Source of the DNA: Patescibacteria group bacterium
Lineage (GTDB): Bacteria; Patescibacteriota; Patescibacteriia; JBBTXB01
DNA length: 30,729 bases
Reading direction: 5' to 3'
Assembly (NCBI GenBank): GCA_038062475.1
Contig: JBBTXB010000127.1
Span: forward strand, 1-30,729
Part shown: one piece after another, positions 1 through 30,729 of the stretch
How the letters are laid out: every line of letters starts with the position of its first letter
How positions within the stretch are numbered: the first letter of the stretch is position 1
Translations under genes and position numbers: made by a program
The notes under the pieces: model-generated
Database searches by the model: none
What the model was told of the DNA's origin: nothing
The model's input: the letters and a program-made list of their open reading frames with translations, nothing else

Positions 1-85
1 CAGAGGCGGACATTTTAACTTCCCGCAAAGCGGACATTACTACTTCCGTATGACACGCCGCCCCTAACCACCCCCGCCCTAACTA

Positions 86-109
86 GGTACCATTCGTACG
101 AATGGTACC
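86..109. repeat. 24-bp perfect palindrome GGTACCATTCGT/ACGAATGGTACC downstream of the murF stop
   Basis: Self-complementary over its full length. No U-tract follows on the minus strand, so it is a hairpin but not a classic intrinsic terminator. Confidence 0.8.
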
Positions 110-151
110 GCGGCCTAATACGCCAATACGTTAGAGAACAAGGTCAAGAGG

Positions 152-1432
152 TTACTCGATATCTGATACCAAAAGCTCCTTCGCCCGGAGCGGTTCGGCC
201 ATCAGTTCCTTGACCACGCGTTCCATGCGCATCCCACGCGACCCCTTCGCAAGGACAATGTCCCCGCGGCGCAGTCGCTCTTGCACGAATCGCCCGGCTT
301 CTTCCGCAGAGCCGAAGTGAAACACGCGGTCGCTAGACATTCCCGCTTGACTTGCCGCCTCATGGATCGCCCGCGCCCGTTCGCCTACGGCAACGAGAAG
401 GTCAATGCCCAATTCTGCAACATGCCGTCCGACTTCTTCGTGGGCATTATCAGTCTCCGCCCCCAGCTCCAGCATGTCTCCCAGCACGGCGATGCGCCGA
501 GTTTCCTCCGCGATCGGAAGAGATCGCAATGTTTCCAAAGCAGCGCGCATGGAAAGCGGGGAAGCGTTATAAGTGTCATCCAGAATAATCGTGTACTTAA
601 TGCCCGATATTACGCGCATGCGTCCCGGAGGAGGCGCATACGCGTGAAGCGCCTCTGCAATCTCCACCAGATTCATTCCAAAGGCGACGCCCACGGAGGT
701 CGCCGCAAGCGCGGCGTACACATGACTCGTTCCCAATACTCCATCCAGACGCATGGGGACGACTGCGCCGTCAGAGGCCACCTTCGCAGTCATTCCCGCC
801 CCAATTTGTCCGTCTTCATTGTGAGTCAGGGTCGTGGATATGTCCGCTGCGCGCACCGCCGCATCGTCGCTAAACCCATATGTGACTACTCGCGCCTTCG
901 TTTTTGCCGCAGTCGCCATCACCCGTTCATCATCCGCGTTCAAAATCGCCGTCCCATCGGCCGGCAACGCCGCGACAAGCAATGATTTCTCCGCCGCAAC
1001 ACGTTCAATGGTTCCAAAGCGTTCCAAATGCGCGGGACCGATGGCAGTCAAGACTCCGATCTTCGGCGGTGCGATGCGTACGAGAAATTCTATGTCCCCG
1101 GGCCGATCGGCGGCCATTTCAAGCGCCAGTACCTTTGGGTACGTTGCATCGCGGATCATGAGCAGGCCCAGTGCGCGAGCAATCGCACCAAGCCACCGAA
1201 ACGGGGAACGACCCGGAGCGGAAATACCCAGAATGGTCGCCGACACGCCGAATTCCGTATTGTAATTGCCAGGACTTTTCCGGACGCTCATCTTGCTCGC
1301 GAGCACCGCAAAAATCGCCTCTTTCGTTGAGGTTTTTCCCACAGAGCCCGTGATGCCGATGATGAGAGGGCGGTACTTTTTGATTACCGCCCGCGCGAGA
1401 CTTGCAAGCAAATTTTTAGCAAATATTTTCAT
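152..1432 (-). CDS. murF: UDP-N-acetylmuramoyl-tripeptide--D-alanyl-D-alanine ligase (MurF-type Mur ligase)
   Basis: ORF 152..1456. Contains the P-loop GITGSVGKTSTKE plus DDTYNASP and VLGDMLELG motifs typical of MurF, and lies next to ftsI. The track start (TTG at 1456) lies inside the heptamer hairpin, so I use the ATG at 1432 (MKIFAKN...). The start is uncertain. Confidence 0.8.
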   Translation of the reverse strand: MKIFAKNLLASLARAVIKKYRPLIIGITGSVGKTSTKEAIFAVLASKMSVRKSPGNYNTEFGVSATILGISAPGRSPFRWLGAIARALGLLMIRDATYPKVLALEMAADRPGDIEFLVRIAPPKIGVLTAIGPAHLERFGTIERVAAEKSLLVAALPADGTAILNADDERVMATAAKTKARVVTYGFSDDAAVRAADISTTLTHNEDGQIGAGMTAKVASDGAVVPMRLDGVLGTSHVYAALAATSVGVAFGMNLVEIAEALHAYAPPPGRMRVISGIKYTIILDDTYNASPLSMRAALETLRSLPIAEETRRIAVLGDMLELGAETDNAHEEVGRHVAELGIDLLVAVGERARAIHEAASQAGMSSDRVFHFGSAEEAGRFVQERLRRGDIVLAKGSRGMRMERVVKELMAEPLRAKELLVSDIE

Positions 1433-1436
1433 AATG

Positions 1437-1500
1437 TCATGAAACATGAAACGCAAATCAGTCCTTAAACGAATGCTTCATGTTACGTGTTTCATGTTTT
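1437..1500. repeat. Inverted heptamer-array hairpin, CATGAAA family, small copy
   Basis: Left arm CATGAAA CATGAAA; right arm GCTTCAT GTTACGT GTTTCAT GTTTTAT. CATGAAACA (1438-1446) pairs with TGTTTCATG (1488-1496). Lies between the ftsI stop and the murF start. Confidence 0.7.
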
Positions 1501-3283
1501 ATCTCTCCGGCGGTACTTCGTAATACTGTAGCAGAAATGCCGCTAATTCGCCAAAAAGCGGCGCGGCTGTTGATTCCGCCCATATTACATCGCGCGGGCG
1601 GTCAATTTTCACGAGCATCACGAACTTCGGGTCATCCGCCGGAGCAAAGCCCGCAAATGAACCGATGGTGACATCGGGGTCGTATCCGCCTCCCGGCTTC
1701 GGCACCTGCGCCGTGCCCGTTTTTCCGGCAACGTAATATCCTGGCACTCCGGCGCGCTTCCCATGCCCGCGCTCCACCACCGAAGTGAGCATCCCGGCGA
1801 TAAATTTTGAAGTACGCGGAGAAATCACTTCGCGCAGTACGCGCGGAGAAGTAACTTCCTTTGTTCCGTCGCTTCGTCTCACTTCCGCGACAATATACGG
1901 CTTCATGAGCTTCCCGCCGTTTGCGAGCGCGCCATAGGCCGCGACGAGCTGAAGGGGCGTTACGGCGATCCCTTGGCCGAACGATGCCGTCACGGCATAA
2001 ATTTCTCCACTCTTCCGCAAGGCGGCTGTGTCGCCCCGCACTTCATTCCCAAGCTCAACGCCGGTCGCCTCCCCGAACCCGAAGCTCTCCACATATTTCC
2101 GAAACGTACGCGCGCCCACGGTGCGCATGGCGTAAACCGCGCCGGTGTTCAAAGATTGATCCAGCACCTGCGTCATGGTCTGCACGCCATACGCTTTGCC
2201 GTCGGAATTCCGAATAGTATCAGGCGGAATGCGCACCTCCCCGGTATCCGTATAGGTCGTTTCCGGCTTGACCTTCCCCTCCTCAAGCGCGATTGACATG
2301 GTAATGGACTTGAAAATGGACCCCGGCTCATATTGATACGATATGGCCGGATTGTTATATACCTGCAAATCATCCACCTCGGCGTAACTGTTGGGGTCGT
2401 AATCGGGTGCGGAGCATATGGCGATGATGGCGCCCGTCGCCGGTTCGGCAATAACCACCGTCCCGCCATCGGCGCCGTGCCGCGCGACCGCGGCGCGCAA
2501 TTTAGCGCAAGCGACAAACTGAACCGTTCGATCAACGGTAAGAAGAAGGTCGGCGCCGTCTTTTGCAGTCGCGATCTCCACCGTGCCTACTGAAATGAGG
2601 CGTCCGTGCGCATCGCGCTCCGATCGCAGCGAACCGGCTTCGCCAGCGAGCTCTTTCTGCCAAAAGCCCTCCAACCCGTACCGGCCGCCCTTTCTTCCCT
2701 CGGCGTCAGAGCCGACAAAGCCGAGCACATGACCGCCAAAATCTTTTTCCGGATACGTCCGCAGCTGTTCGGGAGCGGCATCAATGCCAGCGAGACTCAA
2801 TTTTTTAATTTCTGCCAATGTTTCTTTGGATACGCCGTGAGCGAGTGGCTCATACGGATCATCGGGGCGATCCAGACGCGCAAGAAGCGCCATCTCATCC
2901 ACACCCAAAACGCGCGCAAGATGCGCAGCGGCTCCGTTCGGATTCGTCACTTTCCGAGGATCCGCGTACACGAGAAAAAGTTCCCGATTCGCAGCAACCG
3001 GCGTTTCCCTGCCCAGACGGTCACGCACCATGATGCTCCCCCGCTCCGGAAACAGGTCGCGGTAAATTGAGTGCGTTCCCGCCGCGAGGGCTGCGTAGTA
3101 ATCGTAATTAAAAATTTGCAGGACAAGGAGGCGGAGGATAATCGCCACGCCCAAAAACCACGAAATGCCAAGCATGATTCGCAGCCGTCTTCCGTCCACC
3201 GACCGTTCTCCGGCCGAACTCCGGCCCCGATAGCTATCGGGACGCGGGAACCGTTCACGATATGTGCTGCGAACGCGTCTCAT
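1499..3283 (-). CDS. ftsI: Class B penicillin-binding protein / peptidoglycan D,D-transpeptidase (FtsI/PBP2-like)
   Basis: Transpeptidase motifs SxxK (SIFKS), SxN (SLNTG) and KTG (GKTGTAQ). N-terminal TM helix. Start overlaps the rarA stop in ATGA. Adjacent to murF. Confidence 0.85.
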   Translation of the reverse strand: MRRVRSTYRERFPRPDSYRGRSSAGERSVDGRRLRIMLGISWFLGVAIILRLLVLQIFNYDYYAALAAGTHSIYRDLFPERGSIMVRDRLGRETPVAANRELFLVYADPRKVTNPNGAAAHLARVLGVDEMALLARLDRPDDPYEPLAHGVSKETLAEIKKLSLAGIDAAPEQLRTYPEKDFGGHVLGFVGSDAEGRKGGRYGLEGFWQKELAGEAGSLRSERDAHGRLISVGTVEIATAKDGADLLLTVDRTVQFVACAKLRAAVARHGADGGTVVIAEPATGAIIAICSAPDYDPNSYAEVDDLQVYNNPAISYQYEPGSIFKSITMSIALEEGKVKPETTYTDTGEVRIPPDTIRNSDGKAYGVQTMTQVLDQSLNTGAVYAMRTVGARTFRKYVESFGFGEATGVELGNEVRGDTAALRKSGEIYAVTASFGQGIAVTPLQLVAAYGALANGGKLMKPYIVAEVRRSDGTKEVTSPRVLREVISPRTSKFIAGMLTSVVERGHGKRAGVPGYYVAGKTGTAQVPKPGGGYDPDVTIGSFAGFAPADDPKFVMLVKIDRPRDVIWAESTAAPLFGELAAFLLQYYEVPPER

Positions 3284-4542
3284 TGTTGAAAATACTTTCT
3301 TCCCTTTAAGCCGGGCGGCAAGTAGTCCTGCTCCACCGACTCCTCGTGGTCGGGATTGTACCGGTAGCCGGCCCCGTAGCCGAGTTCCTTCATGAGCGCT
3401 GTAGACGCATTGCGGAGATGAAGCGGAACGGGTTCATTCGGACACTCGCGGAGATCATTCTTCACTTCCCCATAGGCGCGGTAGAGAGCGTTGGATTTTG
3501 GAGCGCGGGCAAGGTATGCCACCGCTTGAGCCAAATTCACGGAGCATTCGGGCATGCCTACGCAGTGCGCCGCATGGTAGGCCGCAACCGCCTGGGGAAG
3601 CGCCTGCGGGTCGGCAAGTCCGATGTCTTCAGAGGCGAAGCGAATGAGCCGCCGAGCAACATAGAGCGGGTCCTCACCCGCCTCCAGCATCCGCCCCAAC
3701 CAGTAGAGTGCCGCATCGGCATCCGAGCCGCGCATGGACTTGTGGAGCGCAGAGATGATGTTGTAATGCTCGGCTCCGGCGCGGTCGTACCGGAGGGTGC
3801 GTTTCTGGAGGGCGTCAGAGAGCGTTTTCTTCTCTAATTGTATCACCCCGGATGCGTTCGGAGGAGTGGCGGCGACCGCGAGCTCCAGCGCAGAAAGGGC
3901 GACCCGGGCATCCCCATCAGCAACCGAGGCGAGGAAATCTTCCGCCTCCGCCGAAAGAACGACGGCTTGTCCACCAAGACCGTGCTCGGAGTCCACGAGC
4001 GCACGGCGAATAATCTGCCGCAAAGCATCGGGAGAAAGCAGCGCTAGGGTAAAAACGCGCGCGCGGGAGAGGAGCGCTGAGTTTACTTCAAAAGACGGGT
4101 TCTCCGTCGTCGCGCCGATCAAAGTGATGCGCCCGTCTTCCACATACGGAAGGAGTGCGTCCTGCTGCGACTTATTCCAGCGGTGAATCTCGTCCAAAAA
4201 GAGGATGGTGCGCGTTCCGCGCATCTTCCGCCGCTCCTCCGCATCCTGGAGAATCGTCCGCAGCTCCGCCAGGCCGCCGGCGACTGCCGAGAGCTGCACG
4301 AACGCCGAACTGGTCATGCGGGCAATGATGCGGGCGAGCGTCGTCTTGCCCGTTCCGGGCGGTCCCCAGAGAATCATTGACGGCGGCTCACCGCGAAGAA
4401 GAAGCGTCCGCAGGAGGGAGCCGGGGGCGGTAAGCGCGTCCTGTCCCACGAAATCTTCCAGAGCCGTCGGCCGCATCCGGTCGGCAAGCGGCGCCTCCCG
4501 CGCCAGGGTCTTCTTCAGTTGATAATCAAACATGTCAGACAT
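3280..4542 (-). CDS. rarA: Replication-associated recombination protein A (RarA/MgsA AAA+ ATPase)
   Basis: Walker A GPPGTGKTTLA, Walker B ILFLDEIHR, and a C-terminal MgsA-type segment HYNIISALHKSMRGSDADAALYWLGRML. Confidence 0.9.
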   Translation of the reverse strand: MSDMFDYQLKKTLAREAPLADRMRPTALEDFVGQDALTAPGSLLRTLLLRGEPPSMILWGPPGTGKTTLARIIARMTSSAFVQLSAVAGGLAELRTILQDAEERRKMRGTRTILFLDEIHRWNKSQQDALLPYVEDGRITLIGATTENPSFEVNSALLSRARVFTLALLSPDALRQIIRRALVDSEHGLGGQAVVLSAEAEDFLASVADGDARVALSALELAVAATPPNASGVIQLEKKTLSDALQKRTLRYDRAGAEHYNIISALHKSMRGSDADAALYWLGRMLEAGEDPLYVARRLIRFASEDIGLADPQALPQAVAAYHAAHCVGMPECSVNLAQAVAYLARAPKSNALYRAYGEVKNDLRECPNEPVPLHLRNASTALMKELGYGAGYRYNPDHEESVEQDYLPPGLKGRKYFQQ

Positions 4543-4544
4543 AA

Positions 4545-4686
4545 GTCACGGAGCATGAAGCATTCATTCATTCATGGTTCGACTTCGCTCACCATCCTGA
4601 GCCTGTCGAAGGAAGGAATGCGCTCCGCGCCTTGTACTTATATGTTCCGTGTTTTGTGTTCCGTGTTCCATGCTTTGTGTTCCATG
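4545..4686. repeat. Composite intergenic element: 77-bp conserved core (4554-4630) plus a six-unit heptamer array (4644-4685)
   Basis: The core CATGAAGCATTCATTCA..TGGTTCGACTTCGCTCACCATCCTGAGCCTGTCGAAGGAAGGAATGCGCTCCGCGC recurs at 6842-6914. The array reads GTTCCGT GTTTTGT GTTCCGT GTTCCAT GCTTTGT GTTCCAT. Confidence 0.85.
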
Positions 4687-4728
4687 TCGGCAGGGGCATT
4701 GTAATCGGAAGCCCGTCTCTCGTACAAT

Positions 4729-4806
4729 GAGACTGTAGAAAAACGTTTTTATTCCCTGAGCTTGTCGATTCGCCTCGGGCGAATTCGGTCATTTTTTTAC
4801 AGTCTC
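4729..4806. mobile_element. MITE-like element with about 15-bp terminal inverted repeats (GAGACTGTAGAAAAA ... TTTTTTTACAGTCTC)
   Basis: The inverted repeats are read directly. The interior carries a CCTGAGCTTGTCGA half-core (4755-4768) and the hairpin ATTCGCC-TCG-GGCGAAT. A 40-bp homologue lies in the opposite orientation at 19980-20019. Confidence 0.6.
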
Positions 4807-4836
4807 ACAATAGAACGCAGCACGCGAGGAGAACCC

Positions 4837-4956
4837 ATGCGACCAAACGAACCCGGCATCGGCACCGGCCTCATCATCCCCACGATTGCCCTCATCGCCA
4901 TGCTTGTGGTGCTTGATACGATTCTCGGCCCGTTTCTCACGAAGGGCTGCTACTAG
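4837..4956 (+). CDS. Small (39 aa) single-pass membrane protein, hypothetical
   Basis: AGGAG lies 5 nt upstream of the ATG at 4837. Product MRPNEPGIGTGLIIPTIALIAMLVVLDTILGPFLTKGCY has one hydrophobic helix. An intrinsic terminator follows at 4965-4990. Confidence 0.5.
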   Translation: MRPNEPGIGTGLIIPTIALIAMLVVLDTILGPFLTKGCY

Positions 4957-4964
4957 ACGCCGTT

Positions 4965-4990
4965 GCCCTGAACATATTCGGGGCTTTTTT
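4965..4990 (+). terminator. Rho-independent terminator
   Basis: Hairpin GCCCTGAA-CATA-TTCGGGGC followed by TTTTTT. Confidence 0.6.
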
Positions 4991-4993
4991 ATG

Positions 4994-5029
4994 AAAAAAC
5001 ACACCCAAACGAGTTGGGGTGTGTTTTTT
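4994..5029. terminator. Bidirectional intrinsic terminator ending the minus-strand tRNA array
   Basis: AAAAAA, then stem CACACCC/GGGTGTG, then TTTTTT. Lies immediately 3' of the tRNA cluster on the minus strand. Confidence 0.7.
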
Positions 5030-5055
5030 CGGGGCGATCCCGCCGTGGCGGGACG
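5030..5055 (-). pseudogene. Orphan fragment of a tRNA-like 3' end (variant T-arm plus acceptor strand)
   Basis: The minus strand reads GTCCCGCCACGGCGGGATCGCCCCG. This nearly matches the 3' 25 nt of the variant tRNA-like genes at 5188-5259 and 5525-5596. Confidence 0.6.
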
Positions 5056-5089
5056 ATTCGGCACGTCATGGCTCACTTTCGTCAAATAA

Positions 5090-5161
5090 TCGGGGCGACA
5101 GGATTTGAACCTGCGGCCTCACGGTCCCGAACCGTGCGCGCTACCGCTGCGCCACGCCCCG
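5090..5161 (-). tRNA. tRNA-Pro (anticodon CGG), canonical
   Basis: Manual fold: CGGGGCG-TG-GCGC-AGCGGTA-GCGC-G-CACGG-TTCGGGA-CCGTG-AGGCC-GCAGG-TTCAAAT-CCTGT-CGCCCCG-A. It is 72 nt, with a canonical T-loop and no encoded CCA. Confidence 0.9.
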
Positions 5162-5259
5162 ATTATTTGACGAATTTTCAATGTTTGTCGGGGCGATCCC
5201 GCGTGGCGGGACGGCCTCTCGATCCCGAACCGAGCGCACTACCGCTGTGCTACGCCCCG
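5142..5259. repeat. 118-bp direct repeat, copy 1 (partner 5479-5596, one mismatch)
   Basis: Aligned by eye. On the minus strand it covers a whole variant tRNA-like gene, a 27-nt spacer and the first 20 nt of tRNA-Pro. Confidence 0.9.
5188..5259 (-). tRNA. tRNA-Pro(CGG)-like gene with a non-canonical T-arm (possible pseudo-tRNA or tRNA-like element), copy A
   Basis: The acceptor, D-arm and anticodon arm (loop TTCGGGA) fold normally. The T-arm is GTCCC-GCCACGC-GGGAT, which lacks the TTC(R)A T-loop and can instead form a 6-bp stem with a 3-nt loop. Confidence 0.45.
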
Positions 5260-5478
5260 ACCACGATACGAACATTATAATCGGTTTTGCCGAACATGGT
5301 GCCGCCCGTCTTGCCGGTTCGGACTGAAGCAGTTCAGTCCTCACTCCGGCTCGACCCCACTCACCGTGCGCGCTTCGGCGTTGTCCTCGCAGAGCGAGGA
5401 TTACTGCAAATAATCTGTCGCCGGAGGGCGACACCTTGCGCCGCCTGCCGCCCGGTGTCCGCCGAAAGCGGACCGGCA
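5260..5478 (-). ncRNA. Candidate structured RNA of 219 nt bracketed by tRNA-like modules
   Basis: No credible ORF. At least four strong local hairpins: 5321-5340, 5384-5400, 5416-5433 (tetraloop) and 5457-5473. It is flanked by the 118-bp repeats. Strand is assumed from co-orientation with the tRNAs. Confidence 0.3.
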
Positions 5479-5498
5479 TACCGCTGCGCCACGCCCCG
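5479..5498 (-). pseudogene. Orphan 5' fragment (20 nt) of tRNA-Pro
   Basis: The minus strand reads CGGGGCGTGGCGCAGCGGTA, identical to the first 20 nt of the canonical tRNA-Pro, then diverges. Confidence 0.7.
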
Positions 5499-5524
5499 AT
5501 TATTTGACGAATTTTCAATGTTTG

Positions 5525-5596
5525 TCGGGGCGATCCCGCGTGGCGGGACGGCCTCTCGGTCCCGAACCGAGCGCACTACCGCTGTGCTACGCCCCG
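5525..5596 (-). tRNA. tRNA-Pro(CGG)-like gene with a non-canonical T-arm, copy B
   Basis: Same fold as copy A, with a fully paired anticodon stem CTCGG/CCGAG. The T-arm is GTCCC-GCCACGC-GGGAT. Confidence 0.45.
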
Positions 5597-5725
5597 GCCA
5601 GGGGATGAATTCTTTAAATGATCTCTCGCCAAACATCGCGCCGCCCGTCTCACCGAACGTACTGTCGCCGCGCCATACGGATATTAACAAAGCCGATTGT
5701 TGCACAGAATAACCGATTTCCGATT

Positions 5726-5772
5726 AAAAGAAAAGCCCACCTAAATCCGCCTTGAGGCAGACTTGGGCGGGC
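5726..5772 (-). terminator. Rho-independent terminator after the 48-aa gene
   Basis: On the minus strand: stem GCCCGCC ... GGTGGGC (one G-U pair) followed by TTTTCTTTT. Confidence 0.55.
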
Positions 5773-5779
5773 AACCGGA

Positions 5780-5926
5780 TCACTTCTTGGCGTCCACGTT
5801 GACACCGAGCTTCTGGCGGAGCTTCACGAGGCGCTCGGGGCGCTTGGGGTTCACCGTCCAGAAGCACCAGCCGAAGAAAAAAAGCGCGGGAATGATAACT
5901 GCCAAGCGATACAGAACCTCTTTCAT
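5780..5926 (-). CDS. Small (48 aa) membrane protein, hypothetical. Below the ORF-track length cutoff.
   Basis: Hand translation: MKEVLYRLAVIIPALFFFGWCFWTVNPKRPERLVKLRQKLGVNVDAKK. It has one TM helix, starts 15 nt after the upstream gene's stop, and is followed by a terminator. The SD is weak. Confidence 0.45.
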   Translation of the reverse strand: MKEVLYRLAVIIPALFFFGWCFWTVNPKRPERLVKLRQKLGVNVDAKK

Positions 5927-5941
5927 GGCAACCTACGTTGC

Positions 5942-6184
5942 TCAAATTTCAATCTGCTCAATCATGAGCCCCGCTTCTATCGCGTGCTCCTGAACCTCGA
6001 ATTCGTGCGCAGCGGCGATCTCGAGGTTCCCCATCATCTCGCCGACGAAGCGCTCACGCGCACGCATCATCGCGTCGGCATCCGATCGCGCCGAGTGCAC
6101 TATGGCGACCATGTACTTGGGATCGGCAGTCGGCAGCGGTTCGTGGTACCAACGGTATACGAACAGACGCAGCTTGCTATCCAT
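5942..6184 (-). CDS. Hypothetical protein (80 aa)
   Basis: The ORF runs 5942..6235. I prefer the internal ATG at 6184 (MDSKLRLFVY...), which is preceded by GGAGAGGAG. The longer form would overlap the cobO-like stop. Confidence 0.5.
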   Translation of the reverse strand: MDSKLRLFVYRWYHEPLPTADPKYMVAIVHSARSDADAMMRARERFVGEMMGNLEIAAAHEFEVQEHAIEAGLMIEQIEI

Positions 6185-6234
6185 GCAATTCTCCTCTCCA
6201 TGAAGCGCAACGTCCAACCATACCCCGTTTCGCA

Positions 6235-6816
6235 TTAAAAGTCAATCCCCTCGCGAGCGCGGATGCCTTTGTAAAAATAGTGTTTTACGAGCTTCATTTC
6301 AGTCACCAAATCGGCCTCGTTCAAAATTTCATCCGGCGCGCGGCGTCCGGTTACGATAACCTCAATATCCTTTGGGCGCGAGCGCAGAAGCGCGAGCGCG
6401 CTCCGCAGGGGTAGCATCCCCAATGAAACGGTCGTATTTAACTCATCCAAAATGATGAGGTTGTACTTTTTATTCGTCAAAAATTTCTTCGCCGCGGCAA
6501 GCCCACGACGCGCTTCTCTCTTGTCAGCCAGAGTCACGCCGAAACGAAAGCGGCCGGTAGTCGGATCAATCCGATCCAGTCCGGTCGCCACATAATCAAC
6601 CCGGCCGGTTGGTTTCGGAGGTTTGTACGAACCGTATACAGCGGAGAGGAACGGCCCTCCTTTGACTGCCTCTAAAAAGCGGCGTTCGGAATAATGCGTG
6701 CCGCCTTTGTCAAAATAAACAATGGCGACGCGCCCACCGGAGGCGGCAGCGCGAACCGCGGCGCCAAGCGCGGCGGTCGTCTTGCCTTTCCCATCACCCG
6801 TATAAACCTGAAGCAT
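6235..6816 (-). CDS. cobO: Cob(I)alamin/cob(I)yrinic acid a,c-diamide adenosyltransferase (CobA/CobO/BtuR family)
   Basis: Motifs VYTGDGKGKTTAALG (P-loop), LIILDELN and IVTGRRAPDEILNEADLVTEM...GIRAREGIDF. The first 13 residues of the track ORF are encoded by the heptamer repeat element, so the start is set to the ATG at 6816. Confidence 0.8.
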   Translation of the reverse strand: MLQVYTGDGKGKTTAALGAAVRAAASGGRVAIVYFDKGGTHYSERRFLEAVKGGPFLSAVYGSYKPPKPTGRVDYVATGLDRIDPTTGRFRFGVTLADKREARRGLAAAKKFLTNKKYNLIILDELNTTVSLGMLPLRSALALLRSRPKDIEVIVTGRRAPDEILNEADLVTEMKLVKHYFYKGIRAREGIDF

Positions 6817-6820
6817 ATAA

Positions 6821-6955
6821 CATGAAACATGGAGCACGTAACATGAAGCATTCATTCATGGTTCGACTTCGCTCACCATCCTGAGCATGTCGAAGGAAGG
6901 AGTGCGCTCCGCGCTTCGCACTCAATGTTCCATGCTTCAAGTTTCATGCTTCATG
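6821..6955. repeat. Inverted heptamer-array element of the CATGAAA family, with a 73-bp conserved core (6842-6914)
   Basis: Left arm CATGAAA CATGGAG CACGTAA CATGAAG; right arm GTTCCAT GCTTCAA GTTTCAT GCTTCAT. The core is shared with 4554-4630 and contains the hairpin TTCGAC-ttc-GCTCA-ccatcc-TGAGC-at-GTCGAA. Confidence 0.85.
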
Positions 6956-6959
6956 ACAA

Positions 6960-9356
6960 TTAGCCACACTTAGAGTATCCACAACTGTGGCAGGTCATGC
7001 ACCCTTCGGCAACCGCCAACACCGCGCTGCATTCCGGGCACTGTGGTGCAAAACCGGTATTCGCAATGCTCCTAACCCGTACCATTGCGGGAACATTTGA
7101 TTCCGGCGCAAGCCCTACTGCCGGATGGGCGTCATATGCAGCCATTTTTAGCACTTCCGCCTCGGGCAGTATATTCATGCCGGTTTCAATTTTCGGAGCG
7201 GCGTCAAGCGGCAATGTCGCCTGCGGGACGCGGGTGTGCTCCTCCAGAATCTGCGCGATCCCGTCCGGAATGGATAGCACCATGCCACGCGAGGTCCACG
7301 AAGGCATCGGGCCGCGAATGCCTTTCAGCTGGTCAATCACTTCGGTAACCGAGATGCCTGAACGGAGCGCAAGAGAGATGAGTCGGCAAATTGCCTCCGA
7401 TTTGGCCGCAAAAAAGCCGCCTGTTTTTCCGATCGTCGCAAATACTTCAAAGGGTCGTGCTTCTTCATCGTCGTTTACGGTTACATACAGCGTCCCGTAG
7501 CCGGTCGTAATTTTGTATGTCTTGCCGGTGGTGACCGCCGGACGCGTCCGCGGAGTAATGCCATCGAAAGAAGCGGTGGCAGTGCCTGCGACGGGAGCAT
7601 CGGCGGATCTATTTGCGATTTGTCCAGACGCTTCGGTCGGGATCCCGCTTCGCGGTGACGATTCGCCATTTGCTTTCTTATCCTGGGCATCTTTGGAGTA
7701 CAGAACGGAAACATCACGGGAGTTCTCGCGGAAATAGGTTACTCCTTTACAGCCAAGCTCGTACGCCTTTTCATACAGCGTCGCGACCTGCTCCGCCGTG
7801 TGCTCCTCCGGGGCGTTCACGGTTTTGGAAATAGAGGAATCCACAAACTCTTGAATTGCCGCCTGTGTGGCGACGTGCTCATCGGGCGTGAGTTGCTTCG
7901 CGTTCACGAAATAATCCGGAACGGCCTCCCCCGGATGCGCATCCAACCATTCCTTGTAGAGCGGGTGGTGCACTTCATGCTCGCCGATTCTGTCCTTGCG
8001 GATAAAAACGAAGTCGTATACCGGTTCAATCCCCGAACTTACGCCAGAAAGAAGCGATGTCGTTCCGGTCGGCGCTTGGGTCAAGAGCACTGCGTTCCGG
8101 ATTCCATAGCGGCCGATCGCCGCCTGCAAAACTGCGGGGAGCTGCCGAATAAAGTACCCTTGGAGGTATTTTTCGGGATCAAACTTGGGGAACGGCCCCT
8201 TCTCTTTGGAGACCTCAACGGATGCCCGGTACGCTTCGTCGCGGATGAATCGGTACACTTCACGCACCAAGGCGAGCGCTTCCGGTGAGCTGTAACGCAA
8301 TTTCAATTTAATGAGAAGGTCTCCGAGGCCCATGGCGGAGAGGCCGGTGCGGCGGATATTCATCTGCGCCTCGCGGTTCTGCGGGAATGGGTATCCCGTC
8401 ACTTCAATTACGTTGTCCAGAAATCGGACGGCGGTGCGCACCGCCCAGCCGAGCCGTTCGTAATCCACGCGGTCGTCTTTTGCGAACGCCGCCAGATTGA
8501 TCGCACCCAGGTTGCAGACGGACCAAGCGCCGAGCGGCTGTTCGCCACAAGGATTTGTCGAGATGAGGTTTTCAAAATACCATGTGTTCCCCTGCTTGTT
8601 CGCCCGCTCCATGAAGTACAACCCCGGCTCGCCAGAAGCCCACGCCGACTCACAAATCAGGTTCCACAGATACCGCGCCTGTATCGTCTTATAGACCGTG
8701 CCATTCCACTGCAAATCCCAATCGGCGTCATTTTTGACCGCCTCCATAAGGCGATCGGAGATGCACACGGAAAGGTTCGCGTTGGTGACGAGCCCCATTG
8801 CGCGCTTCACGGTAACGAATTCTTCAATGTCCGGGTGGTCATCATTCAACATGAGCATCAAAGCGCCGCGGCGAGATCCACCTTGGATGATGAGACCCGT
8901 TGCGTATGAATAGAGGCCACCGAAGGAAACGGCTCCGGAGGCCGTGCCGTTCACGCCTTTCACACGAGCCCCGCGAGGGCGGAGTGTGGACAGGTTCACG
9001 CCGACTCCACCCGACCGAGACATAATCTCCACCATGGTTTTCACGGATTCAAAAATTCCGCCGCGGCTGTCCTCCGGTGAAGGAATCACAAAACAGTTGT
9101 AAAATGTGAGATCGTAGCCGCTTCCTGCGCCGGAAAGGATGCGGCCTCCCGGCACAAATTGGAACCCGTCCAAGACGCGGTAAAACTCGTCGGCCCAAAA
9201 CGCCCGCTTCTCCTCCGTCGGCTCCGCCGCAGCAATGGCAGTTGCCACGCGTTTCCACATCTCTTCCGGCGTGTGTTCCAACTGATTTCCTTCGCGGTCG
9301 CGGAGCGCGTAACGATCTTCAAAAACTTTGAGACGGAGGCCGTCGAGTGTGTACAT
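6960..9356 (-). CDS. nrdJ: Class II (adenosylcobalamin-dependent) ribonucleotide reductase
   Basis: 798 aa. Contains FYNCFV, NPCGEQPL and TGTTS motifs and a C-terminal Cys cluster (CPECS...CMTCHSCGYSKCG). A low-complexity insert lies at about residues 555-600. Adjacent to a cobalamin adenosyltransferase. Confidence 0.85.
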   Translation of the reverse strand: MYTLDGLRLKVFEDRYALRDREGNQLEHTPEEMWKRVATAIAAAEPTEEKRAFWADEFYRVLDGFQFVPGGRILSGAGSGYDLTFYNCFVIPSPEDSRGGIFESVKTMVEIMSRSGGVGVNLSTLRPRGARVKGVNGTASGAVSFGGLYSYATGLIIQGGSRRGALMLMLNDDHPDIEEFVTVKRAMGLVTNANLSVCISDRLMEAVKNDADWDLQWNGTVYKTIQARYLWNLICESAWASGEPGLYFMERANKQGNTWYFENLISTNPCGEQPLGAWSVCNLGAINLAAFAKDDRVDYERLGWAVRTAVRFLDNVIEVTGYPFPQNREAQMNIRRTGLSAMGLGDLLIKLKLRYSSPEALALVREVYRFIRDEAYRASVEVSKEKGPFPKFDPEKYLQGYFIRQLPAVLQAAIGRYGIRNAVLLTQAPTGTTSLLSGVSSGIEPVYDFVFIRKDRIGEHEVHHPLYKEWLDAHPGEAVPDYFVNAKQLTPDEHVATQAAIQEFVDSSISKTVNAPEEHTAEQVATLYEKAYELGCKGVTYFRENSRDVSVLYSKDAQDKKANGESSPRSGIPTEASGQIANRSADAPVAGTATASFDGITPRTRPAVTTGKTYKITTGYGTLYVTVNDDEEARPFEVFATIGKTGGFFAAKSEAICRLISLALRSGISVTEVIDQLKGIRGPMPSWTSRGMVLSIPDGIAQILEEHTRVPQATLPLDAAPKIETGMNILPEAEVLKMAAYDAHPAVGLAPESNVPAMVRVRSIANTGFAPQCPECSAVLAVAEGCMTCHSCGYSKCG

Positions 9357-9371
9357 ACGGGTATGAAATAA

Positions 9372-9412
9372 CCCAGCCCTCTAGGCAAAGGACTTCTGCG
9401 TAGAGGGCTGGG
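9372..9412 (-). promoter_or_regulatory. 12-bp-stem hairpin in the nrdJ leader
   Basis: CCCAGCCCTCTA ... TAGAGGGCTGGG, 16 nt upstream of the nrdJ ATG, followed on the minus strand by TTATTT. Possible attenuator or stability element. Confidence 0.4.
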
Positions 9413-9422
9413 CAATGTTAGG

Positions 9423-9438
9423 ACACAACATCTTGTGT
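9423..9438. promoter_or_regulatory. NrdR box (proximal)
   Basis: The 16-bp palindrome ACACAACATCTTGTGT resembles the NrdR operator consensus acaCwAtATaTwGtgt. Upstream of nrdJ. Confidence 0.6.
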
Positions 9439-9455
9439 CTCTACACTCAATTTTA

Positions 9456-9471
9456 CCACAATATATTGTGA
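9456..9471. promoter_or_regulatory. NrdR box (distal)
   Basis: CCACAATATATTGTGA contains a perfect 14-bp palindrome. Its centre is 33 bp from the proximal box, and paired NrdR boxes about three helical turns apart are typical. Confidence 0.6.
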
Positions 9472-9503
9472 TCTCCGCCAACTGGCGGATGTGGATAACT
9501 TTT

Positions 9504-10082
9504 TCAAAAAGGCATCGTTAGGTTCATGGCGGCTCGCACCGGCGCTTCCAAAGCGAAATTGACAGGCACATCAATAAATTTCCCCATACGATCCTTGAAT
9601 CTTACCGTCTGCGCCTTGAGGCCATGCTCATAGAGATCCCGCGTCACGCGCACATCTTGGAGGCAATATTCCTGCAACTTATCCCACTCCCCCGTCCGGA
9701 AGTATTCCACGGCCATAAGCCCATTCCCCGACTTCGCGGTTCCGAGCGTCGCTTGCACCACATCATCCAACTTCACTCGAAATCCGACTTTTTTCTCTAT
9801 TTCCGCCAGGATGTCCAGTGTCGGAAGCCGCGTAATGTCGCCCGGGTAATAGCTGTTCATCACCGGCAGGTCAAAATCATCAATATTATAACCAATCACG
9901 CGGGTAAGACGCTCAAGACGCGGCCACAGTTTTGACAATTCGTGCTCGCGGAACGCCTCAAAAGAGTCCGTTTCATAAAAATAAACCCCCACCAGAGAGA
10001 TTTTGAGAAGCGCAGGATCGTATTTGCCGACGTCCCGAAACGTGTTTTGCGTTTCAATGTCTAACACCGCTTCATTGCGCAT
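9504..10082 (-). CDS. DEDD-family 3'-5' exonuclease (RNase H-like fold)
   Basis: Exo motifs LDIETQ (ExoI), GYNIDDFDLPV (ExoII) and YCLQDVRVTRDLY (ExoIII). Confidence 0.65.
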   Translation of the reverse strand: MRNEAVLDIETQNTFRDVGKYDPALLKISLVGVYFYETDSFEAFREHELSKLWPRLERLTRVIGYNIDDFDLPVMNSYYPGDITRLPTLDILAEIEKKVGFRVKLDDVVQATLGTAKSGNGLMAVEYFRTGEWDKLQEYCLQDVRVTRDLYEHGLKAQTVRFKDRMGKFIDVPVNFALEAPVRAAMNLTMPF

Positions 10083-10154
10083 AGTTCATGTTTATTTTTT
10101 CCGTCACCTGCATTGTATCGCCTACGCGCATTTTGAAAACTGTGGACAACTATA

Positions 10155-10291
10155 AGCGTAAAGTGCAAAGCGAAAAGCGTAAAATAATCACCGCGAAGCG
10201 GGATCCCGACCGAAGCGTCGGGACAACTCAAAATTTAAAACAAGCGAAGCGGAACACCGACATTTTACATTTTTCGTTTTGCATTTTGCAC
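10155..10291. repeat. Inverted heptamer-array element, GTGCAAA/GCGAAAA family
   Basis: Left arm GTGCAAA GCGAAAA GCGTAAA AT; right arm ATTTTAC ATTTTTC GTTTTGC ATTTTGC AC. The centre carries CACCGCGAAGCGGGATCCCGA (10189-10209), which is also found at 14516-14536. Confidence 0.75.
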
Positions 10292-10294
10292 TTC

Positions 10295-11737
10295 TCACAA
10301 CACCTCTACATCATGAGGCAAGCTCTCCTTCCGCCCGGCATCGGTAATGCGCACAAATCCGGCATTTGCCTGCAATTCTCCAATCGTCCGGGCATTGCAG
10401 TAGGACATGCCGGAGCGCAGTCCGCCCATGAGCTGCTCCACGACCTCCTCCGCCTTTCCGCGGTATGGAACCGCCGCTTCAATCCCCTCGGCTACATAGT
10501 GCGAAAGCTCCTCATCGCTCCCTCCACCGCCATCTCCAGCACGTCGTCCCGCTGCGGCCCCTAAGGAGGCCATTCCCCGCGCGATTTTATATTTCCGTCC
10601 GTTTCGCATGACGGTTACTCCCGGACTTTCATCGGTTCCGGCAAGCAGTCCCCCCAGCATCACGCTTCCTGCTCCTGCGGCCATTGCTTTCGTAAGGTCT
10701 CCGGGATAGCGAATGCCGCCGTCGGCAATGACCGGGATATTAGTTCCCGCGAGCGCCTCGGCAACCCGAAGGACGGCCGTAAGCTGCGGAACCCCGACAC
10801 CGGCGACGATCCTCGTCGTGCATGTGGTTCCGGGACCGATCCCTACCTTTACCGCATCAGCGCCGGCGGAAACCAGGTCGCGCGCCCCGGAAGGCGTGGC
10901 GATATTTCCACCGATAATCTGAACAGAACTTCCAAACCGTGCGCGCAGAGCGGAAATCGCGGCAAGCGCGCGCTCGTTGTGGCCGTGGGCAACGTCAACG
11001 ACGAGCACATCCGCGCCGACGGCAAGAAGCGCCTCGGCGCGCGGAAGGGTGTCTTTGACTCCCAACGCCGCCCCGACGCGCAGCCGCCCTTTTTCATCTT
11101 TCGTTGCCTGCGGATACTCGTCAAAACGAACGATATCCTTGCTTGTAATAAGGCCGCAAAGCGCCCCGTTCTCGTCCACGAGGGGCAATTTTTCATACTT
11201 ATGCCGCCGCAACAATTCGCGCGCCTCGGGTAGCGTAATCTCGGGGTGCGCGACGATGAGTCGCTCTCGCGGGGTCATGAGCTCCGTAACCGGCCGTCGT
11301 TCGTCAGTTTCAAAACGGATGTCGCGGTTTGAAAGGAGCCCCGCGAGCTTCCCCTCGGCTCCTGCAATCAAAAGACAGGAGACGCTATAGCGCCGCATCG
11401 CCTCCCGCGCATCGCGGAGCGTAGCGGCAGGCGTGAGCGTATAGGGCCTTTCTATACGGAAATTTTCTATGCGCTTCACTTTTTCCACTTCCACAACCTG
11501 ATCCTCTATGGAAAGAAAGCGGTGGATGATCCCGATCCCACCCAATCGCGCCATGGTGACGGCCATCCGCCACTCGGTAACCGTGTCCATGTTTGCGGAG
11601 ACGATGGGGACGTTCATTCGAATACGCGGGGTGAGCCATGTCTCCGTGGAGACGTGGCTGCGCGAGGAAACGCTTGAACGTCGCGGCACGAGCAGCACAT
11701 CGTCGTAAGTGAGCGCGTCTTCAAAAAAGCGGGCCAT
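10295..11737 (-). CDS. guaB: Inosine-5'-monophosphate dehydrogenase with a CBS pair
   Basis: 480 aa. Catalytic loop [20 protein letters not shown], plus GGIRYPGD and a CBS-domain insert (residues about 95-210). Confidence 0.85.
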
Positions 11738-11803
11738 TGCCGGTGAATTAAGAATTATGAATCAGGAATTATGGGTGGGGCGAAACAATGGTAGCACAAA
11801 ATG

Positions 11804-11826
11804 AAAAACTCTCTCCAGCGAGAGAG
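11804..11826 (-). terminator. Rho-independent terminator after the GH1 gene
   Basis: On the minus strand: CTCTCTC-GCTG-GAGAGAG followed by TTTTTCATTTT. Confidence 0.6.
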
Positions 11827-11848
11827 TCAAGCGCGAGGGCGCTGCCGA

Positions 11849-13144
11849 TTAATGCTCCTCCACCGCGTGTCCCACGTAGCGCAGGAGATCGTGCGGGATG
11901 CCGTTTTCTTTACAAATCTGCGCATAGAGGGCGGCGGACGGCCGCGGCATGCGCTTCAAGGTCTTGAAATCAACCTCCACAAGCCCGAAGCGCTGGGTGT
12001 ATCCCTTGTCCCACTCAAAATTGTCCAAAAGCGACCAGTGGAAATAGCCGCGAACGTCAATGCCCGCATGGATCGCGTGATACAGCTCTTTAATGTACGA
12101 AACGATGAAGCGTGCGCGACGATCGTCATTTGCGGTAGAAATGCCATTTTCCGTGATGTAAATTGGCAGGTTCATGTCTTTCACGTCCAAAAGCGCCTCA
12201 AAAATCCCCTGCGGATAAATCTCCCATCCCATGTCGGAGACCTCACGATTCTCTTCTCGCGGATCAACGAAGTTGTGGAGGAGCTTCGTCGCCGCGCGCT
12301 TGACGCGCTGGTGGAGGTAATAGTTGACGCCCAAGAAGTCATGCGTGCCTTTGGTAAGATCATAAAACGAATGGTTCCAAATCTTATCCGCGATGCGCAG
12401 CGCCAGGTGATCCAGCAGCGAGTGTTTCCGATATGCAACCATGGACATAAGGCCGTGCGCAAAGCCGACCTGCGCCTTTTTCCCATCCGTATCCATCGCC
12501 TTGTGGATTGCCGCATATGCGGCACGATGCGCGCGCGCAAGATTCTTCAACACGCGCCATGCCCGAATCACGGATCTCTTCTGCGGCGGCCACACGCCCA
12601 GAGCGTATGATTGCGCCGCATAAATCTGCGGTTCGTTTACCGTCAGCCACAGATCAACCCACTCGCCAAAATTTTTAATCGCAAAATCCACGTAGCGCTC
12701 GAAAAGGCGGGGGGCATCGCGCCGCTCCCAGCCACCCTTATTCGCAAACCACGCGGGGTTTGTGAAATGGTGCAGCGTCAGCGCGACCGCAAACCCGCGC
12801 GCTTTGAGCGCGCGGAGCACATTCTGATAGTGCTCAACCTCATGCGTGTCCCACTCCCCTTCGTGGGGTTCCAACCGGCTCCACTCCAGCGAAAAACGGT
12901 GCGCGTTCTGGTGAAGCGACTTTGCCAAATCAAAATCCGCTTCGTAAAGAGCGTAATGATTTACCGCGTCCCCAGAGCGCGGATTCCCCGGCTTCTGCTC
13001 CCACGCCCACCAATCGCTGTGCTGGTTATTTCCCTCATGCTGATGAGCGGAAAGGGCGGTGCCCCACAGAAACCCGTCCGGAAACTTCAGGGTCTCATGG
13101 ACATGCTTTGGCACTTCAGGGATTTTCTCAAACGGTTCAGGCAT
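11849..13144 (-). CDS. Glycoside hydrolase family 1 beta-glucosidase
   Basis: Acid/base motif TVNEP and nucleophile motif YITENG, with WWAWEQ and HWSLLDNFEW signatures. Confidence 0.85.
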   Translation of the reverse strand: MPEPFEKIPEVPKHVHETLKFPDGFLWGTALSAHQHEGNNQHSDWWAWEQKPGNPRSGDAVNHYALYEADFDLAKSLHQNAHRFSLEWSRLEPHEGEWDTHEVEHYQNVLRALKARGFAVALTLHHFTNPAWFANKGGWERRDAPRLFERYVDFAIKNFGEWVDLWLTVNEPQIYAAQSYALGVWPPQKRSVIRAWRVLKNLARAHRAAYAAIHKAMDTDGKKAQVGFAHGLMSMVAYRKHSLLDHLALRIADKIWNHSFYDLTKGTHDFLGVNYYLHQRVKRAATKLLHNFVDPREENREVSDMGWEIYPQGIFEALLDVKDMNLPIYITENGISTANDDRRARFIVSYIKELYHAIHAGIDVRGYFHWSLLDNFEWDKGYTQRFGLVEVDFKTLKRMPRPSAALYAQICKENGIPHDLLRYVGHAVEEH

Positions 13145-13150
13145 ACAAAA

Positions 13151-14137
13151 TCAAAATATGCTCTTTCCATATTCCCAAATCTCGTCGTTCCCCTGCCCGC
13201 GCAACCAGTACCACCATTCAACGCCCCACACATACACTTCCGACAACCCCGCGCGGCGCGCAAACTCAACATTAGAACGCACCCGTTCCGCGTCCATAGA
13301 CTTGTACTGTTCAGAAAGCGGCGTTTCGGGAATCGCGCGCGCGACCCACGGTTCAACTTGTAACTCGGTGATGATGACGCGCGGGGTGAGTGAGCGGATC
13401 GCTTCCGCGCGGTAACGATAAAACCCGGGCGTAATCGGATAATAAAAATAACCAAGAAACTTAGTCCACACGACGCGATACATGCTGATTCCCAGAATAT
13501 CGCCCAATTCGGCTGCAGGAAGCCACGTGGACAGTTCTCCACTGTCCGTCACAACAATCGGCCGCGTGGAATCAAGCGAACGGACTAGTTCAATTTCTTT
13601 CTTCAAAAATTCAACATCCGGTGGCGGGCACTCGCCGAAATCAAAGAGTGGCTCATTTTCCACCTGCCACGCCCAGACGGCCTTTGAGCCGCGATAACGG
13701 GAAACGACGCGCTGGAGCATCGCGAGCGTCCTCAGCTGCCGTCGCTCCACGGTCGCATTCTTGATCCAGCTCGGAAAATGGCACTCGGGCCAGCGCGGGA
13801 GCTTCTGTCCAACGGCAAGAAGCACCTTAGCGTCGCGCGCCTCTGCTTCACGAAGCTGCCAATCAAGATCGTCAAAGACAAAGCGCCCCGTCTCCGGCTC
13901 TATTTCATCCCAATACGCCGGAATCCGGAGCAGCCGTACGCCAAGTTCATCCAAGACGGCGGTGTACGCCGCGCGCCAGTCCAAGCCGAGCGACTGGGCG
14001 TATTTTTTTGAAAAAGTCGCTCCGAAAACGACGGGGCCGTTCGGAAAATTCTCACGCGCGATGCGGACAAAAAAAACTGCGGCAGCAACGCCAATAATAG
14101 CAAGTCCGCCAATGAGCCAGATGGTTCGGCGTTTCAT
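13151..14137 (-). CDS. Membrane-anchored clan GH-A (TIM-barrel) glycoside hydrolase, family uncertain
   Basis: N-terminal TM helix. WQVENEP (acid/base-like) and IITELQ (nucleophile-like) motifs. Starts 6 nt upstream of the GH1 gene. Confidence 0.55.
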   Translation of the reverse strand: MKRRTIWLIGGLAIIGVAAAVFFVRIARENFPNGPVVFGATFSKKYAQSLGLDWRAAYTAVLDELGVRLLRIPAYWDEIEPETGRFVFDDLDWQLREAEARDAKVLLAVGQKLPRWPECHFPSWIKNATVERRQLRTLAMLQRVVSRYRGSKAVWAWQVENEPLFDFGECPPPDVEFLKKEIELVRSLDSTRPIVVTDSGELSTWLPAAELGDILGISMYRVVWTKFLGYFYYPITPGFYRYRAEAIRSLTPRVIITELQVEPWVARAIPETPLSEQYKSMDAERVRSNVEFARRAGLSEVYVWGVEWWYWLRGQGNDEIWEYGKSIF

Positions 14138-14145
14138 AAATCGGA

Positions 14146-14212
14146 GAACGTAGAACGTAGAACTTAGAACGTAGACCGATCCTACGTACTACCTTCTACA
14201 TACTACCTACTA
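14146..14212. repeat. Inverted heptamer-array element, GTAGAAC family
   Basis: Reads GAACGTAGAACGTAGAACTTAGAACGTAGAC ... CTACGTACTACCTTCTACATACTACCTAC. The 24-mer at 14151-14174 is the exact reverse complement of 23631-23654. Confidence 0.8.
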
Positions 14213-14225
14213 AGCCCTTCTGCTC

Positions 14226-14444
14226 TCACGCTTCCGCGATATATTCGTCAAAACGCTCGCGTAAAACCCGCTCCAATTCTTCCAGTTCTTCATCATCGTG
14301 CATTTCGCCGACTGCGCGATGCTCCTCAATAACCTCCTCAACAAGGACATCCCACTCATCGTGAGCTGTTACTCCTTGCTCCCTCGCGCGGCGTTCCGCT
14401 TCGCGATACAGCCCTTCGGGGGTATAAGCCAAGTTCTCGGTCAT
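14226..14444 (-). CDS. Small acidic hypothetical protein (72 aa)
   Basis: Clean ORF with a helical, Glu/Asp-rich product. No recognisable motifs. Confidence 0.5.
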   Translation of the reverse strand: MTENLAYTPEGLYREAERRAREQGVTAHDEWDVLVEEVIEEHRAVGEMHDDEELEELERVLRERFDEYIAEA

Positions 14445-14587
14445 AAAAAGTTTAATTTATATCTAACAGTGTACCATACTGGAAAGAGAAAAACAGAAAA
14501 AGAATATCCGCCTCCCACCGCGAAGCGGAGTCCCGAATGTCCCACATCCCGCGAACGGGACGCGGGACGGAATCGGCCCGCGCAACG

Positions 14588-14633
14588 ATTATCACTTTTG
14601 ATGCGGTCGTTCAGAAAGTGATAATGCTTTTTT
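14588..14633 (+). terminator. Orphan plus-strand terminator-like hairpin
   Basis: 11-bp stem ATTATCACTTT/AAAGTGATAAT followed by GCTTTTTT. There is no plus-strand gene upstream. Confidence 0.4.
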
Positions 14634-14755
14634 GGTTGCAGGAGGGGAGTGCATCACCCGCCAAAATTTTGTGCGGCAAAATTTAAGCGGGTTGTTAACG
14701 ACCGAAATTTCGGAGTCCGCCTGATGCGGACGAACAAAATTTCGTGTCAGTTAAC

Positions 14756-14786
14756 AAAAAAACCGTCCCAGCTGTTGCCAGGACGG
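14756..14786 (-). terminator. Rho-independent terminator closing the Ubl/E1/E2 cassette
   Basis: On the minus strand: CCGTCC-TGGCAACAGCTG-GGACGG followed by TTTTTTT, about 50 nt after the Ubl stop. Confidence 0.75.
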
Positions 14787-14833
14787 CGCTTGTTGAGTGA
14801 AGGCGTTTCCGCCTTTTGCGAAAGAACTACGAA

Positions 14834-15121
14834 CTACGATCCCTGCGGTCGTTCGGTGACCGTGATGCGCGCTCCCATCGAGATGGGGGTCGAGAGGTCG
14901 GTTACCGCTTTCCCGTTGACCGAAACGTCCCGCCGCTCGGAGCTCACGCCCGCCTGCGCGAGCACGTCCTTGACGGTCGCCTCCGCCCCCGCCATGACGA
15001 CCGGCTTCTCCTGCACGTCGCCCTGCGTCGGCACATACGTCACCGTAAGCCGCAGCTCGCTCGGCTTCCGCTTCGCGCCAGTCGTGCCCTTCTTCTTCTG
15101 ACCCTTCTTCTTCGCTCCCAT
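14834..15121 (-). CDS. Ubiquitin-like beta-grasp protein (ThiS/MoaD-like, 95 aa) with a Lys-rich N-terminal tail and a C-terminal ...RPQGS
   Basis: AAGGAGG lies 7 nt upstream of the ATG at 15121. The tail is MGAKKKGQKKKGTTGAKRKP. The core LRLTVTYV...ATVKDVLAQAGV...DVSVNGKAV...GARITVTERPQGS follows the ThiS/MoaD strand-helix pattern. Starts 13 nt downstream of the E1-like gene. Confidence 0.65.
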   Translation of the reverse strand: MGAKKKGQKKKGTTGAKRKPSELRLTVTYVPTQGDVQEKPVVMAGAEATVKDVLAQAGVSSERRDVSVNGKAVTDLSTPISMGARITVTERPQGS

Positions 15122-15134
15122 GCTCTTCCTCCTT

Positions 15135-15788
15135 CTACGGGGTGATGACCCGCGGCTTGTGTGCGGAGTACGCGAAGTTGAATTGCTTTGCGCCTTCCGT
15201 CCACCAGCCCGCAACGACAGCGCACGCCGCAGCTGCCGCTACCGTTGCAACATACACGATTCCATGATTGCCGCAAGTCGGCCGAAGCGCCTTGCTTCCG
15301 GGGTACAGAAGCTTCTCGTAATCGGCAACGTCATCCGGGTCGTTCGGATTCACCGCAAGGTTACGTACGAACTCGCCCGCAACTCTCGTGTCAACGAGAA
15401 GATCAACGGCCAAATTAATCTTTACCTGTTTCCAGATGAGCATCCGCGCTTCCATGGAGTCCACGCAGGCGATGACAGTGCCCCGAAGCGGCTCTCCTGT
15501 ATACATCGCGCGGATCGCGTTGATTTCAAGACCGCTCTGCTCGCGAACGATCTCCGCAAGCGCCTCCACCTTGTAGCGACCCTGGTCTTTGAGGCGATAG
15601 GCGCTCATGGGAACATTGTGGGATTCAACGGCGTCTCTGTCGTAGACGGTGATCTTTGAGACCCCCATTTTCGGGAGCATGGTGACGACGAAGCTCCCGA
15701 CAGAACCCGCGCCGATCACCGTAACCGGTCGGGCGACCGTTCGATTGAAGATGCGTTGCTGCTGCGAGAAATTGAGTTCAGATTCCAT
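15135..15788 (-). CDS. Minimal ThiF/MoeB/E1-like adenylyltransferase (217 aa)
   Basis: Motifs VTVIGAGSVGS (GxGxxG), VYDRDAVESHN, GRYKVEAL, IACVDS and RPTCGNHG. No CxxC zinc motif or rhodanese module. Only a 3-nt gap to the upstream gene. Confidence 0.75.
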   Translation of the reverse strand: MESELNFSQQQRIFNRTVARPVTVIGAGSVGSFVVTMLPKMGVSKITVYDRDAVESHNVPMSAYRLKDQGRYKVEALAEIVREQSGLEINAIRAMYTGEPLRGTVIACVDSMEARMLIWKQVKINLAVDLLVDTRVAGEFVRNLAVNPNDPDDVADYEKLLYPGSKALRPTCGNHGIVYVATVAAAAACAVVAGWWTEGAKQFNFAYSAHKPRVITP

Positions 15789-15791
15789 TGG

Positions 15792-17246
15792 CTAGACAAC
15801 CTCCACGCCGGGAACAACCGGCCACTCTTCAATCCTCGCCTCCGCAAGCTCCGGAGAGTAGCCGGTCTTCAACCAGCGGATCACGAGTGCGAAGCATTCG
15901 GAGTACCGGGATTCGCCTGCCAGTTTCGCGACAAGAGCCGTGGCGTTCCCGAAACAGGCGACGCCGCTTCTCCCGATATGCGGGTGGTGCAAGCCGTCAG
16001 GGTGCGTCGGCGCCTCGCTCCAGACAGTAACCGCTCCCGTGCCTCCGATGCGAATGACGAAGGCGCCCAATGCGTAGCGTTGCCCTTCCCACTCCGCCTC
16101 AATGGGGCGGGTCTCTACCTGCAGTCCCCCGTCCAGAATCCACACACGCGCCACATCCGGCTGTTTTTTTATCTGTTGGTACTCCCGCGGAAGGCGCGCC
16201 GCGAGCTCTGTGCGAAATGGGGACTTTTCGTATGTGTCAACCAGCGCCTTCAACCGATTCCTTTGTTGGATGGCCTCCGTGAGAAGCTTCTGGAACTCGG
16301 CGATATTGCGGATAGCCGCGGCCTCCTCTCCCCGAACGACTTTCACCAGGGAATCCGCCCACTCCCCAACCGCCTCCACGAACTCTGTCTTCCCGACGCT
16401 CTTGTACCCCGCGGGGTACTTGTGCCCCTCGGGGTACTTGTGCCCCTCGGGGTACTTGTGCCCCTCGGGGTACTTGTGCCCCTCGGGGTGCTTGCGATGC
16501 CAGTTCCATGCCAGGGCGAGGAGGCGTTCAAAAATGATGGGGCTGTGGCTATGGAAGTACGGAATGGTCGGCACAAGGAAATAGAAGTTCGATCCGAGCG
16601 CTTGTACGAGCGGGACTCCCGTTGCATCGGCGAGCGCCTCGCCTCGCCCTCGCGCGGGACCCACCGCACTCACCATGGAGCAGTCCTCCAGAATCGGCTG
16701 GCCGAAAGCGGTGGCGACAGTGCGGAATTCGGACTCGCCGGGCGGCCTACAATTGGAGAAGATGTGTATCTCGCCTTCCTTTTCGGGGTACGGATCACAC
16801 ACATCGGCTCCATAATGGAAGTGGACGCGCGCGCCGGAAAGGCACGAGAAGCGTTCTAATATTTTCTGATGCGTCGCAAGCGCATGGTCTGTCTTCTTCG
16901 TCTTGGGAAGAGAGACCGCGAGGATGTCATGATTCTGGATGACAACTTCGGGCGTTTGCCAGATGAACAACAGCACTTGCTTTTTCTCGCGCTCGGCCGC
17001 GTACATTGCCACCTTCCCGGATGGTAAAAGGGGGTGCGCCCGGCAGTAGATATCCGCGACGCTCTTCCCGCGCTTGGAGGCAAGGAGAAAACCGTCTATG
17101 TCGAAATGGCCGACCTTCAGTACCGCCTTGCGCGGAGCGATCCCCAATGCTCGATATTCCTTGAGCTTCGGCGCCACGATGGCTGCCGGAAGCGCAATCT
17201 CTCCTGTCTTTACAGGCTCTTCTACGATGTCAGTAGCCGAATCCAT
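15792..17246 (-). CDS. Multidomain protein (484 aa): unknown N-domain with two HxH motifs, a (YPEGHK)n repeat, a coiled-coil segment and a C-terminal UBC/E2-like domain
   Basis: GGAGGAGGG lies 5 nt upstream of the ATG. The C-terminal segment LPREYQQIKKQP...YALGAFVIRI...HHPHIGRSGVACFGN...YSECFALVIRWL parallels a UBC core (see findings). Domain assignment is by eye only. Confidence 0.6.
   Translation of the reverse strand: MDSATDIVEEPVKTGEIALPAAIVAPKLKEYRALGIAPRKAVLKVGHFDIDGFLLASKRGKSVADIYCRAHPLLPSGKVAMYAAEREKKQVLLFIWQTPEVVIQNHDILAVSLPKTKKTDHALATHQKILERFSCLSGARVHFHYGADVCDPYPEKEGEIHIFSNCRPPGESEFRTVATAFGQPILEDCSMVSAVGPARGRGEALADATGVPLVQALGSNFYFLVPTIPYFHSHSPIIFERLLALAWNWHRKHPEGHKYPEGHKYPEGHKYPEGHKYPAGYKSVGKTEFVEAVGEWADSLVKVVRGEEAAAIRNIAEFQKLLTEAIQQRNRLKALVDTYEKSPFRTELAARLPREYQQIKKQPDVARVWILDGGLQVETRPIEAEWEGQRYALGAFVIRIGGTGAVTVWSEAPTHPDGLHHPHIGRSGVACFGNATALVAKLAGESRYSECFALVIRWLKTGYSPELAEARIEEWPVVPGVEVV
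16413..16484. repeat. Perfect 18-bp tandem repeat x4 (GGGGTACTTGTGCCCCTC) inside the E2-like gene
   Basis: Read directly. Degenerate units flank it (about 16401-16497). It encodes in-frame YPEGHK hexapeptides. Confidence 0.95.
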
Positions 17247-17271
17247 TCAACCCTCCTCCATAGAAGTTGCA

Positions 17272-17300
17272 ATTGTAAAAGTACAAAACCGGCCTGCCAT
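17272..17300 (-). promoter_or_regulatory. Candidate sigma70-type promoter of the Ubl/E1/E2 cassette
   Basis: On the minus strand: -35 ATGGCA, a 17-nt spacer, then -10 TACAAT, about 25 nt upstream of the start codon. Confidence 0.3.
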
Positions 17301-17478
17301 CCATAGCGACAGACGGGGCCAAAAAACTTAACACGGAAAGACGCGCGGGGTCAACCCCGTTAGAAGCAAAAGGTAGTCTGTGGTTTACGCAGACGAAAGC
17401 CGCAAGACGCGCTCCGCTCATCGTTTTGCAGGATGACGCGAGTCTTCTTTGGCTTCTAACGGGGTCAACCTCGGGCTC

Positions 17479-17676
17479 GAGACCGCTGAAAAACTCTCTG
17501 TTAACCCCTGAGCTTGTCGAAGGGCTGACAGAACTAAGTCAAAGTTTGCCCTTCGACTTCGCTCAGGGAATATCTTCACTTCGTTACGATGCCGCCTCTC
17601 CTCGCTCGGAAACGAAGTGCGACTTCGCTTCACTCGCTCGTCAGGCGATAAATTTTGGCAGTTTTTCAGCGGTCTC
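17479..17676. mobile_element. MITE-like element (198 bp) with perfect 17-bp terminal inverted repeats GAGACCGCTGAAAAACT / AGTTTTTCAGCGGTCTC
   Basis: The repeats are read directly. The interior carries CCTGAGCTTGTCGAAGG (17507-17523) and CCCTTCGACTTCGCTCAGGG (17549-17568). The right repeat supplies the last codons and the stop of the 206-aa gene. Confidence 0.7.
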
Positions 17677-18286
17677 CCCGTTTCCACGCCGTGATTTCCC
17701 CGGCGCGGATTTCTATGGGGTCCGCGCGGCGGAGCGTGCGCAGTTGCGCGCGGGAGAGGATCGGGACGTGCGGCACTCCATCAATGTATTCGGGGACATA
17801 CCACACGTCTTCAACGGATGTCATCCACCCGCGCCGATCAAAGCGGGAGAGGTCAACCGGTTGCGAGTATGAACGGAGTGTCTTTTTGCCGTTCTTTAAA
17901 AAATATTCGTGGAAAAACGAAAGCGCCAGCTCGCGGATGGATGCGTAGATCGGCTCGCGGTAGCGCAACACAGCATGGTTTGTTTTGGTAATCGCGCCCC
18001 ATGCTCCGTGCTGCCGGAACACGGCGATCACATGATCGTCGTCTTCGTCCGCGGCCTTGAGGTCAACAACGAGCGGCCGATGCCCCAGGAGCCGAAGAGC
18101 CGCCGCCGCGAGCATCGCCCCTTCCATGCAATGGGCGCGGCGACGCGCGAGCACTGTTCGCGGCGACAGGCATGTTTCTCTCCCTTTCTCAAAATTTATC
18201 GGAATCCTCTCCAAAAAATCCTGAATCTTCCGCGGCGTATTGAGCGCCCCAAGAATCTTCAACTCATCTCTCGTAAATCCGTACAT
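17666..18286 (-). CDS. Transglutaminase-like / papain-fold cysteine peptidase superfamily protein (206 aa)
   Basis: Cys motif RRAHCMEGAMLAAAALRLLG, followed by DDDHVIAVF and GAWGAITKTN (candidate His and Asp/Asn). Starts 16 nt downstream of the membrane protein gene. Confidence 0.5.
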   Translation of the reverse strand: MYGFTRDELKILGALNTPRKIQDFLERIPINFEKGRETCLSPRTVLARRRAHCMEGAMLAAAALRLLGHRPLVVDLKAADEDDDHVIAVFRQHGAWGAITKTNHAVLRYREPIYASIRELALSFFHEYFLKNGKKTLRSYSQPVDLSRFDRRGWMTSVEDVWYVPEYIDGVPHVPILSRAQLRTLRRADPIEIRAGEITAWKRGDR

Positions 18287-18302
18287 GATTTCTATATGAG
18301 CG

Positions 18303-19334
18303 TCATTGAATTACGACTTGGAGAGCGTCGTCATCCTGAAAGACGTATCCAAGCGGATCCGCAATCTCTTTTCCATTCACCTTCGCTCGCACCTTTCCCT
18401 CCAAGTCATTCATCCCGATGCTCTGGAAAAAGAGCCCGAGCGGCACACCTGTCGCATGCATGTGAATGCTCTGCGCGCCATCGTCGGCATGCACGTGGAT
18501 GAAACTTGAACTTATGCCGTCGTCACCCCCCATGCGGTGCGCATAGGGAGTGAAATCGAGCGGTTTGCCATCGCGTATGACTTGAAAACCGGCGTGGATG
18601 TGCGCCGATCCCAGGAGTCCGACATTCGCGGCAGGGTCCATCGTGCACTGCATCATCCCGCTCGCGATGCATTGATCTATGTCCATACCACAGGCGTCAC
18701 ATCTGCCGTCGCCGTCCGCATCCATGAGTTCTTTTGCCTGCGCAACATCAAACATCGTGAACTTCATGTGGGAAGACGCCGGTGCGACGGGCGCAGATGC
18801 GTTCATGGGCTGATTCTGATAGCTCGGCGCGGGTGGAATCACAAGAACCATGGCAAGCGCGATGATCCCGGCCATTCCGCCCGCGACCTTTCTTCCTTCC
18901 GCTGTAAAATCAAGTACGAGGGCACCCTCTTCGCGCTTAACGATTCGCTCCTTGAGGTACCAAAGGAGAGCGACGATCGCGACGGCAATACCGATAGTCC
19001 GAGCCGAAGAAATCCATGGCGCATCAAACGGCAATCCCGCAAGAATCAGTCCCACGTTTCCGAGCATACTGCGGCGAGTTATGAAGCGCATGCGCATCAC
19101 GAAACGCAAAAGAATGAGCGCCCCGAAAAGCGCAAGCGCCACCATCCACAACGGTGTTTGCCAACGGTTCAGGAAAAGGAGCGGCATTCCTTGAATCGCG
19201 AAGCCGAGAGTCGTAAGTGCCGCAACAAGCGAGGAACAAAGATTGTGACAGATCTGCCACGAACCCAGAACGCTCGCGCAGCCAGAAATTTTGCTTCCGC
19301 GCGAAAGGGCGCGCGGTGAAATTGAGATGTTCAT
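18303..19334 (-). CDS. Polytopic membrane protein with a Cys/His-rich extracytoplasmic domain, hypothetical
   Basis: The ORF runs 18303..19361, but its 5' end lies in a MITE repeat, so the ATG at 19334 is used. Contains TM helices, GCASVLGSWQICHNLC, and DGDGRCDACGMDIDQCIASGMMQC. The start is uncertain. Confidence 0.55.
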   Translation of the reverse strand: MNISISPRALSRGSKISGCASVLGSWQICHNLCSSLVAALTTLGFAIQGMPLLFLNRWQTPLWMVALALFGALILLRFVMRMRFITRRSMLGNVGLILAGLPFDAPWISSARTIGIAVAIVALLWYLKERIVKREEGALVLDFTAEGRKVAGGMAGIIALAMVLVIPPAPSYQNQPMNASAPVAPASSHMKFTMFDVAQAKELMDADGDGRCDACGMDIDQCIASGMMQCTMDPAANVGLLGSAHIHAGFQVIRDGKPLDFTPYAHRMGGDDGISSSFIHVHADDGAQSIHMHATGVPLGLFFQSIGMNDLEGKVRAKVNGKEIADPLGYVFQDDDALQVVIQ

Positions 19335-19339
19335 AAATT

Positions 19340-19459
19340 GAGAGTGTTGAATAACTACCAAAATTTAGTTCCTGAGCATGTCGAAGGACTAGATTTTGGC
19401 TTAATTTTACAGCCCTTCGACTTCGCTCAGGGATTAGTAGAGAGTTATTCAACGCTCTC
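19340..19459. mobile_element. MITE-like element (120 bp) with 17-bp terminal inverted repeats GAGAGTGTTGAATAACT / AGTTATTCAACGCTCTC
   Basis: The interior CCAAAATTTAGTTCCTGAGCATGTCGAAGGACTAGATTTTGG plus CCCTTCGACTTCGCTCAGGG shares a roughly 42-bp core with 23046-23090. Confidence 0.7.
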
Positions 19460-19474
19460 AAATTCAAACCCATC

Positions 19475-19500
19475 CTCCCGACGACCGGGAGTTTTGTTCT
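19475..19500 (+). terminator. Orphan plus-strand terminator-like hairpin
   Basis: CTCCCG-ACGAC-CGGGAG followed by TTTTGTTCT. There is no plus-strand gene upstream. Confidence 0.35.
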
Positions 19501-19512
19501 GTTGCTTATTTT

Positions 19513-19551
19513 GCATACCCAGTATATCAACTTCGACTGTTAGTCGAGTTA
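19513..19551 (-). promoter_or_regulatory. Conserved 39-nt block (copy 1), promoter-like with an embedded hairpin
   Basis: 35 of 39 positions are identical to 30646-30684. The minus strand reads TAACTCGACTAACAGTCGAAGTTGATATACTGGGTATGC, containing the hairpin TCGACT/AGTCGA and a TATACT -10-like hexamer. Confidence 0.35.
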
Positions 19552-19606
19552 ATGATTATGAGAGAGTTAGGAATGTCATAGCGTGTTTGGACGAGGAGAC
19601 TCCGTT

Positions 19607-19636
19607 GTCGAGCACTCATCGCGATGAGTGCTCGAC
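19607..19636. repeat. 30-bp perfect palindrome GTCGAGCACTCATCG/CGATGAGTGCTCGAC
   Basis: Read directly. Lies 34 nt after the stop of the 86-aa gene on the minus strand. No U-tract. Confidence 0.8.
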
Positions 19637-19669
19637 GGTCGAAGTTGTATTACTGGGCATATTCGTCGC

Positions 19670-19930
19670 TTAGCACCCTCCGACCATTTCCGGAAGAGCG
19701 GCATTCGAGCCCGAGTTGCCGGAGGCCGCCGGAGCAGCGGCCGCGGCTGGTTTCACCGAGACCCCGCCCGCCTTGCCCTTCAAGGCGTAGAGCTGCGCCG
19801 TCTGAAAAACGGTTACGAGCGCCAGAAGCCCGAGTACCGCGACCTGCGCGTTCACTTTCGGAATCCGAATAGTTAAGGTTTGCGCTTGCGGCTTTGTCTC
19901 CGCCGCCGGAGTTTGAGTCTGTTCGGGCAT
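19670..19930 (-). CDS. Small membrane-anchored protein (86 aa) with an Ala/Ser/Gly-rich tail ending ...LPEMVGGC
   Basis: One TM helix (VAVLGLLALVTVF), a low-complexity tail and a terminal Cys. Last gene of the blaI-led cluster. Confidence 0.5.
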   Translation of the reverse strand: MPEQTQTPAAETKPQAQTLTIRIPKVNAQVAVLGLLALVTVFQTAQLYALKGKAGGVSVKPAAAAAPAASGNSGSNAALPEMVGGC

Positions 19931-19979
19931 AGATTTGGATTAAAGTTAACAAATTTAAATTTCTCTTGAGAGGATATGG

Positions 19980-20019
19980 CTTCGACAAGCTCAGCCAATA
20001 ACTACTTTTCTACAGTCTC
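19980..20019. repeat. 40-bp fragment homologous to one end of the 4729-4806 MITE, in inverted orientation
   Basis: CTTCGACAAGCTCAGCCAATAACTACTTTTCTACAGTCTC compared with the reverse complement of 4729-4768. Confidence 0.65.
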
Positions 20020-20023
20020 ATCT

Positions 20024-21337
20024 TTAGAATCCATGCATTCCATCTGCTCCCGCTCCACCATGCGTCTTGTGGCCAATGACATCGCCTCGGCCGGTTCCAA
20101 GGAGATAATCTTCAATTACGCCGCGGGGATACCACGCACCTTTCCATCGCTGCAACTCGCCGATGATCTCGTCATCCGAATATTTGTCACCGTAATTGGC
20201 AACGAGATATTTAGCGACACTCCGATACGCTTTCGCATGCCGACAGCCGCACTGGTTTATTGTCGTAACCCTTGTGGGGCCGCCGCAACAATAATCACAC
20301 GTCATGGTGCTTATGATTTTCTGCCACCGCGCTTCAAGCTCGCCGGAGAGTTGGGTGGACTCTTCATACTTCTGCCACCCGGCAAGCGCCGCGACAGGAT
20401 CATCAAAGCTGATTCCTTCCGGCGCATAAAAGGGCGTTCCTACGGGAACCATTACGACGCGAGCCGCCTCCGCCGAATCCATCCCTTTCGGTTCCGCCGG
20501 AACCTCGGTAATCGTAGGCCACGTCCCAATCGTTGTTGTCCGACCATCGGGATTTAATTTTGTGGCGACGACGCTCCGCGCAGATGCGGATTGAACGCCC
20601 ACGAGACTACCAAGCAGTCGGCCGACGCTCTGCCCTCTCCATGCCGGAACAAAACCAAAAGCAGTGGCGACCTGACTGATGAGGAGCTGATTTGCCGCGA
20701 GTGCGACGATGACAAAAGTCGTGAGCAGCTTCCCCGCGTCGGTGGATACAATCCGCGAGCGAGAAGACTCAACCTGCGCTCCGGGAGCCGACGGTACGCA
20801 CTCCTCGCACGCTCCATCAAGCGTCGGCGCCGCGCGCTTCGCTGAATACATCATCGTTGCGCCGATGATCCCCAGGGTCAAAAACTTAAACTCAAGACCC
20901 AGAAGCGGAAATACGGAGACCCCGCCAGCAATGCCTAGAAGCTGCAGGATCACCGCTCCGCAGACGGGACACGCTGCACCGAACGCTGCCGAGAGCGCAG
21001 CGAGCCCAGAGAGTCCGGCGCCTTTCGCCTTCTTCAAAGCAGAATGCCTGTATCCCCAGACGAGCAGCGCTGCGGAAAGACCGAAAAGCATGACGCTCGC
21101 AACGGTAGTCGCCGTAAACACGGCCGCATAGAGAATGCTAAACCGGCCATATTCTCCATCCCGCGCATGTTCAAAAAACATGGACCAAGTCGTCACACGG
21201 CTCATGAACCAATAGTCAACTACCGCAAAAGCCGCGGCGCTCATAATCGCGATATTTTGATACTGCCGTTCCTTGAGAATCGTGGAGAGAACGCGCACGG
21301 TCGAAGTAAGAGATAGAGAACGAAAGAGGGATTTCAT
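20024..21337 (-). CDS. Polytopic membrane protein with an in-membrane CxxC and a C-terminal PCYCGC-like Cys-rich domain
   Basis: The ATG at 21337 lies 1 nt after the upstream stop. The track start at 21439 would overlap the upstream gene by 100 nt. Motifs GAACPVCGAVILQLLG and TCDYCCGGPTRVTTINQCGCRHAKAY. Confidence 0.6.
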   Translation of the reverse strand: MKSLFRSLSLTSTVRVLSTILKERQYQNIAIMSAAAFAVVDYWFMSRVTTWSMFFEHARDGEYGRFSILYAAVFTATTVASVMLFGLSAALLVWGYRHSALKKAKGAGLSGLAALSAAFGAACPVCGAVILQLLGIAGGVSVFPLLGLEFKFLTLGIIGATMMYSAKRAAPTLDGACEECVPSAPGAQVESSRSRIVSTDAGKLLTTFVIVALAANQLLISQVATAFGFVPAWRGQSVGRLLGSLVGVQSASARSVVATKLNPDGRTTTIGTWPTITEVPAEPKGMDSAEAARVVMVPVGTPFYAPEGISFDDPVAALAGWQKYEESTQLSGELEARWQKIISTMTCDYCCGGPTRVTTINQCGCRHAKAYRSVAKYLVANYGDKYSDDEIIGELQRWKGAWYPRGVIEDYLLGTGRGDVIGHKTHGGAGADGMHGF

Positions 21338-21338
21338 A

Positions 21339-22178
21339 TCAGTTTGCGGTTTCGGTTGAAACTGAAGTTGCCGCTGCCGGGCGAACAATTTTATTCGTTG
21401 ACAAATCTTTGTAGACGCCGCCCATCTGGGAAACTTCACGGAATACGTACCAGCCGTCTTCTTGAACCGTGCCTACTTGCCCCCAGATAATTTGCAACGC
21501 CGCGTACGCGCCCGCCTCCGGCGAAAGGAGGACGGTCGGCACTTTCGTGATTGCGTATTTCTGCACGAGCGCTCTCCCTTCCGCCTCCGCCATGTCCACC
21601 TTCCGTTCCGTCCGGAGCTTGGTCCCAAAGCGATTCACGAGAATCTGCCGGTGGGCATCCGTGTCATAACAATCCTTGCACGATTTGTCCGTAAGAAACA
21701 CGAGTTCTATTCTCCCCTTCTCCTCGCCGGAAGCCGTATCAATAAAAACCGGCTGCACTTTCGTGAAGACAAACACGTCACCGCGGACTTCCCCATTCCC
21801 AGCCACAAATGCCGCAATCTTTTCACTTTTTACTTCTCCCGTCGCGATATACGTCGGCACCTGCGTAATGCCGTGAGCTGCGATGAGCCGCTTGCCCTCG
21901 TCGCTGTCGAACGGCACCGCTCGCTCGTCGGAAACAAATACATGCTGGCTTTTCAATGCGCCAACAGATGCTTCCACATTGAAACAATCGGCACAATTCG
22001 GAGCCGTGATTTTCACGATAGAGACTTTCACCGGCCGCGCCGCCTCCTCCGCCTTCGCCATCTCGCGGTCAATGTCCAAAACAGATTGCGTCACGAAAAC
22101 AGCGCCGGCAACCGATGCCGCAAGCGCCAAGAGGAGCAGAATTTTTTGAACATTGAAATTTGGAATTTGTTTGGTCAT
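21339..22178 (-). CDS. Membrane-anchored double thioredoxin-fold protein
   Basis: Signal anchor ILLLLALAASVAGAVFV and two CxxC motifs (APNCADCFN, DKSCKDCYD) in repeated modules. The start is set to the ATG at 22178 to avoid overlapping the M56 gene. Confidence 0.55.
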   Translation of the reverse strand: MTKQIPNFNVQKILLLLALAASVAGAVFVTQSVLDIDREMAKAEEAARPVKVSIVKITAPNCADCFNVEASVGALKSQHVFVSDERAVPFDSDEGKRLIAAHGITQVPTYIATGEVKSEKIAAFVAGNGEVRGDVFVFTKVQPVFIDTASGEEKGRIELVFLTDKSCKDCYDTDAHRQILVNRFGTKLRTERKVDMAEAEGRALVQKYAITKVPTVLLSPEAGAYAALQIIWGQVGTVQEDGWYVFREVSQMGGVYKDLSTNKIVRPAAATSVSTETAN

Positions 22179-22204
22179 TGGAGCTTGATCATTGGAATTT
22201 CTCG

Positions 22205-23035
22205 TCACGGCCTGTACCCCGCGCCTGTTGGTGCCACCAGAATCGCCCAGCCAGCTTCCCCACTGCGGCATGGCTCCTGCGGCGGCGCTTCTGCGCGAGA
22301 TGGATGCACTGCAAGAAGAAAAAACGCGGCGATGACGACAAGACTCGCTCCGAACGCTTTCGGGGTCAAGGTTACAGGGATCAACCCCCGCCCGGCAAGG
22401 AACGAAATACGGGTCTCCAGAACCTTACAGTCCGCAAAAGGCGCCAGCACAGGGATTCCAGAATGGCGCGTTCCCGATAATTTATACAAGGCGCTCGCGA
22501 GAACCAGCTTTCCTTGCCCGCGTCGCATGGCTTCCGCGTCCGCGGAGACCTCTTTTGCCACTTCGTGGCGCCTCTCGAGGTAATGCACGACGGGGATAAA
22601 AAACAAAGCGTTTTTCAATGCGCGGAGGAACGCAGAGCGCAGCGGGTCCCACTTTCTCAAATGGTGGTACTCGTGAGCCAGAACCGCGACGAGCTCCTCG
22701 CGGGAGAGTGCCTGCAGCGCGCCGCGAGAAATGTACATGCGCGGACGCAGAAGCCCCGCGCAAAAACAGAGCAAATCCGCAGAATCAATGACAGAGACCA
22801 TCTTCTCCTGAATCTCAAGTTCGGCAAGCGCGCTCCGAAGCGTCTCCGTGGCATCCCGATCGCGATCGGGACGGAGCAAACGCATGAAGACCCGGGTCGC
22901 CGCATACTGACGAATGACCGAGAAGATAAACGCGAGAAAAACAGCCAAGCCGATCCCGGTGACAAGCAGGTGCCGGGGATTCACTACAAAACCCAGAATT
23001 GATGTGCAGGCGGTGAGGAATGGCATAAAGGTCAC
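22205..23035 (-). CDS. BlaR1/MecR1-type M56 family zinc metallopeptidase (sensor-transducer-like, no obvious sensor domain)
   Basis: HExxH in VLAHEYHHLRKWDP, with multiple TM helices. Lies downstream of a BlaI-family repressor. The start is GTG at 23035 or ATG at 23026. Confidence 0.7.
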   Translation of the reverse strand: MTFMPFLTACTSILGFVVNPRHLLVTGIGLAVFLAFIFSVIRQYAATRVFMRLLRPDRDRDATETLRSALAELEIQEKMVSVIDSADLLCFCAGLLRPRMYISRGALQALSREELVAVLAHEYHHLRKWDPLRSAFLRALKNALFFIPVVHYLERRHEVAKEVSADAEAMRRGQGKLVLASALYKLSGTRHSGIPVLAPFADCKVLETRISFLAGRGLIPVTLTPKAFGASLVVIAAFFLLAVHPSRAEAPPQEPCRSGEAGWAILVAPTGAGYRP

Positions 23036-23045
23036 CTCAAAACTG

Positions 23046-23132
23046 CCAAAATTTAGTTCCTGAGCTTGTCGAAGGACTAAATCTTGGCGCAGTTAATGGA
23101 GTGGCCTTCGACTTCGCTTCGCTTCGCTCAGG
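23046..23132. repeat. CCTGAGC/TCGAAGG-core repeat element inserted between blaI and the M56 gene
   Basis: Reads CCAAAATTTAGTTCCTGAGCTTGTCGAAGGACTAAATCTTGG ... CCTTCGACTTCGCTTCGCTTCGCTCAGG. Its core is shared with 19357-19400. Confidence 0.75.
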
Positions 23133-23164
23133 CAATAACGCGTTTTTAGATGGCCTCATAGTAA

Positions 23165-23557
23165 CTATTCCTCCCGCGCCTTTAATTCTCGGATGAGCTT
23201 CTTCAACTTCGTGCGGCCGGCTTTCTCGGCTTCATCCACAAAACAGGCAATGGCGACATCCCCGAATTCTTTTCGGATCCGCGCGAGCATCGTGCCCGCC
23301 AAAGACCGATACAGTTCCTCCTGCGAATACCGCGTCTTGTATGCATGCGGCTGACGGGATTCGTCACGAATAAGGAGTCCCTTTGCAGTGAGCCGACCCA
23401 TGATCGTCATCACTGTGGTGTAGGCAAGATTACGTTCTCTCTGCAGAACGTCAACAACATTGCGAATAGTGAGACTCTCGCCACTTCTCCAGAGGACTTG
23501 CATCACCTCATGTTCCAGTTCACCGAGAAGACGACCAAAATTTGATGGTGTGCGCAT
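23165..23557 (-). CDS. BlaI/MecI/CopY family winged-helix transcriptional repressor
   Basis: LEHEVMQVLW...TIRNVVDVL...AYTTVMTIMGRLTAKGLL...AYKT matches the penicillinase-repressor family pattern. Confidence 0.8.
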   Translation of the reverse strand: MRTPSNFGRLLGELEHEVMQVLWRSGESLTIRNVVDVLQRERNLAYTTVMTIMGRLTAKGLLIRDESRQPHAYKTRYSQEELYRSLAGTMLARIRKEFGDVAIACFVDEAEKAGRTKLKKLIRELKAREE

Positions 23558-23559
23558 AT

Positions 23560-23654
23560 GTTAGTACGTAGTGAGTAGAACGTAGAAGGTAGAAGTGTTG
23601 AACGTAGAGATCAACCGCTCCGTCTACGTACTACGTTCTAAGTTCTACGTTCTA
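23560..23654. repeat. Inverted heptamer-array element of the GTAGAAC family, in the blaI leader
   Basis: Left arm GTAGTGA GTAGAAC GTAGAAG GTAGAAG; right arm CGTCTAC GTACTAC GTTCTAA GTTCTAC GTTCTAA. Confidence 0.8.
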
Positions 23655-23672
23655 ATGATTCTGCGGATACAA

Positions 23673-23685
23673 CTACAGTGTGTAG
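23673..23685. promoter_or_regulatory. Candidate BlaI/CopY-type operator (CTACA-GTG-TGTAG)
   Basis: A palindrome containing TACA/TGTA half-sites lies upstream of blaI. BlaI/MecI/CopY operators are built on TACA..TGTA. Confidence 0.35.
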
Positions 23686-23755
23686 GAGATGGAGCGGCGC
23701 GTCAACACGAACTTATCCACACTTGGAAAAATCATTTCGCCTATACCAAATCACA

Positions 23756-23784
23756 TAGACAACAGGCATAACTTCTACTATTAT
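23756..23784 (+). promoter_or_regulatory. Candidate promoter of the 84-aa plus-strand gene
   Basis: -35 TAGACA, a 17-nt spacer, then -10 TATTAT, about 60 nt upstream of the ATG at 23844. Confidence 0.4.
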
Positions 23785-23843
23785 CATAGACAGAGTTCAT
23801 TTCATTTACAGAGTGGCGCTTTGTTGACACGCAAAGGCGGAAC

Positions 23844-24098
23844 ATGCTGAAACGCAAAAGATCCATTCCGAATACCCAGAATAAGCGACCGACCATGGAA
23901 CAGACCGTGCTTGACTTTGTCCGTCGCGCGCGCAAACCACTTTCACCTTCCGAGGTGCGCATCCGTGGAGTACATCCCGATCGCGTACTCGCGGCCATCC
24001 ACGAACTTCTGGACGATTTCGAGCTAAAGTTGACGATTGACTGGAAAATTGCCATGCCCCGCGCCCGTGCTCAAACGCGTCGAGAAAAGCGACGTTAG
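23844..24098 (+). CDS. Small basic hypothetical protein (84 aa), possibly a winged-helix fold
   Basis: One of only two credible plus-strand genes. It has its own promoter-like hexamers and a strong terminator. MEQTVLDFVRRARKPLSPSEV... resembles a wHTH N-terminus (weak). Confidence 0.5.
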   Translation: MLKRKRSIPNTQNKRPTMEQTVLDFVRRARKPLSPSEVRIRGVHPDRVLAAIHELLDDFELKLTIDWKIAMPRARAQTRREKRR

Positions 24099-24110
24099 GA
24101 ATTTCGCCCC

Positions 24111-24141
24111 GCCCCGACAAACCTGTCGGGGCTTATTTTTT
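24111..24141 (+). terminator. Rho-independent terminator
   Basis: GCCCCGACA-AACC-TGTCGGGGC followed by TTATTTTTT. Confidence 0.75.
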
Positions 24142-24161
24142 AAATTACGCGATCAGTTATG

Positions 24162-24184
24162 AAAAAAGCTGCTTGTGCAGCTTT
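24162..24184 (-). terminator. Rho-independent terminator after the 190-aa gene
   Basis: On the minus strand: AAAGCTGC-ACAA-GCAGCTTT running into TTTTTT. Confidence 0.6.
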
Positions 24185-24194
24185 ACAAAAAGTT

Positions 24195-24767
24195 TCAGAT
24201 GTTGAAGATTTGCATGCGTCCGTCCTTATTCACTCGCGCGATGCAACGATTGCAACCCCAGTAGGCCTGACCGTACGGTTTGCTATTCTCGACGAATACC
24301 GCTTCCGATGGCGTGGTGCCATCCGGCACCTTGACCGCTAGTCGCCTATCCGACTCGCGCCGACACCAGTTGCACGTCGGGTTCTTTACCCTTACTCGTC
24401 GAACACCGCTTTTGCGCATCGCCCGGATGCACCGTTTCTTCATACTTACATCAATCGAATCTGAAGGGTGATCAAACTCTCCGCCGATCGGGAACGAAAG
24501 ATTGATGGAATTACCGCGGTCTTCGACTGTACAGGGCACGAAGCGGATCAGAAATCCACCTTCAGTGCATTCCCGCACATATTTCTTGTCTACGTAGCCA
24601 CCACCGGGCATGGCGCACTCGCGCCCATTGGCGACAGCCGGCCTCGTAAAATGCAACGTCAGACATTCAATGCGCGTAACCCAGACCTCGATGCGGTTCA
24701 ACTTTCGGTTGAACTTCACACGCTCACGCATGCGATCCTCCAAGTAAACGTAAGGTGCCGCACCCAC
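24195..24767 (-). CDS. Hypothetical Cys-rich protein (190 aa) with a C-terminal zinc-ribbon-like CxxC...CxxC
   Basis: GTG start in the track. CNWC and CNRC lie 34 residues apart. No family recognised. Confidence 0.45.
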   Translation of the reverse strand: MGAAPYVYLEDRMRERVKFNRKLNRIEVWVTRIECLTLHFTRPAVANGRECAMPGGGYVDKKYVRECTEGGFLIRFVPCTVEDRGNSINLSFPIGGEFDHPSDSIDVSMKKRCIRAMRKSGVRRVRVKNPTCNWCRRESDRRLAVKVPDGTTPSEAVFVENSKPYGQAYWGCNRCIARVNKDGRMQIFNI

Positions 24768-24859
24768 AGTAGACCTGACGGCGCACCGGCGTCAACCGAC
24801 CGTTTTCTAAAACAATTTTTTCAAAGTACGTCGTAAATTCCCGGGGGCAAAAAGTCGTG

Positions 24860-24893
24860 TCTCAAAAAACTCGCGGCCGCGAGTTTTTTGAGA
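24860..24893. terminator. 34-bp perfect palindrome / bidirectional terminator with a GCGGCCGC core
   Basis: TCTCAAAAAACTCGCGGCCGCGAGTTTTTTGAGA has an A-tract, a GC hairpin and a T-tract. Lies 23 nt after the wecA-like stop. Confidence 0.7.
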
Positions 24894-24915
24894 TGTGGTT
24901 AGGAAAAGCTTAAGG

Positions 24916-26265
24916 TCAAGTTGAATGGCCAATAGATGCGCCGATTATGATCCCCGCCTCTGCTGCAAAGCCAGCCGGGACTTCGAGAACTGCATCCACC
25001 GGCTCGGGCGAGGTGCGTTGTGTTGGCGATTCCCCTGCCGCCGGCGCTGGAACATTCGCGTCAATGCCGATCACCACGCCGTCACGGATCCAGATAATAT
25101 CAATGGGGAAACGCATGTCCTTCATCCAAAAAGTCCGCACCTCGGCGCGGGAAAATCGAAACAGCATACCTCTCCCCTCGGGGAGGATGTCTCTGCCAGA
25201 GAGTCCGCGCATCCACTCCTGCGGCCGATCGGCGAGCTCCGCGGCAATGCGGTTGCCATGGAGTTCAATCTCAACGGTTTCTTTCCCCAACCCCGGGATA
25301 TGCTCGCGCGTCTGGAAAAATAGTCCGAGTGCGCCGAAAAATGCGGCGGTAATCCAGAGAAGCAGCACCGCCCTCCGGTGAGAAAATCCGGCGTCAAGCA
25401 AACGGAAATGAATGTGCTCACGATCCCCGCGAGCGAGCGGCCGGCGGCGTGCAATGCGCCGTGAAATGACCCAAGCGACATCAAAAACCGGCACGGCCAT
25501 GACGAGAATCGTCGTTGCCACTTTGCTGCCGGAGATAACCGCAAGAACGCCTAAAAAAAATCCGGCAAACAAACTGCCGCTCTCGCCGAGAAAAATTCGC
25601 GCAGGGTGAAAATTCCACGGCAAGAATCCGACAAGCGCTCCGGCAAAAATCGCCGCCAGGAGCGCCGTCTCCGGTTGGTTAATGTGCGGGAGCATGGCGA
25701 CATAGACGATCATGCCCGCGCCGATCGCCGTCATTCCCGTAACCAGCCCGTCAAGGCCGTCCAAGAGCTTCGTCGTATACATCATCCCGAGGAGCCACAG
25801 GAACGTAATCGCGTCAGCAGGAAGCGTGAGTGCACCGACCTTCCAGAGATCAAAACGAATGTCTCCGCCAAAAGGGTTCCCGATGAAATCAATGCCGACC
25901 CCGCTTGCGACGGCGATTCCAGCCGCGAGAATCGGAAAAATAATCTGGCGGGACGGTCGCAACCGATAACGGTCATCCAAAAATCCGCCGAGGAGCAGCA
26001 CGGCGGAAGCGAGCGCGAGGCCCGCGAGCCGTTCGCGCGTAATGGCACCGGCAGGAAGGAATTCCGTCGCGATAATGAGAAGCGCAACGGTTACAAAAAC
26101 ACTGCCAATCACGGCCGCTCCGCCAAAAAGCGGCGTCGGCTTCCGGTGTTGCTTGCGCGATTCATCGGGAATATCCAAAAGACGCGCCCGTTTGGCAAGG
26201 CGCGCGACTAGTGGAGTCATGGCCGCCGCGAGCGCGGCGGAAATCAGAAACGCGGAAAGCAACAT
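24916..26265 (-). CDS. Fusion protein: polyprenyl-phosphate N-acetylhexosamine-1-phosphate transferase (MraY/WecA family) plus a C-terminal DUF192 domain
   Basis: N-terminal part: about 10 TM helices, FLDDRY and KLLDGLDGLVTG motifs. C-terminal part: GLSGR...GMLFRF...FWMKDMRFPIDIIWI...AVLEVPAGF, typical of DUF192. Confidence 0.7.
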   Translation of the reverse strand: MLLSAFLISAALAAAMTPLVARLAKRARLLDIPDESRKQHRKPTPLFGGAAVIGSVFVTVALLIIATEFLPAGAITRERLAGLALASAVLLLGGFLDDRYRLRPSRQIIFPILAAGIAVASGVGIDFIGNPFGGDIRFDLWKVGALTLPADAITFLWLLGMMYTTKLLDGLDGLVTGMTAIGAGMIVYVAMLPHINQPETALLAAIFAGALVGFLPWNFHPARIFLGESGSLFAGFFLGVLAVISGSKVATTILVMAVPVFDVAWVISRRIARRRPLARGDREHIHFRLLDAGFSHRRAVLLLWITAAFFGALGLFFQTREHIPGLGKETVEIELHGNRIAAELADRPQEWMRGLSGRDILPEGRGMLFRFSRAEVRTFWMKDMRFPIDIIWIRDGVVIGIDANVPAPAAGESPTQRTSPEPVDAVLEVPAGFAAEAGIIIGASIGHST

Positions 26266-26286
26266 ACAACCTTGAAGCTCCTCTCT

Positions 26287-26475
26287 TTAGAACTCGTGAG
26301 GAATACCGAGGTCTTTACAAATCTTTTTGGCAAGGAAGTCGTCAATTTCAGTGTGCCTCGGAACAGTGGAGATACGACGAGTTGCCGGATTAAAAAAGAC
26401 GCTATGGTTTGCGCCCTCCCGGACAAACACACAGCCGTGTTTTCTCAGATGTTTGAGAAAATCTCGACGATTCAC
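26287..26475 (-). CDS. hicA: HicA-family mRNA interferase toxin
   Basis: LRKHGCVFVREGANHSVFFNP...RISTVPRHTEIDDFLAKKICKDLGI. The track ORF begins with TTG at 26532, inside hicB. A GTG at 26475, 4 nt after the hicB stop, gives a typical 62-aa HicA. Confidence 0.75.
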   Translation of the reverse strand: MNRRDFLKHLRKHGCVFVREGANHSVFFNPATRRISTVPRHTEIDDFLAKKICKDLGIPHEF

Positions 26476-26479
26476 ACAC

Positions 26480-26698
26480 TTAGACGGCGAGCCGTTCCCG
26501 GATAACCCGTCCTCGCGGACGCTCCTTTTCAAGCATGGTTCTATTCACTTCTAGCACAAGCTCAAGCGCCTCTTTAAGGTTCTCTTTTACTTCTTTAAGC
26601 GTGCGGCCTTGGGTGTTCACTCCGGGTATCTCCTCAACCCATCCCAGGTACCATTTACCATGCTTTTGATAGGCGGCGGTGTATTGCATATCTAGCAT
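26480..26698 (-). CDS. hicB: HicB-family antitoxin (short, no DNA-binding extension)
   Basis: YTAAYQKHGKWYLGWVEEIPGVNTQGRTLKEVKENLKEALELVLE matches the HicB/UPF0150 pattern. Lies directly upstream of hicA. Confidence 0.75.
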   Translation of the reverse strand: MLDMQYTAAYQKHGKWYLGWVEEIPGVNTQGRTLKEVKENLKEALELVLEVNRTMLEKERPRGRVIRERLAV

Positions 26699-26756
26699 GA
26701 TAATAACCTTCTCCGCGGCTTATTGTCAAAAGATCACAAACATCTCGAAATCTCAC

Positions 26757-26794
26757 TGATAACAAAATGTCGCGGCCGCGACATTTTGTTATCA
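26757..26794. repeat. 38-bp perfect palindrome with a GCGGCCGC core, upstream of hicB
   Basis: TGATAACAAAATGTCGCGGCCGCGACATTTTGTTATCA. It shares the central TCGCGGCCGCGA with the palindrome at 24860-24893. Could be a terminator or an operator. Confidence 0.8.
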
Positions 26795-26858
26795 CTCATC
26801 AAAAGGAGGTTCGACATAAAAAATTCCGTCATTTGAGATAGAGCCGAGATTCGCCATT

Positions 26859-26910
26859 AAAAAATCCCGCCGTTGGAGATAACCTTTGCGGTCTTCTCTC
26901 AAACGGCGGG
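26859..26910 (-). terminator. Rho-independent terminator of the 296-aa gene
   Basis: On the minus strand: stem CCCGCCGTT ... AACGGCGGG followed by ATTTTTT. The annotated stop codon lies inside the 5' stem. Confidence 0.55.
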
Positions 26911-27789
26911 CGTGGAACGGGCTTTCCCTCTAGGATTTGGCGGTGGCCAAGGCCTTGCGTTTCGCCGCCTCGTCAATCTTCGCGGCAAGTTCTCTTCGCG
27001 GCAAGTTCTCTTCGCGGCAAGTTCGCGTCCGTCGGGATCGAAGGCCAGCTCTGCGAGCGCTTCCTCATATTCCAGCGCGGCGCACGGGTCGGCCAGACCG
27101 GCGAGTGTCGGAACCTCTGTTGGCTGGTCCAACCGAGCGATGAGGTCAGAGAGCGCCGTGCTCGTGGTCCGAGCCGAAAGTTCCGGATGGGCTTTCTGGT
27201 ACTCGGCCTGTCTCCGGGCAAGTTCCACCGCGTGGGCGAAGTTGTTAGTCGCTCGGTGAATCATCGCGTGCGCGCGCGCGATGAACGCGTGGTAGCGTTC
27301 GGCCGCTTCCTCATCGCCGTCCTGCAGTCCTTCGTCCACGGCGTTGTACCAGGCAACATAGCGGTCGCAGTGGATGCGGAAATCCCGCAGCGCTTCCTCA
27401 AGCAGGCGAGCGCGCTGGTAGAACGGGTCTTGGTCGCGCTCTGCCTCAAGCTCGGCTCGCTTGATTTTCCGCAGCTCTTTTGTCCTAGCATTGAATGGTT
27501 TGCGGCCAGCAAACCAGAGGAAGAAGCCGCTTACGGCTGTTAGAACAAAGGCCCAGCCAATCTTCGGCCAGTGAAAATGTCCGGATCGATCAACTGCAAA
27601 CATCAAGGTCAAAACAACCAAAGGGAGCGATAACACCAGGATGACAACACCAGCAACAGCGGCGCCGATCTCATCAGATTCCTCCTTGTTGACCACTTCG
27701 TCCAACTCTCTGTTTCTTTGCGCGAGCCAGTGGCTCACATACCCGCCCCTCTCCCACGCCTTCAGGTACTTAGAAGACAAAGGCTTCAT
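26899..27789 (-). CDS. Hypothetical membrane protein (two TM helices plus a long helical/coiled-coil domain). The C-terminal tail is frameshifted by a tandem repeat.
   Basis: GGAAGGAG SD. Has TM helices and a helical Glu/Arg/Ala-rich domain. The last roughly 40 residues are Arg/Pro-rich junk downstream of the 16-bp x3 repeat. A one-copy version would end ...ELAAKIDEAAKRKALATAKS at 26930. Confidence 0.55.
   Translation of the reverse strand: MKPLSSKYLKAWERGGYVSHWLAQRNRELDEVVNKEESDEIGAAVAGVVILVLSLPLVVLTLMFAVDRSGHFHWPKIGWAFVLTAVSGFFLWFAGRKPFNARTKELRKIKRAELEAERDQDPFYQRARLLEEALRDFRIHCDRYVAWYNAVDEGLQDGDEEAAERYHAFIARAHAMIHRATNNFAHAVELARRQAEYQKAHPELSARTTSTALSDLIARLDQPTEVPTLAGLADPCAALEYEEALAELAFDPDGRELAAKRTCREENLPRRLTRRRNARPWPPPNPRGKARSTPAV
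26977..27024. repeat. Perfect 16-bp tandem repeat x3 (TCTTCGCGGCAAGTTC)
   Basis: Read directly. The unit length is not a multiple of 3, so the three copies are translated in three different frames. Confidence 0.95.
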
Positions 27790-27860
27790 GGCAAGCTCCT
27801 TCCTCTATCTTGAGTTGTAAAAGAGAACTCGGTGTTACCGAACCCTCCAGGCAACAGCAT

Positions 27861-27889
27861 AGTTAAGCAGAACTTGTTGATGGAGTCAA
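27861..27889 (-). promoter_or_regulatory. Candidate promoter of the 296-aa gene
   Basis: On the minus strand: -35 TTGACT, a 17-nt spacer, then -10 TTAACT, about 70 nt upstream of the ATG at 27789. Confidence 0.35.
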
Positions 27890-27926
27890 GGGCTTTACTA
27901 CCGAGTGACAGGGCTTTACTACCGAG
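27889..27926. promoter_or_regulatory. Two perfect 17-bp direct repeats (AGGGCTTTACTACCGAG) with a 21-bp period, abutting the -35 element
   Basis: Read directly. The spacing equals two helical turns, the geometry of a direct-repeat transcription factor site. Confidence 0.4.
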
Positions 27927-27931
27927 CCTTA

Positions 27932-30649
27932 CTACAATTTTTTTGCTTTCTCAATACGAATTTTCCCGCCCGGTTCGAGGATAACAGTGTCACGGCGTCC
28001 AATTTTCTCCTGAAGCAGAAAATTTGCAAGGGCGTCCTGCACCCGCTCGGCAATGACGCGCCGGAGCGGTCGAGCGCCAAACGACGGATCAAACCCCGCC
28101 TCCGCAAGCTCGCGCACGGCGGCGTCGGTTACTTGAAGCGCGATGCCCTTCGCCGCGAGTTGCTCCTGCACCTTGCCGATCATGAGCCAGGCGATCTGTT
28201 CTATCTCCGGCTTGGTAAGCGGTTTGAAAACAATGATACCGTCAAAACGGTTCAAAAATTCCGGCCGGAAGGCGGATTTGAGTTCCTCATTGACGAGCCG
28301 TTCACGAATGGCTTCCACTGCCGTACCCTTTTTAATCTCATCCTGAATAAACTGCGTGCCGGCGTTTGAAGTGGCGATCAAAATAATATTCGTGAAATCA
28401 ACCGTACGTCCCGCGTTGTCGGTGAGCCGCCCGTCGTCCATCACCTGCAAAAACACGTTCAAAATATCAAGGTGCGCTTTTTCTATTTCATCAAGGAGAA
28501 GAACGGTGAACGGCCGCTTGCGCACTGCCTCGGTGAGCATCCCGCCCGGCGCTCCGCCGGTCGTACCAATCAACCGCCCTACGGATTGCGCATCCTGATA
28601 CTCTGACATATCAAGCCGAATCATGGCTTCTTCGTCGCCGAAATACACCGCCGCCACGGTCTTCGCCAGCTCGGTTTTTCCGACGCCGGTCGGCCCCAAA
28701 AATAGGAAGTTGGCAATCGGCCGCTTGGCCTCGCGAAGCTCCGCTCGGGCTCTGCGGATCGCCGCAGCGACCATCTTCACCGCCTCATCCTGTCCGATCA
28801 CGCGCTCGTGCATGCGCGCCTCCAAAGTAAGAAGTTTTCCTCGTTCCGATCCCGTGACCGCGGTTACCGGTGCGCGCGTTTTTTCGGCGACAATGACGGC
28901 GACGTCTTCGGAGGTTACCACCGACCGCTCGCCGCGCTTGCCGCGCACATCTTCCGCAACCTCGCGGATGATCTCAATCGCTTTCTCCGGCAGCGCGCGA
29001 TCCGGCATATAGCGTGAAGAAAGCGCGATCGCCTGGGCGATAGCGGCATAGGAGAAGAACACTTTGTTCCGCGCCTCTATGGAAAGCGCGGCGGCCTCAA
29101 GCATTTGGATTGCCTCGTTCGCGTCCGGTTCTTCAATGGGAACTTTCTCCAATGCGTTTCCAAGCTGCGTGCCTTCAAGAGTGCGGTAGCCGTCGGGGCG
29201 CACGGTGGCAATGAGAAGAAAATATCCTTTCCCGAGCTCATCGGCGAGCACTCCGGCAAGGTCCAAACTCCTCTCCCCGCCGGTAGAAATTCCCGCCAAA
29301 CCCTCTACCCCATGCACGGCGACGACGACGCTTCCGGCGCGGCGGATTTCATAAAAAATCTTCAAAAGGCGCTCGGCGGCTTCAGCGGGCGTCGCTCCGG
29401 AAACGAGTTTGGGGACCGAAAGCGCGACGAGGCGCTTCTCCCGCAGTACCTTCGGAACATCCTCCTCAACCATCCGTTCCGCGATGCCGAAAAGGATCAT
29501 TTCTTTCCCTACCCCGGACGGCCCAACCAAAACGACGCTCTTTCTCCCTCCTTCCAGAACCCGAAAAATTTGGGCAAGCTCCTTTTCTCTGCCGATCATG
29601 GGCGGGAGATATCCCGCACGCGCGTACGCGGTGAGATCGTCGGAAAAGCGGTCAAGGTACGGAGTCGCGAGCGCCGTCATGGCGCGCCCCGCTTCGTGTT
29701 TCGGCCGGAGACGAGCGCGTACCCTCCCGCCCCGCACGCGGGCGATCAAATCCTCCGTCGTGCGAATCCACAAAACGACGTTCCGCAGCTTCTCTCCGTC
29801 CACTTCAAGGTCGTATAGAATCTCTTTCACAATTCCCTCAGGGATCGCCACGGCGAGAAAGAGGTCCGGCGTATCCGCGCGGCTGCGGCGCGCGGCGCGC
29901 GCGGAAACAAAAGCAGAAAAAAGCGCACCCCACAATTCTTCCGTTATTTTTAGAACGGCACCGGCAGGCACTTCCGCCAACGCGCGCTGGGTACGTTCGC
30001 GCAGCCCATCAATGGAGAGCCCTAAACGGCCGGCGATAAAACCCGTTTTCCGGGCGGCGAGAAGCGCGAGGAAAAGATGCGCAAGACGAACCTCTCCGTG
30101 GCCGCGTTCCGACGCAAGAAGTACGGCGCGGTTTATTGTCCCGAGCGCATCGCCAGAAAAAGCGCGGGAGACATCAAACTGCAGGCGCTTGGGCAGACGC
30201 TTCGCTTCATTCCAGTCTGTAATACTTGGTGCCCCAACCTTTTCTCCGTACCGCTTCTGGGGAAGATTCGCCCACGCTTCTCCCTCCACGGCAAGCCGAT
30301 ATATAAGGTAGAGATCAAGCCAGACAGAAATCCAAAAGAGCAAAAGCAAAGGATGCGGTTGCGAGAAAAACCGTACCGTAAGGACCTCCCTGACGCCGGT
30401 ACGCACAATGATCAACGTGAGCGCCACCGCGCCCGCAATCCCCGCAAGGAGCAAAAGAAAATTTAAAACTCCGCGGAATCCCGATGCCGCGCGTTCAAAC
30501 CGTATCGCTTTTGGAGAAAGGCGACGCCCCCAAAACAGGAATATTCCACCCTCCATCGTTCCAACTGAAATACCGCGACAGTCCGGACAGACTTCGCCAG
30601 CGACGCCGCCGACGCCCTTACATGTTGGACAAAACAATAAATTAGGCAT
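27932..30649 (-). CDS. Membrane-anchored ClpC/ClpB-like double AAA+ ATPase with an N-terminal DnaJ-type zinc-finger motif and a degenerate first ATPase module
   Basis: N-terminus CPTCKGVGG...CPDCRGIS, then two TM helices and Clp_N-like repeats. D1 has Walker A GPSGVGKE and no DE in Walker B (VVVAVHGVEG). D2 is intact (GPTGVGKTELAK, LLLDEIEKAH). Confidence 0.75.
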   Translation of the reverse strand: MPNLLFCPTCKGVGGVAGEVCPDCRGISVGTMEGGIFLFWGRRLSPKAIRFERAASGFRGVLNFLLLLAGIAGAVALTLIIVRTGVREVLTVRFFSQPHPLLLLFWISVWLDLYLIYRLAVEGEAWANLPQKRYGEKVGAPSITDWNEAKRLPKRLQFDVSRAFSGDALGTINRAVLLASERGHGEVRLAHLFLALLAARKTGFIAGRLGLSIDGLRERTQRALAEVPAGAVLKITEELWGALFSAFVSARAARRSRADTPDLFLAVAIPEGIVKEILYDLEVDGEKLRNVVLWIRTTEDLIARVRGGRVRARLRPKHEAGRAMTALATPYLDRFSDDLTAYARAGYLPPMIGREKELAQIFRVLEGGRKSVVLVGPSGVGKEMILFGIAERMVEEDVPKVLREKRLVALSVPKLVSGATPAEAAERLLKIFYEIRRAGSVVVAVHGVEGLAGISTGGERSLDLAGVLADELGKGYFLLIATVRPDGYRTLEGTQLGNALEKVPIEEPDANEAIQMLEAAALSIEARNKVFFSYAAIAQAIALSSRYMPDRALPEKAIEIIREVAEDVRGKRGERSVVTSEDVAVIVAEKTRAPVTAVTGSERGKLLTLEARMHERVIGQDEAVKMVAAAIRRARAELREAKRPIANFLFLGPTGVGKTELAKTVAAVYFGDEEAMIRLDMSEYQDAQSVGRLIGTTGGAPGGMLTEAVRKRPFTVLLLDEIEKAHLDILNVFLQVMDDGRLTDNAGRTVDFTNIILIATSNAGTQFIQDEIKKGTAVEAIRERLVNEELKSAFRPEFLNRFDGIIVFKPLTKPEIEQIAWLMIGKVQEQLAAKGIALQVTDAAVRELAEAGFDPSFGARPLRRVIAERVQDALANFLLQEKIGRRDTVILEPGGKIRIEKAKKL

Positions 30650-30684
30650 ACCCAGTATATCAACCTCGACTGCAAGTCGAATTA
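30646..30684 (-). promoter_or_regulatory. Conserved 39-nt block (copy 2) overlapping the ClpC-like start codon
   Basis: Same block as 19513-19551. The TATACT hexamer ends 4 nt before the ATG at 30649 and there is no SD, so this may be a leaderless or very short-leader mRNA. Confidence 0.35.
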
Positions 30685-30729
30685 TAGGTTAGCCGAGCGT
30701 TAATAGCGACTTTGCGTGTTTTCATAGAC

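Follow-up and report, generated by a model that had tools for sequence, protein, structure and literature searches.

Results

The window analyzed here is a 30,729-nucleotide stretch of a Patescibacteria group contig in which three tightly packed minus-strand genes are bounded by a weak promoter-like site on one side and a strong terminator on the other. Genes 1, 2 and 3 span positions 15792–17246, 15135–15788 and 14834–15121 and encode proteins of 484, 217 and 95 aa, as given in the preliminary description of this DNA, and each of the motifs named there (GAGSVGS, YDRDAVESHN, KVEA, CVDS, PTCGNHG and GVACFGN) is found in the translations. NCBI annotation agrees, with identical sequences for gene 2 (MEK7516777.1) and gene 3 (MEK7516776.1). 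All cassette features reported below are on the minus strand. The intergenic gaps measure 3 nt and 13 nt, a Shine–Dalgarno sequence read directly from the DNA, GGAGGAGGG (17251–17259), is set 4 nt upstream of the ATG start codon of gene 1, and AAGGAGG precedes the gene 3 ATG. The unit is closed by an intrinsic terminator (14756–14787) in which a hairpin at 14787–14762, with a 4-nt loop and an 11-pair stem that includes 7 G-C pairs, is followed by a T7 run. These operon signals stand as originally described, but the promoter is only weak: the sigma-70-like candidate upstream of gene 1 (17272–17300; ATGGCA-17-TACAAT) has 9/12 consensus matches and no other basis, and two such sites occur in the region versus 0.8 expected in shuffles. 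An upstream element described as MITE-like is unsubstantiated, with only 17–22 nt matches elsewhere in the window. The hicBA pair about 9 kb away (26287–26698) is real, with matches to HicA_toxin (1e-12) and UPF0150 (1e-7), but we judge it irrelevant to the role of the cassette.

Gene 2 (15135–15788) encodes a minimal ThiF/E1-like adenylating enzyme that matches PF00899 at 8e-18 with 64.8 bits (cutoff 28.1). Profile comparison to the Protein Data Bank retrieves ThiF (1.7e-10), UBA5 (1.8e-10), MccB (3.4e-9), PaaA (2.1e-8) and BubCD (1.7e-5), and also Cap2. Among NCBIfam models, the protein matches ThiF model TIGR02356 at 3e-14, where its 52.8 bits fall far under the equivalog cutoff of 275, and reaches 29.7 bits against the UbaA model (cutoff 450). 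Residues G26, G28, G31, D50, K73, D110 and R115, which include nucleotide-binding residues, are invariant in 15 of 15 homologs, supporting the original assignment as a bare ThiF/E1 domain, and the sequence contains neither a CxxC motif nor a rhodanese domain, consistent with the claimed lack of a zinc or rhodanese module. In place of the usual N-x-x-R-Q motif gene 2 has SHNIPMS, without the Arg. Residue Cys172 (15273–15275), part of a CGxHG motif invariant in the 15 homologs, is a candidate E1 catalytic or crossover-loop cysteine. We infer that Cys172 is equivalent to the E1 catalytic cysteine; its catalytic role is unproven because the C-terminal half of gene 2 cannot be aligned to known E1 enzymes, with local profile alignments ending near residue 120.

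Gene 3 (14834–15121), read from its ATG, encodes a SAMP2/ThiS-like beta-grasp ubiquitin-like protein (Ubl). Its profile matches PF1061/SAMP2 at 2.9e-4, and Pfam matches among its homologs are to SAMP2 in 8 of 15 (best 2.4e-6) and ThiS in 7 of 15, in agreement with the first beta-grasp assignment. Ubl length in the family ranges from 73 to 95 aa. The Lys-rich tail for which this Ubl had been called Lys-tailed exists, but it lies at the N-terminus and lacks conservation across the family. At the opposite end, the tail ERPQGS (14837–14854) contains invariant residues E90, G94 and S95. Every complete Ubl that we saw (at least 18 distinct) terminates in Gly-Ser and never in Gly-Gly, with the tail reading ERP[QRKA]GS in all but one, which has EPITGS, and this tail is fixed while the remaining Ubl sequence falls to ~30–45% identity. 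A terminal Gly is the site of activation in characterized Ubls and sulfur carriers. Neither the invariant Gly-Ser end nor the fast divergence of the cassette featured in the preliminary description.

Gene 1 (15792–17246) combines a variable N-terminus, a conserved N-domain, a repeat, a coiled coil and an E2-like domain. No match was found for it in Pfam, NCBIfam, PADLOC or PHROGs, and its profile matches 1,659 cluster representatives. The E2/UBC-like domain comprises aa 343–478 (15813–16220) and is modeled by AlphaFold2 with a pLDDT of 95.7. In a Foldseek search of this model against the Protein Data Bank, E2 enzymes account for 47 of the top 50 matches (E 3e-3 to 0.1, TM 0.3–0.5; best values E 2.8e-3 and TM 0.49), and the UBC-like fold proposed for these C-terminal residues survived this check. 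Likewise, all ten matches with E <1 in a profile search of the Protein Data Bank are E2 enzymes, led by UBE2L3 (0.036). A candidate thioester site, HPHIGRSGVAC (15954–15986), is formed by His421-Pro-His423 and Cys431 and pairs without gaps in the profile alignment with UbcH7 HPNIDEKGQVC, the segment that bears the E2 catalytic cysteine. Cys431 lies 10 residues past the invariant His-Pro-His, a spacing identical to that from HPN to Cys in classical E2 enzymes, and this register also favors the E2-like assignment made earlier. Across 76 homologs with identity down to 20%, H421, H423, C431, G433, Y463 and W475 are invariant and P422 is 99% conserved. The E2 similarity of the domain is weak in absolute terms: Pfam UQ_con and the Prok-E2 models detect no member of the gene 1 family, and the modeled domain has six strands rather than four.

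The remainder of gene 1 is less readily assigned. The conserved N-domain (aa 116–255; 16482–16901) carries motifs PPG, GRG, Q215 and Y222 conserved across the 76 homologs, has no solved-structure relative detectable by profile search, and contains no conserved nucleophile that we could see in those homologs; the full-length gene 1 model is of low confidence, and a fold search with it is meaningless. The His/Lys repeat noted previously is present and is more accurately an 18-nt in-frame tandem repeat of 5.2 copies (16401–16494) encoding PEGHKY units, an insertion confined to gene 1 of this lineage. Its copy number varies in near-identical population contigs, with 4.2 copies in one (L032) and 3.3 and 3.7 copies flanking an assembly gap in another (L031). 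Residues 286–341 (16224–16391) form one continuous helix in the model, and the profile of this region matches only coiled-coil proteins in the Protein Data Bank.

The gene 1–ThiF–Ubl order and strand are kept at every locus with sufficient contig (36 retrieved, ~20 distinct), with gene ends that overlap or nearly overlap, and this three-gene recurrence exceeds chance. Gene 1 homologs always adjoin ThiF and Ubl genes in the neighborhood survey, bearing out the anticipated linkage. Host genomes include Patescibacteria (among them Uhrbacteria) and Binatia, along with unassigned metagenome contigs, and a scan of 185,579 species genomes with two narrow peptide patterns matched one. We found no JAB gene, sulfurtransferase or fourth recurrent gene across loci, in line with the earlier statement that the cassette has no separate JAB gene. 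No exporter or immunity gene recurs, and no thiamine, molybdopterin or tRNA-thiolation gene or operon surrounds the trio at any locus, whereas consistent embedding in such operons would, by the preliminary description, have indicated a plain sulfur carrier. Flanking genes differ from one lineage to another and are often on the opposite strand (RuvB, DHH, cyclophilin, NUDIX, SLT, EEP and RecB-like nuclease), and the neighbors are unrelated housekeeping genes. Within lineages the cassette occupies a fixed chromosomal locus, as expected of a vertically inherited gene set; copies were not found in phage or plasmid collections or in one IMG/VR pattern scan. PADLOC returned no matches for gene 1 or gene 3, and with housekeeping neighbors the context does not bear the hint of defense that had been drawn from it.

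Comparison of the window with locus L001 reveals flanking proteins that are 85–99% identical, versus 42% for gene 1, 58% for gene 2 and 45% for gene 3. At Uhrbacteria-type loci, flanks are 77–90% identical versus 46–55% for gene 1, and within gene 1 the N-terminus and coiled coil diverge most and the E2 domain least. The window E1 is 54–58% identical to that of a relative with 85–99% identical flanking proteins and 55% identical to a Binatia copy. Judged by these sequence identities, the cassette evolves much faster than its flanks.

The gene 1–ThiF–Ubl family was not found described in the domain libraries or literature searched. Membership tests bore out the earlier view that the layout is unlike Bil, CBASS, PRTRC and pupylation: when compared with Bil, Bub, CBASS Cap2/3, PRTRC and sulfur-carrier systems, the cassette fails the defining features of each. 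UBA5 of the UFM1 pathway (UBA5–UFC1) is a minimal homodimeric E1 with a catalytic cysteine in the adenylation domain, and it ranks among the top matches of the cassette E1 to solved structures. Classical UBC E2 enzymes have the same H-P-x ... Cys spacing as the E2-like domain, in which the third motif residue is His instead of Asn, the sheet is six-stranded with fewer C-terminal helices, and TM values are 0.3–0.5. Sampylation involves SAMP2, the closest relative of the cassette Ubl by profile, and UbaA, like the cassette E1 a small ThiF-type enzyme without eukaryotic extra domains. However, sampylation works without an E2 and is undone by a JAMM enzyme, and the C-terminus of SAMPs is Gly-Gly, whereas the cassette always carries an E2-like gene and its Ubl ends in Gly-Ser. 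In type I Bil (BilABCD), operon type 6d of Iyer et al. 2006 (PMC1779556), Ubl, E2 and E1 are encoded by separate genes, an E3 is absent, transfer proceeds by way of a Cys thioester, and the E2 is thought to choose the target (PMC11601596, PMC10557695). The cassette likewise has separate Ubl, E2-like and E1 genes and no E3, but differs in having no JAB at any locus, an E1 that is a single 217-aa domain, an E2 fused behind an N-domain and coiled coil, and no PADLOC match for gene 1 or gene 3. Bub types I and II correspond to operon type 6e/DUF6527, and type II Bub, a compact E1/E2/Ubl system of bacteria, in most cases lacks a JAB peptidase (PMC11601596). The E1 and E2 of Bub have no catalytic cysteines and rely on oxyesters, and the enzymes are fused (E2–E1, or Ubl–E2 and JAB–E1) and always accompanied by the DUF6527 serine protease BubE (PMC11601596). 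Bub and the cassette both have unusual chemistry around the transfer steps, but the cassette enzymes each keep an invariant cysteine, the genes are separate with no fourth gene, and the E1 profile matches BubCD only at 1.7e-5.

Discussion

We read the cassette as a new family of bacterial E1–E2–Ubl conjugation system, with conjugation and biological role inferred and not demonstrated, and consider it probable that these three genes make up a minimal autonomous system of this kind that has not been found described. Every step of the proposed mechanism is inferred from homology, and no biochemistry exists. The 217-aa ThiF-type E1 would bind the SAMP2-like Ubl and adenylate its ERPxGS C-terminus using ATP; the Ubl, possibly by way of Cys172 of the E1, would then be handed to Cys431 of the gene 1 UBC-like domain. 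The rest of gene 1 may stand in for an E3, with the coiled coil oligomerizing the protein and the fast-evolving N-terminal region choosing targets, and the acceptor could be a lysine of the target or gene 1 itself. Because the cassette encodes no peptidase for deconjugation or processing, the tail probably serves with its terminal Ser left on. The same Gly-Ser end without a trimming peptidase in the cassette counts against conjugation, as do an E1 without the N-x-x-R-Q Arg, the weak resemblance of gene 1 to E2 enzymes, and BFVD phage proteins that fit the modeled domain better than any solved E2.

As for biological role, the much faster divergence of the cassette than of its flanks, together with the variable repeat, suggests a conflict-type one such as anti-phage defense or symbiont–host interaction, a weak inference; housekeeping neighbors, the lack of PADLOC matches for genes 1 and 3 and the failure to find copies in phage, plasmid and IMG/VR searches count against defense. 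These observations, the absence of a defense island, the fixed chromosomal position within a lineage, retention in reduced Patescibacteria genomes and a closest Ubl relative, SAMP2, that is a general archaeal protein modifier would all suit the same conjugation chemistry in a housekeeping or regulatory role in small-genome bacteria, such as tagging for protein turnover or stress control in the manner of pupylation or sampylation. We think such a role possible but somewhat doubtful, given an apparently patchy distribution (1 of 185,579 species genomes by the two narrow patterns), gene 1 identities of 42–55% versus 77–99% for flanks, repeat number that varies within a population, and a window E1 no closer to its flank-similar relative (54–58%) than to the Binatia copy (55%); such divergence and variation are rare in housekeeping systems.

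Three further readings change the chemistry itself. Archaeal SAMP2 conjugation needs no E2, and the cassette E1 might alone conjugate its Ubl, in the way that UbaA conjugates SAMPs and Uba4 conjugates Urm1. Gene 1 would then be a dedicated target, a scaffold, or a Cys/His peptidase for removing the terminal Ser or undoing conjugation. The weak E2 similarity, the kinship with E2-independent SAMP2, a single Ser after Gly that recalls precursor tails cut by peptidases in other Ubl systems, and a conserved His and Cys that could in principle make a hydrolase site leave room for this. It nonetheless seems improbable when the His-Pro-His-to-Cys spacing equals the classical HPN-to-Cys spacing without gaps, the fold matches are E2 enzymes and not peptidases, and the motif is invariant in 76 sequences otherwise ~20–40% identical, a constancy for which a passive target or scaffold would have no need. 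A ThiS/ThiF- or MoaD/MoeB-type sulfur carrier, in which the Ubl forms a thiocarboxylate for cofactor or tRNA thiolation, is very unlikely: although ThiF models are the best named matches of gene 2 (TIGR02356 3e-14; PDB ThiF 1.7e-10) and gene 3 matches ThiS weakly, 52.8 bits is far from the equivalog cutoff of 275, all complete Ubls seen end in Gly-Ser and not Gly-Gly, the E1 is without a rhodanese or zinc module, genes of the thi, moa or tRNA-thiolation kind are absent from the vicinity of every locus, and the E2-like gene always accompanies the ThiF–Ubl pair. MccB adenylates a non-Gly C-terminal residue, and the Ubl terminus and the E1 profile matches to MccB (3.4e-9) and PaaA (2.1e-8) would fit a peptide-modifying system that alters the C-terminus of a small protein to yield a secreted or toxic product, with gene 1 as an accessory or immunity factor. 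Our confidence in this is minimal, as the 217-aa E1 matches only the adenylation core and lacks the MccB/PaaA N-terminal peptide-clamp domain, the protein to be modified is a folded beta-grasp of 73–95 aa instead of a short peptide, and an exporter or immunity gene recurs at no locus.

Phage ThiF–JAB modules of crAss-like Kolpuevirus and Flavobacterium FpV4-type phages (phrog_15670) are matched by gene 2 at 1.3e-15 over nearly full length, with 31–32% identity between the ThiF proteins. The phage module differs in encoding a Prok-JAB protein, and no recognizable Ubl was seen in it. The gene two places upstream of the phage ThiF bears an HSH[IL]...C[LI]G motif, although the sequence of its product does not match the E2-like profile significantly. 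FpV4 and a crAss-like phage encode ThiF-like proteins that also have a cysteine at a position comparable to Cys172, and unnamed, unidentified phage proteins in BFVD resemble the E2-like model of gene 1 more closely (TM 0.52–0.64) than any solved E2 does.

A strictly linked three-gene unit on an ordinary chromosome

The cassette comprises three minus-strand ORFs, gene 1 (15792–17246, 484 aa), gene 2 (15135–15788, 217 aa; NCBI 'ThiF family adenylyltransferase', MEK7516777.1) and gene 3 (14834–15121, 95 aa counted from the ATG; NCBI hypothetical protein, MEK7516776.1), and our ORF call reproduces exactly the placement made in the preliminary description. Gaps of 3 nt and 13 nt separate the genes, the start codons of gene 1 and gene 3 are preceded by GGAGGAGGG and AAGGAGG, respectively, and the minus strand carries a weak promoter-like site upstream of gene 1 (17300–17272) and a strong terminator-like hairpin with 11 pairs and a T run (14787–14762). 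The window derives from a Patescibacteria metagenome-assembled genome, and the chromosome around the cassette is ordinary, with genes for a class II ribonucleotide reductase, an IMP dehydrogenase and a glycoside hydrolase and others that, from inspection of their translations by eye, we take to be MurF-, FtsI-, RarA- and ClpB/C-like.

We compared the cassette with 36 related loci (~20 of them distinct), which came from looking up exact protein matches and from two scans, one of species genomes and one of metagenomes. Wherever the contig extends far enough, gene 1 is followed on the same strand by the ThiF gene and then the Ubl gene, with gene ends that overlap or nearly do, an order kept even with gene 1 relatives at 22% identity, and the co-occurrence expected of a conjugation cassette is thus borne out. 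Among the hosts, which belong mainly to uncultivated lineages, are Patescibacteria, Candidatus Uhrbacteria and Candidatus Binatia, and the species-genome scan, which used narrow patterns and is an undercount, returned one Binatia locus. Cassette neighbours vary by lineage, are often on the opposite strand, and include RuvB, DHH, cyclophilin, NUDIX, SLT, EEP phosphoesterases, a RecB-like nuclease and SAM synthetase. Clustering of all neighbours revealed no family recurring beyond related genomes, and no JAB, DUF6527, nucleotidyltransferase, ParB, thi, moa or thiolation gene was present among the neighbours at the retrieved loci. The lack of a separate JAB gene noted for this cassette therefore extends to every retrieved locus, and a setting in thiamine, molybdopterin or tRNA-thiolation operons, which the preliminary description held would have exposed the trio as a plain sulfur carrier, is found at none of them. 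Because linkage is strict and no other neighbour family recurs, the unit is gene 1, gene 2 and gene 3 only.

Gene 1 ends in a divergent UBC-type domain

Gene 1 and 76 relatives have no matching model in Pfam, NCBIfam, PADLOC or PHROGs. Since word-indexed homology searches returned only 2–5 relatives each, four in the first of them, the family is visible only through exhaustive profile search, which recovered 1,659 cluster representatives at E ≤1e-3 (171 at ≤1e-30), most of them 430–550 aa with the same overall layout; yet the family remains unnamed by routine annotation because no model in the searched domain libraries covers it. Six residues, H421, H423, C431, G433, Y463 and W475, are invariant across 76 gene 1 homologues, and all lie within the last 140 residues.

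An AlphaFold2 model of this C-terminal region (aa 343–478, window 15813–16220, minus strand; 42-sequence alignment, pLDDT 95.7) has a helix at 4–21, a six-stranded meander, a loop bearing HPH and the Cys, and helices at 94–105 and 109–122. This order agrees with the alpha/beta architecture of the UBC superfamily, in which an antiparallel beta-meander stands between one helix at the N-terminal end and helices at the C-terminal end. In a Foldseek search of the PDB, ubiquitin-conjugating enzymes account for 47 of the top 50 matches, each weak (E 2.8e-3 to 0.1, TM 0.3–0.5), and every PDB match to the domain's sequence profile with E <1 is an E2 enzyme (UBE2L3, 0.036). The hallmark of UBC/E2 enzymes is an H-P-N motif with the catalytic Cys 7–8 residues later. 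HPHIGRSGVAC of gene 1 aligns without gaps on HPNIDEKGQVC of UbcH7, bringing the motif into register with the E2 catalytic Cys and replacing the Asn of H-P-N with a His that is invariant in the gene 1 family. Curated E2 models searched against 42 of these domains gave Pfam UQ_con once at E = 0.2 and Prok-E2_A to E never. From the model, the E2 fold matches and the gapless HPH...Cys alignment, we therefore conclude that the gene 1 C-terminus is a divergent UBC-type domain with classical active-site spacing and His in place of Asn, upholding the E2-like Cys domain first proposed by inspection, with fold support that remains weak.

The remainder of gene 1 is less well defined. A long helix or coiled coil (aa 286–341) lies upstream of the E2-like domain and is itself preceded by an 18-nt in-frame tandem repeat encoding PEGHKY units (16401–16494, 5.2 copies in the window), which is confined to this lineage and absent from all other gene 1 homologues. 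Residues 116–255 form a conserved domain in which the conserved residues are mostly Pro and Gly and none is an obvious nucleophile, and residues 1–115 are poorly conserved. The N-domain has no fold assignment because the full-length model is poor (pLDDT 52) and its fold search returned only noise; a whole-protein profile searched against the PDB likewise gave only coiled-coil noise.

A bare E1-type domain and a putative modifier ending in Gly-Ser

Gene 2 encodes nothing beyond an E1-type adenylation domain, a single ThiF domain that passes the Pfam gathering threshold for PF00899 (8e-18; 64.8 bits, cutoff 28.1). A profile built from 15 homologues matches ThiF (1.7e-10), UBA5, TcdA, MccB, PaaA, Cap2, NEDD8 E1 and BubCD, and the residues invariant in these homologues, G26, G28 and G31 of the glycine loop, D50, K73 and D110-x4-R115, align on those of ThiF and UBA5. 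The superfamily hallmarks of this Rossmann-type domain, a GxGxxG loop and Asp/Lys/Asp ligands for nucleotide and Mg2+, are thereby present. Gene 2 falls far under every NCBIfam equivalog cutoff, including those for ThiF (52.7–52.8 bits, cutoffs 159 and 275), MoeB (15.8–21.1 bits, cutoffs 266–449), PRTRC ThiF TIGR03736 (36.6 bits, cutoff 144.75) and UbaA (29.7 bits, cutoff 450), and the PADLOC E1–E2 models cover only residues 10–99, the Rossmann core. The protein lacks a zinc module because its three cysteines include no CxxC pair, and 217 aa leave no room for a rhodanese domain, so that the initial view of an adenylation domain without either accessory module stands.

The gene 2 family has one oddity. 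The phosphate-binding Arg of the N-x-x-R-Q motif is canonical in ThiF, MoeB and UBA5, and is missing in the gene 2 family, where the consensus at the aligned place is SHNIPMS (ThiF SNLQRQ, UBA5 ANMNRL; in the window ESHNVPM, residues 54–60, 15609–15629); invariant R115 or R135 might substitute for it. Cys172 lies within an invariant CGxHG before a hydrophobic helix, which we presume to be the position of the crossover-loop Cys in ThiF, MoeB and UBA5. No alignment supports this equivalence: the C-terminal half of gene 2 did not align with known E1 enzymes, giving only chance matches to ARIH1, nor with ThiF and UBA5 sequences, and because these alignments failed the role of Cys172 is only inferred.

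Gene 3 alone gives a marginal ThiS match (0.0095). A profile of 15 homologues matches Pyrococcus PF1061/SAMP2 (2.9e-4) and Haloferax SAMP2 (4e-3), with Pfam SAMP2 matched by 8 of the 15 (best 2.4e-6) and ThiS by 7, and its assignment as a putative beta-grasp modifier is supported by sequence profiles only. A Lys-rich N-terminal tail is present in some lineages only. In the beta-grasp modifiers ThiS, MoaD, SAMP and ubiquitin, the activated residue is a C-terminal Gly, usually within Gly-Gly. Every complete Ubl seen here (at least 18 distinct) instead ends in Gly-Ser, never in the C-terminal Gly of those modifiers; the tail reads ERP[QRKA]GS in all complete copies but one (EPITGS), and E90, G94 and S95 never vary, even as overall identity drops to ~30%.

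Comparison with known systems and possible mechanism

CBASS Cap2, Bil and Bub, to our knowledge the only three bacterial ubiquitin-like conjugation families characterised so far, each altered views on the origins of ubiquitination and on bacterial anti-phage defence. Bil (BilABCD) carries the JAB/JAMM peptidase BilC in its operon and a multidomain E1 with inactive and active adenylation domains and a Cys domain, whereas the cassette has no JAB at any locus, no recurrent fourth gene and a one-domain E1. Bub (6e/DUF6527) encodes the serine protease BubE (DUF6527), for which the cassette has no counterpart, and its E1 and E2 lack a catalytic Cys, whereas both cassette proteins have an invariant Cys, at position 431 in gene 1 (E2-like domain) and at position 172 in gene 2 (E1). 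In type II CBASS, Cap2/Cap3 include an E2–E1 fusion beside a CD-NTase and a JAB; the cassette genes are separate, with neither a nucleotidyltransferase nor a JAB gene nearby. PRTRC systems combine a PRTRC-type ThiF with ParB and PRTRC proteins A, B, C and E, whereas there is no ParB near the cassette and PRTRC models do not match gene 1 or gene 3. Unlike ThiS/ThiF and MoaD/MoeB pairs, the cassette has no equivalog-level match and no link to thiamine, molybdopterin or thiolation genes. The cassette lacks defining features of Bil, Bub, CBASS Cap2/Cap3, PRTRC and the sulfur-carrier pairs, in agreement with its earlier placement outside Bil, CBASS and PRTRC. Operon types 6a–6e always have a JAB domain fused or adjacent (Iyer et al. 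2006; PMC1779556), which the cassette unit lacks. We found no description of this architecture in the literature searched, where coverage was incomplete, so its absence is not proven. Our data directly support the domain assignments (for gene 3 from sequence profiles only), the residues that never vary, the strict linkage of the three genes and the constancy of the tail; we infer conjugation, an ATP-dependent thioester relay and isopeptide conjugates, with which the cassette would add a fourth family to the bacterial operons for E1/E2/Ubl conjugation. It would also be the simplest yet, with a bare E1, an E2-like domain with His-Pro-x...Cys, a SAMP2-like modifier and no peptidase, and it is directly testable with three small recombinant proteins.

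By analogy, we interpret the cassette as working like Bil, or like the SAMP system with an E2 added. Direct target recognition has been proposed for Bil E2 enzymes (PMC11601596), and the part of gene 1 outside the E2-like domain could by comparison be a built-in E3. Because no peptidase is present, the Gly-Ser tail of the Ubl is probably used unchanged, which would be unusual chemistry for an E1, and the invariant Gly-Ser end is directly relevant to the range of substrates open to an E1. A bolder possibility, which we consider unlikely, is a peptidase-free E1–E2–Ubl system with a Gly-Ser-activated modifier in which gene 1 is a combined E2/E3 recognising foreign or host-cell proteins. Activation would then occur at or through the invariant C-terminal Gly-Ser rather than Gly, with the E1 adenylating the Ser carboxylate or with the Ser hydroxyl participating, as it would in an N-to-O acyl shift at the Gly-Ser bond, and the fast-evolving N-terminal region would sit on a single E2-like protein that unites the E2 and E3 functions. 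Patescibacteria have small genomes with few spare genes and a poorly known biology. If this peptidase-free possibility were true, the cassette would use a conjugation chemistry of a new kind and would serve ultra-small bacteria in immunity or symbiosis.

Rapid divergence at a fixed position

A related genome (L001 and L033, from one sequencing run) carries the cassette at the same locus as the window. Flanking proteins are 85–99% identical between the two, and gene 1, gene 2 and gene 3 are 42%, 58% and 45% identical, respectively; in comparisons of window positions 13151–14444 and 17666–18286 with L001, L033 and the related locus L004, the 72-aa protein downstream of the cassette is 98.6%, the glycoside hydrolase 85% and the upstream DNA ~90% identical. 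No nucleotide similarity to L001/L033 remains inside the cassette, and the window E1 is no closer to its counterpart there (54–58%) than to the Binatia copy (55%). Uhrbacteria-type loci (L018, L021, L034) behave similarly, with gene 1 46–55% and flanks 77–90% identical. Gene 1 has diverged most in residues 1–115 and the coiled coil (13–35% identity, one pair 55%) and least in the E2 domain (50–60%). The count of 18-nt repeat units varies among Hainich groundwater contigs that share 99.6–99.99% identity with the window; of these, L032 has 4.2 copies and a 478-aa gene 1, and in L031 (7196–7421) a 100-N scaffold gap interrupts the repeat, leaving 3.3 copies before or after it and 3.7 on the other side.

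Such behaviour is compatible with diversifying pressure or allele replacement and does not prove a defensive role. The possibly defensive role suggested in the preliminary description finds no support in the context: within lineages the cassette keeps a fixed position among housekeeping genes, and tblastn with three gene 1 family members against a phage collection and with two against a plasmid collection returned nothing, as did a pattern scan of IMG/VR. A mobile-element origin was rejected for want of evidence: integrase and transposase are absent, the flanks hold no sizeable repeats, and the position does not change within lineages. The MITE-like element proposed upstream could not be established, only 17–22-nt matches between the gene 1 spacer and other spacers (at 19412 and 23039–23075). 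A hicBA pair is indeed present (26287–26698, minus strand; HicA_toxin 1e-12, UPF0150/HicB-like 1e-7), about 9–11 kb from the cassette, with no link to it seen.

Phage proteins and neighbouring genes

In BFVD, a database of viral predicted structures, the best matches to the E2-like model are unnamed phage proteins of 408–522 aa (including A0A516LW79, A0A516KZW4, A0A516LAI7, A0A516M3P8, A0A8S5PR93 and A0A1B0WLX5) with TM 0.49–0.64 and probability 0.92–1.0, above any solved E2. Gene 2 matches phrog_15670 over almost its entire length and is 31–32% identical to ThiF proteins of crAss-like and FpV4-type phages, in which a 388–420-aa HSH[IL]...C[LI]G protein is followed by a ~425-aa Prok-JAB and then the ThiF-like protein, within the replication gene block (Kolpuevirus OQ198718, L037, 2259–5666; Flavobacterium phage FpV4 NC_041872, L038, 2548–5618). 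No recognisable Ubl gene was seen in the run in these two phages. Compared with the E2-like domain, the 388–420-aa protein reached at best E = 0.03 and 1.7% probability in hhalign and gave nothing in hmmsearch. The phage run may be an E2?-JAB-E1 module, for which sequence shows no significant connection to the E2-like profile, and possible homology of the HSH[IL]...C[LI]G protein is a lead only, unsupported by sequence comparison.

At five loci (L005, a Binatia MAG, and L002, L014, L035 and L036 with the same context), one or two Exo_endo_phos (EEP) genes in the same orientation invariably precede the cassette by ~90–140 nt, an association that may reflect mere common descent of these genomes. 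In the window, the gene immediately upstream of the cassette encodes a 206-aa protein that (17666–18286, minus strand) contains AHCMEG and DDDHVIAVF motifs, which by eye only resemble a Cys/His hydrolase; it has no match in Pfam, NCBIfam or PHROGs, is ~90% conserved in the related genome (L033) and is not with the cassette in other lineages. We rejected the idea that it supplies a fourth part of the system, for instance a peptidase, since it accompanies the cassette in this lineage only and has no family match. Directly downstream of the cassette lies a very acidic 72-aa protein without family assignment (14226–14444, minus strand), and the spacer downstream of its gene holds the 7-nt tandem repeats AGAACGT and CTACCTA (14145–14212), the first of which has an inverted 24–32-nt copy ~9.5 kb away at 23622–23654. 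The 72-aa protein is 96–99% identical between genomes whose other genes are 77–85% identical.

Follow-up and report, generated by a model that had tools for sequence, protein, structure and literature searches.

A probable E2 enzyme in a putative three-gene ubiquitin-like modification operon of Patescibacteria

The window analyzed here, a 30,729-nucleotide stretch of a Patescibacteria metagenome-assembled genome (MAG), carries on its minus strand a three-gene operon encoding an E2-like protein, a ThiF-type E1 adenylyltransferase and a small ubiquitin-like protein (Ubl). The operon is bounded by a promoter-like match and a terminator-like hairpin (Table 1), and its reading frames are separated by 3 and 13 nt. 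We found the same gene order, E2-like to E1 to Ubl, in all ten loci with context, making the E1 and Ubl genes obligatory partners of the E2-like gene. An upstream block at 17324..17366 (GGGGTTGACCC...TAAGTT) is conserved with a related locus (L001). The three-gene operon encodes no E3, the cassette contains no deubiquitinase or JAB gene at any of the ten loci, and CapW and CapH/CapP regulators are absent. Sulfurtransferase, rhodanese, PP-loop and thiazole/molybdopterin genes are likewise missing from the conserved cassette. In 10/10 loci the neighbors are core genes (ftsA/ftsZ, aminoacyl-tRNA synthetases, ligA/gatCA, dnaJ, IMPDH), and the GC content is not atypical. Two nearby ORFs were considered and rejected: an upstream 206-aa transglutaminase-like ORF (17666..18286), a possible deubiquitinase, as part of the system, because it does not accompany the cassette at other loci, and a downstream 72-aa acidic ORF, as a core member, because it is conserved in the closest relative only.

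Table 1. Coordinates of the operon and its features (positions are those of the window)
Feature	Position	Strand	Basis or remark
E2-like 484-aa protein gene, stop codon included	15792..17246	-	Operon gene 1; ORF; family profile search
N-terminal alpha/beta domain, residues 1-252	16491..17246	-	Conservation
18-nt tandem repeat, 5.2 copies, encodes (PEGHKY)n	16401..16494	-	TRF
Long helix, residues 286-341, running into helix 343-360	16224..16391	-	AF2 secondary structure
C-terminal UBC/E2-like domain, residues 343-484	15795..16220	-	AF2, Foldseek, PDB HMM, hhalign
HPHIGRSGVAC: HPN-like motif and putative catalytic Cys431	15954..15986	-	Cys431 codon 15954..15956
217-aa single-domain ThiF/MoeB-type E1 adenylyltransferase	15135..15788	-	Pfam ThiF 8.2e-18
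95-aa ubiquitin-like SAMP2/ThiS-type beta-grasp protein	14834..15121	-	Ubl profile; gene callers give 95 aa
Intrinsic-terminator-like hairpin, 11-bp stem, 7 GC pairs, then T-run	14762..14787	-	Closes the three-gene operon
Upstream region	17272..17366	-	Sigma-70-like promoter match 17300..17272

The initial annotation had singled out residues 421-431 of the 484-aa protein as an E2-type catalytic signature, and minus-strand translation of the segment confirmed its coordinates, its sequence and the residue numbering. Judged from sequence alone, the bare HP[HN]-x7-C pattern is weak evidence for E2 identity: it appears in 209 of 200,000 shuffles of the protein (~1e-3 per protein), and six-frame translation of the window gives a second, chance match in a non-coding frame (4875..4907, plus strand). 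What raises the motif above chance is that His421, His423 and Cys431 are kept across diverse homologs, a check that the initial annotation had proposed; all three are invariant in 113/113 sequences from a diverse set at 20-40% identity. In the same 113 sequences Pro422 is present in 112, Gly433 is invariant and Asn434 is at least 90% conserved. His415 is near-invariant as well, giving the spacing H-x5-H-x-H-x7-C within 17 residues; His415 together with His421, His423 and Cys431 could form a metal site, an observation that speaks against thioester relay by this protein.

The first two motif residues, His and Pro, are thus (near-)invariant in the E2-like family, and the third is an invariant His in place of Asn. 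Human UBE2W carries HPH-x7-C too (HPHVYSNGHIC), and because this enzyme is active, HPH is by analogy likely to be compatible with E2 activity. The E2 reference sequences used in these comparisons were verified against PDB entries.

An AlphaFold2 (AF2) model built from the 113 sequences had a pLDDT of 89.7 overall and ~90-98 across the C-terminal domain; a 5-sequence run gave 52. The modeled domain consists of an N-terminal helix (343-360), a four-stranded antiparallel beta-meander (365-410), an active-site loop holding HPH and Cys431 (411-432) and two C-terminal helices (433-444 and 448-461), and is closed by a conserved EEWP tail. This is the order of elements in a UBC fold, and Foldseek places only E2s among its ten best PDB matches (UbcH7 and UbcH8; probabilities reach 0.99, with TM(target) 0.33-0.48), in agreement with the fold that the initial annotation had implied. 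The weaker Foldseek matches include FTS and RWD proteins.

Profile comparisons gave the same assignment. We searched all PDB sequences with an HMM of the isolated C-terminal domain, since the full-length profile gave coiled-coil noise only, and found that 40 of the 41 matches are E2s, with HPH and Cys in register. The individual matches are each marginal (E ~0.04), the best being UBE2L3 (E = 0.039) over 85 ungapped columns that end at the catalytic Cys. Alignment of the domain profile to ten canonical E2s with hhalign gave Prob 83% and P = 9.1e-6 over 84 columns; the score was 37.3, against at most 16.6 in 30 column-shuffled controls (control P >= 0.05). The proposed register of the HP pair, the third motif residue and the Cys was borne out by both methods, which pair HPH with HPN, and Cys431 with the catalytic cysteine (Cys85 of UBE2D2 in hhalign; Cys85/86 of UBE2D2 and UBE2L3 across hhalign and the HMM). 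Two of the three flanking parallels drawn from the sequence also reappeared in unbiased hhalign: ELAARLPREYQQIKKQP aligned with the N-terminal helix of UBE2D2, MALKRIHKELNDLARDPP, and the strand GQRYALGAFVIRI aligned with SPYQGGVFFLTIHF. The third, between YSECFALVIRWL and the post-Cys helix, was recovered in global mode and at low confidence only.

Established family models did not detect this domain. The 484-aa protein returned nothing relevant in Pfam, NCBIfam, PADLOC, PHROGs or a PDB phmmer search; Pfam UBC/Prok-E2 models had no match among 60 full-length members at E <= 0.01, and among 30 isolated domains at E <= 10 there was no UQ_con (PF00179) match and one weak Prok-E2_D match (E = 0.12). 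The family thus falls below the gathering thresholds of UQ_con (PF00179) and of Prok-E2_A to Prok-E2_E, and since its members reach no Pfam UBC/Prok-E2 model, we describe the relationship as superfamily-level homology and not as UQ_con membership. Together, the data support an E2-type domain that had gone unannotated, with the motif in its active-site loop, where Cys431 would be the catalytic residue. The exchange of the motif Asn for His, the marginal single PDB matches and the lack of a Pfam UBC/Prok-E2 match are points against a thioester-relay reading. The initial annotation had called so close a match unusual for a bacterial E2-like protein. The closeness holds, but a conserved His and Cys like those of the eukaryotic active site were reported in 2006 for one bacterial E2-like family (PMC1779556), and because of this precedent "unusual" is a matter of degree.

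In an exhaustive profile search the E2-like family reached at least 1,659 representative clusters (50% identity); a word-indexed search had given 4 relatives, or 6 with a domain alignment. Among the tiny uncultivated bacteria of the Patescibacteria/CPR, the operon is widespread. A search with a 5-sequence alignment returned two loci, one in a Binatia MAG and the other in a phage, and in the phage relative this E2 domain is coupled with a JAB peptidase and with an E1, the classic Ubl toolkit. Another E2-domain relative lies in a toxin-antitoxin island, and the best BFVD fold matches are viral proteins of similar size. Between two related genomes, flanking proteins are 85-99% identical and the three cassette proteins 42%, 58% and 45%, a pattern that points to diversifying selection or to swapped alleles. 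We found no description of the family in a search of open-access papers.

The remainder of the 484-aa protein precedes the E2-like domain. Its N-terminal alpha/beta domain has conserved residues P168, G170, G200, R201, G202, D207, Q215 and Y222, and the homolog alignment contains no conserved Cys/Ser/His set that would suggest a hydrolase. A PDB sequence search with this domain gave no relative, and Foldseek returned weak glutamine-amidotransferase-like matches only (probability 0.23 or less). We considered this domain as the missing Ubl-processing peptidase and rejected the idea, as it has no conserved nucleophile. A disordered linker follows (residues ~253-285, pLDDT below 50) and contains the (PEGHKY)n repeat. 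The 18-nt repeat is lineage-specific and variable in copy number: one related locus (L017) has one unit fewer, an N-gap falls within the repeat in another (L016), and other homologs lack it. In the model, the long helix at residues 286-341 is probably a coiled coil or stalk joining the N-terminal domain to the E2 domain.

The E1 passes the Pfam ThiF family cut-off and belongs with the ThiF/MoeB/E1 enzymes, which are marked by a Rossmann GxGxxG, a Mg-binding Asp and a crossover-region Cys. Across 11 aligned E1s it keeps the ATP-binding glycines (G-x-G), the Mg-binding Asp, VD.M..R and D.R, and Cys172 (codon 15273..15275) is invariant; CxxC zinc motifs are absent. Its best NCBIfam matches are ThiF adenylyltransferases, with all specific equivalogs below their cut-offs, and PADLOC E1-E2 models match the gene at 1e-12 to 1e-6 over their E1 portion only.

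By sequence profile, the Ubl appears to be a beta-grasp protein akin to ThiS, MoaD and SAMP: its profile matches PF1061 (1rws, 4.3e-6) and SAMP2 (5lda_B, 9.1e-6) in the PDB, and Pfam SAMP2 (4.4e-6) is found in 2/7 members. It has a Lys-rich N-terminal tail and a C-terminus reading ...ERPQGS, with Gly94 encoded at 14840..14842 and Ser95 at 14837..14839. All ten orthologs end E-R-x-x-G-S and then a stop codon, and none has the terminal Gly-Gly or Gly expected for adenylation. Bil Ubls ending Gly-Ala are adenylated only after trimming (PMC10557695). That the Ubl ends Gly-Ser in 10/10 orthologs, with no peptidase encoded to expose the Gly, is a further point against thioester relay, and this invariant modifier terminus poses a concrete biochemical puzzle.

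We consider it likely that the 484-aa protein is the E2 of a self-contained Ubl-modification operon working by thioester relay, and the cassette is most likely a minimal conjugation system of this kind. In the mechanism we propose, the E1 would bind the Ubl and adenylate its C-terminal carboxylate, Ser95 perhaps being removed before activation. The activated Ubl would then form a thioester on Cys172 of the E1 and pass to Cys431 by transthioesterification, with His421, Pro422 and His423 giving the active-site loop its shape, the part that HPN plays in eukaryotic E2s. Finally, the E2 would discharge the Ubl onto an amine of a target protein. Because the operon has no E3, target choice, dimerization or both would most likely be supplied by the N-terminal alpha/beta domain and long helical stalk of the E2 itself.

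We weighed this proposal against three other accounts of the chemistry. A chance likeness of the motif, in a protein with no relation to E2s, is extremely improbable. The expected rate of ~1e-3 per protein, the spurious copy elsewhere in the window and the absence of Pfam matches would fit it, but conservation (113/113), fold (a Foldseek top ten of E2s only), profile (40/41 PDB HMM matches), shuffled-profile control and neighbor (E1 and Ubl in 10/10 loci) tests all contradict it, and we regard it as refuted. A sulfur-relay or biosynthetic role, with the Ubl as a thiocarboxylate carrier like ThiS, MoaD or TtuB and Cys431 as a persulfide or sulfur-transfer site, would suit the minimal ThiF/MoeB-type E1 with its ThiF adenylyltransferase matches, a small protein matching the ThiS and SAMP2 families (some of them dual sulfur carriers), the housekeeping context and the lack of a deubiquitinase. 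This is nonetheless improbable: no E2-fold protein takes part in the sulfur-carrier pathways now known (PMC10557695), the 484-aa partner combines a UBC fold with HPN-like residues and a Cys in exact E2 register, the carrier ends Gly-Ser and not in the Gly-Gly of sulfur carriers, and the conserved cassette is devoid of sulfurtransferase, rhodanese, PP-loop and thiazole/molybdopterin genes. The E2-like protein might instead be a non-catalytic UEV/RWD-like adaptor for the Ubl or the E1, in which His415, His421, His423 and Cys431 chelate Zn or another metal and conjugation is E2-independent. Three (near-)invariant His and one Cys within 17 residues would make such a site, non-catalytic E2-fold proteins exist (FTS and RWD are among the weaker fold matches), and the Ubl resembles SAMP2; archaeal SAMP conjugation requires E1 alone. 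We think this quite doubtful, as His421, Pro422 and Cys431 each align with a single counterpart in the catalytic loop of active E2s, active human UBE2W has the same HPH-x7-C, the E1 retains the invariant Cys expected for thioester relay, and a metal site would give no obvious role to the conserved Gly433-Asn434 that follows the Cys.

A separate question concerns biological role, the chemistry being unchanged. The cassette could be a conflict or anti-phage system like Bil and not a housekeeping modifier, which we judge unlikely on balance yet a serious contender. The divergence of the cassette relative to its flanks (in one genome pair), the relatives in phage beside JAB and E1 and in a toxin-antitoxin island, and the viral fold matches of similar size all favor a defense role, and characterized bacterial E1-E2-Ubl operons have all been implicated in anti-phage defense (PMC11601596). 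Against it are core-gene neighbors without defense genes in 10/10 loci, unremarkable GC content, the absence of a PADLOC system and of CapW and CapH/CapP, and the fact that the divergence comes from a single genome pair. A composite alternative, which we offer tentatively and think rather unlikely as a whole, is that the cassette is a native, vertically maintained modification system of housekeeping context in Patescibacteria (CPR) and some other uncultivated bacteria, that no other bacterial sequence is as close to the eukaryotic UBC core as its E2, with HP[N/H]-x7-C in register, and that its modifier is activated at, or processed from, the conserved non-glycine C-terminus E-R-x-x-G-Ser without a dedicated protease or E3. 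If true, this would make the cassette a minimal, chemically distinct Ubl pathway and not an anti-phage module.

Among the bacterial ubiquitin-like systems described to date, none matches this operon. It resembles Bil (BilABCD) in having separate E1, E2 and Ubl genes in a bacterial operon, a Cys-based E1 and E2, no E3 (with the E2 thought to select targets) and a Ubl extending one residue past the reactive Gly (PMC10557695). However, the Bil E1 is multidomain (IAD-AAD-CYS) and the CPR E1 a single 217-aa ThiF domain; Bil always includes a JAB deubiquitinase that trims the Ubl, and the CPR operon has none; BilB has a CEHH motif with His after the Cys, whereas HPH precedes the Cys here; and Bil Ubls are ISG15-like, whereas the CPR Ubl is a single SAMP2-like beta-grasp (PMC10557695). 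The CPR operon matches no PADLOC system. The multidomain E1, JAB and CEHH-type E2 that define Bil are thus all absent. The Bub/6E (DUF6527) operon likewise encodes bacterial E1/E2/Ubl conjugation and belongs to neither CBASS nor Bil, but its E1 and E2 lack catalytic cysteines and form Tyr and Ser oxyesters, whereas both CPR enzymes have an invariant Cys, and its fusions (Ubl-E2, JAB-E1 or E2-E1) and DUF6527 serine protease have no counterpart in the CPR cassette (PMC11601596), which has no DUF6527 Pfam match. Type II CBASS, with its Cap2 E1-E2 fusion and Cap3, has a ThiF-type adenylation domain detectably related to the E1 by PADLOC. The CPR operon, in contrast, encodes its E2 and E1 separately, lacks a CD-NTase, an effector and a JAB, and has a dedicated Ubl, whereas the CBASS substrate is the C-terminus of the CD-NTase; the PADLOC E1-E2 models touch the E1 gene only, and the E2-like protein has no PADLOC match.

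Among archaeal systems, sampylation (SAMP2/UbaA) is close in its modifier and its small ThiF/MoeB-type E1, the CPR Ubl profile matching SAMP2 and P. furiosus PF1061. Sampylation has no E2, whereas the CPR system always includes one, and SAMPs end Gly-Gly where the bacterial CPR Ubl ends Gly-Ser. The Caldiarchaeum/Asgard Ub/E1/E2/RING-E3 operon is also prokaryotic and has an E2 resembling the eukaryotic UBC core (PMC5654768). Compared by description, those operons encode true ubiquitin together with a multidomain E1, a RING E3 and a deubiquitinase resembling Rpn11 (PMC5654768), whereas in the CPR operon the Ubl is SAMP2-like, the E1 is minimal, and both E3 and deubiquitinase are lacking. Eukaryotic UBC-core E2s (UBE2L3/UbcH7, UBE2D, UBE2W) share with the E2-like domain the order of N-terminal helix, antiparallel beta-meander, HP[N/H]-x7-Cys loop and helices, but at ~15% identity only, below every Pfam threshold. 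The E2-like protein differs from them in reading C-F-G-N after the Cys instead of C-L-x-I-L, in having only two post-Cys helices and then the EEWP tail, in its extra near-invariant His415, in its fused 250-aa N-terminal domain and ~75-residue helical stalk, and in being bacterial and sharing an operon with its own E1 and Ubl.

Bacterial E1/E2/Ubl conjugation has been an active field only since 2023-2025, with Cap2, Bil and Bub. To our knowledge, the characterized systems are all sporadic defense modules that include peptidases. The E2-like family stands apart: it is large, is missed by Pfam, NCBIfam, PADLOC and PHROGs, and sits in a core-gene setting in reduced CPR genomes with three genes, and its HP[N/H]-x7-Cys loop has stayed so near the eukaryotic type that a plain HMM finds human UBE2L3. 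If active, it would provide a minimal, tractable model of E2 catalysis without an E3, a new data point on the pre-eukaryotic origin of the UBC core, and a way into protein regulation in organisms about whose biology little is known.

Minus-strand translation of the segment that the initial annotation had singled out as an E2 catalytic signature gives HPHIGRSGVAC, as claimed, at residues 421-431 of the 484-aa E2-like protein. The bare HP[HN]-x7-C pattern is weak evidence: it arose in 209 of 200,000 residue shuffles of the protein (~1e-3). Six-frame translation of the window also revealed a second match, HPHDCPHRHAC, in a geneless frame of the ORF-poor region, just upstream of the tRNA cluster; as a control, it shows that chance alone can produce the bare motif. 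The case for an E2 therefore rests on conservation, fold and context.

The E2-like protein had no match in Pfam, PADLOC, NCBIfam or PHROGs, and a phmmer search of the PDB was likewise empty. A word-indexed protein search returned only four relatives (34-43% identity), in whose alignment H421, P422, H423 and C431 are invariant. When 1.84 billion cluster representatives were searched exhaustively with a profile, 1,659 proteins passed E <= 1e-3 and 171 of them E <= 1e-30; most are 440-530 aa long and align end to end. The word-indexed search, with its four homologues against 1,659, had missed even the near-identical 478-aa product of L017, a contig from the same groundwater population; its word filter was probably swamped by the repeat and coiled-coil segments of the query. 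Across 113 homologues (20-40% identity to the query) only H421, H423, C431, G433 and Y463 are invariant, a set that includes all three residues expected to be conserved under the E2 reading, and P422, N434, H415, W409, W458, L459, G462, W475 and P476 are at least 90% conserved. A Pfam scan of 60 family members matched no family except sporadic coiled-coil models. One member is encoded in a 'Candidatus Binatia' MAG, so the family extends beyond CPR; we found no description of it in open-access papers.

AlphaFold2 modeled the protein with a mean pLDDT of 89.7 when given the 113-sequence alignment, compared to 52 with five sequences. In a Foldseek search of 350,542 PDB chains, the ten best matches were all UbcH7/UBE2L3 or UbcH8/UBE2L6, with probability up to 0.99, E = 0.01-0.1, ~125-155 aligned columns and target-normalised TM scores of 0.33-0.48; the E-values are modest because the query is a 484-residue multidomain protein. 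Lower-ranked matches were the E2 variant FTS, an RWD-type ribosome-associated protein and Atg10. The modeled C-terminal domain thus best matches E2 folds, as the initial annotation implied. The disordered linker of the model is encoded in part by an 18-nt tandem repeat that is absent from all homologues, and its copy number varies within one groundwater population: the window has 5 units and L017 has 4, the L017 protein also carrying a Y339H change. In L016, from the same population, an assembly gap of Ns falls inside this repeat and caused gene callers to split the gene, giving a 195-aa fragment.

Features of the window and of the E2-like protein (nucleotide positions in the window, residue positions in the protein)
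Feature	Position	Strand	Details
E2-like gene, 484 aa	15792..17246	(-)	
HPHIGRSGVAC motif	15954..15986	(-)	residues 421-431
18-nt tandem repeat, (PEGHKY)n	16401..16494	(-)	residues about 253-285
ThiF-family E1, 217 aa	15135..15788	(-)	Pfam E = 8.2e-18; 3 nt after E2-like gene
Ubl ORF, 95 aa	14834..15121	(-)	13 nt after ThiF gene
Strong terminator-like hairpin	14787..14762		after Ubl ORF
N-terminal alpha/beta domain	residues 1-252		AlphaFold2 model
Disordered linker, PEGHKY repeat	residues 253-285		AlphaFold2 model
Long helix	residues 286-341		AlphaFold2 model
C-terminal domain	helix 343-360, beta-meander 365-410, HPH..C loop 411-432, helices 433-444, 448-461		AlphaFold2 model
206-aa ORF	17666..18286	(-)	directly upstream of operon
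72-aa highly acidic ORF	14226..14444	(-)	just downstream of operon
7-nt tandem repeat AGAACGT, 4.4 copies	14145..14175		intergenic
Three tRNA genes	5090..5596	(-)	within ORF-poor stretch, 4.5-6.2 kb
HPHDCPHRHAC, chance match	4875..4907	(+)	geneless frame
BlaI-type repressor paired with BlaR1/M56-M48 peptidase	22205..23557	(-)	
MraY-like glycosyltransferase-4 fused to DUF192 domain	24916..26265	(-)	

We then have two profile comparisons with canonical E2s. Residues 340-484, cut from the 113-sequence alignment, were aligned by hhalign to ten canonical E2s, of which UBE2D2 and UBE2W were confirmed identical to PDB 1ur6_A and 2mt6_A. The local alignment (Prob 83%, P = 9.1e-6, score 37.3, 84 columns) pairs HPH with HPN and Cys431 with Cys85, the N-terminal helix of the domain with that of the E2s, and G-x-R-Y-x-L-G-x-F-x-I-R with P-Y-x-G-G-x-F-x-L, recovering both the motif register and the N-terminal helix and strand parallels listed in the initial annotation. 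Thirty column-shuffled E2 profiles and a reversed one scored at most 16.6 (P >= 0.05). As an independent test, we built an HMM from 30 isolated C-terminal domains, one of them from phage, and ran it against all 177,635 distinct PDB sequences; 40 of the 41 matches at E <= 10 were E2 enzymes, the best being UBE2L3 (E = 0.039), aligned ungapped over 85 columns ending ...HPNIDEKGQVC versus ...HPHigksgvpC. The solved bacterial E2s (Cap2, BilB, Bub) were absent from the Foldseek and PDB-HMM match lists; by these measures the domain lies nearer the canonical UBC core than they do, assuming that their structures are in the PDB copy searched. Pfam HMMs run on the 30 domains gave no UQ_con match and a single Prok-E2_D match (E = 0.12), so the profile similarity anticipated by the initial annotation held against canonical E2s and not against Pfam. 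As judged from these profiles, the relation is superfamily-level homology and does not amount to membership of an existing curated family. We conclude that, very probably, the C-terminal domain is homologous to E2-fold proteins and Cys431 occupies their catalytic position.

The family carries His423 where canonical motifs have Asn. Human UBE2W, an active enzyme, has the same HPH-x7-C arrangement (HPHVYSNGHIC), so His at this position is compatible with E2 activity. UBE2W is specialised for N-terminal alpha-amines, and extending that specialisation to the present family is speculation.

Gene linkage also supports the E2 interpretation, alongside fold, register and invariance. The order E2-like, ThiF (215-223 aa), small protein (71-95 aa) is found in all ten loci with sufficient flanks (the window, L001, L002, L004, L006, L007, L008-10, L012, L013-14 and L015), whose E2-like proteins reach E-values down to about 1e-40 against the family profile. 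In an alignment of eleven E1s, the ATP-binding glycines and the VD.M..R and D.R motifs are common to all, a single Cys is invariant (Cys172 in the window protein, ...RPTCGNHG...), and CxxC zinc motifs are absent throughout. The small-protein profile matches P. furiosus PF1061 (1rws, E = 4.3e-6) and SAMP2 (5lda_B, 9.1e-6) in the PDB, and Pfam SAMP2 (4.4e-6); by sequence, we assign the cassette small proteins to the beta-grasp ubiquitin-like proteins. In most of them the N-terminal tail is rich in Lys (MGAKKKGQKKKGTTGAKRKP in the window), and ten of ten end in E-R-x-x-G-S and a stop codon rather than Gly-Gly (window 14837..14842(-); L001, L002, L004, L006, L007, L008, L012, L013, L015). In none of the ten loci does the conserved cassette include a peptidase.

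From homology, register, invariance and gene linkage we infer all of the chemistry, and a canonical thioester relay is the reading with most support. The E1 would adenylate the Ubl and form a Ubl~Cys172 thioester, the Ubl would pass to Cys431 of the E2 domain, and aminolysis would follow onto a target picked by the N-terminal domain and stalk of the E2-like protein itself, because the operon encodes no E3. For Bil, too, the E2 has been proposed to select its own targets (PMC10557695). We consider it likely that the E2-like protein is a thioester-forming Ubl-conjugating enzyme of this kind. The invariant C-terminal Ser of the Ubl does not fit neatly with such a relay; a Bil Ubl ending Gly-Ala cannot be adenylated before JAB trimming (PMC10557695), and the cassette encodes no protease. 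Aligned from the C-terminus, R-P-Q-G-S matches ubiquitin R-L-R-G-G, which would place Ser at Gly76 and, we infer, permit direct activation. A metal site could also be built from His415, H421, H423 and C431, which is awkward for the relay reading.

The CPR cassette may be a defence system. L001, from a related organism, holds it at the same position (136..2488, versus 14834..17246 in the window) with a conserved upstream promoter block, and the cassette proteins are far less alike (E2-like 42%, E1 58%, Ubl 45% identity) than the flanking 72-aa protein (98.6%) and glycoside hydrolase (85%), suggesting allele replacement or diversifying selection restricted to the cassette. On a 65-kb phage contig (L011, IMGVR_UViG_3300014204_000020; 4387..8269), a 798-aa protein whose N- and C-terminal segments are Cys-rich ends in the same domain (HPH-x7-CFGN; ...MIHPHVGSSGVPCFGN...), directly followed by a JAB/MPN+ peptidase (HSH..S..D) and a ThiF-type E1; we identified no obvious Ubl gene. 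Unnamed viral proteins 420-520 aa long head the BFVD fold matches (prob 1.0). A stand-alone relative, P0276 (158 aa, L020 6001..6477), lies in a TacA/TacT, DUF4258 and MqsA toxin-antitoxin island that lacks E1 and Ubl, and another, P0275 (211 aa, L019 8001..8636), has HPH-x6-C spacing and is encoded on a 1.17-Mb contig, at 5 kb from a ThiF gene and amid many genes without annotation. These relatives indicate that the domain serves several settings. Against a defence role, the cassette sits among core genes, and we found no defence-island signature around it. Window core genes on one strand encode a Mur ligase, PBP2, MgsA, class II RNR, IMPDH, a ClpB-type chaperone and an MraY-like protein, and GC across the window is even, at about 56%; at other loci the cassette lies between ftsA and ftsZ (L007), surrounded by aminoacyl-tRNA synthetase genes and dnaJ (L015), or adjacent to ligA/gatCA and pilin genes (L013).

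The population that the window comes from also occurs in Hainich groundwater assemblies. The 206-aa ORF upstream of the operon matches a transglutaminase-like model (DUF553) weakly (E = 0.057) and shows a Cys...His...Asp-like pattern; no counterpart was found beside the cassette in other loci. The 72-aa acidic ORF has no family match; L001 has a copy identical at 71/72 residues, and the other loci have none. The AGAACGT repeat precedes a 328-aa glycoside-hydrolase-like gene, and several 190-470-aa ORFs at 19.9-27.8 kb lack a Pfam match.

The cassette resembles an E1-E2-Ubl cascade yet lacks the defining features of Bil, Bub/6E and type II CBASS. Its Ubl resembles SAMP2 of archaeal sampylation, a system that is not known to use an E2. 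It has no E1-E2 fusion with a CD-NTase, the hallmark of type II CBASS. Bub/6E is marked by a missing catalytic Cys, a DUF6527 protease and fusion proteins (PMC11601596), and Bil by a multidomain E1, a JAB peptidase and a CEHH E2 (PMC10557695); the cassette shows neither set. Bacterial '6a' E2-like domains whose conserved His and Cys match those of the eukaryotic active site were noted in 2006 (PMC1779556), so the principle has a precedent. The apparent novelty lies in the combination of this family, its N-terminal domain-stalk-UBC architecture, a Gly-Ser modifier, the missing peptidase and abundance in a CPR core-gene context.
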